A DNA stretch of 61,314 bases, the filler included, from Hausera hauseri (Eukaryota), in the NCBI GenBank assembly GCA_046269625.1. It is 9 parts of 9 records of this genome, joined end to end, with 100 filler letters (N's around TTAATTAATTAA, not from the genome) between each part and the next. Parts side by side here need not be neighbours in the genome. Positions count along the whole stretch, not along the records: positions 34,651 to 41,103 come from JBJURY010099764.1; 8 more parts are not named here. One strand, written 5' to 3'. The translations under genes were made by a program, and so were the position numbers. Of the stretch, positions 1 to 61,314 are shown one piece after another; positions within the stretch are counted from its first letter, which is position 1, and each line of letters opens with the position of its first letter. The notes beneath the pieces are model-generated. The model searched no databases, was not told the origin of the DNA, and saw nothing but the letters and a program-made list of their open reading frames with translations.

Positions 1-3000
1 AACATGTGTTTCGCAGATAATCTAGCAAGCAATTCGTTGCATTCGTCTGGAAAATTTCCGATAAAGGCGGTACACCTTCAGTTATAAACTACAATCCTAT
101 ATCTATTCTGAAACAAAAATTCAAATTAGGTGTCGACAGCAGCGATGCCAGTTGTCTCTCTTCAGTCACTGCAGCTGTTCTTTCTAATGATACGCCTCAA
201 TCATTCTTATCTTTAGACTCAGATCTTTGATAATATATCACAACATCATGCTTTCGAATAGTTAAAATAGACATAAACTTCAAGCTCTCACCCTTAACTT
301 ATCATCATATTGTAACGGAGCATCAGAGGCCTATCAAACAGAGGATCAGACCTTTATCGCCACGCAGACGTAAAGTTGTGAAGCAGGAGTTTAATGAACT
401 GGAACGGTCTGGCATCGTTCGGAGATTGAATTCTCCATGGGCCTCTCCTCTTCATGTAGTGGTAAAGAAAGATGGATTCTATAGGCCATGTGGCGACTAT
501 CGACAATTAAACAATCTAACTATTACAGATGTCTATCCACTTCCACCCATTAAGGATATTCTTCATAGCCTCAGCAACATCAATACCTATTCTATTATTG
601 ATCTGCTACCATCAAATCCCTATTACACCTGATGAATTTCAAAAACTGCTGTCATCACACTATTTGACCTTTACAAATACATCTTCATGCCTTTCGGCCT
701 ACGTAGTGCATCGCAGACACTTCAACGCCACATTGACACTGTCCTTTCTGGACTTGATTTTGCTCACACATACAGAGATGAGATATTAGTCGCTTCCAGC
801 TCCATAAAACAACATCATGAGCATCTTAGAATTATTTTCCACAGATTGCATCAAAGTAACTTACAAATTAATTTCGACAAATGCAATTTCCTTTAAAAAC
901 GCGTAAACTTCCTAGGCCACATAATTACTTCTGAAGGGCATTCGCACCAGCCCGATCGCTTACAACAATTAAAAAATGTAACGTTGCTAACTACAACTAC
1001 CGATATGAGAAGTTTTCTAGGGACATTGCATTTCGTACATAAATACATCCCACACTGCTTCGAACTAACGGCACCGTTCGCACACCTCTCATCTTGGAAG
1101 AAAAAATAATTAATCCATTAGACTCCCAATTTAGTAAACCAATTTGATCGCCTTCGTGAAGGTTTAAAAACTGTGGAAATCTTGGCCTTTCCGAAACCAA
1201 ACTCCGAACTAATATTAACTGTCGATGCCTCTATCACAGCAACTTTGCGATATTACACCAAATATACAATGGCGTTGATGAACCATTAGAGTTCTATTCC
1301 CGAAAACTCACGCAACCGGAAAGCCGATATTCCACATTCGACCGTGAACTCTTGACTGTAGTTTTAGTCGCAAAGCATTTTAAGCACTTGCGTCTTTCAC
1401 GTCAATTTACCATCCAAACCGACCACAAGCCTCTACTTCATATAATGACTTTGAAACAGCCATCATTTAGGCAATAACGACAGATATCATATCTGTCGAC
1501 GTTTAGCTTTTCCATGAAATATATTTTAGGCACCGAAAATTTAGTAGCGGATTTTCTTTCGCGGTTGGTTAACTCAATTACAGTTCAGTCACTTTTCTTC
1601 TCTGAGGTCCCGAGAAGCAATCAGCCATCATTTGACATTCTCCAAGCTTTTAAATCTGTTGAAGTCCTCGATGGCATCGCTTATGACACTTCCAACTCGA
1701 CCAACAAGAAGATCATTCTTGCTCCATCGTTACAAAAGACAGCTTTCAAACACTTTCACGCTCTTCATCATCCGAGTTCAAAAGCCACATTTCGCCTACT
1801 GCAATGCCACGTTGTATGGCCAACTGTGCGTACAGATTTACAGATCTGGGTCAAGGAATGTGCAGCATGCCAGTAATACAAGGTCCACAAACACCTAAAA
1901 CCACCACTTTACCACTTCCCTTGTACGTCCCGTTTAGACACTGCGTATTTGAATCTTGTCGGTCCTTTGCCATCCGACAACGGCTATCAGTACATCTTAT
2001 CTATGATGACTCGTGCTTCCTGCAGGCCTAAAGCCGTTCCGCTTCGATCAACCAACACTGACTCAGTAGCAGATTCATTCATCAAGATATCATCATAACG
2101 GACCAGGGTCCGCAATTTGAAGCTGATCTTTTTAAATCTCTAGTAAAGCACTTGGGGATAGCCCACTTCCATACGACGCCGTGCCATCCGCAAACAAGTG
2201 GCCTTCTTGAGAGATTTTACCGCACCATGAAGATTTCTTTGAAAATCCAGGCAAACAACAATCGTAATTGGACTTCGATTCTTCCTCTTGTCCTACTTGG
2301 TTGGTGCAACACGCCATCCACTACTACAGGTTGTGCCCCGGCTGAAGCTCTCTTTGGGACACCAATTCATGCCCTATTTGAGCTCCCCAATCTCGACGAA
2401 AGTCCGTCAGATGAAGTTATTCGTGCGGCAGAGTCCCACTTTGCTGATGTAAATTCGAATGCCTTTTTCCGTCTTATAAACAAAGACAAATCTTATATCC
2501 CAGAAAACATATATTCAGCCAAGTTTGTATGGCTGAAGGATCCGTCACCTTCTGGTTTTCGGCCTCAATACGTTGGACCTTACAAATCACTCAATCTTTC
2601 TTCGCACACTGCCACTATTTTACGCAAAGATCAACCCCATAATGTACACATTTCTAATCTTAAGCCAGCCTTCTTCATTGATGATGATCAGGATAACAGC
2701 ATTGTTTCAAATCCCAACTCTAACTTCTCCACTATCGAGCCATCATCCAATTTCATTGACGAATTTAATCGTTCGCAGCCATCACTATCGCGTGACGACC
2801 AATTCAATTCACTTCCGTAATCATCCAGTGCACCTTCACCATTTGCTTCTCCATCATCGCTTGCACATCCATTAATAATTTCACCTTCATCGCAGAATTC
2901 TCTGCCATCTCCAGTCTCGTCTTCTTCGCGTGATCCGTTTCCGTTTTCAGCTTCTTCTCCACTTTCACCTCTTCAAGACGCATCCTTCAGCACCACAAAA

Positions 3001-3138
3001 TCCGCAGTATCTATCTTTCAAACGACTCCACAATTACCAGTAACATCTAACAGATCACATCATGTGGCGTTTAGCACCTACAGCAGGGAGAAGTTCATAG
3101 ATGAAGTCCAACGTCTAACATGTACCAAAACCGAATAG
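1..3138 (+). mobile_element. Degenerate Ty3/Gypsy (CsRn1-like) pol: RT, RNase H, integrase and Ser/Pro-rich tail (copy 1)
   Basis: Motifs SPWASPLHVV, RPCGDYRQLN, MPFGLRSASQTLQRHID, a decayed YxDD (YRDE), ADFLSR, HHCC zinc finger (HALHHP...CAAC), HPQTSGLLERF and GPY. The frame is broken by several stops and frameshifts. The tail ends HVAFSTYSREK...QRLTCTKTE* at 3138. Confidence 0.93.
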
Positions 3139-5799
3139 GTATAAGCTCTTCTTTTTCCTACTATAATTTCCATTTATTTTCTCTTCATAGTCTTCTGATT
3201 TAGTGCCTAGGATGTGGCTGCACTGTTTGAGGCTGTCGAATCAGTGAGAGAATTTTCCCCACCATGTGATTATGCGAAACAAAAGTTGCATAATAAAGCG
3301 GGAATCATCGTTATTGCGAAAGCTGGAGATTCCAGATTTACAGATACCAGAAAGGACGGGCAGGAAAGGTTTTATCCCTTGTTTCTTGTGGATTTATTTC
3401 ATCATTTCTTGGATTTATTTTAACCACATAAAACCTACACTTCTGACAGGATTTATTTCATCTACTATCTCTTATCGTAATTTTGGATCTGTTTTAATCA
3501 TATAAAACCTACAATCTAAATATCAAAACATCATCCAATTGGATATTTATATGACGATTATTAATGATGAACAATGTTTGTGCAGTAACGGGCGCATCAA
3601 ACGAACTCAACTGTACAGTACTTCACTTATGCATCAGAAATGCGCCTCAATATCCAATTACAAGGCAATACTTTATTTGATTCCTCAACAGATGGACTCC
3701 TTACATGACCATAGTTAGAAATTAATTTATCAACAATTTGTTTAAACATTGTAGAAAAAGTAATTACACAATTTTGCCTTACGAACTTTGATAAATCGTT
3801 AACTCCATTTTAGAAATTTTCAGTGAATTAATTTTTTGTTTTGTCGAGGTTTATAATTATTGTTGGCGATATTTTTTTATTCCCGATCAATGGATATTTT
3901 TCGGCCAGACAATATATATATATCGAAATATATTTAAAATGCTGAACACAGGACTGATATTTCTATAATGGGATTTTAAAATATAAAGAAAATTTTAATA
4001 AATTTAAATAGCGAAAAGCAAATTATGATTCAAACATATTTGCTTTAACACCTTTTTGTAATTGAATCAATCATTTAACAAGAGCACTTCATTTTGTTGC
4101 TTTTCCATTGTTTTCGACATAATATTCTTTACCGAATAGGCGATACACTGTAATATACAAAAATTATTCAATATATATCACAAAGAAACAAAGGCATATA
4201 TTACCTAACTACAGTCAGTAATCCAAACTTCAATGGTAATAAATACGATCTAATTTCTTCAACTAACCGAACATGATTATGTATTTGTATAACAAGAAAA
4301 TAGGTATTGATATTTTACTTTTCGAAACATTTAAAGCATTATTTTTTGAGTATTTATACGGGAGAAAATTCAGTTTGAGAACGGAACACAAAGTGCGTAT
4401 ATTTATTACGAAGATGAAAAGGCTATTACTCCGTTATGAATAAACTTGAATTAACCTCCTCAGCAGTCTCTATACGGAAAATGTGACTGACACAGTGATA
4501 TCGCTGTTTTATCGAGAAAAGATATCCAATCGTTCGTAATGTCAAAAAATACAGTAAGGTCTAAAACTTAAAAATTAAAAACAAAAGAATGGCGTATACA
4601 ATAACTAATTATGCACATGCAGCATTGCAGATCGCATGTTTACTTTTAACATCTTGGACACAGAGATTATATAAATCAATAAACATCACCATTCTATCAA
4701 CATTCTAAAGTGTGAAAATAAATAACTTATTTTTACGGTTAAACATGCACCCATCGTTGACATTGTGGCCATCCGCGTGACATTGCAGAGCTAGTTCTAT
4801 AACCTTCTCCTCCTGAGATAGTCAAAAAATACTACCAAGTCCACAACTTTTTGGTACGTTGCAACCCACTCCCAGAGTATTGAGGTCGCAACACCCCTGA
4901 ATTTACATCGCCTCTAACTAAGGGGTGTAGGCTTTTACAATTCCGTACCAGTTTCTGCCAATATACCAGGAAAGTTCTTAAACCAGAAAATAACGACACA
5001 AATGTCTACGTCGATGTAAATCGCCAATCTTTCCTTTATGTTGAAACGATCTCAAAATTTTTTCTCGAAATAGAACAGACACTGAAATAAAGTTAAATTT
5101 ACAGTAAATTACAGTCCGCACAATTTAGAGAATTAAATGGTCACGCGAAAACGTTTACAAAATATTTAAGTGACAGAAATACCGTTAAAAGTAAGCAAAG
5201 ATTTTTGTAGAGATAAACAAATATTGGATGGACGACTGTAGAATATCGGCAAATCTGAACTAACTTCGGAAAATTGGGGTGTTTGACAGCGTCTTCTAAA
5301 AATTCTGCACTTATTTTGATAGTTTCGATGATTTGACGATTTTTGGAACTGACGACTGAGATTCTGAACGTAGCAGCAAATGATACATTCATGTGCTTGA
5401 TGAGTTGTTGAACTGAATACAATGCGTCAATCGAAAGAATGTGTGTACGTTAAAACACGGGGCCTATATTTGGTTGAACTTTTGTTCCGTAATTTTCTGA
5501 AATTAAAAAGGACGGGTAATTCCGTCATATAGAATCTACGGGACTTGTTTATAAAAATAGAAATAAGAATAAAAAACTGAAAATAAGAGGTAAAAAATAT
5601 AAAAATATCTTATTTACAGTTGGATGATGTAGGTATTTACAACAGACAAATTGAATTTCGTGGTTATGAATTGTCGGGGAAATTTGATATGTACAGATTA
5701 TTAAAAGGCTGGGGAAAATATGTGATAGGTGTATGAGTGAAATAAAATTAGGTAGGGTAGTAAGTTGATTTGATTGTATTGGCTTATTAAGTATTCGAC

Positions 5800-6615
5800 G
5801 ATTGTTCATGCAACCGCCGACGAGCAATGAACAAAGGGCGGCGGCCACACCCGAAATCCAGGTCGATTCGGAAACGTGCAAATTTGGACAAACTGCCAAA
5901 AAAGAGGGTTGCGCCATCAGTCGTGGCATTAAATCACTCCAGTGGAAAAGTGAAAACTAGTAAGCAAACAAAAGAAGAGAAAAACGCAAAACGGAAGAGT
6001 TTGATGTCTATTCGGTTTTGGTATGTTTAAGGCGTTCCATACCTCCTATCGATTTTCTCTGGTATAGGTACTAAATATCACGGTGTGTTTGTTTGATTGC
6101 GTTTTTTTTGACTGCCGAGTGATAGTTTTGGGTTGAAAGTATGTAAGATTTTTGGATTCATTATCCCGGGTTGTCTGGTTTGTAGGCATTGAAGCTGAGA
6201 AAGGGAATAAATTAAGCGAAGGAGGAGAAGTAAGAGATGGAAGTGAGGCAGGCTATGAAGGCGAAGAGACCAGTAGGAGTGAAGAGAGAAATGGAGGCAA
6301 TGGAGGTGTGGCATATGATGAAGATGAAGGTGGTTGGATGTGGAACAATAACGACTGCAGCGATGGAGTAAAATCATTGAGAAAGATAGAAGATGGATTG
6401 GGGGAGGCAGAAGTAGAAGAAGGTGAAGTAGAGGGGTTCGAATTATTATCATCGACGAATAAGGCAGGTCCAAGATTTGAGATGTAAATGTTGTATGGTT
6501 TGTCCTTGCGTAGGACGGTGGCTGTGCTAGACGACAGGTTGAGAAGCTTATAATGGCAGACGCACTGAGATCGAAAACCGGAAGCCGATTGGCCTTTTAG
6601 CCATACGAACTTGTG
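5800..6615 (-). mobile_element. Inverted 3' fragment of the same Gypsy family (integrase C-terminus, low-complexity tail, LTR head)
   Basis: The reverse complement of 6450-6615 aligns by eye with 2521-2690. It ends ACCAAAACCGAATAG like 3124-3138, followed by GGAGTGA and TTTAATGCC at about 5933, a decayed TGTAATGCC LTR start. Confidence 0.8.
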
Positions 6616-7172
6616 TTAAGGTTCCTTAATAAATGAAACTCCGAAATAAAAATTTCTTAATGAAGAAAATTCCAAAAATAAAAATTCAAATGTGAAATTC
6701 AAATCTTCAAACACCAAAAATTCAAAACCAAACCAGTACACAGTGCAGTCCAGCCAAAATTAACAAATTATCATTTTTATTGTGACCTGAATTTAGCAGA
6801 AAAGACATTAATAAAATATTTTGTGCAGTACAGGCAATTGAACTATGAATATTGTATTTATTGTGTATAATGACACTTTTTAAAAAGAAATGTACATTTA
6901 GTAAAACTGTAAATTAAACCTTGCTTCTTTTATGAATCTTTTTGTGTTTTAGCTGCCTTAATTTCCATGACATACTCTGTGGACGTTGCATCTAGTCTAG
7001 TAATCAGATTTCTGTATTTCTCTGTATTACCAACTAGTGCATTGATGTCAATGGTAATTACGATTTACAATGATTTATCATCTGATGCTAATTGTTCCTA
7101 CAGGAGTCTGCAGTGACTTTATGCTCTTGCTAAAACATACACCTGCTCCCTGAGAGGCTTGGTGCTTTAAAT

Positions 7173-7272
7173 NNNNNNNNNNNNNNNNNNNNNNNNNNNN
7201 NNNNNNNNNNNNNNNNTTAATTAATTAANNNNNNNNNNNNNNNNNNNNNNNNNNNNNNNNNNNNNNNNNNNN
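7173..7272. other. Artificial contig linker
   Basis: N44-TTAATTAATTAA-N44, giving stops in all six frames. Confidence 0.99.
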
Positions 7273-8463
7273 CTTTGACGTAATGCTAAACACTTTTTAA
7301 TGTGTTTATGTAAAATACAACTAATATGAGTAATATTTATCTAATGTGCGTAATATGAATAATACAATTAATATGGATAATACAAGTAATATGGGAAATA
7401 TGTGTAATATTTAGCTAATGCGCGTAATATGAGTAATACGCACAATGCTATTGTGGGTTACTTCATTTTTCTTGCGCGCACACATAGACACAGACATATA
7501 TCGTAGCCAATTCATTATACCCGCACATACATGCACAAAAACACCCACTGAAACAAACATATATCACAGACGATTCACTTCCCAAGTTACTTCATTATAC
7601 TTGCACAAACACATGCACACACACTTATATCTGAGTTATACATTTTCCAAAGTTAGTTGCATTTTACATACATCCACACAGGCAAACACGCAGACATATT
7701 TCTAAGCTATACTTTTCTCAGGTTACTTACATTTTACAAGCACAGACTTGCATATGCACAGGCAAACACACAGACATATACCTGAGATATACCTTTTCTC
7801 ATATTAGTTGCACTTTACAAGCAAAAGCATACAGGCATATATCTAGGATATACCTTTTCTCAGGTTATTTACATTTCACTCTCATACGCACATACACACC
7901 ATATATCTTAATCATTCATTTGTCAAGTTGCTCGCATTTTACCTACACACAAACATGCACACATGACATATAATTGAGCCATTTCTTTCCTAGATTACTT
8001 AAATGACAGACATACAAACACACAAGCACACACAACATATATCTGAGCTATACGATTTTCCAAGCTACTTGCATTTTGCATGCGCCCACACAGAAAACAC
8101 ACAGACATATACCTTAGATACAGCTTTTCTTAGGTTGGTTGCACTTTACAAGCATAAGCATGCGGATATATATCTAAGATACAGCTTTTTTCAGGTGACT
8201 CACATTTTGCAGGCACAGAAAAGTATATGCACAAGCATACGGACATATACCTAAGATATACCTTTTCTCAAGTTACTTACATTTTACAAGCACATACATG
8301 CACATGAACGCCATATAGATTAATCATTTATTTCTCAAGTTATTCATATCTTTACTCAAACACACACACAGACAAACACATGAATATGCACAAAAGACAT
8401 ATATCTTAGCATGTACAGACATGCATATAAGTACACTAAAAAGTGTTTAGCGTTATGTCAAAA
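7273..8463. repeat. Inverted-repeat-bounded minisatellite element (MITE/foldback-like)
   Basis: 7273-7309 is an imperfect inverted repeat of 8427-8463. The interior holds degenerate tandem units of roughly 55-75 bp (core cagacatatacctgagatataccttttctcaggttacttacattttacaagcaca). Confidence 0.7.
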
Positions 8464-8601
8464 TTGTATTGTTACTAAATAAATGTTTTATGAAATTAGT
8501 TGGTCTTAACTTACTTGGCCTTATCCTATATCCCACATTACTTGATCAAGAAGACAACACGATATTTCTATATAACATTTATTACAAATGAATAACAATA
8601 T

Positions 8602-11600
8602 TTACAATGCCACATATCCGTGAGGTAGTGTGGATTCCACCGCTCAGAATCTGGCGCTTTCATCCATCCTATCTAGGCTTTTCTTTTGCAGTGTTACAGT
8701 TTGGATGTTATGATCCCTAGATTGGATCCTCCTCATCTCTGATATGATGTGAGTCTGCTCCTGCAGAATTCTCACATAATCCTCAAAACTGATCTTCTTG
8801 GCCAATGTAACCCTTTAAACGCTTTTAGCACTCTTTTTGATCTGGCCACATATATCAATCGCGTACATCTTAGATATGAGAGCTACAAATCTCGAGATGA
8901 TGGCTCCATTCACCTCGCCTTTGAATTTTCCTAGGATTTTATTGTTGAAAATTGAATAATTTCGATGATCCTCTAGATAATCCGGTGTATCTATATGTTG
9001 GGCCAATTGGGCAAAGTCCTTAAAAATATCATCTGTATGGATTTGATAGATGAAATTAGAAGTATCCATATACATCAGCTACATGGACTTGAACTTGGGG
9101 ATCATGATGTCATAATGTAATTTATACATCAAGGTATTTGACAGATCCAATATTGCCATACCCACATATATGGGCTTATTGAATTCCAAGGATGTTTCCA
9201 GCATACGTATGCCGACCAAGTTCTTATTATATATGGTGCTTCTGTGGAAGTTAGGCTTGGCAATAAGCTTCTTTGCCCGCTTCCACTCAGAGACAAGCTC
9301 GATGTTGATCCTGTTGCGGATATTCTCCACCTTCTTGCCAGAAAGGCTGTTGTTGTAAACTTGAACTGATCGTTTTCAAATTCGTTCTTGGCATTTGTCC
9401 GAAACTTGGTATTGAGATCTATGTAGGGCTGCAGACACATGGACTGGCTGAACTGCAGAGCTCTATGGATCTTTGTGATGCGGAGTCCATGTCTAACTGC
9501 TAACCCAGATGACAGAGCAGCTTTCTATGCTTTCCATGGAGCGGAGGCCTCCTTTCAGGGAGGAAAGGCAGCTGTTGATGCCTTGCGTGGATAGAAGCAG
9601 GATATTCGATATCCACCTCCAGTATGTAGCCCGTATCTGCAGCGGGATTCAGGTCCAATATACGGATGTTTTCAGGATTCGAGACCCATTTGAAGTTATC
9701 ATATGGCAATGGTGCAATAATTGCATATCCATAAAAGTTGTTGGCATATAGGTATGATATATATTATGATTCTTTGAATGGATCATATTGGGCCGTATAC
9801 TTTTTGTTGGCCTCGCTATACCGATGCATGGCTTGGCATATTCCGTATCTAATGCCTCTCTCGATCATAAGGATAATGTCGTAATCCCTAATGATCTGCA
9901 GCCTAATACAAGTATATCTCATCACAGCTGCTCAGCTGTTCCCTGGAGCCGTAAAGAAATGAGCCGGATCCAATACATGGCTCTTCATTGTAACATCCCT
10001 GAAATTCTCAAAGACATTTTTCAGAAGCAGCACGTCCGTCTTTAGGTATACGTCGCTGTATTCCCCTATTATTCTGCAACTGAATGCATGCCAAACGTTC
10101 TGGGCATGAAAGTAGTCCTCAATATTGATATCATTTTCCATTTAATTAGGTCAAAGTTAGTGGGAACGAATCGCTTCTTCTCTTTGAGTTCTTTGGTAAG
10201 GAGGTTTTTCAATAAACTATTCAGTGAAGATGACATAAAACGGAAACTATCTGTGAAGCGAAGCCTGATTCTTCCAACATGCTTTGTGAAAATTAAGTAT
10301 TTTTCCTTACTATTGGGAATGACATAAATGTTCCTATCAATGTTGTCCAGTTCCCCAACATTGAAGTAGGGATCATATCCACTGAAATTGTGGAACACTA
10401 CAGGCACATATTTGCATGTTTTGCAACGCAGATTGCAGTTGTTGCATGCTGCACCTCGATATTTGCCTGTAAAATGGCAATTATCCCTGACTTTATGATT
10501 ATCCTTGGTGAAAGACCCTGAATAGAAATGGTTCATTGTCCAGTCCTTTGGCATGCATACAATGTGATGAGAATTCATGATATTGGTATGCCGTTGTGCT
10601 TCTATGTTTAGGAATAGGGATGTAGCTGTGAGCTGGCCTGAGAATAGCTTCAAAGTCGCAATAGATTACTGTTGGGACCTTGATCTTCTTCTTGAACTCC
10701 TTGAATTCAATATAGTCCTCCTAGGGGAATTCTGGCCTGATGCAGTAACTGTTGTTACAGTACATCTAATACTCCTTCAGCTTCTCCACAGCTAACTTGC
10801 TGCTGAAATGGGAAAGGCATCATTCGGATATTTCGATTCTTGTTGTGTCTTTCGTCATTTGGGATCTGACTAGACGCAAAATGTTCTTGATTTAAACGTA
10901 ATGTTTCTTTTCTCCATAGTCTAGCAGGAGCAGATCCCTATGATGTTCCAATTTAACATCTCATATCTGCAAGGGATAGAATTTGTACTCATCATCCAAT
11001 CCAATGATATTGATAGACGTGTTGTTTATTCGACTAAACTTCTTCACTTCATCTATGGATGGAGGAAATGTGATACACTGGAAGTCATAATTGTGCTGCA
11101 CATCCTTATATAGCCAAACTCGAACTTCTGCTTGGTTTTGATCCCGTATGATTTTACATAAATTGGCATACATGAAACACTTGTTGTCATCATTAAGGAC
11201 ATTGATGCATGCCTTTTTATTAACGATCCATTCTGGAAGCTGTATATAAGAGCTGCCCCGCATGGAAAAGTACTTGTACACATACATAAGCAGTCTCTGT
11301 ATGGTTGGCAGAGTCCATTCACTCTTCTTATTCTGGTTCTCATCGGCTTCACGGATCAGCTTCCCTTGTTCCTCATTAAGCCATTCCACTATATTGGTAT
11401 TTTTCAATATGGGTCTATTTTTAGCCTTAAAGGCCCTTTTGGATTCTTTGCCATCAACATTGTTGTATGTGTCCTCCAGTTTGATATTTACCTTAAGGGC
11501 TTTGAGATCATACATGTTGTCCTGAAGAATCCCTTCTGTTTTTTCCTTTGTGTATAAGAGGAACTCTCGGAAGATTGTTTGACCAGTTGCCTCAATAACA

Positions 11601-11620
11601 TATCTGCGGCATTTTCTCTT
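8602..11620 (-). pseudogene. Polinton/Maverick (adintovirus-type) protein-primed DNA polymerase B, degenerate
   Basis: Colinear motifs across the ORF pieces: SSYIQLPEWIVNKKACINVLNDDNKCF, CHFTGKYRGAACNNCNL, VVFHNFSGYD, DSFRFMSSSL, YLKTDVLLL, LDPAHFFTAPG, GYILEVDIEYP, KPIYVGMAILDLS, YMDTS, LGKFKGE and a terminal TLPHGY. There are many frameshifts and stops. An AATAAA follows the stop. Confidence 0.9.
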
Positions 11621-11849
11621 TAATGTTGCATCATCAATTGACCGCTGTCTTTAGCTCTCTGATTGACACGGTGAGTCTGATGTGGCCGTGCCTGATGCTG
11701 CTGCGCTTGATGGGCCTGATGTGCATGATGCGGCTATGCGTTTCAATTCTCTAAGATGTTTCGCAGCTACTGCACCAGATCCAGCAGCATAATGCGAGGC
11801 AAAATACTGCGAAGCTAAAGCATCAATATTATGTTGCTCATTATAGATG

Positions 11850-12260
11850 GCCTTCTTTGATTTTGATGCGAAGTGACTTAAATGATGTTTGTGATCATAA
11901 TAGAACTATATGTAATCTGCACCGCATACATTTTCGCATCTCAGACATATGTAATAGTGGATTCTTTTGGATTTTTGTCCATAATACCGCTGCATCGTTT
12001 CGTGACACTGTTGCGGATTATGTGCTTTGGATGTGCAATAAGCATAGGAATCGCACATCTGATTTGCTTTTGGGACACTAGTTTTCATTAGCATACTACT
12101 GTTGAATATTTCTTTCTTCGATTTTGTGAACAAATCTAGATGCTTTTTATGTTGATTGTAAAATTCCTCCTAACCGGTTCGGCACATTACCTCACATGCA
12201 GGACATACATAGTATTCAGTCCTATTGTGTTGGTATGGAAAATAATTCTGCATCACACTG
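11850..12260 (-). pseudogene. Cys/His zinc-finger-like remnant upstream of PolB
   Basis: Paired CxxC motifs (YYVCPACE, YYICLRCE) lie on the same strand as PolB, in broken frames. Confidence 0.3.
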
Positions 12261-12699
12261 TGGCAATTCTGCTCCTCGTGTTTCTGCGCCATGCAAAATT
12301 TGTAGAAGTTGCAAATCTAAACATACTAATTATTTAAGGAGCACAAATAACAAAACTCACCATTCTTGAAAGTGAATTTGGAAATAGTGAAATATGTAGC
12401 AATGTCAACGCATACTGCCTAGTTTATGGATTTTTTCGAATATTGTAGAACACTTTGTTTTAATTCATCATTTACATGAACTGGTTTACATGATGCACTT
12501 AACTTGTCAATGTCATGCATAGATGTACCAAAATTTGTTTTAATGCATCAAAATACATAAATTTCTCCGCAACAAATTTAAAATTTCATTAAGGTATTCA
12601 TATATAGGAAATTTATTGAGCTCATCAGGTTCTTCGAATAACTTACACTTTATCGATATTTTGAGTTTGTATCGATAATTATTTGATTTCGAATAATGT

Positions 12700-14050
12700 A
12701 ATCGAATATGTAACACCAGATTCAGATTCACCATATATTGTTTCCTATCTACGTGCACTATTAGATTTATTGATTTCAGTGTACTTCACCTCCAATTTTA
12801 TTGTCAACTGTGCAATCGAAATAAGCACGGTTTAATTACTTAGTATTTTATGTACTTTTTACTTATTATTAAACCTTGTTTCAATACACCGCGGTGAGCT
12901 GAAGAATCGATTAAAGCCATCAGATTCTTCAAATAATGCATGCTTTACCGAATATTCGAGTTCGAGTAGGTAAATATTCGATTTTGAAGCCCAAATTCAA
13001 ATATATAACATCATATTCCAATTCAACATGCATAACTTCCTATCCAGTCCCACTATTAGATTTATTGATTTCCGTTTCACTGGGCTTTATAGCACATTTT
13101 GCTTAATTCGAAATATTGATTTTATATCTATATGGTGTATTGTCATGGAATAATTTTTATGTTTAAGGTGGTTTTCATATATGAGGAATCGATTGCCATT
13201 GTTAGATTTTTCGAATAGTTAGAACTTCGGTATTCGGGCTCGAAAATATTCGAATTTCGAATATCAGACTCGAGATTCGAGATAGCCATACTCGATTCAT
13301 ATTTGTCCCCGCTAAATGTTGTATCGAATTTAACTGCTTAGGGCCTAAAGCCAATGGGGAGTCTGTCCCAGTTGCAATTTGGATCGATATTATTTGAAAT
13401 CGACTCGATAGATTTATATTCTAATTCACGTTCACATAGTGCATCGATTTTTCACTCTATTGCACTCAGTGCCGGGTGCCAATCATCTATATTGGAATTA
13501 TTGGAAATCCAATATTATTGATTTTTGCACACTTGCACATGTGCTACGCCCTTGCACAGTATATATCAAGGTGCATCTCGATGTGCTCTATCTGCATTTG
13601 ACCACAATCGATTCCATCATTCCAACGCTGTACAATGACAAATATGTGAAGAATGAAAAAGTGCCTTGGCAAACCGTATCCAAGAGCACACTTGACTCGA
13701 GTAATTCACTAAACGATAGAACATCAAGTACTGCACCCGCCAGTATATGTGCCATATTGATATTATTGATTTTCATTTTATATACGAAAGGTTTATGTAT
13801 GTTCTGTCCCAGTTGGCAATTGTTCGAAAACCAATCAATATATTTTAATTCTAACTACACATTGGCACAGTCCATCATGTGCGCTTTCGATTGCACCCGG
13901 TGCCGGGTGTTAATCATCACTATTGGGATTATCGGAAATCCGATATTATTGATTTTTGCACACGTGCACAAGTGCTACACATTTGCATTGTGCATTAATA
14001 GATGTGCACTGACGTGCACTATCGATTAGAGCATTGTGCCGATCGATTCT
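12700..14050. repeat. Two local degenerate tandem duplications (about 295 bp and about 430 bp period)
   Basis: cactattagatttattgatttc occurs at 12756-12777 and 13051-13072. A block of about 87 bp (tgcac..gtgccgggtg..attattgatttttgcacac) occurs at about 13461 and 13892. Confidence 0.65.
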
Positions 14051-14438
14051 ATTAATTGTGCACTGTGCAGCGATCGATTTGTGAAATGCGAAAAAGTGCC
14101 CATAGCACCATTGTCTAGGGGCGCCGTCGCCTAGCACACTACGGATCGATAATGCATAGTGTGCACTATCGACTGGTATATGTGTAAAATTGATTTATCT
14201 ATTACCCCCCTCCGGTGTGGGAGATAACACACATTTTTACCCTACTTGCTGCATCGCACTCTCATTTGTCATATCAACTGGATGTAAACCACAAATACCG
14301 CGATGATCAGAGTGATTTTTGGGCATCCGTAATTTCTATTAAATACTATGTCTGATAAAATATTTTGCAAGCCTGTTTCGCAGTGTTCTACTAAAGTGTT
14401 CAGCAAATGCGGATTTATATTGTGAGTGAACCGAATAA

Positions 14439-14538
14439 NNNNNNNNNNNNNNNNNNNNNNNNNNNNNNNNNNNNNNNNNNNNTTAATTAATTAANNNNNN
14501 NNNNNNNNNNNNNNNNNNNNNNNNNNNNNNNNNNNNNN
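14439..14538. other. Artificial contig linker
   Basis: N44-TTAATTAATTAA-N44. Confidence 0.99.
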
Positions 14539-15072
14539 TACAGAAGCAGCTAACCGAATGGAAAATTTCGAGGGGGAGAAGAGAGGGAAACGAAATTTTG
14601 AAATTGGACAGAAAGCAAGAAAAGATGCTTATCAGTTCGAAGGACCGCATCAAATAATTCGATAAATTTAGGCATTTGACTGTTGCCATGGTATGTCCGT
14701 CGTATGAGGAGTCAAATTTTAATTTCAAATTAAATACCCAATTTAACCTGTCTATTCCCACAAAAATATTGTTGTCATAATGCAAAACAGCTATTGCTTG
14801 AAAATCAAATAAACAATTTGTCAACACGTCCTTCCAGAATGTTGTGCAATTTATTGATTTCTCAAATGTCTTTTTAGTTATTGTTTGTTCGTTATTCTGA
14901 ATGCACTCACGCCATTGTTTTAATCAATAACTAAACAGTTTTTCTTCACTAAAGTTATACGTTACAAAAGGACGTGTCTGATCATCTGATATTATTCAAA
15001 AATGATCTGAATTCAGTGGCTACGTCATTACATTGAGTTATATTCATGTTCAGTAATTTGTACTCATTTTAG

Positions 15073-18000
15073 ATGAATCAAATATGTTCCTGTTTACTTG
15101 AACTTAACGAATTGCTACAACCAACAACACAACTACCAAAATGGTATCAAAGGAAAATTTCAGATCCCTACTCATCTGTTGGTGAATATACTCAAAGGCA
15201 ATTCGATATTTTAAAAGAAGATTGTATTCGTGATCTCAGAATTGCTCTAAATCTACTCCGAGAAAAATCCTGCGACTTTTCCAAGTTAAAATTTTACGAA
15301 TTCGGCGAGTCGGAAAAGAAACAGAAACTCAAACTATGGACGTATCATTCGGTAGAGTTGTCAAATTTTTCATTTCAAGTATTCGACGTTGTTTACAAAA
15401 TTCGGTTTCAATGCTGTGATGAAGTCGATTGGTCTGAAGGTAAACGATTTCGATATGGGTCTCTACTTTGTTTGAGTTGTGATAACTTTGAAAATTATTA
15501 TTTTGCTGTCGTGGCGGACAGTAATATTGACGATTTTATTAATGAAGAGGTGACCATAAGGTTCCTGAAATGTCCATTGATTAGCGATGATATGCAATCA
15601 AAATCATTTCAAATGATTGAGATACAGGCATTCTATGAGTCATATATTCACGTATTAAAACAACTGAAAAGGCTGACTGATGAAACATTCCCATTTCCCG
15701 ACTATTTCCTGAGGAACTGTACGGCACCAAAATGTTCAACATGTTACGAAGGCGAGATGTATTGTGAGGAAGACATGGACAAGTCCCAGAGAGAGGCGTA
15801 TCATGCTGCACTAGAACAAAATCTATCTGTTATCCAGGGACCACCTGGAACGGGGAAATCGACAGTTGGATTCCGCGTTGTAGAGACAATTCTCAAAGCA
15901 TACCATTATGGTGAAATGGAACAATCACCGATATTGATCACCTGCTACACGAATCAGGCATTGGATGAGTTTTTAGAAAAGGTTCTTCGCAATTCCAAAT
16001 ACTGTGAAGAAGATGATCTAATACGAATCGGAACGATGAGTGAAAGTGAAATGATAAAAAACTGCAACATTCAATATCATGTGAAAAATTGGACAAGTGA
16101 ACGCAAATTTCCTTATCATTTGGCACGAAGGTACCGAATAGTTCTCAGTAGCCTCTATACTTTAAAAGACCTTGTGAGGGATGGAAATGAAGCGGAATTT
16201 CGACGACGAATTGACGAATACAAAGGCTTATGCAAAGAATTTCGACGGTGTAAGATGGAACAACACAAATATATCATGAAATCATCAAAGGTCGTTGGTA
16301 TGACAACTACAGCATGTGCCAGATATGGAAAGGTACTTAAAGACATCGGGTTCAACGTTGTTGTAATGGAGGAAGCTGCTGAAGTATTAGAATGTCACAC
16401 CATTTGTTCATTGACATCTAAATGTAACCAGCTCGTTTTGATTGGGGATCATCAACAACTCCAGCCATCGACTTCAGTTCAAGAATTTGGAAAATTGTAC
16501 GACATGAATATATCCCTATTTGAACGTCTTATAATCAATGGGTATCCGTATAACACATTATTAAAACAACGACGGATGAGACCGGAAATATCAGTCTGCA
16601 TATCTCCAATCTACCGCAAATTGAATAATCATTCTTCTGTCAAGAATTACCCAAATGTTCCTGGCCTACGAAAAAATATTTACTTTTTCGACCACATGCA
16701 CCGTGAGAAAGTTTCATTGGAAACATCATACATCAACCACTTTGAAGTGAGATTTATTAAAGGTCTGTGTGATTTCCTGTTGGACAAACATGTCGACGGG
16801 TCCAGAATCACCATACTGACCGCATACAAAGGACAACAACAATATATTCGACAACAATTGGAAGATGATAAATACAAAGATATCACAAAAGTAACCCTAG
16901 ATGGGTATCAAGGAAAGGAGAACGATATTATTATTTTGTCCTTAGTCAGATCCAAACGAATAGGGTTTTTGAAAAATCCCCGTCGAATTTGTGTGGCACT
17001 ATCTCGAGCTCGTCATGGATTTTTTCTCATTGGCAACATGACGTTATTATCTTCCAGCTCGAAGTTGTGGCAAAACTTAAAGACGATTCTGGATGGGAAA
17101 TGTGGCCAACAGATGCCGATAATGTGCGGATTAGACAAACACGAGTGTTACATACGTAATGCTGATGATTTCTATAGGACGGATTTGTGCACGTCTATTT
17201 GTGGTGTACCCTTTAATTGCGGGAGACATAGTTGTACCCGAGTGTGTCATTCTGGTGATCATGGTATATGTACAGGTAAGGTGTTATATAGTTGCCCTAA
17301 TAATCGTCATACTATGGTGAGGCAATGTAATGAATCAGCTACAACATCATGCCATACTGAAACAATAACGGAACTGTTATGTGGCCATTCAGTTGAACAT
17401 CCATGCAATGAACTACCTCCGAAATGTCAGAAACAAGTTTATAAACCCTTAACATGTGGTCATGAGAAATTGATGTTGTGTAATGAAACGGAATGTCAAG
17501 TTAATTGTCAATCACCATGCGGTAAACTAATGGATTGTGGTCACCGATGCAGTGGTGTGTGTAATGATTGTACAGTCAATAAGACACACACACAATGCAA
17601 ACAACAAGTAGTTATCCAACTACCTTGTAAGCATCGCTATCGTCTGGAATGTTATCGACGAAAGAGTCCTATCAAATGCACATCAAAATGTTCTAAAACC
17701 CTTGCTTGTGACCATGAATGTAAAGGAAATTGCAGCACATGCACAACATCTGGCAATCATCAAGTATGCCAAGAAATCATCCAACTGCAACTACCATGCA
17801 TCCATACCATAAACATCATTTGCAGTGAGAAGCATCAAAAATACATCTGCCAGAATAAGTGTCACAAAACCCTCTTCTGTGGACACAAATGTACTTACGA
17901 ATGCATCGAATGTTTCGGTGGACGTCTCCATCGACCATGTACACAAAAATGTTTGAAATCCTTATTTTGTTCTCACCCTTGTCGACGACTATGCCATTCT

Positions 18001-18510
18001 GGAGCCTGCAGAGAATGTCAGCAGAATTGCTGGACGAGCGCTATCGCAAATTGCTGCAACTATCGCATCCCCGTTCCTCAAGCGTATTTGACACAATGCG
18101 ATTCAATGTTACGCCATAATACCCCCGTCGAATTGCGTAATAATTTACAAAATATACGGTGTATGTTATCGGATGAACTCGTCACGAAAGACAAATTAAA
18201 AAGTATCGAAAACTGTCTGAAATATTACGAAAAATTCATCCAAACTGTAATTCGCATTCCACAACTTCTCCATGATGATGTTCTAATTTACAAGACGCAT
18301 ATTTCGTTGTCCATCAAGTATATCTCCGAATGGCTAAATCCCTTCTGTAGAAATTTCCAAACAGATGATATTTCCAGTCTGGATTATGAACTGAATCGTC
18401 TTCATCATATCGGTTTGTTATGTAGCCATGTTCAATCCAGAAAAATGAAGATAACACTGAATACATTATACTACTCAATGGGATTATTGATTCCCAATAT
18501 GATGGATTAG
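15073..18510 (+). CDS. ZNFX1: NFX1-type zinc finger-containing protein 1-like (UPF1-like SF1 RNA helicase plus NF-X1 zinc fingers); probably a large terminal exon
   Basis: Intact 1145-aa frame with RYGSLLCLS, Walker A QGPPGTGKS, CYTNQALDEFLE, Walker B variant MEEAAE, LIGDHQQLQP, SLFERL, QRRMRPEI, YQGKENDIIILSLVRS and RICVALSRAR, followed by repeated CGH/CxH Cys-rich units. The ATG is directly preceded by ttttag, a possible splice acceptor. Confidence 0.93.
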   Translation: MNQICSCLLELNELLQPTTQLPKWYQRKISDPYSSVGEYTQRQFDILKEDCIRDLRIALNLLREKSCDFSKLKFYEFGESEKKQKLKLWTYHSVELSNFSFQVFDVVYKIRFQCCDEVDWSEGKRFRYGSLLCLSCDNFENYYFAVVADSNIDDFINEEVTIRFLKCPLISDDMQSKSFQMIEIQAFYESYIHVLKQLKRLTDETFPFPDYFLRNCTAPKCSTCYEGEMYCEEDMDKSQREAYHAALEQNLSVIQGPPGTGKSTVGFRVVETILKAYHYGEMEQSPILITCYTNQALDEFLEKVLRNSKYCEEDDLIRIGTMSESEMIKNCNIQYHVKNWTSERKFPYHLARRYRIVLSSLYTLKDLVRDGNEAEFRRRIDEYKGLCKEFRRCKMEQHKYIMKSSKVVGMTTTACARYGKVLKDIGFNVVVMEEAAEVLECHTICSLTSKCNQLVLIGDHQQLQPSTSVQEFGKLYDMNISLFERLIINGYPYNTLLKQRRMRPEISVCISPIYRKLNNHSSVKNYPNVPGLRKNIYFFDHMHREKVSLETSYINHFEVRFIKGLCDFLLDKHVDGSRITILTAYKGQQQYIRQQLEDDKYKDITKVTLDGYQGKENDIIILSLVRSKRIGFLKNPRRICVALSRARHGFFLIGNMTLLSSSSKLWQNLKTILDGKCGQQMPIMCGLDKHECYIRNADDFYRTDLCTSICGVPFNCGRHSCTRVCHSGDHGICTGKVLYSCPNNRHTMVRQCNESATTSCHTETITELLCGHSVEHPCNELPPKCQKQVYKPLTCGHEKLMLCNETECQVNCQSPCGKLMDCGHRCSGVCNDCTVNKTHTQCKQQVVIQLPCKHRYRLECYRRKSPIKCTSKCSKTLACDHECKGNCSTCTTSGNHQVCQEIIQLQLPCIHTINIICSEKHQKYICQNKCHKTLFCGHKCTYECIECFGGRLHRPCTQKCLKSLFCSHPCRRLCHSGACRECQQNCWTSAIANCCNYRIPVPQAYLTQCDSMLRHNTPVELRNNLQNIRCMLSDELVTKDKLKSIENCLKYYEKFIQTVIRIPQLLHDDVLIYKTHISLSIKYISEWLNPFCRNFQTDDISSLDYELNRLHHIGLLCSHVQSRKMKITLNTLYYSMGLLIPNMMD

Positions 18511-20317
18511 TTATGCAGAATGTTTCTAATAAAATGAAGTTATCGAACATTAAATAAATATTATTCTTTCGCTGGACTTCTAAATAAATATTTTGAATTT
18601 GACTTAACTTTAACTCCCATTTTTCTTTTATGTTATGTATGATTCAAACATATTTTAGAGGTGACTCATCAATATGACCAATTAATTTCAAATTAATGCT
18701 GTGTGCATTTTTCTGAAACGTTTAAACAAACGCAACTTTTTGTTGGTTTTTATTTTTTACAAATTCGGAGATGAATCCGTGAAATTGTCACTAATTGCTA
18801 AGAAACTTCCGCGCCGTCTATAGTCCAAAAATGTTCCACGTGTTTATTGGTATTGGTCACAGGTTGTAGGAATGGTTCATAAAGTAATTATTTACTTTGG
18901 ACTCGGCAGTACAATTTTTGATTAATCAATACATTTTGTTGGTTATTTCGTTTGATATTTCCCATGTCTTTTTAGTTTGTATTAGAATTAATTAAAATTT
19001 CTGTATGGTAATGTATTATAAAATATGTAATGTTTATATATGGGAAAGATGAAAAATTCAGAAAAGGCATAAATCACGTCATAGTGCGTAATCTTCAAAT
19101 CACAATGAGGCAACGGATGTTGCTAACTTTGATCTGGGTAGCGATTTGTCTTGAGTCCATGTAGATAAAGCTGGAGATGACCGTTTCGAGTTTTCTGGAA
19201 TAAAAACACATGTTGAAGTATAAATAGAAATTAAGAAGGGACGTCTGTAGATATTGTGTCATAAAATATGAACGACGCACGATATACAGAATACCTTTAA
19301 TATGATTACGTTTCATTGTACTAACCAGTTGCTGGACGAAATGTTGTTGTAGTTGGTGGCCGGATTTCTTCTTTTGTCTTTCGTGAAGTTTCCGTCTCAT
19401 TATCAATAACCAAAATATTGACTTGAGATGATGCCTTTGATGTTGATGGCTTACTGAACTTGGTCTCATTTCCATTGTAAGCTGCCGTCTATAACTGCAT
19501 TTCAATTCGTTACTAAATTGTTACTTACAGTATATCTGGATGTTTGTGTGGCTGTATCGATGAACCTTGAATGAACGACCTCCGTGGTAATGGCTGATTG
19601 TATCATAGAGACGATTAGTGCCTTTTCTCTGAATATATATTTAGTTATTTATTCTATCAGCTACATATGTTGTAAATAGAGCTCGGACGCAATGTAGCTG
19701 AGATGTATAGCTGAACAGTATGTAATTACGGATAACCAAAGTGACACTGAATGGTTATTCTTAAAGGAATAAAAAGCGACAATAAGGTATAGGCAGAAAA
19801 TCGAAACAATTCATAGGAAAAGGAAAAAAGAGAAAATTAATTACTCGGGCTTAAGAGTATAAATGAGATGAAGAAAACGAAGCAGACAGAAATTTTGCAA
19901 TTATTGATCGTGAATTACTTGATTCGTGAGAAGAAACTTCGAATTTAACTTTGTATTGCTGAAACTTTGATTTCTACCGATCCGTTCTTATAGTTTTGCT
20001 TCGCTTCTTAAAAGCAATTAGACAACCCTAAGTCGTAAAATCTCAGAGGAAAATTCATAGTTAAGTCGAGAATTATACCAAAATTTCGCACGAGACTGCA
20101 CGCATTTACCCGCACAGTATTAAAATCAGTCATACAAGTAAGGCACATTCTGTCTAACCGATAACGGTAGACCTTACTTGCATATAGATATATTAAATTC
20201 AAGTGTAATATCTATTATATAGTAGGAGATAGTTAAGGGCCACCCCAATATATAACATACATTGCTTCGAACTTGTAGTGATCAACTTCCAACCGTGAAA
20301 TTATTTAATCAATAATG

Positions 20318-20417
20318 NNNNNNNNNNNNNNNNNNNNNNNNNNNNNNNNNNNNNNNNNNNNTTAATTAATTAANNNNNNNNNNNNNNNNNNNNNNNNNNN
20401 NNNNNNNNNNNNNNNNN
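20318..20417. other. Artificial contig linker
   Basis: N44-TTAATTAATTAA-N44. Confidence 0.99.
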
Positions 20418-20514
20418 CTCCTGTGGTCCTTTTTAGGGCCACGGCCCTTGCTCAGGGCCCATCAACAAGAGCTGACGCTCGTCGATGAGGAGATTGATAA
20501 CATCAACATCAACA

Positions 20515-21330
20515 TATCGGAATCTTTTCATATTGGAACCTTTTCATGTCAGCAACTTTTCATGTGGGCAGCTTTGCATGTTGACAACTTTTAAGTAGGC
20601 AACTTTTCATGTTGCTAACTAATCATGTCGGCAACTTTCATGTCCGCATTTTGTCAAGTTTTCATATCAGCAAATTTTCATGTTGGCAACTTTTTATGTC
20701 GACATCTTTTCATGTCGACAACTTTTCATGTCGACAGTATCAATGTCGGCAAAATTTCATGTTTGTAAATTTTTATGTGGGCATCTTTTCATGTAGATAA
20801 CTTTTTGTGTCAGAAATTTTTCTTGTCTGCAATTTTCTTCTCCACAAATTTTCATGTTGGTAGCTTTTCATGTCGGTAGCTTTTAATGTCGGTAGGTTTT
20901 GACATTGGCAATTTTTCATATTGGAAATTTTCAAGTCGCCAACTTTTAATATCGGTAACATTTTATGTCGTCAACTTTCGTATTGGCAATTTTTCATGTT
21001 GGTAACTTTTCATGTCAGCAATTTTTCTTATTGGTTATGTTTCACTTGGGCAACTTTTCATGTTATCAACTTTTCTTGCTGAACATTTTCATGTCCGTAT
21101 GTTTTCATTTTGGCAAATTCTCATCTTGTAAACTTTTCATGTTGGCAAATATTCATATTGGCAGCTTTTCATATTGGCAACTCTTCATTTTGGAAATTGT
21201 TCATGTCGACAACATTTCATATTGGAAATTGTTCGTGATGGCAACTTTCAAAACGGCAAATTTTCATGTTGACAACTTTTCATGTAGGAAGTTGTTCATG
21301 TTGGCATCTTTCTCTATTGCTTTGGCAAAC
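20515..21330. repeat. 16-bp minisatellite, about 50 degenerate copies
   Basis: A unit close to CAACTTTTCATGTTGG is repeated head to tail with no unique spacers. Confidence 0.9.
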
Positions 21331-22075
21331 TCCTGTATTTGTTTCTTTCTATACAATTTAACTTAGTCCCACAGCATTATGAATACCTTATGGGAATAAA
21401 GTGTTAGCTCCTGCACTTTTTTAGGTTTCGGGTTTTCTCGCCGCATTTATGTCCCAGGTTTTCATCCTGGTACCCATTTCAGGCTGGGTTAACCTGAGGT
21501 CTGGTGGCCAGAATTGAGCCCGCGCCACTAGACTCAGCAGCCCTGTGCTTCCTACGCACACATTCTCTAATATCTTTCAGAACATTGTCTGTATGTAAAC
21601 TACTTTGAAGAGTTTTTTTGTAGTAATTTTTAACCTTTGCTTTCATGTTCTTGAATGTTGTTCTTAGTTTCATATGTTTTTGTTTTTTTAGCTCTACTAA
21701 CTACACAGTCCATTTTTTAACCATTGTGATTGATAAGCATAATTTTCTTGTTGGTTGTTTAACTTTAGTATTATTCTATAATATTTGTATCTTCTAGTGA
21801 TGTCACTTTCTCTTCTTCATACCAACTTTTGAGGAGTCTCTAGCTGTTTCAGTCAAGGCAGCCTCACCCTAACGAAGTCCCCCGAAGGACGAGTAAACAG
21901 GTTTTTTGCACACGCCAAGCGAGAGCAGATTCAATAGATGGATGAAAAACTCACGTGACAAAAGTCAATGACAAAGGAAATAGAAAAAAAAATTTAAACA
22001 AAAACTCAGAATAAAGGAAACATGAGTTTTTCATTCGTCTGTTGGAGCCGCTTTATAGTAGCATTGCTGCTATTT

Positions 22076-22360
22076 GGAGCCGCAATAACGTAGTGGTTAG
22101 TGAGCTCACATTCGATCGTACGGTCGGGAATTGAATCCCATCTGTGACGGGTGAATTTTTCCGAACAAAACAGCTCTAGTTGGTCCACCCATCCTCAAAA
22201 AATGGGTACCGAAATCATTCTCTGGCAACGTAACGGCAGCCTGGCGTTATGCTGACCACATATCCAATTACGTGTCTTTGGTCACTGAAAATATGGACAC
22301 TAACTCCATGTTCCCTTATACGCTTTTAAAGCTTGAATGTGTTATCTGTACTTTAATTTT
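22076..22360 (+). mobile_element. tRNA-derived SINE (Nin/Deu-domain-like core)
   Basis: A-box-like TAACGTAGTGG (22086-22096) and B-box-like GAATTGAATCC (22128-22138), then ggtccacccatcctc..aaatgggtacc and gtaacggcagcctggcgttatgctgaccac, which resemble the conserved core of invertebrate SINEs. Confidence 0.65.
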
Positions 22361-24329
22361 ACTGCAAATTGTCATCAGGAGGTGGGTTAATGGTTGAAAT
22401 ATGACTTTTAGTCATAAAGGCAGTACGAATTAAGTTGCTAAACAAACGGCTCTGTACTGACTTTATGTGTTAATCAAGTAAGATGCAGTGGCTAATATGC
22501 TGTGGTTCTGTCTAGAAATTAATAAAATGTCAAGAAAGATACTTGCCAAAATGTGACAACGTACAGTCACATGGTTTTATCACGATTTTGTATTACTGTT
22601 GTTAACTGACTATGTGTTCGAAGGCACGAATCATGTTAACACGTTCATGGAGACGGACGTACTGTATTGATGGCGACTCATATCCGGACCTGATACATAA
22701 TGCACGTTATAATGTCAGCCATGACGAATATATACAATGCCAGCTCTGACAAATATACACAATGTCATCTCTGACGAATACACACAATGCCAGCTCCGAA
22801 TCATAGTCAGCCATGATCCTCTGCCTACGTACAAGGTTTTTCACTGGACAACGGTAGGGAAATCTGCCGGCTAACGGGTGGTGGAATGAATGAATAAATT
22901 AATCTTTATTTAACCAGGGTTGAGGCTCGGGATGGTTCTCAGTTATATGGTGGATCACGTCTAGGAGGCCAAGCATTGCACTAATGCCTGAAATGAACAT
23001 ATTTCTGTACTGCCGAAACTGCATCCGGACGTATCAATGGCCGACCCAGCCTGCACAATTGTTTAAATGTAACGAGGACTGTATTTTACCCTGACATTTG
23101 GAAACGACCACTGTGGTTGGATTAACTATCTTTGATGTTGTTAACCTACCTTCCTAGTTTTAGATGAGTAAATCATTCTGGACCCATGTTTGGCTAGGTC
23201 GCTGATGAAAATCAGTCACTGAAGCCAAAAGAGCGTGTCAAAGTTCAGCTTAGTCAAAAGCTTTACCATTCGAGATTATGGACATTTTCCTAAGTCTGCT
23301 TCGTTAAATTCGTTTCTATCCTTCGGAATATCTTTAAGTTTTGCAACTTAATAAGCAGAGCCTTATTTATCATATTTATTAAATTCTTCAGCAGGAGCAA
23401 TTTTTCCACTTATAAATCGTAACTACACAGATTTTAAATGTGTGATTTGATTTTTTTAATTGAACAATTATCCACTAATTAAAAACATGATTTGACAATT
23501 CATTGGTCACATGTAGACAACAGAGGAGAGCTTAAAAAAGGTGTCTTTCGCTGTTTATTCTATTTTATCCTGTGACGTCTCTGCAGTTAAGTTTGCTAAT
23601 AATGGATTTCAAGTAGTTTTTATTTTTCGTCTTGACTGACCATTTCTTGATATTGTTCTCACATATGTATCTTGTGGGCTTCCGAATTTCGCGCCTTTGA
23701 ATTTTTCTTCTAGACTTGTCTTGAACAGATTGTTGCGTCTTTTGATATTCACTTTATTTGATGTAAATAAATATGAAATTCTGGATAAAAGAATGGACAT
23801 AAAATAGAATTGCAAAGTGTATGGTACATACAAAGTGTATAGTACAATATGAAACAGATTTTGACTAGACACACGAAAAAAACGATGCATCAGTTCTTAC
23901 TTAAAGCCAAAAAAAGTAAAGCGAAAAATAAACAATGGCGAAGGTAAATTATATTCAAGGAATAAAGGGTTTGTTTTAAAACCGTAACACGGATAGTGAA
24001 AGTAAGTTAAAACAATCATTGCTCGGGAATCATTATGTCAGATTAGTGTCGTTGCGTAACATCTTATGGTATTTCCTTACTAAATACGGCCACATTTACT
24101 GCAGGTAATCACAAGTGTGATACGGATAGGTCTGCAGTCTGAGGGTGTTACAATTTACCTCACGCAGCGGTTAAGTAATCCTTAAAACGCGCGTGGAAGA
24201 TTTCAGACACAGATTTTCTTCATCTTTACAAACATTCACAAAAAGTATAACTGTTCGTTGTAGTTATGAAACATGTGTGGCCTCTGTTGATTGTGCATAT
24301 GGCGACAATCGACTGTATGTTTTAGTGTT

Positions 24330-24650
24330 TGTTTGCCATCTTTCCAATCAGCCAGTTTTGTCTGTGACCTGTATGATGAAATTTCCATTTATTTTCCCAC
24401 GTCACCACTTTTGGTAGTTATTTATAAGACACTTGATTTGTTATGTTTCTTCTAGATCTGTTTTATCAAGAATTATTTGTTCTGTCTTTATTTAGCATTT
24501 ATTCTCATGACCTTTCTTACTTCTGTATGTATTTTTAGACCCACAGTTTTCGATAACTATTAACTCTGATGGTTTTCCTGTCTGTATCACCTCTTTAGTG
24601 TTTGAATGCAGTGTTACACCATCGTCAAAGTCTAGATCCTATAATTCTTT
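24330..24650 (-). mobile_element. RTE-like LINE reverse transcriptase remnant
   Basis: The frameshifted translation DLDFDDGVTL...GLKIH...KVMRI...LEE resembles the DLDFADD...GLKIN..KTKVM segment of RTE reverse transcriptases. Confidence 0.55.
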
Positions 24651-25462
24651 TGTGTAGGGGGGGGGGGGGGCAGCATCTTTCTGGAATCAGCGGTTGCTTT
24701 TTCTCAGTGGCTCAAACCTGACCGTCCACCTTGACCTCCCAAGTTCAGTGTATGGATCCCAGAAGCCACCCCCTCGGTAACAGTCTCGACCGACTGGCTA
24801 AACTACACTGAGCGCCTTGCTCATGTTGGTGTGTCTGTGGTTCCCTACCAGCCTACGACAGCGTGACAGCAAGACCATCCCTGCAGCACTCTTAGTGAAG
24901 GCACCAGAGTATATGACGTGACGATCCCTTTGACAGAGCAAATGAGTTCTCAGACTAGCTGCTAAACATAGTTATTTCCAGGATACAGAGGTCATCGCGT
25001 GATGGGGACTGCATAACTGTGAGCCCACTGGATCTGTAGATACTGGAGTGTGGGATAACTAACAGTGGTACAGAAAGCAATTTGGAGCTAGCAAGGGGAG
25101 ATAAAATACTCCCCAGTGATTATGGTACAGTAGTAGTTATACGTGCGCGTTTCGAGTCTATTTCATGGGTGGTGCAAATGGCTTATAAAAGAAGTATTAT
25201 GTCTCTTGACACCACCCATAGTAATGTTACATGAGGAATAAGGGAGACAACTCGACCGAGTAAGGTAACAAGACTCGGTCTTTTTCTGCCGACTCAGCAT
25301 TTTTAATTTTTCATCCTCATCATTTTTGATGACGTAATTAATTTGTTGTATAGTTAGATAACATAGGTGGATAATAGTATGGGGTAGGGGTGATGGGGCG
25401 GGGGTGATAGTGTTATCGTGTACCTTATAAGGCTTTATTATTTATTAGTGACCTTCCATCAC

Positions 25463-25562
25463 NNNNNNNNNNNNNNNNNNNNNNNNNNNNNNNNNNNNNN
25501 NNNNNNTTAATTAATTAANNNNNNNNNNNNNNNNNNNNNNNNNNNNNNNNNNNNNNNNNNNN
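25463..25562. other. Artificial contig linker
   Basis: N44-TTAATTAATTAA-N44. Confidence 0.99.
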
Positions 25563-27650
25563 ACCACAGACGCATCTACCACGGCTGTAGGCGCGGTACT
25601 TCATCAGATCTACAAGGGAGAAAACCAACCTTTAGAATTCTTTTCTCGTAAACTAACGGCACCTGAGACTCGATACTCCACGTTTGATCGCGAACTATTG
25701 GGAATCGTCCTAGCCTTAAAACACTTCTCACACCTACTCGTAGCCCGTCATTTCACAATACAAACCGACCATAAGCCCCTGCTAAACGTCATGACCATGA
25801 AAAACCCTTCCACACGCCAAGAGCGTCAAATATCATACCTATCGACATTTAATTTCCACATTAAACACATTAACGGAGTTAACAATTTGGTTGCCGATTT
25901 TCTATCCAGATCTGTTAGTTCAATCAACTTTTCCCCTATCTTTACGCATGAACAACTTCAACAAAACCAGCCAACTCAAGACATACTTAAGTCTTTTAAA
26001 TCTTGCACAGTCGTTGACGGCGTGGCTTTGGACACCTCCAAATTAGGCCATTCAGTAATAATTCTAGCACCTTCATTGCAAAGACAAGCATTCCACCACG
26101 TGCATTCACTACACCATCCTGGTGCTAAAGCCACTTTTCGCCTCCTCCATAGACAAGTAATATGGCCGTCAATGCGTTCCGATGTGCAGGCATGGGTTAA
26201 GGAGTGTGTGGCATGCCAAAAATACAAAACCACCAAGCATTTAAAGCCACCACTATTCCATTTTCCCTGCACATCGCGTTTTGAATCCGTGCATATCGAC
26301 ATCGTTGGCCCTCTCCCTCCAGACAACGGCCATCAGTTCATTCTTACCATGATGGACCGTTCCTCGCGATGGCCCGAAGCCATCCCTTTGCGGAGCACAA
26401 ACACCGACACCATAGCTGATGTTTTCATTCGCACATGGATTAGCAGGTTTGGATCACCTCGTTTCATCATCACGGACCAAGGTCCACAATTTGAATTCAA
26501 CCTGTTTAAATCCCTTGTTAACCGATTGGGGATCCACCACGTACATACTACGCCTTATCATCCCAATCGAATGGCCTCCTAGAACGCTTCCACCGTACCT
26601 TGAAAACGTCACTGAGAATTCTTGTAGAGTCCAACAGTAGTTGGACCAATCTTCTTCCATTCGTTCTGCTTGGCTGGCGGAACACTCCGTCCACCTCTAC
26701 AGGATGCTCACCTACTGAAGCCTTATTCGGAGCTCCTGTCCGCTCATTATTCGAACTAACCGCTTTAAAAGGCACTCCCACAGATGATACAATACGGGCG
26801 GTGCAAAATCACTTTGTTGAGGTCAGCAGGAATGCGTTTTGCAGGTTACTTCACAAAGATAAAACATACCTACCTGAAGATTTGTACATGGCTAAATTTG
26901 TTTGGCTGAAGAATCAAGCACCTTGCTGTTTCCAGCCACGGTATCTGGGCCCCTATAAACTTATACAGCTACACTCGCATAATGCCATCATATCTAAAGA
27001 CGGTAAAGACTTCACAGTTCACATTACCAACTTAAAGTCTGCTTTCTTTGTCGACGACACCTTACCAACCGATACGCCAAACTCTTTTCTTACTTTTCCA
27101 CTCCCTGCTATCACTACATCTATTGCTACACCACTTCACCTTCCTCTTCCGCGCCTAGTCTTGCTTCATCATTTCCTACACTTCCTTCTTCTATTACTAT
27201 CACTACTTCTGTTTCATTTTCTTCTTCCACTCCTTCATTCAACACAACTCCAATCTCTACTCCAACTTCTTCTTTCCTTCCTCTATCCATCAATACACCT
27301 TTTATCACTCCTTCGTCTTCTAACACTCTTTTCAATATTTATCCCTCCATATTCAACAATCACTTTTCCTTCTTCACCTTCTTCTTCACCTTCTTCACCT
27401 TCCCCTTCATCTTCGCACGACATAACACCTACACCAAAAACTACCAATTTTTCCCCAACCTCAATCTCTGCAGACACATGGTATAAACGCACAACAAGAA
27501 GAGTCACATTCAGCCAATATAGTAGGGAAAAATCAGTCGAAGGTATTCAACGCCTTATACACACTAAGCTCAACTAACACAAACACTTCGTTTTGCGTTT
27601 TTTTCTGTCTGTTTTATCCTTTATAGCTTCAACTTTGCTACGAGGGGTGA
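25563..27650 (+). mobile_element. CsRn1-like Gypsy pol 3' part (RNase H, integrase, tail) and PPT (copy A)
   Basis: Motifs TTDAS..AVGAVL, TDHKPL, VADFLSR, HSLHHPG..CVACQ, HIDIVGPL, TDQG, YHP and GPY. The tail ends RRVTFSQYSREK...TKLN* at 27577. The PPT GAGGGGTGA lies at 27642-27650. Confidence 0.95.
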
Positions 27651-27771
27651 TGTGTTGCCCGCGCCGATCGTTTGCCCTCCTGACCATTCGGTTGGGCACG
27701 GCCGGGCTTTCCGCTGCAGGCGCGCCGAGCGCATAGACAGGCCCCGATTTTCTGCCTTGGGGCTGAGGTAA
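27651..27771 (+). repeat. GC-rich LTR 5' head
   Basis: Starts TGTG directly after the PPT and is clearly homologous to 33423-33536. Homology ends at AGGTAA. Confidence 0.75.
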
Positions 27772-27952
27772 ATCAATAGAAAAGAAACGACAGAGGAAAC
27801 GGTTTTTGATATACAGCGCAAAGATAAAACAACGAAAATGTTGGATAACGCATTTAGGGAACATATAAAGAAAATGAAAACTATTAAAAAACTCAAGTAT
27901 ATCAACCGCAATGAAGTAAATCAGTATGCCGAGGACGTTCAAGGTTTTTTTA

Positions 27953-27972
27953 GAATCCCACTTCTGACACCA
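27953..27972 (-). promoter_or_regulatory. tRNA-Leu primer-binding site in antisense orientation
   Basis: The minus strand reads ...CATTACA-AAT-TGGTGTCAGAAGTGGGATTC, complementary to the 3' end (including CCA) of eukaryotic tRNA-Leu and preceded by an LTR-like CA end. Confidence 0.75.
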
Positions 27973-28253
27973 ATTTGTAATGGACATAACAGAAATCAGT
28001 GATGCAGCAGAACACATTGCTATTCTACCGGCAACTTTAGAGAAAGAACGTGTTATGGAATTTATAATTTATTCTTGGTTCGTTTTTCTTTGTAATTTGT
28101 TCTTGTTGAATGTCATATCGACAGTCAACGCTAATTTGCTGAGGGGAAATTCGGATATCCCGCATTTTGCTGCCCGCCCCGCTGAGGCGGAAATCCCGAC
28201 CGCCAACTTTGCGCTGGTCGGTCGGGTGGCACCTTCGACGTCGGTCCCACATC

Positions 28254-29572
28254 ATGCCCTCAAGCGCACTCCTGCCCCCATTTCCGTTTTCTTTTTTTAT
28301 AACAGACACACCCTCCACACAACACACCCACATATTCCCACGCTTCAGACCCGCATTTCTTCTTTCCTTGGTTCCTCAGATTTCTATCTCACTCTAAACG
28401 GCGCTATTATACACATTAATGAAACTTTACCTTCCTTTTCCAATCACGCTTCCTTCAACGTATATCTCCGTATCCGTGGTGGAATGAATTATCCACCAAT
28501 CACTGACAACACGGATACAACCACCACAAAAAAGCCAATACCCATTCTCTACCACACCAGACCAAATCACCCACCTATTTTAACCGACGCAAACTCTTCC
28601 AACAAAAACCCAGTTCATACTTCTACTCATTGCACCGACTACTTCATACATAATGAAAAGTCCAGTAAAACGTGGCTTCACTTCCACCAACTCTGGCTAC
28701 AGTCTAATGGTATCACAGACTCCTTATCTAAAGCCCATAGCTTACTCTAGCTTCTCCCAAATTCGACAAAAGCCTCAATCCATAACTTACTTGACATCTT
28801 CCAACACCCTGACTCTTATATCCAATTATTTGACGCTGTATTAAAACAGACCGAACCTTTCATTGACTCCATAATGCAACGTTTCTTTAACGAAAATGCA
28901 CTGGGCACACAAAAACACTTACGAACCTTATTAGCACACTTGCGTACTCTTGGAGTAACTAGGGAGCACAACCCAGATCTTCTACGCCATTATTTTATGA
29001 ATGCCCTACCTATCCAAATACGGGCCTTTTTTATCGTGGTGGAAGACTCCACGCCGCTTGAAAAATTGGCCGAATTGACCGATAGGACATACGATGTCCT
29101 TCACATAAATACGCAACCAGTAGTTTTGGCAGCAGTTGCCGCTAACGACATTCAAACAACTAACACGTCCATAGAACAACAGCTTAACCAGTTACGGGCT
29201 GAAAATATTGCATTGCAGGCAACTATCAACAACATAAATAATAAATTAAATGAATTGTCTTTGGCCCGACGAGGGGTTTTTGCCGCCGACCATACTCGTT
29301 CCACGTCACGAAACCGCTCACCATCGCCTGCGCGTTCGTTGATCTGCTATTACCACAGCAGATTTAACACTAATGCTCAGAAATGCTGCCTGGGTTGCCA
29401 ATATTATAGCCAGAAAATTTTCTCGAGTGCCGTTGTTTGCATTCATCACGCGAAATTCAAAAATCAAGCACGTAAATGTATTCCTGGCTGTACCTTCAAA
29501 TCCAATACGAACGACGGACGTACTGCCTTCACTTCTCACAGTTGTCCCAGTTCATCTTTCCAAAAAAACTAA
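28254..29572 (+). pseudogene. gag with N-terminal ubiquitin-like domain and two CHCC zinc knuckles (copy B)
   Basis: The Ubl ends VYLRIRGG|M (28460-28486). The capsid region contains LEKLAELTDR, followed by RSTSRNRSPS, CYYHSRF..NAQKC..C and CIHHAKF..QARKCIPGC. There is a probable frameshift at the T7 run 28292-28298 and a stop at 28748-28750. Confidence 0.85.
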
Positions 29573-32500
29573 GTTAGCCACCAGAGGTCACGGCAAACTC
29601 TGGCAAAAACACTCACATTCTGACCGCCGACACATCTCTTTCGCAGTCCTCACGCTAAAGGCTGCAATCACTGACCCTACAACACAATTTCTTGACTTCC
29701 TTATTGATACAGGGGCAGCAGTTTCTCTATTACAGCAAATCTTTCCTACACAAAATTCTCCATTCAAACTTAAGCCTTTATATACTGCTTCAGGCCAGCC
29801 GCTGCACATCTCGGGCACAGCTACATTATCTTTCACTTTGCCTGCTTTCTCTGCGCCTTTCCACTGGACGTTCACAGTCGCTAACGTCTAGTCGGCAATT
29901 TTTGGATCTGACTTTCTCTCACATTACAATCTACTGGTCGACTGCAGCCAGCGATGTTTGAGGAATGGTACCACTGGCGACATTTCTGGACATGTAAATA
30001 GCATCTTGATTAGCGCACAGTCGACCGGGATGCGGAAGTCAATCTTAAAAAAGTCTTCCAATAATTGGATTTTTTATAACAATAATTCGAATTTTCATAA
30101 TAATAATTCAAATCGGAAATTTTTAAAGCATAACAATGATATACGATCGAGATTTGATGTCGATAAGTGTAGTACGGCCACCAACGCTAACTCATTCGAC
30201 GAAAATACCTCAGCCAACACTATTTTTAATTCAACCATTTTACACCAAATACCACTTGACTGCACATCACCTAACAACTCACAAATCGCATCCGCTACCA
30301 CTCAAATCGTTCCACCACTATCACCGAATCTCTTACAGCTACCTACAACGTTGCAGCACTTCATCAACAAATCATGTTCACGCGTACTTAAAAAGATCGT
30401 ACTTTTACTCTCGCCAACAACACTTTACACCGTATAGTCACGCAGCATCAACGTCAAATACGCCAAAAAATACGGCCTCTGTCACCTCGCCGTAGACAGG
30501 CCATAAAAGACGAATTTCTCGAGCTAGAACGCTCCGGCATAGTACGCCGTTCCAAATCTCCTTGGTCGTCACCTTTACACGTGGTACAAAAAGGGATGGA
30601 ACTTTTCGACCATGCGGTGACTACCGACAGCTAAACAACTTGACAATCATGGACGCGTATCCTTTACCACTCATCAAGGATATTTTGCATCGCCTTAACT
30701 CCACTACCACCTATTCAACCATTGATTTAGTTAAAGCCTACCATCAAATACCGGTAGCACATGAAAACATTGAAAAAACCTCAGTAACTACTCCGTTTGG
30801 CCTCTATGAATATTTATTTATGCAATTCGGTTTACGAAATGCCGCACAAACCTTTCAGCGACACATCGTTTCCATTCTTTCCGATTTCTCGTTTGCACAC
30901 CCTTATATTGACGATATTCTAGTCGTTTCATCTTCCGCAAAACAGCATGAAGAACATCTTTGCTCAATATTCCAACGTCTTCACTACTATAATCTCCAGA
31001 TTAACTTCGACAAATGCCACTTTTTCAAAAAGCGCATTAACTTTTTAGGACACGTTATCACATCAAACGATCATTCTCCCCAATCAGATCGGGTCTAAGC
31101 CCTTAAAACATCCAAATGCTACGTACGACCACCGAAATGCGTAGCTTCTTTGTCACACTACAACATTCGCACATCTAAGTGGCAGCAAAAAACATCAGCC
31201 AATCCAGTGGACACCTGAATTGGTTGACAAATTTGACAAGCTACGCAAAGTCATCAAAACTGTAAATATTCTTGTTTTTCCAAAGCCTAGTGCAGAGCTT
31301 ATCCTCACCACTGACGCGTCAACCACTGTTGTAGGCGCTGTACTCCACCAGATCTAAAAGGGAGAAAATCAACCATTGGAATTTTTCTCTCGCAAACTAA
31401 CCGCACCAGAAACTCAATATTCCACGTTTGACCGAGAATTATTGGCAATCGTTCTCGCTGTCAAACATTTTTCACACTTACTCGTCGCTCGTCATTTTAC
31501 TCTACAAACTGACCACAAGCCTTTACTCAATAGCATGGCCATGAAACACTCCTCCACACGCCAAGAACGACAAATATCATACTTGTCGACCTTTAATTTT
31601 GATATTAAACATATTAACGGAGTTAACAATTTAGTTACTGATTTTTTATCGAGGCCGGTTAGTTTGATTAATTTTTCGCCGATGTTTACGCAAGAACAAC
31701 TTCAGCAAAACCAGCCACCTTAAGACATGCTTATGTCTTTTAAATCTTGCACAGTCGTTGACGGCGTGGCTTTGGACACCTCCAAACTAGGCCATTCAGT
31801 AATAATTCTAACACCTTCATTGCAAAGGCAAGCATTTCGCAGCGTACATTCTTTACACCATCGTGGTGCTAAAGCCACTTTTCACCTACTTCATCGACAA
31901 GTAATATGGACATCAATGCGTTCTTATGTGCAGGCATGGGTTATAGAGTGTGTGGCTTGCCAAAAATACAAAACAGCTAAGCATTTAACGCCACCACTAT
32001 TCCACTTTTCCTGCACATCGCGTTTCAAGTCCGTGCATATTGACATCGTTGGCCATCTTCCTCCAGACGACGGTCATCAATTCATCCTAACCATGATGGA
32101 CCGTTCCTCGCAATGGCCATAAGCCATCCCTCTGAGGAGCACTAACACCGACACCATAACTGACGTTTTCATTCGCAAATGGATTTACAGGTTTGGATCA
32201 CCTCGTTTTATCGTTACGGACCATGGTCCACAGTTTGAGTCCAACCTGTTCAAATCCCTCGTTGACCGATTGAGGATCCATCACAAACATACTACGCCTT
32301 ATCAACCCCAATCGAATGGCCTTCTAGAACGTTTCCACCAAACATTGAAAACGTCACTACGTATTCTTGCAGAGTCCAACAGTAGTTGGACTAATTTTCT
32401 TCCGTTCGTTCTGCTCGGCTGGCGGAACACTCTGTCCACTTCTACAGGATGCGCACCTACTGAAGCCTTATTCGGAGCTCCTGTTCGCTCATTATTCGAA

Positions 32501-33342
32501 CTAATCGCCCTAGACGACACTCCCACAGATGAGACGATGCGGGCGGCGCAAAATCACTTCGTCGAGGTCAGCAGGGATTCGTTTTGCAGGATACTTCACA
32601 AAAATAAAACATACATACCTGAAGATTTGTACACGGCTAAATTCGTGTGGATAAAAAATCAAGCTCCTTGCGGTTTCCAGCCACGGTACCTGGGGCCCTA
32701 TAAACTGTTACAGCTACACTCGCATAACGCCATTATTTTCAAAGACGGCAAAGACTTCACAGTACACATCATCAACCTAAAGCCAGCTTTCTTTATCGAT
32801 GACACATTATTACCTGACACCCCAGCTTCTTTTCTTACTCCTCCACTCCCTGATATCCCTACATCTATTACTATGCCACTTCCACTTTCCTCTTCCGCGC
32901 CTAGTCTTGCTTCATCATCTTCTACACTTTCAACTTCTATTCCTACCACTCTTCCTATCTCTACCACTACCTCTGTATCATCTTTTCCACTCTTTCACTT
33001 AACAAAATTCCAATATCTACTCCAACCTTTTCTTCTCTTCCTTTATCCGCCACTACCCTTCCATCACTCCTTCGTTTTCTAACACTCTTCTCAATATCTT
33101 TAACCCTCCGTCTTCAACAATCACTCTTCCTTCTTCACTTTTTTTTCCTCTTCTTCTTCACCTTCTTAACCTTCGCACGACACAACACCTACACCAAAAT
33201 CTACCAATTTTTTCCCCAACCTCAATCTCTGCAAACAAACACACTGCACAAACACACAACACACAGAGTCACATTTAGTCAATATAGTAGGGAAAAATCA
33301 GACGAAGGTATTCAACGCCTTGTACACACTAAGCTCAACTAA
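29568..33342 (+). pseudogene. pol (protease, RT, RNase H, integrase) of CsRn1-like Gypsy copy B
   Basis: Motifs FLIDTGAAVS (protease), RPCGDYRQLN, IDLVKAYHQIP, YIDDILV, FDRELLA, HIDIVG, QSNGLLERFH and GPY, with multiple stops and deletions. Confidence 0.95.
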
Positions 33343-33422
33343 CACAAACACTTTTCGTTTTGTTTTTTCTGTCTACCTTTTATCCTTTATAGCTTCAACT
33401 TTGCCACAGATGGGGGGGGTGA

Positions 33423-33536
33423 TGTGGTGTCCGCGCTAATCGTTTGCCCTTCGGCCCATTCAATTAGGCACGGTCGGGTTTTCCGCTGCCGGCGCGTCGG
33501 GCGCGGGGGCAGCCCCGGTTTCCCGCCTCAAGGTAA
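33423..33536 (+). repeat. GC-rich LTR head after the PPT (copy B 3' end)
   Basis: GGGGGGGGTGA is followed by TGTGGTGTCCGCG..., homologous to 27651-27771. Confidence 0.75.
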
Positions 33537-33960
33537 CGTCATCAACAAGATCCTCAAAATTTTAATCAAAAGAAAATGTTCATGCCGGCCGACGTGGTCG
33601 ATTTCGAGTAACTCATTGGTCGTCTTTGATATTAGTTCAAATCCTCCTTCAACAATAACAGATAAGAATAAAAACCCTCAAAAGCAAGGATGTAAAGCAA
33701 AGAAAGCAGATCAAATTCAACTGTTGAATTTTATTTACAAAAATACGGCATCGTTTCATGAAAATTCTTTGGAACCATCCGCAGCACAGCCCCAACAGCT
33801 CCCAATTCGAAGCACATCTCGTTAATTAATGCACACATGGTTATATACTTTATCATTACACTGGATAGACCCCTAACTGTAATTTGAGACAAATAATTTT
33901 TACCTTATTAGATCCAATACATAAATACTTATATTTTTCTAGGTAAAGTTTTTATTAACA

Positions 33961-34550
33961 ATGGAAGATGAGGATACCGTATTAAAAAATTCTCAGTTGG
34001 ATCAGTATCTGGAAAGTGTTCAAGATTTTGGAATTGAAAAAGATGATATTAATGTTCAAAATAACGAGGAGCACTATAATATTGAACGAAAACGAAATTG
34101 GAAATGTTTATTCGCATACGATATTACGCAGTTGTTGAAAGAAAATTGTTGTCACATTTTTCTTGGGACGAAGGGAAAACTTTTGCCGAAAACAATTATT
34201 AAGTCATTGGAGCATGGTCGAACTATAAATATTCTTGACGGGGAGGATGATTTCCAGTTACAGTACTTAATTGAAACATACTCCGCTACCAATGATGTTC
34301 GTCGCTATCAACAGTGCCGACTATCAAAAAATTCAGTTGTGTTCTTTGCATTAACTTTCGTGACATATCTTCTTTTCAATTTGACTTTAATCTCATTTGC
34401 TGTTCTAGTCGTCTCATTATGGCTAATGTCTCTCGTACTATATCGTTACAGTTTAGAACTTATAGTAATACTTTTCTTCCATAAAATTCACATATCGTCC
34501 AGTAACAGTAGACGGATTATATTGACACTACAGGAATGCTCTTTCTCAAG
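33961..34550 (+). CDS. Vezatin-like membrane protein, N-terminal part, truncated by the contig end
   Basis: The N-terminus MEDEDTVLKNSQLDQYL resembles the conserved vezatin start (EEVVFENSPLYQYL) and is followed by a long hydrophobic transmembrane region. Recognised by eye only. Confidence 0.5.
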
Positions 34551-34650
34551 NNNNNNNNNNNNNNNNNNNNNNNNNNNNNNNNNNNNNNNNNNNNTTAATT
34601 AATTAANNNNNNNNNNNNNNNNNNNNNNNNNNNNNNNNNNNNNNNNNNNN
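34551..34650. other. Artificial contig linker
   Basis: N44-TTAATTAATTAA-N44. Confidence 0.99.
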
Positions 34651-35481
34651 AAGCATAATAAACTGGATTAATAAACAAATCTTCAAAGTGCGTGGGAAAT
34701 ATTGAATCCTTCCATAAAACGTCCAAATATACGAGAAGATAAAAACAGAATTATTCTATCTCTACCATATTCGGATTCAACAAATGAACTAGAGCAAAAT
34801 TTCCATAATTTATATATTTATAATTTTATACTAGTTTAATCCTCAAGAAAAGTCAGACTTTTTCAAAAAAATCAAAAACCCAAACTATTATACTGTTGTC
34901 TCTCTCGACAATTCAAAGGTCAAAGTTTTTACCAATAACCCCATTTAGTTATTTTTCTTGATGAAATATAATAATTATAAATCCTCAAATTGGACGAAGT
35001 TTTATTTAGCCCTAGTGCAGCTACTGTTGCCAGTATCTCTGCCCTCAGCTTATAATTTTATTTGTTCCAAATCCGGCAACGTAATATACGTAACTTCGGT
35101 TTATATATATATAAATAACAATCTAAAATACACTGCACCGATAAACCTTAAAATCCAGAACAATAAAGAACCTCGTAATATTTTACAAAACGACAACTTA
35201 CGAATAATAAATTACGTCACATTAACCCAAACAAACAATAATAATAATACCTCGTCACAATGGCACATGAAATCAAAAAAACAAAATTCAATTGTGTCTA
35301 TGCAAAATTTCGTTTATCTATATATACCCATTTTGTGGAAAACAAATGTCATGAGACTTAGAAAATCGAGCAGATAACAAATTAAAATATCAGGTAACAA
35401 AAAATATCAGGTGATATCATTTTCAATTTTCATCGTCAACAAAATTGTTTGACCGAGTTTCTAACATACGCCGGGACGAAG

Positions 35482-37037
35482 TTAACGGCTCACCACTGGC
35501 GGAGAATTACAATACAATGGATCATCTAAATCCACGAAGGTAGAGGATGACAAAGGAAGGCTAGAAACTGGTTCTTTGTCCAAGCAAAAATGATGCCAAT
35601 GACATTGCGGAATACTGACAGACGGGGTCTTCGCTGGTAGCCATAATTTGTCAAGTTTGTCAGTCTTGCGGAGATGTTGAAAATTATTGAAGACATCCTG
35701 GGCCATATTGGCGGCCGAGAGGGTACCAGCGGGTCGAAGTTTGTTGATACGGCAGACGTCAGGGTAGGTAATCCAACAAAATGAACCATGTTGTAGTTCA
35801 ATAACACCCAGAATATGTTCCATTGGAATAGAAAATACATAAATAACTTAACGTTGAATGAAACCAATACCTTGCCATAAGTAGCCCGTAAAATATGACG
35901 ATAGACTATTTCAAAGTCAGGCGCTGTGTCAAGATCGCTAAGTAAGATTCCATGACGGTGAGATTCACAATTCGTAATTCGGACAAGTGGATTGACAAGG
36001 GTATCATAACGGAGAAGTGGGAGATCATGAACAAGTTCGTATAATGTGACTGCGATACAGACAGATACAGATCCAGACAATGCAATGGAATAACCAATAA
36101 ATAAAAAATCCTCGTCGACTGGGTGTCGTGAAACGCGCATGTAAGAACGGTCAAAATATTCGGAAGAAGGTATGGGTAAAAAGTCAAAATTGGGCAAGCT
36201 TCGTTTTCCATCGAGATGTGATTCCCAATAGTCGAGCCACGGTCGTCTGTCGTTATACTCCATTTCGATATAAATGGTAGTTGGAACGGACGTAATAAGG
36301 ATTTGGGGGTTGTGATCAATCCAAATTGAAAACATCACCAAAAGCGTTTTGTGCTGGGGGATTTCAATACTATACTCTACATGGGTTATTCCATTCAAAT
36401 AGAATACTAATGAAACGTCGGCAACTTATAACATAAATGTGCTGGGGTATTCAGGAAAGTTCGATTTTTTACTCAACGTTGCAATAAAATTCCGTAAGGT
36501 GAGACGTGTCATTTGATTAAAACGGTGAATTAGAATTAGACGGTTTTGAATACTATTACCCTTGTACTTGTTAGGAATCGAATAAATTGAATCATAGAAG
36601 ATAGATGAATGTGATCGTACTTCAGCAGAAATAGATTTATACACTGAGCGAGACCGTTCAATTTCACGAATTATGTCAGATGCTATCTTAGTATTTCGAT
36701 TGAAAATGTATATTGAAGACCGACTAGCTAATTGGGAACTTTGGATAGAACAGTCAATTAAACGGATTCCAAAGTTAGAAGTGGTGGCCTCAGCGAATGT
36801 CTCATAGGACGAAGGATAAAACTGGGATTTAGTCAGTTCGAAGTCTTGACGGCATCGATCATTAGAAGAGAATGCAAAAACTGACTGAGCTGTATTTGAT
36901 GTACTTGGATATATTTCTAAAGGAAGGTGAGAAACAAAAAAACACGCCACAGCAATGTGCCTAGCTGCCGCAGCTATAAAAAGAATTGGAAAGTATGCCA
37001 CAGCAATATGCCTAGCTGCCGCAGCTGGCTGTCGTTG
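35482..37037 (-). pseudogene. Unknown accessory ORF region at the 3' end of the Gypsy element
   Basis: ORFs 36426-37001 and 35526-36398 share one frame and are separated only by TAA 36426-36428. The same frame continues from the TM-tail ORF across TGA 37038-37040. A further shift into 35482-35823 is possible. Confidence 0.55.
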
Positions 37038-38556
37038 TCATAAAATAGTTTCATATGTAAGGGGATTTTTAGCATGATTTCGACAATCACGTGAATATAA
37101 AACATTATTAATTACATCGTAATCAGTCGAGTTGTCATACAGATTAGGAGAATCCATTTTCAGAAGTAGTGATCTACATTTACGATAGAAAAGAACAAGT
37201 ACAAACATCAAAATCCCCATAAAAACACTAGGTCCAATAATTAAGCAAAACAGAAAAGGCCAGTTAGTTTGAATAGATGTAATCAACGAAGTTGAAAAAA
37301 GTAAGGGAGTGCTAGTATAATATAATTTTTTTTTGAAGGAGTATCGGAACATTAAGTAACTTAGGATTGGTTTTTGTCCGTGAGGTAGCTAAGTGAATTA
37401 TATGATCCCATTGTCGATTCAATGTTGTCGAATAGATAGTGCAGATTACTTGTCCCGCATAAGGGCGTGGACAAACCTGTGTTCCAAAAATAGTATATAA
37501 AATGCACAAAGGTAATGAATTATGGATACATTTTAAAATATGCGGCCAAGTAGTATTTGTAGAAAAAGTAATATGTGCAGATAGAATGGTAATCTGAACT
37601 TCATTCCAGGGGTCCATAGGTATTGCTGTAGATGTAGTAGAACTATATCGTAATGTATGAGGAATTGTCACACTTGTTGATTGTGGCAAAGGTGAACTAG
37701 TATTCTCGAGGCGTGATATGAATAATGTAACATTTAATAATGGAAAATTGTTAAAACCGGGAATACTGAATATAAGATGGATAAAATTATGAACCTTCAA
37801 GGATATATTCCTCTGACTCATTAGGGGACGAGTATGTATATACATCATACCGTTTTCCATAGATCGAAGTAGTTGCACTTTTTCATCAAGGCCAAGAATT
37901 TTTATGGCTTTATGGCATGGGCCGATTTGAATAAAACAAACTGAATTTTTGGTAGTGATAGACACCCAGGGGATTAAATATGTTTCTTTTAATTTATCAC
38001 TTTGAGTTGTAGATATCAGTTCCCAAAGATAAGGTCTTCGGAGATTCAGACTTTCTGGTGGAGACATTAGCCACGTAAATTTTAAATACTGACTCGTTGT
38101 ATTAAGACGGAACGATATTTGTAGCCAGTTTGACGTATTATAAGGTAGAAACAAATATTGTCCATTAGTGGCATTACTTTGTGATTCACCAGCTATGTTT
38201 GTTGTAATTGCATAATTTTTGGCTATTGGTACGACCATTATTCTAAGTTGATTATTTATCTCTTGCCAATAAATGAAATAAGGAATTCTAGAGCTGTCCT
38301 GGAACATTGGAACTTCAAATATTTCTGAATCAAAAGTTTTAATTTGTGTTCCATTAGCCCATTCTTCAATTGTTTGTTGTAGTGGATGCAGGAATGAAAG
38401 TCGATATGCACACTGCCCATAGGGTAGTTCAATTTTACACACTGAAAATATACCTCCAAAAGGATCTTTTACTGAAAACAGCCGTATTACAATTAAATTT
38501 TTAGCGTGGGACACAAATGTATAGAATCGTACATCTTTATTTTGTTTACTCCAACC
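37038..38556 (-). CDS. env-like type I membrane glycoprotein in frame with pol (one TAG, one homopolymer frameshift)
   Basis: A signal-like segment ends pol. The ectodomain has eight N-X-S/T sequons and a Ser/Thr-rich stretch. After a shift at the A9 run (37326-37334) come a TM helix WPFLFCLIIGPSVFMGILMFVLVLFY, basic RKCR, and a tail with YDVI and YETI. Confidence 0.65.
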
Positions 38557-41103
38557 CTACTGAATACTAAAACCATTGATTAAATCAACAAAACATGTCC
38601 AAAGAAGTACTGTATATAAAAGTGTGATGCTTGTATTCCCTCCTGTAGCGAGTGGCGCAGGTTCGTCGGTTAATAGTTTGTTTGACACTGAGGTTTGATT
38701 ATTTAGAATTGGATGGTCCTTCGGGACCTTCTTACATCGTTTAGCTGCTATTGCTACGATTTCTTCATGTTTTCCAATTTTCTTTTTAATGAAAATATTA
38801 TTTTCTGTGACCCTTTCAACTTTGTGTGGTCCTTTCCACGGACGTGCCAATTTTGGGGACTTGCCCTTTTTTACAGTTGGTTCAAATAGCATTATATAAT
38901 CGCCTTCTTGGATTGTATGAGGTCTAGCTTTTTTATCATGCTGAGTTTTATATTGTTTTTGATAATCTAAGGTTAATGATTGAGCAAGTGCCCAGGCTTT
39001 AGTTAATCGTTCTTTGAGGTAATTAACATAATTGGGCTCGTAAGTCATTAATGATTCATCAGGAATCATTTCTAAATCTCGTGGTAATAATGGGTCTCTT
39101 CCGTACATTAAGAAGAAGGGTGGTTGTTGTGTAGCGGAATGCGGTGCTGTTCTTAAAGCGAACATACAAGCGGGAATATATAAATCCCAATCATCTTGTC
39201 TATCATTCGTAACTGTTGCTAACATTGACAGTAATGTACCATTAAGTTTTTCGACCATGCCATCACAACATGGGTGATAAGCTGCTGTTTTAAGTTTGTA
39301 CATAGAGAACAACCTGCATACTTCAGAGAACATTTTATTGACAAATTCTGTACCTTGGTCTGTTAAAATTTTTCTTGGGGCTCCGTACCGAAATACAATT
39401 TCTTCTACAAACAGTGCTGCTACCGAGAATGCCGATTTATCTGCCATAGGAAAAGCTTCAGGAAATCTTGTCAAATAATCAACGAAAACTAGAATATATT
39501 GATTTCCACTCTGAGTTTTTGGAAGCGGACCAACAATGTCCATAGCTGTAAATTCCATAGGACTTGCTGGAGGTTGGATTGGATGTAAGGGGGGTTTACA
39601 TTTATAGCCTCTATTTCTTCTAGTTGCACAAACTGTACAACTGTCACACCAATTTTGAATATCTTTCTGTAGGGTACGCCAATAGTATTTCCGCTTTATC
39701 CTACCAAGGGTTTTTTTAAAAGCTGGGTGCCCTGCAAGAATTCCGTCGTGTTCCTGTTTCATCACTTCACTTTGTCGACATTTCGGTAATACTACTAATT
39801 GACGATTATTGTACCAATATCGTAATAACTCAGATGATATAGTATACTTTGCACCTTGACTTATTAGATGTTGTATTAACTCTTTATCGGTAGTATTAAT
39901 GTGTCGTGTTCTAACGAATTCTCGAATGATTCTTAATTCTGAATCCTGTTCTTGCTGATTAATCAAGTTTTGAATCTCGTTATCTGTTAAATCCACTGAC
40001 ACAGTTTGGAATGTTTCTAATTTAGATATGTGAATTGATTCACATTCTTTTTCTAATTGAAGTAATTCCTTCTCGGTTGCGGGTCTGCGTGATAAACCAT
40101 CGGCGTTTCTATTTACTTTTCCAGGTCGATAAAATATAGTCAAATCATACATTTGTAGTTTCAATTGCCATCGTTTTAATCGTGAGAATGGATCTTTAGC
40201 TTTTCGAAATTCTAACGGCGCATGGTCTGTAAATACCTTTATTTCGTGACCCCAAATGTAATATCTAAATTTTTCAACAGCAAAGACAATTGCCAACATT
40301 TCTTTCTCAATAACAGCATATTTTTGTTCAGTATCGGACAAGGTTTTGCTAGCATAAGCAATCACATATTCAAGTTTCTCTCCACATGGGATTTGATATA
40401 GTACAGCTCCTAATCCAGTTTTACACGCATCAGCAAATATTATAAATGGTAAAGAGAAGTCAGGAAAACGTAATATTGGAGCACTGGTTAATAATTTTTT
40501 AACGTATCAAAGGCCTCTTGGGTTTCTATTGTCCAAAGGAATGGAGTTCCTTCTTTCGTTAATGCAAATAACGGGGCTGCAATAATGCTGAAGCCTGGTA
40601 TGTGCTTTCTAAAATAGCTACTTGTGCCCAAAAATGCGCGTACTTTTGTAACATTTTTCGGTATTGGCCATGCTGTAATCGCTGATACCTTACTTTGATC
40701 AACTTCAATTCCTTTTGCTGAAACGATGTGACCCAAAAAGTTACTTGTTGCTTTGCGAATACACATTTCTGTAATTTTAATTTAAAACCCCATATTTTCA
40801 GTAAATCTAAAACCTTTTCAATGTCCAATAAATGATCATCTAAGGTTCGTGAGAATATAACTATATCATCTATATAGACCATTGTATGTGTACAATTGAT
40901 GAGCATTGCCTCCAGTGCTTCTTGAAATGTTGATGGAGCATTACATAACCCAAAGGGCATTACATTAAATTCATATTGACCTTTACCAGTAGAAAACGCT
41001 GTTTTATATTTATCTTCTTCAGCAATAGGAACTTGCCAATAACCACTTTGAAGATCCATTGTGGTGAAATATTTTGAGTTCCTAAGTTTATCGAAGATAT
41101 CCT
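38557..41103 (-). mobile_element. Second Ty3/Gypsy family pol (RT 3' part, RNase H, integrase)
   Basis: Motifs DLQSGYWQV, VMPFGLCNAPSTFQ, YIDD, ADACKTGLGAVL, IAYASKTL, TDHAPL, NADGLSR, HHCC (HDGILAGH..CTVC), DIVGPL, TDQG and GPH. Frameshifts occur near 40750 and 40495. Confidence 0.95.
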
Positions 41104-41203
41104 NNNNNNNNNNNNNNNNNNNNNNNNNNNNNNNNNNNNNNNNNNNNTTAATTAATTAANNNNNNNNNNNNNNNNNNNNNNNNNNNNNNNNNNNNNNNNN
41201 NNN
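41104..41203. other. Artificial contig linker
   Basis: N44-TTAATTAATTAA-N44. Confidence 0.99.
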
Positions 41204-41331
41204 CTATGTACATAAACTTAATCGTGGACTACAATATCCAAAACACGTAAGACATAATACAATAACAAATAATTTATAACGCAATATTTCACAAAATTAT
41301 TTACATGAACTTAAAATGTGGTAGCACTACA
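41204..41331 (-). repeat. 3' LTR (partial)
   Basis: 128 bp matching 49247-49374 with 7 mismatches (counted by hand). It starts TGTAGTG directly after the PPT. Confidence 0.9.
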
Positions 41332-41414
41332 ATACCCCCGTGAATGAGTTGAGAAACTGTAAAGAAAATGCTAAAAGAAAATTGTAGTATTACGAGAACA
41401 GACAAATAATTTAC

Positions 41415-44400
41415 CTAAGAAGTTTTTATGCGTACAAGACGTTGTACTCCATCCATATTTTGTTGTATGCTACAGTTACTGAAAGTAACGGATTTGCGAC
41501 GTACCTTCATTGTAGTGTCTGAACGCTGGTTGGGTTTGTCAATAGCAATAGTTTTAGTGTGATTGGATGTTGTTGCTGGGGGAGGTAATACAGAAGGTGG
41601 AGAATATGTGGTTATAGGTAAATTGTCCCAGTTTTCTGCGGTAATTTGGGTAGGAATAGGTAAAGGTAGAGAGATAGGGTGTGGTGCAAAAGTAGTGATA
41701 AAAGTAAGTGTAGAAGGAAATGTAAAGACGGGAGCATAAATGGAATTGGTATAAATCTTCGGGTATATAAGATTTGTATCGACTATTGTGTCAGTGTTTG
41801 TGCTCCGTAGTTGTATGGCTTACGGCCATCGTGAAGAACGATCCATCATGGTCAGAATATATTGGTGGCCATTGTTTATTGGCAGAGGGCCAACAATATC
41901 AAGATTGACTCTTTCAGAATGTGAAATACAACGGAAATGGTATAATGGCGGTTTTAAATGCTTTGTGGTTTTATACTTCTGATAAGCCACGCACTGTTTA
42001 ACCCATGCTTGTACATCGGAGCGCATTGACGGCCAAACTACTTGGTATTGAAGCAAGCGAAAAGTTTTCTTGGCACCAGGATGATGTAATTAATGTATAT
42101 TATCAAATGCTTGTTTGTGTAAAGATGGGGCAAGAATTATTTTAAAATGTCCTGGTTTGGAAGTGTCTAAAGCCACGCCGTCGACGATGTAGTGCGACTT
42201 GAATGATTTCAGAATATCTTATGATGATTGATTTTCTTGGAGCTTTGTCTGAGTAAAGATTGGAGAAAAATTTATTGAACCGACTGATCTAGATAAGAAA
42301 TCGGTAACTATATTGTCAACACCTTCGATGTGTTTGATGTCAAAGTCGAATGTGGGCAAATATGAAATTTGCCGTTCTTGTCGAGTTAAAGGGTGTTTCG
42401 TTGCCATTATATTAATCAATGGTTTGTGAGCTGTCTGGATAACAAAATGACGAGCTGTAAGTAAGTGAGAAAAGTGTATTAAAGCAAGAACTATCGCCAG
42501 CAGTTCCCGACCAAAAGTTGAATATCGAGTTTCTGATGGCGTTAATTTTCGGGAAAAAAATTCTAGAGGTTGATTTTCGCCTTTATATAACTGGTATAAT
42601 ACAGCACCTACGGCTGTTTGATGAATCTGTAGTTAAAATGAACTCGGCGTCAGGCTTAGCAAATGCTAGTATTTCAACAGTCTTTAGTCCTTCTCGTAGT
42701 CTATCGAATTTATTGACTAGTTGTGGTATCCACACGATTTTCTGTTTTTTTTTTCATTTCTCCGCTTAAATGTGCAAGAGTTGCCGTGAGTTCCAAACAA
42801 TATGTAATATATTTGTGGAAAAATGCAGGGTACTAAGAATACTGCGCATTTCTGTTGTTGTCTTAGGTGAATGGCTGTTTGAATAGATAATATGTTTGAG
42901 GAAATTAACGCGTTTCTGAAAGAAATTACATTTTGCAAAATTAATCTTTATATTAAACTGGTTAAGTCGTTTGATGATAGATCGTATGTGTTTCTCGTGT
43001 TGTTTACCAGACGTAGAGGCAACCAAGATATGATCAATATATGGATGCGCAAAAGTAAAGTCTGAAAGGATTGAATCGATGTGTCGCTGAAAAGTCTGTG
43101 CGGCATTCCAGAGACCGACAGGCTTACAGAAGTACTCATAAATGCCAAAAAGTGTGGTAACTGCAGTTTTCTCGATGTCTTCCGGTGCGATAGGAATTTG
43201 GTGGTAAGCTTTAGCTAAATCAGTTTTTGAATAAACTGAAGTAGTATTAAGCCGATGTAATGTCTTTGATTAATGGTAGCAAATATGCATCCATTATGGT
43301 TAAAGTATTAAGCTGGGGGTAATCGCCGTATGGTCTAAAGAATCCATCGTTTTTTGGACAACGTGGAGAGGCGAAGACCATGGGGATTTAGATCCACGCG
43401 CAATACTTTATTTTTCGATTTTGAAAAATTTCGCCTCTACTGCCTGCCTGCGACAAGGTGACAATGGACAAACTTTTTGTCGAATTGGTCTTTGATGTCT
43501 TGTAATTATAAGGTGGTGAATGCCGTTTACAGGGGTGAAGTCCCTATCTTTCTGAAGTATACTAGGACAAGATGTGTGCATAAATTGTTGTAAACTTGCG
43601 AGTAGTTGCTGGAATGTTGTGAGTGACGATGGACCAAGGTTTCTAGCAGTACTTGGTATAATGTAGTTGGTTGTTGATGAGGAATCGAGTGGGGTTTGGA
43701 GTCGGATGGTCGGGTTCGGAACCGTATTTCAGTGGGTGTTGTTGTTTACTGATTTTATTGAAAATTCCAGATTGTGGGTGTCAACATTGATTTGTGATTG
43801 ACTGTCGACATTGTTCTTTGAAAGCTTACGATGTAAAACGTAACAGTTATTGAAGTTATAATGAGATTCTGATTATTTTAAAGTAAATAGCCTACTTACT
43901 GTTAACTGAGTTGTCGTTGGGGTGTTTCTTATTCTTGTGCTATGGTCTATAGGTGTATTCAATTTCAGGCCGCGTCGGTTACAACTGAGTAGCGAATTAT
44001 AGTGCTAAAGGAAATCGGAGCCAAGTATTGCCGTCTGGACGTTAGCGACTGTAAACGTCCAATGGAATGAAGAGAAAAATTTTGGTAGTGTGAAAGATAA
44101 TTTTCAAATTTCGGCAATATGGAGAGCTTGACCGGAGGCGGTGTATATAGGTTTTATTTTAGGTGAAGAATGCTGAACCGGAAAAGAAAGTTGTAGTAGT
44201 GAGGTCGCTGCGCCAGTATCGATAAGAAAGTCTATAGATTGAATGTTAAGATTAGAGATAGCAGCTTTTAGTGTAAAGACTGCAAATGAAGTGTGTAGGC
44301 AGGACGAGTTAAGTTACCTTTGCCAGAATCTGCCGAGAATACTAACAGCAAAATCAGTTTTGTTGGATTGGTGAGTTAGGACTGTTAATGTTAGAGAAAT

Positions 44401-45715
44401 TATGATGTCTATCAGTGGTGTAGTTATTGTTAGTTTTATAGTTACAGCCGGAAATACAATTCCGAATATTAGATCCTTTTTTTGCATTATAGATACAAAC
44501 TGTTATCTAAGTGTAGATTCAGCGAATAATATCTACACCCTAAACAACATTTATTTGCTTTATTATTAAATTTGTTGTGCTAATAATATATAAATAACCG
44601 CGTTGGTGACGGTGTTCGATTTCTGGAAAGAGAACGCGTTCGACGAGGCGAGGAAGCATTCCATCGATGTAAGTAAAAGTCATTTGGCTTATCATTAATG
44701 GTGTTGATTGTATGTTATAGTGCAACATTTTCGGCGCGTAATTGGTTCAATTGGTGCTCGACAGATATACGTCGTTGATTGTCATCGGTCGTAATAGCGG
44801 CTGATATGATGGGTTGTGATTGTACTTGTAAGACTTTGTGTGCTTTATCGACCAATTCAGCTAGCTTATCTAAGGCTGTAGAATCTTCAACTACGATAAG
44901 TAAAGCCCTAATTTAAATTGGTAAGGCGTTAAGGAAATATCGTCGAAGTAAATCCGGGTTGTGTTCCTTGGTCACTCCTATAGTACGTAAGTGAGCCAAT
45001 GAGGTACGTAGAAAATCACTAGGTTTTTGTGTCCCCATTGCATTTTCCTTAAAGAAGCGTTGTACTATCGAATAAATAGATGGTTCTGTCAGTTTTTATA
45101 CAGTATTGAACAATTGCGTATAAGGGTCAGGATGTTGAAAAATGTCCAATAAGTTACGGATTGAGACCTTTATGGAGTTTGATAGAAGATAGAGTAGATT
45201 ATGGGCTTTGGATAACGAGTCGATAATGCCGTTGGATTGTAACCAGAGTTGATGGAAGTGGAGCCAAGTATTGCTAGAATTCTCATTGTTTATAAAGTAT
45301 TCAAAGCAATGTGCAGTGTAATTGTAGGATATTTGTGAAAAGAGTTAGTATCGGTTGAAGTAGATGAATGGTTTGATTTGGGATAGTACAGAATGGATTT
45401 GGGTTTTATGGTAACCTTATATGTTATGTCACTGGTTGGTGAAGAAATCATACCGTCGCGGATTCTAAGGTAGATGTGAATACAGAGAAAGCGTTGTGAG
45501 AACATGATGTGTGGGAGGTCAGTTAGAATGAAACCATTGTCAGTCAGATTGAAATCGCTGAAGGTGGTGATATTATGGATGAGGACATATATTTGTAATG
45601 TGTCGGTACGTTGTATAACGTATACGGTCTGTACTAGGGTATTATTAACAAAAAGGTAAAATGAAAACGGTGGTGATAGACGGCAAATCGGGTATTGGTA
45701 TCTCGACGTGGTCAT
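41415..45715 (-). pseudogene. Degenerate Ubl-gag-pol, with integrase core partly deleted
   Basis: Motifs YLRIRDG|M, CISGC...QQN* (gag end), FLIDTGAA, RT and RNase H remnants, and LDIVGPL..MMDRSSRWP. The sequence then jumps to the tail KSVTFS...QRLVRIKTS*. Confidence 0.9.
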
Positions 45716-45719
45716 TCGA

Positions 45720-48420
45720 AGTTAAGAGGGTTGCTATTGCTTTTGAAGAATCTAACCGATAATTTTGACTTGACATTCCATCTGAAACGGATCCCGAGAT
45801 ATTTCGTTGGAATCCTTTCGTTATTCTGCCTCCATAGATAAACAACTTCAATATTTTGTGAATCCAATAACAAGCACAACGATATCGCCATCGTAAAATC
45901 TGCACGAAGGAGCCTGCTTCAAAAGGAATTTCTTTATATATCAGGAACCAGTCGTATGATTTTAGTTCCTCTGTAAAACGCAATGGAAATGTACAGTTGT
46001 TTGGTTCGAGAGGCAAAGATCTACCACCGAAAAGATTAAAGTAGTTTTCTATTTTACTAAAATTTCCAGAGGGTTAAGATAAAAATCTGGTCGATCTGTG
46101 GACTCCCTATGGTTAGTGAATCTATTGCGCATATAACTGATAAAAGTCGACAATGGCCAGAAGAGAACGAATTTTGTCCATAGTCAGAGACTCTAATCAG
46201 ATACTCGCTGTATTCAGAAAGATAAATCGGGCCGACGTTGCAATAATGTGCCTTAATTCCACCTCGTCTCATTACAGATTCGTCAAATTCCATAGATGAT
46301 TCGGTGTTGGGTTTTGTAGATTTGACAAGACAAGGCACGGGTGATGTGTAATTAACAATGCCACAAGATGGCTGGACCATTTTATTAATTTCTGTGGCCA
46401 TCATCAAGTTCACGAATTCGTACGAGTTTCAAATACTTCAGAACATAAAAACACAGTTTACAAATTTCCAATAAATGATCCTGATCGATGTTGGGTAATA
46501 TGTGTTGAAACTGTGGGCTTGGGAGAAACCACCCTGCAATGATTAACATCGCATTGTAAATGTACTGGCGAGAAATCACATTGACTTCATCGTGAAATTG
46601 TTTAGTAAAGAATTTCAACAAATTTAAATAGTCCAATTGCGCCTGGAAATTGGCATCAGTGCCGAAATGGTGAATTCTGTTCAAGACAAATGTCACAATG
46701 TCCGGCAGAACATTTCTAATTGTTGAACTAACAATGGACTGCTTGTTTGCGTGTTGTCGACAATGCGTCAATTCCGTGAAACACAACTGGACAATTTTCA
46801 GAAACAATACGATCTTCTGAGATTCGTCAACCAGTAAACTGTCATCCGTTCGAAATTCTTTGAATATATTTGTCAGAAAAAGCGCGAACGACTCGTCATC
46901 GATACGCAAATTCATCAGAGAAAATAACAAAGGAACGGTAAATTCTGAATAATTCCATTAAATTATTCATTTGGTGAACCGGTAGCGAACTTTGCCGTAA
47001 ACAAATCCAACAAAACATTATCGGAAAAAATCACTTTGTTATTACCGAGTAAATAATGCAGACTAATCAAATAATCGGAAATCAACGACAACTATACATC
47101 GTGATTGTTCAGAAATCCAATCAACAGAAACGACGTGACACAAAAACGATATTTCACGTCCAACGTTTCTAAATTCCGTTGACAGAATCTCGCGCCGACT
47201 AAATGGATCTTGGAAAAGGCCCCGGTGAAAAACAAGAGTGCCTGGGAATTTCAGGAAATCGTAGAGATCGTATTGAAAAATTCAGAGATCGGTTTCATAG
47301 TTCGATGACGAGAAGAATCGAGTGAAAAAATCGTCGAGAAACCGAACAAGAGATTCATTGGCGATAAATCCGTTGATCGATGTAATGGATTCGTGAGAAA
47401 AGTAGAAAACGGAATTTTGAGAAGTTCGTTAAGAGATTCTTGTATGAGTTCGATTGTAACGTAATTGGTAATTGAAGAAATTGCTGAAATCCCCATTTCA
47501 AAATCACCGTACTGCCATGCATCAGCGCTCTTTTAACTATAATAATCGGCCAATGGAATAAAAGACTTCCAGATGAGTAGTTGCCTTTCAGCCGGTGAAA
47601 TTTAGATAAAACAGGTAGAATAACGTGCGTTTGTTTCCCTTCTAATGACTAAATTAAATCCAAAATATCCGTGATATCATTATCAGACAAAGACAATGGG
47701 ATAAATTCGTTTAAAGCCACCTCAAGACGTTGGTCTCCATTTAACTTACACGTATGAGGAATTCTGTTCAACCAATACATAGCGAGTTTTCGATTCACGG
47801 ACAGCGATGATATAAGATTGTTCATTATTCCTATCCAAAGGTCGTTGGACAGAAGTGCAGCCCGATCAATTACAGCATTAATGGAAGCGGCTGATAACAG
47901 ACGGATAAAATATTCATAACAGTTGACTTTAATTTTTCAACGTAATCTGTGTACCAATATCAGTAAGTCATTTTGTGTAATTTTATTCATTGATTGAATA
48001 AGAAACAGTAAACATTTTTCTTTAATCGCTAAATTATCCGTTGATCCACATATTTCCCTAAAAGATTAGTGTCAGTCATATTTTCCAGCAAATAGGGATA
48101 ATTGATCGAAATAAACACTAGAACATCCAATACTATTAAACTTTCTGATTCACTAACTATCAACACCAGTTTCTGAGTAATGTCTTTTCGCTTGATGGTA
48201 TGATTACTATATTGAATTATTAAAAATTTAATAGAAATATGAGTACATAAATTACACTTCATATTCAATAAAATATGGCACAATTCTGATTCAACATCAG
48301 GAGGAATAGATTCGAAGTCCTTTAAATTTATCTCATTAAAATTCTTTTCTGAATATTTAAAAACTTTGTCAAATATCATCTCAGCCCTGTATTTACTGTC
48401 TGTTTCTTTAATACAAAGAT
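45720..48420 (-). pseudogene. Host-like alpha-helical protein remnant inside the element (weak RPAP1-like resemblance)
   Basis: A chain of same-strand ORFs (48029-48379, 47251-47496, 46385-46930, 46057-46413, 45645-46016) links through single stops or frameshifts. It is Leu/Ile-rich and has no TE motifs. Identity is uncertain. Confidence 0.45.
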
Positions 48421-48647
48421 AACAATAATTCTAAATTATTTATTCGAAAAAAATTGCTGTCTATTTATGGGTATCATGCAATTATAAAACAATAGTTTTG
48501 TAAAGACCATCAACTCAACAAGCAAACCGTGACATAAAAGCAGCCACAGGGCGCCCCAAAGACAAAAACCAGACTCACCAGTGAGGAATTTAATCCAGGA
48601 ATCCAACGAATCCGTTTGTCTATTACAACAGAATCTGTACTGTACGG

Positions 48648-48659
48648 CTTCTGACACCA
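48648..48659 (-). promoter_or_regulatory. Primer-binding site (tRNA-Leu)
   Basis: TGGTGTCAGAAG lies 2 nt after the LTR end ACTACA. Confidence 0.8.
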
Positions 48660-48661
48660 AG

Positions 48662-49374
48662 TGTAGTTTGGTTGTCGTGTATGTATGACGTTTGTTGATT
48701 CTTGCAAATGATTAATAACATCATAAGATATAAAGTTAATAACCAGGTTTTATTGGTGCATTGAAATGTTACTTGTTGAATTTCTTTGCACCAACAACAT
48801 GTTGTTATATTTTGGTAATACCATATATTTGAAACACATTGGAAATAATAATATGCGCTTTCTTTTCTCTGTTGCCATTAAATTTCTAAAATAAAAAGTC
48901 GATTTAAGATTATGAATATTTATTGAGAACGTTCGGTTTAACATTTAACATTTGATCTAAGTTATAGCGTATTTTAAAAAATATATTAACATAACATTAC
49001 GGGATATTGAATCCGGTTTTAGTCTATGAACCCCCTTACAGCTGTTTCATGTCACAATTTCCATTTTAATAATCAAAATTATCAAGCCTGAAATTTACGT
49101 GGATTATAAACAGATAAGCATAATGGTGGGAGAGCATTGCCATAAAATACAACATGTAAATTTCTAAAATAACTCTAACATTAGTTACAACCATAAAAAT
49201 ATGGAACAACTGCACTACACTTTATCTTAAAAAAGCTTTAAAAATGCTATGTACATAAACTTAATCGTGGACTACAATATCCAAAACATGTAAGACATAA
49301 TACAATAATAAATAATTTATAACACAATATTTCACAAAATTCTCTACATGAACTTAAAATGTGGTGGCATTACA
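48662..49374 (-). repeat. 5' LTR (713 bp)
   Basis: TGTAAT...ACTACA termini, internal AATAAA, an adjacent PBS, and a match to 41204-41331. Confidence 0.8.
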
Positions 49375-49879
49375 CTGTGATTGCATCGAAATTTACTTTA
49401 TATTCCTTTCTGGTGACGGTAAAATTTTCTATTCGTACTAAAGCAGATTCTTTTTGTCTATTTATCATCATAATTTCTCCTTTACAAGCTCCACCATATC
49501 CGGAACATATTTTTCCGGCTGTAACTATACGTGAATAAACTCGTTTTCCTATGCCTGCCTGTACTGGCTGTTGAAGGCCTACATGAATTGAATCAGTGGC
49601 TTTATTACAATTTTCAGCAGTTATTGTTACGGGTTTAGGTAGTCCTAGTGGAATGATTACCGAATTCCACGAATTATGGCCACAGTTATAGGCAAATACT
49701 ACTTTATTAACCTGACATTCTTTTACTTGCACTTGTTGATAACTGATTCTTTGATAGAGGTTATAGTTTTAAGGACCTTCCTTCTTTACTGATATTGGAT
49801 TTGCGTTTTGACATTTGCCTATATCCATTGGTGAAAGTCTAGTTGTTATTTCTGATTTGGAGCAATCATAAGCTTCTAA
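49375..49879 (-). pseudogene. Chuvirus-type (class III, gB-like) glycoprotein N-terminus, truncated by the LTR insertion
   Basis: LEAYDCS..LSPMDIGKC..(TAA 49769-49771)..YNLYQR..VKEC..YNCGHNSWNS..C..TAG..GGACKG. This follows the AYDC / SLLDVGEC / CGMHSH / GxCxG pattern of chuviral and retroelement-captured glycoproteins. Confidence 0.75.
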
Positions 49880-51263
49880 CGCTTTTGTTGTTTTCAGACT
49901 GCTCATAGATATCAAGTATAGTAGTAGATAAATGATTTGTACTACCCAATTTGAAACATTAGTATCTTTGGTGTACATTAATGTAGTGGGATTAAATTTC
50001 TTAAGGATTTCATCCCAACCACCTTGTTTAGTTACCCTATCTTTCGTTAATTTACCCATGTGATGGGCTAAGTCCTTTACTATATAGTGTAACTTGGCAT
50101 CGACTTCTGCTTGGTTTTTGAAGCTAACCACTATACATCCTAGTTCCATCAACAATAGATTTTGATCACATTCATTTAATAGTCGTGTCAATGCGTTATT
50201 TAAACCTTCTTTCATTTTATATTTTTGCAACAATTTTGTAATTTGTGATGAGAAATTTTTAACAGTCTCGATTATGGATTGTAATGGAGTTGTTGTAATT
50301 GTTGGTACCTTCTTCAGTTGATTTGGATTAGCTTTTTTAATTAATTGTTCTAGAAGTTCACGAGTTGTCAAGGTTACCTTTGGTACATTTATTTCGTTTT
50401 CATCCGATGTTCCCGTAGCAGGATTTCTTGTTTTTTCACTTTCATTATCACTAATAGTGAATCGTTGGAAGTTACCGTATAATATATCTTTTAATATTTC
50501 CCGTTGTTCTTTACGTTTTTGCGACAAAGATTTTTTTCCTTTGCCTTTCTGGTTTTTTTTCTTCGGGATTTTTTTCATCATCATTTATTGGGTAAAAATC
50601 GCATTTTCGTGGTCTTCCTCCCTTTTTCTCAGTACCAAATTTTATAATAATCTGATGAATATTTTCGGTAAGGAGTCCATAATCTACAACATAATCATTA
50701 TTAACGGCTAATCTGCCATAAACGTCAGTTTTCGCTATTATATTAGTTTCTAGATCTAATTCATCTAATGCTTTCCTTCTGAGATATGTGAATTTAGTGA
50801 ACATTCCTGTTGTTACTTAGATTACTTGTTTTCGCTTATTGGTTTTAATTTCTATACTTATAATATATGGTTGTTTTTGTCTTTGTTTTCGTCTTAAGTA
50901 TCTTCCAAGGGTTTGAAGCAATTTTCTTGCGGCTGAAAAGAAAAATACGTCATCCTTGGTTAGTGGTAGGAGTAATGGTACACATTCTATTCGACTAGTT
51001 AATGCTGGTGACTCATATTGTTGTAAGGCATTCCATACTTTATTAGGTGCTGAATCAGTCATTTGTAATTTAATTTTAATTATTTCGGTTGCTGATTCTA
51101 TGGGTCCGCCATATACTATGGAACCTGGGTGAATATTCATTTCTGGAATAATTTTTGGATTTTCGATTGGTAATAGTGTAGTTTCGGGATATTGGATCAC
51201 ATCCGGTGTAAGTATGAGTTCGTCGTCTTCTAAAATTTCGAACACTTCGTCTTCATCTATCAC
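49880..51263 (-). pseudogene. Degenerate polyprotein segment containing a Bcl-2-like domain and a hydrophobic anchor/signal
   Basis: BH2-like KDRVTKQGGWDEILKKF (GGW at 50015-50023) follows amphipathic helices and precedes WVVQIIYLLLYLISM. The upstream ORFs 50817-51263 and 50511-50804 share a frame and link through a frameshift in A-runs. Confidence 0.6.
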
Positions 51264-51280
51264 TTATGATTCCTTTTTGG

Positions 51281-51380
51281 NNNNNNNNNNNNNNNNNNNN
51301 NNNNNNNNNNNNNNNNNNNNNNNNTTAATTAATTAANNNNNNNNNNNNNNNNNNNNNNNNNNNNNNNNNNNNNNNNNNNN
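51281..51380. other. Artificial contig linker
   Basis: N44-TTAATTAATTAA-N44. Confidence 0.99.
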
Positions 51381-51531
51381 CTTTTACATCCCAAAAGTTG
51401 ACGTTCGTATTTATTGTTTTCCAAAAGAAATTGAATCATTTTCAAATAACTAACAACAAATAAATCGAGTCGTTGATTGTGGCAGGCATTTACTAACGAA
51501 TTAATAGTATTCATTGTGGATTGTGGTAGAC
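51381..51531 (-). CDS. EFR3: EFR3 homolog coding fragment
   Basis: MNTINSLVNACHNQRLDLFVVSYLKMIQFLLEN...QLLG matches the conserved EFR3 segment (MEALDQLLMACHSQSINLFVESFLKMVAKLLES...QILG). Confidence 0.75.
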
Positions 51532-51561
51532 TGTGGCGGCGCCCGAGTCCGCGGCACCACA
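51532..51561 (-). repeat. 30-bp TG...CA LTR-head motif
   Basis: TGTGGTGCCGCGGACTCGGGCGCCGCCACA follows the PPT GGGGTAG and matches 52916-52945 at 25 of 30 positions. Confidence 0.75.
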
Positions 51562-52160
51562 CTACCCCGTGTTACGAAGATGGCATTGTGTTAATGTAAT
51601 GGAAGTAAGAAGGCAAGGCAGAACGGTGTAAGCGAACTATTGAATCTTTGTATGGACTAGACGTTGAACCTTACCGATATTTTGTTCGCTGCTATATTTG
51701 CTGAAGATAACCGCCTTGCTCTGTTTAACGTGCTGTTTAGTCGTCTGCTGAGATGATTGGAATGAAGTTACTTTTATTACATGTCAGCAGCTTGAGAACT
51801 AGGGGGTATGTCGTTTAGTATAGGTTTTTGAGTTGATGTAGGTTTTGAAGTAGCAGATGGTCGTGTAGGCACAATGAAAGAAAAATTGAAGGAATCAAAA
51901 AAGGTTCGTGTAGACTCGGCTAAAGATTCTGGTGTGTCATTAACAAAGAATGCAGGTTTTACGTTAGTTATGTGCACGTTTTATTCTCTATTGTTTTTGA
52001 GTATTGTAACAGTATGAGAAGTCATATTGAGAACTTTGAATGGTCCTAAATAGTATGGTTGGAATCCGAAAGGTGAAGGGTTTTTAAACAGAGGAACTTT
52101 GCATTAAATAGTGAGTCAGGCAAGTATGTTTTGTCACCATGTATTATTCTACAATTTACG
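51562..52160 (-). mobile_element. 3' pol fragment of the CsRn1-like family
   Basis: GPF motif, HITNVKPAFFVND and the conserved terminal tail. Paralogous to about 52950-53500. Confidence 0.85.
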
Positions 52161-52216
52161 GGTGAAAGTATTAGTTACAACATGAAGCAACTCTTATTCA
52201 ATTGGATCTGTTGAAT

Positions 52217-52804
52217 TCACAGTTTCAGACAAAATAAACAGTACAAAATATACGTGTAAATGCATTTAGCAAAATTATCTTCACTTAAAATGCTGCATTC
52301 AATGGGATTTATCTCCGTCCATGTTTCTGTCGTGTCTGTCTTTATCGACTTAATATCGGTTGATATTCCGACACCGAATAAATGAGATAAATCGTTCGCT
52401 CTTAAAAACCGACCGGGTTCAAACAAATATTTCGTTTCTCGATTTTCCAAAAAAATTTTCCAAACCAAATCATTTATCATACTCCATGAACTCGTTTTAA
52501 TGAGATTTTGTCGTACTTTTCGCCGAGTTTTCGTCAGTAAATTTTCCCATTTCTTTTTCACTTGTTCGGGAGTTCTCCGTGGAAAATAAGTTACCATAAT
52601 GATTGTCACTTCTTCCCATTCAGCTTTTTTAGTCGATGAGACGAAGGAGATAGAGACAGCAGAATATCACTACGACTTCTCATTTCTTTTAGCATTAATT
52701 CGATTTGCGGCAATAGGAAAACTATCAGCGCGGTTTTTTGCCTAATTCTTTTCTTGGCTATCCATCGGTCGGGTTTGATTGAAGCTGGAATTCATTGAAT
52801 CCAT
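52217..52804 (-). pseudogene. Myb/SANT-like DNA-binding domain protein (MSANTD/Harbinger-type), degenerate
   Basis: IELMLKEM..ILLS....LKK.EWEEV....RRTPEQVKKKWENLLTKTRRK. ATG at 52804, with a stop and frameshifts in the 5' part. Confidence 0.7.
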
Positions 52805-52915
52805 TTCGATTAGTGTTAGAATATGTTTTGTTATGAAGCAAAGATGAGAAATGAACCCATAGACAAAATTTGATAATGAACAAATTTTACGAACGTGTGC
52901 TTGTAAATCAATTTC

Positions 52916-52945
52916 TGTGGTGGCGTCCGAGTCGGCGGCATGACA
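52916..52945 (-). repeat. 30-bp TG...CA LTR-head motif
   Basis: TGTCATGCCGCCGACTCGGACGCCACCACA follows the PPT GGGGAGTAG. Confidence 0.75.
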
Positions 52946-55900
52946 CTACTCCCCGTTATCAAGGTGACACTAATTGGGCATTGATGTAAGAGAAACCAGA
53001 AGGCAAAGTAAAACGGTGTATGTAAACTATTGAGTCTTTGTGTGGACGTTGAATTTTATCGAAATTTTGTTCTCTGTTATATTTGCTGAAGGTAACCGTC
53101 TTGTTCTGTTTAACGTGCGGTTTAGTCATCTGCTGAGATGATTGGGATGAAGTTATATTTTGATTTGACATGTTGGCAGTTTGAGAATTAGTCGGTGTGT
53201 CGTTTAGTACAGATTTTTGTGTTTATGCCGATTTTAGAGTAGCTGGTTGTCGTGTAGGTAGAATGGAAGAAGAATTGAATGAGTCAAGAAAGGCTTGTGT
53301 GGATTCAGTTGAGGGATCCGGTGTATCGTTAACGAAGAATGCGGATTTCACGTTAGCTATGTGCAAGTTTTGTTCTTTGTTGTTTTTGAGTATTGTAACC
53401 GTGTGTGAATTTAGCTTGAGAACTTTAAATGGTCCTAAGTAGTTTGGGTGGAATCCGGAAGATTGAATATTGAGTCAGGTAAATGTTTTATCGCCATCAA
53501 TTATTTTGCAGAAGGAATCCTGACTTAGCCGAACGAAATGATTTTGTGTGGACCTAATGATTTTTTCATTGAACTTATCCAAATCTGTAAGTTCAAAAAG
53601 TGCACGAATTGTGGTACCAAAAAGTGCTTCAGCGGGTGCACAACCGGTTGTAGTAGACGGCTTGTTGCGCCACCCGAATACAACGAAAGGAAGGATGGTT
53701 GCCCAGTTCGTATGACTTTCGGCCAGAATTTTTAGGGAGATTTTAAGTGTGCTGTGAAATCGTTCCAATAAGCCGTTTGACTGAGAGTGATATGAAGCTG
53801 TGTGTATATGATTTATGCCCAGTCGATTAACTAAAGACTTGAATAGGTTCGATTCAAATTGAGGATCTTGGTTTGTAATTATATAGCGTGGTGAACCGAA
53901 CCGGCTAATCCAAATTCTTATGAATGCGTCGGCTATGGAGTCTATATTGATGGAGCGCAAAGGGACCGCTTCAGGACAACGAGACGCGCGGTCCATCATT
54001 GCTAGGATAAATTGGTGGTTGTTATCGGAAGGTAATGGGCCGACAGATTCAAAACGGGACGTGCAGGGAAAATGAAATAAAGATGGCTTAAAATGCTTGG
54101 CTACCTTAAATTTTTGGCAAGATACGCATTGTTTAACCCATCTCTGCACGTCAGATCTCATTGATAACCATGTAACATGACGTTTGAGGAGGCGGAATGT
54201 TGCCTTGGAACCTGGGTGATGCAAAGAATGAACGTGTTGAAACGCAGTTTGTTGGAGAGAAGGTGCCAAAATTGGCAAATGTTGCCCAGGCGTCGACGTG
54301 TCTATGGCTATTCCATCGATGATTTGTACGGATTTGTATTGTTTAAAAGTTTCAGCGCAAGGGGAATTTTGGATTAATTGTTCCTTACAGAATATTGGTA
54401 TGACACTAATAGCATTAACTGACCGTGATAAGAAGTCGGCTATTAAATTGTCTGTGCCGAATATATGGCAAATTTTAAAGTTAAATTTTTACAGATATGA
54501 GATATGTCGTTCTTGTCGGAGTGATGGTTGTTTTATGTTCATTACGTGAACGAGACATTTATGGTCCGTTTAAATGGTGAATAAACGAGCGATAAGCAAA
54601 TAAGAAAAATGTTTAAGAGCCAAAACAATTGCCAAGAGCTCAATATCGAAGGTGGAATAACGGCGTTCTTGTGGCTGGACCTTACGTGAAAAAAATTCTA
54701 GCGGCTCATTTATCCATTGAAATATTTCATAAAGAACCGCTCCTACTGCTGTAGTGGATGCGTCGGTTGTTAAAATGAGGTCAGCATCAGGTTTTGAGTA
54801 AGCCAAAATCTCAACTGTTTTAAGCTTGTCACGGAGTTTATCGAACTGGTTAACAAGTTCTGCTATCCAATATATAATCTTTTTCTTCGGCCCTACTCCT
54901 GGTTGAGCAAAAGCAGCAGTTAACTGGCTACAGTGTGGGACATATTTGTGGACAAAATGAAAAGTCCCAAGGAAAGTGCGCATGTCAATAGTGGTTTTGG
55001 GTAGCTCGGTGTTTCGTAATTGATGAATTCTATCAGGGTGTGGACTGTGACCGTCAGATGTGATGACGTGGCCAAGGAAATTTACCATTTTCTGGAATAA
55101 AGAACACTTAGAAAAGTTCACATGCAAACTGTAGTTGTGCAAGCGTTGGAAAATTAGTCTAAGATGTTCTTCGTGTTGTTTGGGCGATGCCGATATGACT
55201 AGTATGTCATCGATGTACGGATATATAAATGGCAAGCCTGAAAGGGCTGAATCAGTGTGCAGTTGAAAGGTTTGTGCTGCGTTCTTTAATTCGAGCGACA
55301 TGAATGCGTATTCGAAAAGACCAAAAGGTGTTATTATGGCCGTTTTTGGATGTCTTCAGGTGCTATCGGTATTTGGTGGTAGGCTTTTCAAGATCTATAG
55401 TCGAATAAATTGTGGTCTTGTGTAAAGAATGCAATATATTCTTAATCAAAGGTAGGGGATAAGAATCCATGGTAGTGTCGTTATTAAGTTAGCGATAATC
55501 GCCGCATAGACGGAATGTGCCATCTTTCTTTGGGACGACGTGGATTGGTGATGTCCACGGTAATTTTTACCGTTTTTTTATTCAGCTTTCTCGAGTGCAG
55601 AGAATTCCGCTTGGACTGCTTGTCGACGGCGTGGTCAAAGTGGGCGGAGTTTTTGCCTAACGGGCCTAGAATTTTCTGTGATGATATGATGAAGCGTCGT
55701 GTTAGCTGCTCAAAATGCTGGGACTTTTTTATTGTATGACAAGATTTGGTTAAACATTGTTGCATTTCTATGCTAAGTGTAGTAAAGACTGTTGTTGATG
55801 TTATGGCAGTGGCTTGATTGGACTTAGTGTGACAAACGGTAGAAATCGGACCGCCTAAATTGAACTTCAACAGAAACGTAGGACTATTTATATTAGTCTT
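52946..55900 (-). mobile_element. Degenerate CsRn1-like Gypsy pol (RT, RNase H, integrase, tail)
   Basis: Motifs NAAQTFQ, YIDDILV, TTDASTTAVGAVL, FDIELLA, HSLHHPG..CVSCQ, QSNGLLERFH and tail KTVTFSKYNREQ. Confidence 0.93.
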
Positions 55901-56000
55901 NNNNNNNNNNNNNNNNNNNNNNNNNNNNNNNNNNNNNNNNNNNNTTAATTAATTAANNNNNNNNNNNNNNNNNNNNNNNNNNNNNNNNNNNNNNNNNNNN
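55901..56000. other. Artificial contig linker
   Basis: N44-TTAATTAATTAA-N44. Confidence 0.99.
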
Positions 56001-56193
56001 GAGATGTGTAGATACATGTATATGTATGAAATGCAGATGTATCTGAAGCAATTTCATTCTTACTACTATGTAGGTAAATATAACACATTGTAATAAATAA
56101 ATCAATTCATCGTGCATGTTGGTTGCAAGTAGTGAGCAATGCAAATGCATTAAGCTAAATAGGTAAATAACATACATAATAATCAATAAACCA

Positions 56194-56560
56194 ATGCACT
56201 CATTTAGATTGGTATCAGATTCAAGGAATATTTGGATTATAGCTTTAAATTATGGAGAAGGGGATGAGGGAAACTATGTTCCAATTGAAGTATCAGTCCG
56301 AGAAGCGGACGGTGTCGAGATTTACTCAAAGATAATCAGCCCAAGAAAAGGGATCAGAGAAACTTATGCGGAAGTGACTGGAATAAGAAAAGAACAGCTA
56401 GCACATGGCAAGGATATTGAATTGTTGTGTGAAGAATTAACACATTGTCTATACGTTTGTATTCTCATTGGATACCAGATAGAATTGATTGCGGAAAACT
56501 AAAGATGCCCGTTACACATATAACAGGCATGCGTGAAATAGAGACCCACACTACAATAAT
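56194..56560 (+). pseudogene. REX4/ISG20-like DEDDh exonuclease domain, degenerate
   Basis: IALNYG..EVSVREADGVEIYSKIISP..IRETYAEVTGIRKEQLAHG....L....ILIGYQI aligns by eye with REX4-like ALDCE..RVSIV..G..VYD.YVKP..VTDYRT.VSGIR.EHL...ILVGH. The ExoI DxE motif is not retained. Confidence 0.65.
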
Positions 56561-57716
56561 GGGACGAATGGAACACAACCTAAAGGAAAGAAAAGGATAT
56601 CTGCTGCCGACCGTTGAAGGTCGATTTAAGTTAATACTCGAATCAATGAGCGGAACGCATATTAAGATAAGTCGTTTGTTGACAGCTAATCAACGTTCCC
56701 AATATTTACGAGATATAAGTGCCGGATTAAAATGGGATCATGAATGGCTTCCAGACAATCCAAGTCAAAATTTAAGAAGTTCCACATACCCAGAAAAATT
56801 GAATAATAGGCACAGATGACATTTCCAACCCTATTTCCACCTTAGGGATGTGGAAACAACAGAACGACCAAATTACCGGATAACTATATCAGGACTCAAT
56901 CCGGAAAATCCGAGGAGAAAACGAAGATGGACGATAAACCTAGTACAAGTTATCGTCTAAGGGCACCAATACAACCCATAGAACCATATAAAGAATTTAA
57001 GGTACCAGAGATTCCTAAAAAATACCAAGAAAAGGGACATGAAACTGAAAATAGTGCCCGCCAACAAAATGGAGATATTCCTCTATGACTATTTATTTAA
57101 GAAGAAAAACAAGACCGTGAGGGTAGACCAAGGAATGAACCTTACTCAAAAACGAGACGATCGTGTTACTAAGTTCGTCAGAGAACCTGTAACCAAGGAA
57201 ATTCCGTCAACATTCAAAAAGAACCAAGCAACAGCTCAAAGTCTGAAAGGACAAAAACGTAAGGAACCGTCGGGTGAACCGAAACAACAAATTACAGAGG
57301 TAAACGTACTCCGGAAGAGGGACTCCAAGGAAGACAATCAATTTGCAACGATAAAAGGGGTACTCAAAAATGCTGATAACTACTGAATATGACAGTCATC
57401 AGAAAATCAAGGAGGTGATGTTTTTCATTAAAACCACTCCAGTCATAAAAGTTTATGAAAATACTTATATCTGGGAGAACCCGAAAATTGGAAAATATAT
57501 TTCGCCAGTTTTCCAGTCGAAAAGAAATGGGAAGCTGACGGTGCCAGTAGATAAACTAACAAGATTCTTATTGAAAAAACAATACCAGAGATATAAGTTG
57601 GCTGGTGAGATTCCCGACTTAGATCGAAATACCATTAGTGACTGGACATTAGTGTCAGTAAATTGTGACCCAAAAGAAGTTCCATTAACCAGAAACAAAA
57701 AAGAATTCACGGATAT

Positions 57717-58022
57717 TTGTACCAAGATGAAGAGGGTCTCGTGTATGAACCGATAGAGCTTATAATAAAGGTAGACCTTGATGACGAAAACTGGGAAAAA
57801 GGGGAAAATGAGTGCCCAATGTGTGAAGCAGACCTGAAGCAAGGGTATGTAATCTTGGATAACCCAGACTGTAGGCATAAATACTGCCGAGACTGTCTAG
57901 AAAAATGGACATTAGACAACGGTAAAACCACATGTCCAGTATGTAGGGCAGAAGTGACGTTATTTGAAATATTTCTCGAACGGAGGCTATACTCGCATAG
58001 TCAGAATAAAACCCCACTATAG
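57717..58022 (+). CDS. C3HC4 RING finger at the end of a frameshifted long ORF chain (56194-58022)
   Basis: CPMC-x15-CRHKYCRDCLEKW-x8-CPVCR. Confidence 0.85.
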   Translation: MYQDEEGLVYEPIELIIKVDLDDENWEKGENECPMCEADLKQGYVILDNPDCRHKYCRDCLEKWTLDNGKTTCPVCRAEVTLFEIFLERRLYSHSQNKTPL

Positions 58023-58149
58023 TTATGAGTTGGAGACGAATTCTGGAGAAAATCAGACAAGTATGCACTCAGAGACCAGTTTACGACGTCAGTTGAACTT
58101 ACTAAGAGCCTCGCTCGGGCGTCACCTCTCCTGACGCAATAGGCACATC

Positions 58150-58652
58150 CGAGGATGCCGCTCAGGGCGGAGAAATGTCAGGAAATTCTGGTCATGCTAA
58201 CGACAAAAATTTAGTCACGATATGACAGCTGGCCGGAATTCATAAATTGAAATAAGAAAAGATTTTAAAATGTAAATATCGATTTGTACAGGAAATTATT
58301 ATATCTATGTATAAAGATTGACAGTAAACGCAAGCATATATTTTATTAGCAGCGGAAAAGGAATTAAAATTAATTTTAATCTCACAAAAAGGAAATCTTA
58401 AGTGCAGCTGGTGAAGTTAGAAAGGTATACATAAACAGTGCGAAAGTTAACAAAAGAGACTGACAAATGGTGAAACGAAGAAGCGACAGAGCTTAGATTC
58501 CGAAATTGATATTCTACATTGACTATTGACTACTTCGTGATCATCATGCATTCTGGGTTGTATTTAGTTATTTGGTAATTTGTTATTAAAATAAATTGTG
58601 TATTCATTTAAATTCTATATAATTTTTCACCGCTTCTTAAAAGTGGTTAGAC
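58150..58652 (+). repeat. Putative PPT and 3' LTR
   Basis: CGAGGATG...AGGGCGGAGAAA is followed by TGTCAGG at 58176, a Gypsy-like PPT/LTR boundary. The right end is uncertain: CTGACA at 58465, or TAGACA at about 58652 after an AATAAA. Confidence 0.4.
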
Positions 58653-58813
58653 ATACACTAAGTCTTAAAATACAGAGTAAAATCCATAGCTAAGACTAGA
58701 ATTTGAGCAACATAAATTGCAAGAGAGTACACGCATTGACCCGCATCAAATTAAATTATTTATAAGGTACAATCAGTCTATCCGAGAACGGAAGACCTTA
58801 CCTGCACATAGAT

Positions 58814-59191
58814 CAGTGCTTTCCAACCGTGGTCCACTGGACCGCAAGGGGTCCACAGAGAATCTCAGAGGGTCCACGAAAGATTTTTGAAATGTTTAAA
58901 AATACTAGGGTTTTGAGAACGTAAATTTGATGGGAAGTTAAACTGAGCAATCCCTAAATTTCAAATTTCGCGCTCGCTTTGCTCGTGTATATATCAAATT
59001 TTGAACTCGATTCCTGGTGATTGAAAAAGTGGTGTTTGTTTTTGGTAAATATGTCGGTTTATCTGATATTGGCTATTTAATCAATAAATTTTACATACAT
59101 CAGATGAATACCCTGCTGTATATTGCAGGGGTCCATGGGGGAAAATTTTTCCATTTGGGGTCCACAGCCTTGTTTCGGTTGGAAGGCACTG
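58814..59191. mobile_element. hAT (Charlie/Buster-like) MITE, 378 bp
   Basis: TIRs CAGTGCTTTCCAACCG and CGGTTGGAAGGCACTG match at 15 of 16 positions, with subterminal GGGGTCCA repeats. The 8-bp flanks are both TA-centred but not identical. Confidence 0.8.
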
Positions 59192-61314
59192 CTTTAAACG
59201 ATAAAGTTAAAATTTTGAACAGTGAACAAACATATTTATTCCGCAGCTCGATGTTTGTCAACAAATTGCAATTTCCATAACCACTTATGTAGGAAATATG
59301 TGATAAAGCAATAAAATTAAGTTTCGGAAAGCTTTTAAAGATACGACAGTGCCTATATGTCATCATTTTGGTTATTTGTCTAAATAAATATTTGAATTTC
59401 AGTTTGCAGAACCACTGAAATTAATTAAACAATTTCCTTTTCATATGACAGAACAAAAAGCAATTATTCAATTATTCACTTTCAGAATTTTGGTTAAAAA
59501 ACCTGTTAAACATACGAATTGCGAAATAACAAAATGATGGAGCCTAAGATGTCGACCTAAAATTGAAAATACATTCGATCAATACAATATTATCGAAATT
59601 TAGTAAATACAATTAATCGAATGTTTTTATACGTTTCAAGTTTTCTATTATGAAACTAAAAATATCCAAGAATAGTATGACTGGACCCTTTTCCAATTAA
59701 ATTGGAAATACATGTCGACAAATCTCACCAAACCGTGGCAATTAAAATTCCGTAAGTTCGAAAACTAATTGGCTCATAACATTAGCAAAAAAGTCAGAAT
59801 AAATTGGCTATAATCTAAAGCTAATTGCGATTATGTTGCCATTTCAACGTATGGATAAATCGAAAGATAAAAATGTCTCCATTTTGGAAGTTTTGTTTAT
59901 TGATAAAAGAAAGATATTGAACAATATCTCTATTAGGCTCTATCTATCATTAAGGCGCAATCTCTGTCGGAGCCAATTCTGAATTCCAGTAAATACAAAA
60001 TTCATGGATTTTGTCAATTATTCAGACCATTATAGTCGCAACTAGCTAGATGAAAAACGAAAAAAAAATTTCTATTCAAAATAAACTTCGTTTATGCTTG
60101 TCAATTGTGTGCAGACCAGGAAAGAAAGGCGTACACACAAACAGAATAAATCGAGAACAAGTTGATGTTAGTCCGAACGCATACAGTCGCTATTAGATTT
60201 GTGTATTCATCTAGATTAGTTACAATAGATTAGATTTCATTTACTGCAAAACAGATACCTGCTTTGTATGATATAGTCAGCATAAAACGGTTTGTATTAT
60301 AATTTACTGTGAAGTTTATTAAATAAGAAATTAGTACCAGCATTACAAGAATTGATAAACATTGAAGTACCATACATAAGCAGTAAATGAGGAACTAAAA
60401 GTGGTTGATGAAGAGAACTAAAGGTGGGATAACTAAACAAATCTTGGAACAAACTTGAATGACTGGTTCATGATGGGAAGACTTGACATAAACTAGCAGC
60501 AAGTGTCCGTTTATGAAACTATAAGCTTTGCCTCAAGGCACATCAGTAACATTTAGCATTGATTCTGGCCGAGGTGATTGTGTAAATTATGAACTGTTAA
60601 AAAAAATAAAAAACTTCTGTTACTCAGAACATTTTGTTTGTATATATGTGTTCAGAAATATACTTTTGTGCTTGCATACCAACTTTCTTTCCTGTATTCT
60701 TTAGTGATATGAACATATAATCTTCTGTATTCATTCGTGTAATGAATGAATGTACATTGTTTTGGTTTGAAAAATACACTCTATTGGTGGGTTTGTGTTC
60801 ATTCAGAACAAACTCTATGGTTGGCTGTTTCAGAGTACTAGGTCTCCTTTTGTGTTGCATGGCCATTTAAGTGCGCCTGAAATTTGGAGTTCAGTACTAT
60901 CCAGCATCTATCTTCAGTGGTCTGGACATTTGAGAACCAGCTGTCTAGCAGGAAGGGGTAATCTGAAGGATGGACCATAAATAAACTCCACCCCACTTTA
61001 AAGAAGAAAGAACCAGCACAGCCTTGTCTGTACCTAATAAGGATCACAACTAAATCATTTTTTTAAACAAAAACAATACGTTACTTACATGTTATCTGTG
61101 GTTTCAGTAGTCTAACACAGATTATATATTACACTAGTATAGTTGTTCATTTTCATACACATTCCAATTCTACAACTTTGAGAAAACTTATTTGCAAAAC
61201 ATGTATGAAGAGAATTATGAAAACAGTCACTTTCGTAGATATGCTTTTCATGTCATTATTTCTGAAGAAGCTGCTGAAACTTTAAAACTACCAAAAAATC
61301 AAGGCGTTTGACTG

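Follow-up and report, generated by a model that had tools for sequence, protein, structure and literature searches.

Errantiviruses, which are invertebrate-type gypsy elements, carry downstream of pol an ORF with a signal-ectodomain-transmembrane (TM) layout, and their Envs are either F-type, with a furin site, a fusion peptide and a helical stalk, or gB-type, with cysteine bridges (PMC13524379). The two classes, F and gB, were drawn for gypsy Envs by Chary and Hayashi in a homology-search survey (PMC13524379); because that survey searched with known Envs, a third type could have been missed. In Atlas virus (Belpaoviridae), Env lies in one frame with Pol as part of a Gag-Pol-Env polyprotein; the pol is of the BEL/Pao type, and the Gc is phlebovirus-like and belongs to class II (PMC9094657). 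Other elements have a different protein at this position. The bdelloid rotifer LTR elements Juno and Vesta encode, in place of env, an RNase D-like DEDDy ORF3 with an intact DEED set, typically expressed from spliced messages (PMC5408684). The env-position 3′ ORF of the C. elegans gypsy element Cer1, CERV, is described in PMC10309623 as a non-envelope accessory protein, made from spliced RNA and acting in RNA export. In the plant Ty1/copia element SIRE1 and the Sireviruses, according to PMC2829016, a single stop splits pol from an env-like region, palindromic repeats lie upstream of the extra ORF, and readthrough has been shown for SIRE1.

Here we describe a Ty3/gypsy element from Hausera hauseri that, like errantiviruses, has a signal-ectodomain-TM gene after pol; this gene differs from theirs in sharing the integrase reading frame and in having a fourth ORF (ORF4) downstream. 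The shared Pol-Env frame recalls Atlas virus, whereas the pol here is Ty3/gypsy and the ectodomain is Cys-poor. As in Juno and Vesta, an ORF related to the DEDD exonuclease superfamily lies downstream of pol; in contrast to their ORF3s, it appears DEDDh/RNase T-like, lacks the catalytic acids, has a 240-aa N-terminal part and follows an env-like gene. Compared by description, CERV occupies a similar position with no DEDD fold reported in the passages of PMC10309623 consulted, and here a membrane glycoprotein intervenes. Readthrough of the kind shown for SIRE1 is a proposal for the present element. The pairing of an env-like gene with a DEDDh ORF in one element was not found in the literature searched.

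Layout of the element and its family

The window, 61,314 nucleotides of small contigs concatenated with N-linkers (assembly GCA_046269625.1), holds the element within one contig, 34651-41103 (JBJURY010099764.1; Table 1). The RT-RNase H-integrase order and gypsy-type domains support the Ty3/gypsy assignment. In the RNase H-integrase frame (40506-38560), Pfam detects RT_RNaseH (2.9e-34), Integrase_H2C2 (5.4e-18) and rve (1e-10), the closest PDB match is Ty3 Gag-Pol (1.4e-43), and the C-terminal end reads ...ITLLYTVLLWTCFVDLINGFSIQ. Two frame breaks in pol were absent from the initial annotation. Missing from the contig are gag, the 5′ LTR and the RT start, and neither an LTR pair nor a PPT is demonstrable within it; the 3′ region has a TATA-like sequence at 35107, AATAAA at 35062 and 35006, and no purine tract of at least 9 nt.

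Past the integrase, the frames run as originally described. The integrase frame meets a TAG; 414 open codons follow, 407 of them before an A9 run; the TM helix and tail are read in the next frame, which TGA-CAA closes at 37040-37038; then come 203 codons, a TAA at 36428-36426 and 299 codons to 35529. At the base composition of the contig, such open runs have chance probabilities of 2e-13, 6e-7 and 6e-10. The feature had been drawn as 35482..38640, and a small correction applies to its lower end: the stop of the frame followed lies at 35526, and 35482 closes a second frame (35847-35485) that overlaps it. Where this second frame starts, one contig of sequencing run X1 (depth 11.4 of 47) has a different length.

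Table 1. Features of the element contig (positions in the window; all on the minus strand)
Feature	Position	Strand	Remarks
RT fragment	40562..41101	-	Pfam RVT_1 E=1.6e-27; cut by contig end; frame break near 3′ end
RNase H, integrase (H2C2, rve, GPY/F-like end) and linker	38560..40506	-	649 open codons
Signal-peptide-like segment	38572..38628	-	In frame with integrase; no preceding ATG in this copy
TAG, then GGT	38557..38559	-	Four codons past presumed signal cleavage site
Env-like ectodomain, 407 aa	37336..38556	-	8 sequons, 8 Cys, no furin motif
A9 run, frame break	37326..37334	-	One X1 contig differs in length
Transmembrane helix	37188..37244	-	Kyte-Doolittle 2.65; kept in P0004
Cytoplasmic tail	37038..37187	-	TxYDVI, terminal TYET[IV]L, then conserved stop
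Duplicated 18-nt motif, palindromic core	36958..37026	-	Putative cis-element
Pyrimidine tract and AG	36917..36944	-	Putative ORF4 splice acceptor; rank 1 of 69
ORF4 N-terminal half	36171..36890	-	No known family match; interrupted by TAA at 36426-36428
DEDDh 3′-5′ exonuclease fold (probable), ExoI-ExoII half	35841..36116	-	NCBIfam, ESM, HMM, hhalign
ORF4 C-terminal part	35482..35847	-	Overlapping open frames, one stopping at 35526, the other at 35482
AT-rich non-coding 3′ region	34651..35481	-	Possible degraded 3′ LTR and flank; composition, X1 depth

The extension frames belong to a Ty3/gypsy family and not to a host gene. In run X1, 1074 contig records match the element and cover 30 of 30 bins, with a summed depth of 26-213 across ORF4 against 3.9 in the last (distal) bin. 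Many divergent contigs lie over the extension in X1, and a second run, X2, covers part of the region. A profile-library search with a single query, the TM-tail-ORF4 frame, returned three hits, of which P0005 (a bacterial repeat protein, E=9e-4) was rejected as a chance match. The X1 coverage and the other two hits, P0003 and P0004, bear out a multi-copy family that includes the extension. One further search gave three distant loci at 28-39% identity, and searches of viral and metagenome contigs yielded no relatives.

We read the contig as covering the 3′ two-thirds of one decayed element, a member of a multi-copy Ty3/gypsy family whose genes run pol - env-like - ORF4. On this view two genes have been added, and the TAG arose in this copy as a nonsense change after insertion. 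For this reading as a whole, drawn from one decayed copy and two short protein relatives, we estimate a probability of roughly 0.55.

The env-like gene

Judged from its sequence, the first extra gene encodes a type I single-pass membrane glycoprotein, env-positioned and in frame with the integrase. Its signal-like segment is the sole hydrophobic 19-mer at or above 1.6 (value 1.71) in the 649-aa frame, is built like a normal signal, the presumed cleavage site being flanked by small residues, and would act as a signal peptide. The ectodomain is Cys-poor and sequon-rich, as first noted, with an enrichment that is only modest because 8 sequons were observed against 4.3 expected (p=0.04). It has a Ser/Thr/Pro-rich stretch at about residues 281-320, no detected internal repeat and, according to a low-confidence model, probably a β-rich structure. 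The A+T content of the env-like region equals that of pol. The tail bears tyrosine motifs and what we take to be a class I PDZ-type end. A gene-caller protein from a 506-nt contig, P0004, is 43% identical over the TM helix and tail, keeps TxYDVI and ET[IV]L, and stops at the equivalent residue.

The glycoprotein was compared with three known kinds of envelope. A furin site and a hydrophobic fusion peptide, expected of F-type Envs, are absent from the 407 aa, with no RxxR and no internal hydrophobic 19-mer of at least 1.6; gB-type or chuvirus-like Env finds no profile match, and there are 8 Cys; for phlebovirus-like class II proteins (Belpaoviridae) there is no PDB or Pfam match, and the pol is Ty3-like. 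The absence of F and chuviral signatures had been noted in the initial annotation. The env-like protein had no Pfam family at E<=10, in the same scan that matched Monjiviricetes_fusion to another fragment of the window at 2.3e-08. No homologue of the ectodomain was found by Pfam, PDB sequence, ESM Atlas or other database searches, the env homologue searches covering protein lengths of 254-809 aa and 30-136 aa. AlphaFold without alignments gave two low-confidence models (pLDDT 30.6 and 41.2, the latter for the ectodomain), and a fold search with the ectodomain model returned nothing at E<=0.001; its best match (Z 6.1) was to an unrelated chain, and the matches are generic β-sheet, which neither show a fold nor its absence.

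The break at the A9 run looks private to this copy, since one X1 contig (depth 13.1 of 34) has a different length there; it is probably private or an assembly error. The TGA, by contrast, appears to be a true end and not decay because P0004 stops at the same residue. As the product of a gene caller on so short a contig, P0004 excludes decay, not strictly fixed readthrough.

The spacer and ORF4

The second hydrophobic segment of the initial annotation (Kyte-Doolittle windows of 1.6-2.05) is, on comparison with the relative P0003, a translated non-coding spacer: it maps to a duplicated DNA motif and a U-rich, acceptor-like tract upstream of that relative's Met. The 18-nt motif occurs at 37009-37026 and 36958-36975, 51 nt apart (two matches against 0.02 expected), and X1 depth has a local peak of 213 at the duplication. 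Translated, the motif keeps 10 of 10 residues in P0003, which otherwise aligns poorly with the spacer, whose length also differs. The putative acceptor at 36917 is 91% pyrimidine and the best of 69 YAG sites in 35400-38800.

P0003 has its Met where the conserved part of ORF4 starts, downstream of the spacer, and is 60% identical to the ORF4 N-terminal half over 173 aa. The Pfam scan and PDB sequence search gave that half no family match, and ORF4 homologues of 341-1085 aa were not found; what had been called an unknown module is recognised in part, through its DEDDh fold. Neither the env-like protein nor ORF4 had a match in the PDB sequence search. ORF4 has no sequons in its 154-, 85- and 111-aa pieces. 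Every contig that spans the TAA carries a difference within this stop (depth 22.5 of 22.5 in two X1 contigs, 2.56 of 2.56 in one X2 contig), so that this stop looks private. Decay, as originally proposed, therefore holds for the TAA and probably for the A9 shift and does not extend to the TGA. Matches to gsiD permease were rejected as hydrophobic bias.

From sequence comparison, the ORF4 fold is probably an inactive DEDDh exonuclease. An NCBIfam search gave DEDD exonucleases in 7 of 7 rows (best E=0.013), the top three ESM clusters were RNase_T (scores 0.89-0.90), and hhalign against nine DEDDh sequences gave 97.7-98.2%. Our own DEDDh HMM, built from those nine and the mis-cut L004, scored 50 bits, reached by none of 500 shuffles, a score inflated because the profile was made from the query's own BLAST hits; single-database E-values are weak (0.009-0.07). 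The columns for the catalytic ExoI D/E and ExoII D hold G, S and F instead (hhalign; one decayed copy). No H-A-x-x-D occurs in either downstream frame of ORF4, and the ExoIII half is unmatched in both, its scores being reached by 20 and 85 of 500 shuffles. Inactive DEDD proteins of the Maelstrom/EXD1 type likewise keep the fold without canonical catalytic residues and bind RNA, according to PMC5408684; these are host piRNA factors with no sequence match to ORF4 in the Pfam scan, and the analogy is functional only.

Expression of the extra genes and alternative readings

We propose that the glycoprotein would be made as the C-terminal part of a Pol polyprotein, from which signal peptidase would free it by cutting at the internal signal; a spliced RNA that uses the AG at 38643 may be a second source. 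The tyrosine motifs and PDZ-type end of the tail would sort the glycoprotein to the membrane domain of particle budding or cell-to-cell passage. ORF4 would be a separate cytoplasmic or nuclear accessory protein from a subgenomic RNA, produced either by splicing at 36917 or from a promoter inside the element, at the duplicated palindrome; most likely it would bind RNA via its inactive nuclease fold, in genome export, packaging or the blunting of small-RNA silencing.

For the TAG, private decay is slightly favoured. Against it stands the position of this stop, no more than about 25 codons from where pol gives way to env, a placing that a random nonsense change would have with a likelihood of a few per cent. 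Alignment of sibling copies, as the initial annotation had suggested, separates the stops in part: the TAA looks private, the TGA is common to P0004, and the TAG, like the TGA and unlike the TAA, has no difference among the 40 of 1281 listed for runs X1 and X2. With its place at the border and UAG-G context, this could mean that all family members share the TAG and that, the two extra genes being the same, env is reached by UAG readthrough that tunes Env below Pol, for which SIRE1 offers a precedent, as cited in PMC2829016. We regard this as a tentative alternative. The TAG evidence comes from those 40 of 1281 differences, the signal segment precedes the stop, and readthrough on top of Pol levels would leave very little Env. 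CARYYA is a readthrough signal motif, and neither it nor a downstream stimulatory structure was found at the TAG, the 100 nt 3′ of it folding no better than shuffles (z=0.21; pseudoknots outside the model). The TAG might instead be fixed as an intron end (CAGTAG|G), with env spliced to an upstream exon that gives start and signal and the apparent signal being a translated T-rich tract, as before ORF4. A tandem YAG does finish at the TAG, and the analogous ORF4 spacer is also hydrophobic when translated; the acceptor ranks just 28-29 of 69, with 55% pyrimidine, and the segment has a proper signal layout, which make this unlikely.

The initial annotation had offered one Pol-Env-X product, made by UGA-C readthrough or as a polyprotein, now decayed, that contained a second internal signal. 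In its favour, ORF4 continues the frame of the env tail, the stop context TGA-CAA is leaky, and the spacer is hydrophobic in translation. Neither version fits well with a relative that ends at the same residue, a terminal motif resembling a free C-terminus, or a spacer made of a DNA duplication and a U-rich tract. ORF4 itself, free of sequons and with a nucleic-acid-binding fold, is unlike a lumenal domain, and no stimulatory RNA structure follows the TGA (fold z=-1.1 against shuffles, pseudoknots outside the model). We consider a single product improbable, with ORF4 standing as a separate gene. Less probable still is that the frames after pol come from a host gene with no relation to the element, or from a nested insertion, beside a truncated element: no LTR can be delimited and no sequence retrieved from outside the window joins env and ORF4, yet the frame runs seamlessly on from the integrase, has no introns and, in env, matches pol in A+T content, and many divergent contigs span the region in X1 and a portion of it in X2.

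Returning to the layout pol - env-like - ORF4, the element may be an envelope-carrying variant of a new sort and not a single long product of readthrough, because its two extra genes are a glycoprotein unmatched in these searches and a separate protein whose exonuclease fold is probably inactive. A bolder version, which we hold doubtful, is that an animal Ty3/gypsy lineage gained a third kind of envelope, neither F, gB nor class II, whose tail would be of signalling type, with ITIM/ITSM-like tyrosines and a PDZ-binding C-terminus, and which would possibly be read through a UAG behind its own signal peptide, together with a DEDDh pseudonuclease directed against host RNA silencing or sensing; if true, the element would count as a 'complex' retrotransposon, on a par with complex retroviruses. 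An env glycoprotein outside F and gB would show that homology searches miss envelope classes, and would bear on the frequency with which retrotransposons acquire an extracellular step. With a DEDDh pseudonuclease beside env, exonuclease capture would extend beyond rotifers, and ORF4 would offer a candidate, open to testing, for an accessory factor that binds RNA and is encoded by a transposon.

Frame layout and family membership

The window strings small contigs together with N-linkers, and mobile elements are abundant in it (see table). The element studied here lies on the minus strand of the contig at 34651-41103, which begins within the reverse transcriptase and therefore lacks both gag and the 5′ LTR; an LTR and a PPT were looked for on this contig, and neither could be shown. 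RNase H and integrase were identified by Pfam, and the best solved-structure match of the pol region was Ty3 Gag-Pol (E=1.4e-43). Translation confirmed the frame layout described in the initial annotation: the integrase frame terminates in a signal-like segment, followed by a TAG and 414 open codons, and past an A9 run the next frame encodes a TM helix with its tail up to a TGA, then 203 codons up to a TAA, and a further 299 codons. The probabilities of these open runs by chance are 2e-13, 6e-7 and 6e-10, far beyond chance. Two frame breaks are present in pol itself, and the element copy is therefore decayed throughout.

Coordinates of features in the window
Feature	Position	Strand	Detail
Env-like ectodomain	37336-38556	-	
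TAG	38557-38559	-	pol/env border
A9 run	37326-37334	-	frame break
TGA	37038-37040	-	env-like stop
Acceptor-like AG	36917	-	spacer
TAA	36426-36428	-	
Position at the end of ORF4	35488	-	X1 depth peak
Integrase-ectodomain skip	38381-39091		one X1 contig
gB/chuvirus-type glycoprotein fragment	49373-50584	-	broken, separate contig
Frame 5′ of gag, other gypsy family	27968-28747	+	LRIRGG before M
Second copy of that family	45293-45721	-	LRIRDG before M
ZNFX1-like helicase	15073-18510	+	intronless, 1145 aa; Pfam ZNFX1, AAA_11, AAA_12; repeat-rich contig
Protein-primed type B DNA polymerase fragments and endonuclease VII-like stretch	9132-11650	-	Polinton-like
Direct repeat	41204-41331, 49247-49374		128 nt, 95% identical, 8 kb apart
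Tandem array	20506-21304		period ~16 nt, 31 copies

Two public runs, X1 and X2, contain the stretch. The 1074 contig records from X1, which vary in identity, span 30 of 30 bins. Their summed depth, not equivalent to copy number, is 52-117 in the ectodomain bins and 26-213 over ORF4 and the spacer that separates it from the TGA, and drops to 3.9 where the contig reaches its distal end. A single host gene would not account for so many divergent X1 contigs across env and ORF4, which disfavours the proposal that the downstream frames are an unrelated host gene. A search of 1.84 billion representatives returned three matches, two of them true relatives: P0003, related to the N-terminal half of ORF4, and P0004, related to the TM helix and tail of the env-like protein. 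Both are singletons from short ENA contigs, and none of the records retrieved from outside the window bridges env and ORF4.

One X1 contig of depth 100 connects the integrase to the ectodomain, skipping ~709 nt, with a short side of 40 letters; it may stem from a deletion derivative present in abundance, or from a related family. At the end of ORF4, local X1 depth reaches 211 (13 contigs) vs ~50 for the bin, a possible sign of a conserved cis-element or of the edge of an LTR. Elsewhere, the 128-nt direct repeat flanks a second degraded gypsy element, probably as its LTR ends. The LRIRGG of another gypsy family resembles the ubiquitin C-terminus, and a ubiquitin-like leader on Gag is possible; Pfam gave no match for the LRIRGG/LRIRDG leader at E<=10.

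Stops and frame breaks

Every contig over the TAA differs within the codon, in both runs (depth 22.5/22.5 from two contigs in X1; 2.56/2.56 from one in X2). The TAA is therefore private to the window copy, and decay, as proposed for it, is borne out. P0003 ends near this position, and its final 14 residues agree in length and in stop with the third frame of the window there; we read this as a probable frame break in P0003's own copy. At the A9 run, one X1 contig differs in length, at 13.1/34 of the depth. The two pol breaks are necessarily private, yet show length differences in only ~1/5 of the depth (23/99 and 31/148), so such a share is expected of a private break.

The TGA is old, since P0004, 43% identical over 96 residues to the env-like TM helix and tail, terminates at the same residue (TYETVL vs TYETIL in the window copy). 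With this shared end, and RNA 3′ of the TGA folding no better than shuffles (z=-1.1), the suggested UGA-C readthrough is unlikely. The last four tail residues correspond to a class I PDZ-binding end, and a TxYDVI motif is conserved in the window copy and P0004 (both matched by regex).

For the TAG, we favour a stop private to the window copy, with a probability of roughly 0.55. A stop fixed in the family and read through is a weaker candidate. In its favour, the position coincides with the pol/env border, and among the 40 listed of 1281 differences the TAG has no entry, like the conserved TGA and unlike the private TAA. However, the signal segment lies upstream of the stop, and no readthrough signal was found (downstream RNA fold z=0.21). 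Readthrough in SIRE1 is cited in PMC2829016. A splice-related TAG seems doubtful, the acceptor ranking only 28-29 of 69. A TAG private to this copy thus remains our preferred reading.

The env-like protein and ORF4

The ectodomain has 8 sequons vs 4.3 expected (p=0.04), 8 cysteines and a Ser/Thr/Pro-rich stretch. Neither RxxR nor an internal hydrophobic segment was found in it, and F-type features, judged by sequence, appear absent, as the initial annotation had stated. Its view that a chuviral pattern is lacking also holds: Pfam gave no match, and can see the gB/chuvirus class because the same search detected the broken fragment elsewhere in the window (Monjiviricetes_fusion, E=2.3e-08). NCBIfam, PDB, ESM and protein collections gave no match either, and PHROGs returned one unknown family (E=0.23). 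A single-sequence structure model was mostly beta strand at pLDDT 41 (50-60 in the first 110 residues), and fold searches with this low-confidence model gave nothing specific. The label env is based on position and topology, and a part in attachment or in signalling is no less likely than one in fusion; PMC5718144 voices this caution about ORF3s.

What had been called an unknown module stands as such for the 240-aa N-terminal half of ORF4, which matched nothing known, but not for the second half, which shows a DEDDh exonuclease fold. NCBIfam rows for the 299-aa frame were DEDD-type in 7/7 cases (best E=0.013), the three top ESM clusters were RNase_T (0.89-0.90), followed by arenavirus nucleoprotein, and the PHROGs match was an exonuclease (0.033), as were all 3 matching phage records and, among the matches listed, 12/25 plasmid rows by annotation. 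An HMM from 10 of these matches scored the region at 50 bits (reached by 0/500 shuffles) and hhalign against the exonuclease profile gave 97.7-98.2%, figures inflated because the HMM was built from the query's own matches; independent libraries agree. The contig's other frames scored <=1.2 bits. The ExoI D, ExoI E and ExoII D columns are occupied by G, S and F, and the ExoIII motif was not found in ORF4. Beyond ExoII two frames are open. At the start of the second, one sibling contig has a different length, and this second frame fits the profile slightly better (20/500 vs 85/500 shuffles).

The spacer and a model for expression

The second hydrophobic segment, earlier taken for a protein feature, is a translated duplicated 18-nt motif with U-rich tracts. 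The spacer carries two copies of the motif at a distance of 51 nt, where chance predicts 0.02, and a U-rich tract comes after each. Of 69 sites compared over 3.4 kb, the best acceptor-like AG closes the second tract (pyrimidine content 91%); sites of rank 3 and 5 also lie within the spacer. P0003 keeps the translated motif exactly (10/10) and is 60% identical in the coding part; its spacer is shorter in residues, and it has a Met at the start of the conserved part, where the window copy has none. The pattern points to a cis-element and a separate gene rather than a second signal peptide, with putative splicing at the acceptor, and resembles the palindromic repeats upstream of an extra ORF in Sireviruses (PMC2829016). 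With P0004 ending at the TGA and the spacer resembling a cis-element before a separate gene, a single Pol-Env-X protein is unlikely.

Most likely, Pol and the glycoprotein would form one polyprotein, presumably cut at the internal signal, similar to Atlas virus, whose Env belongs to a polyprotein (PMC9094657). ORF4 would be expressed on its own, much as Cer1 makes its CERV protein, an exporter of genomic RNA, from a spliced message (PMC10309623). The ORF4 protein may bind RNA via an inactive nuclease fold, by analogy with Maelstrom and EXD1 (PMC5408684). Among the papers that our literature searches listed, none described a gypsy element combining an env of no assigned class with a DEDDh ORF; supplementary element tables (PMC13524379) may hold relatives. 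The extended frames are a real feature, and the element probably represents an undescribed form among the gypsy elements that carry an env.
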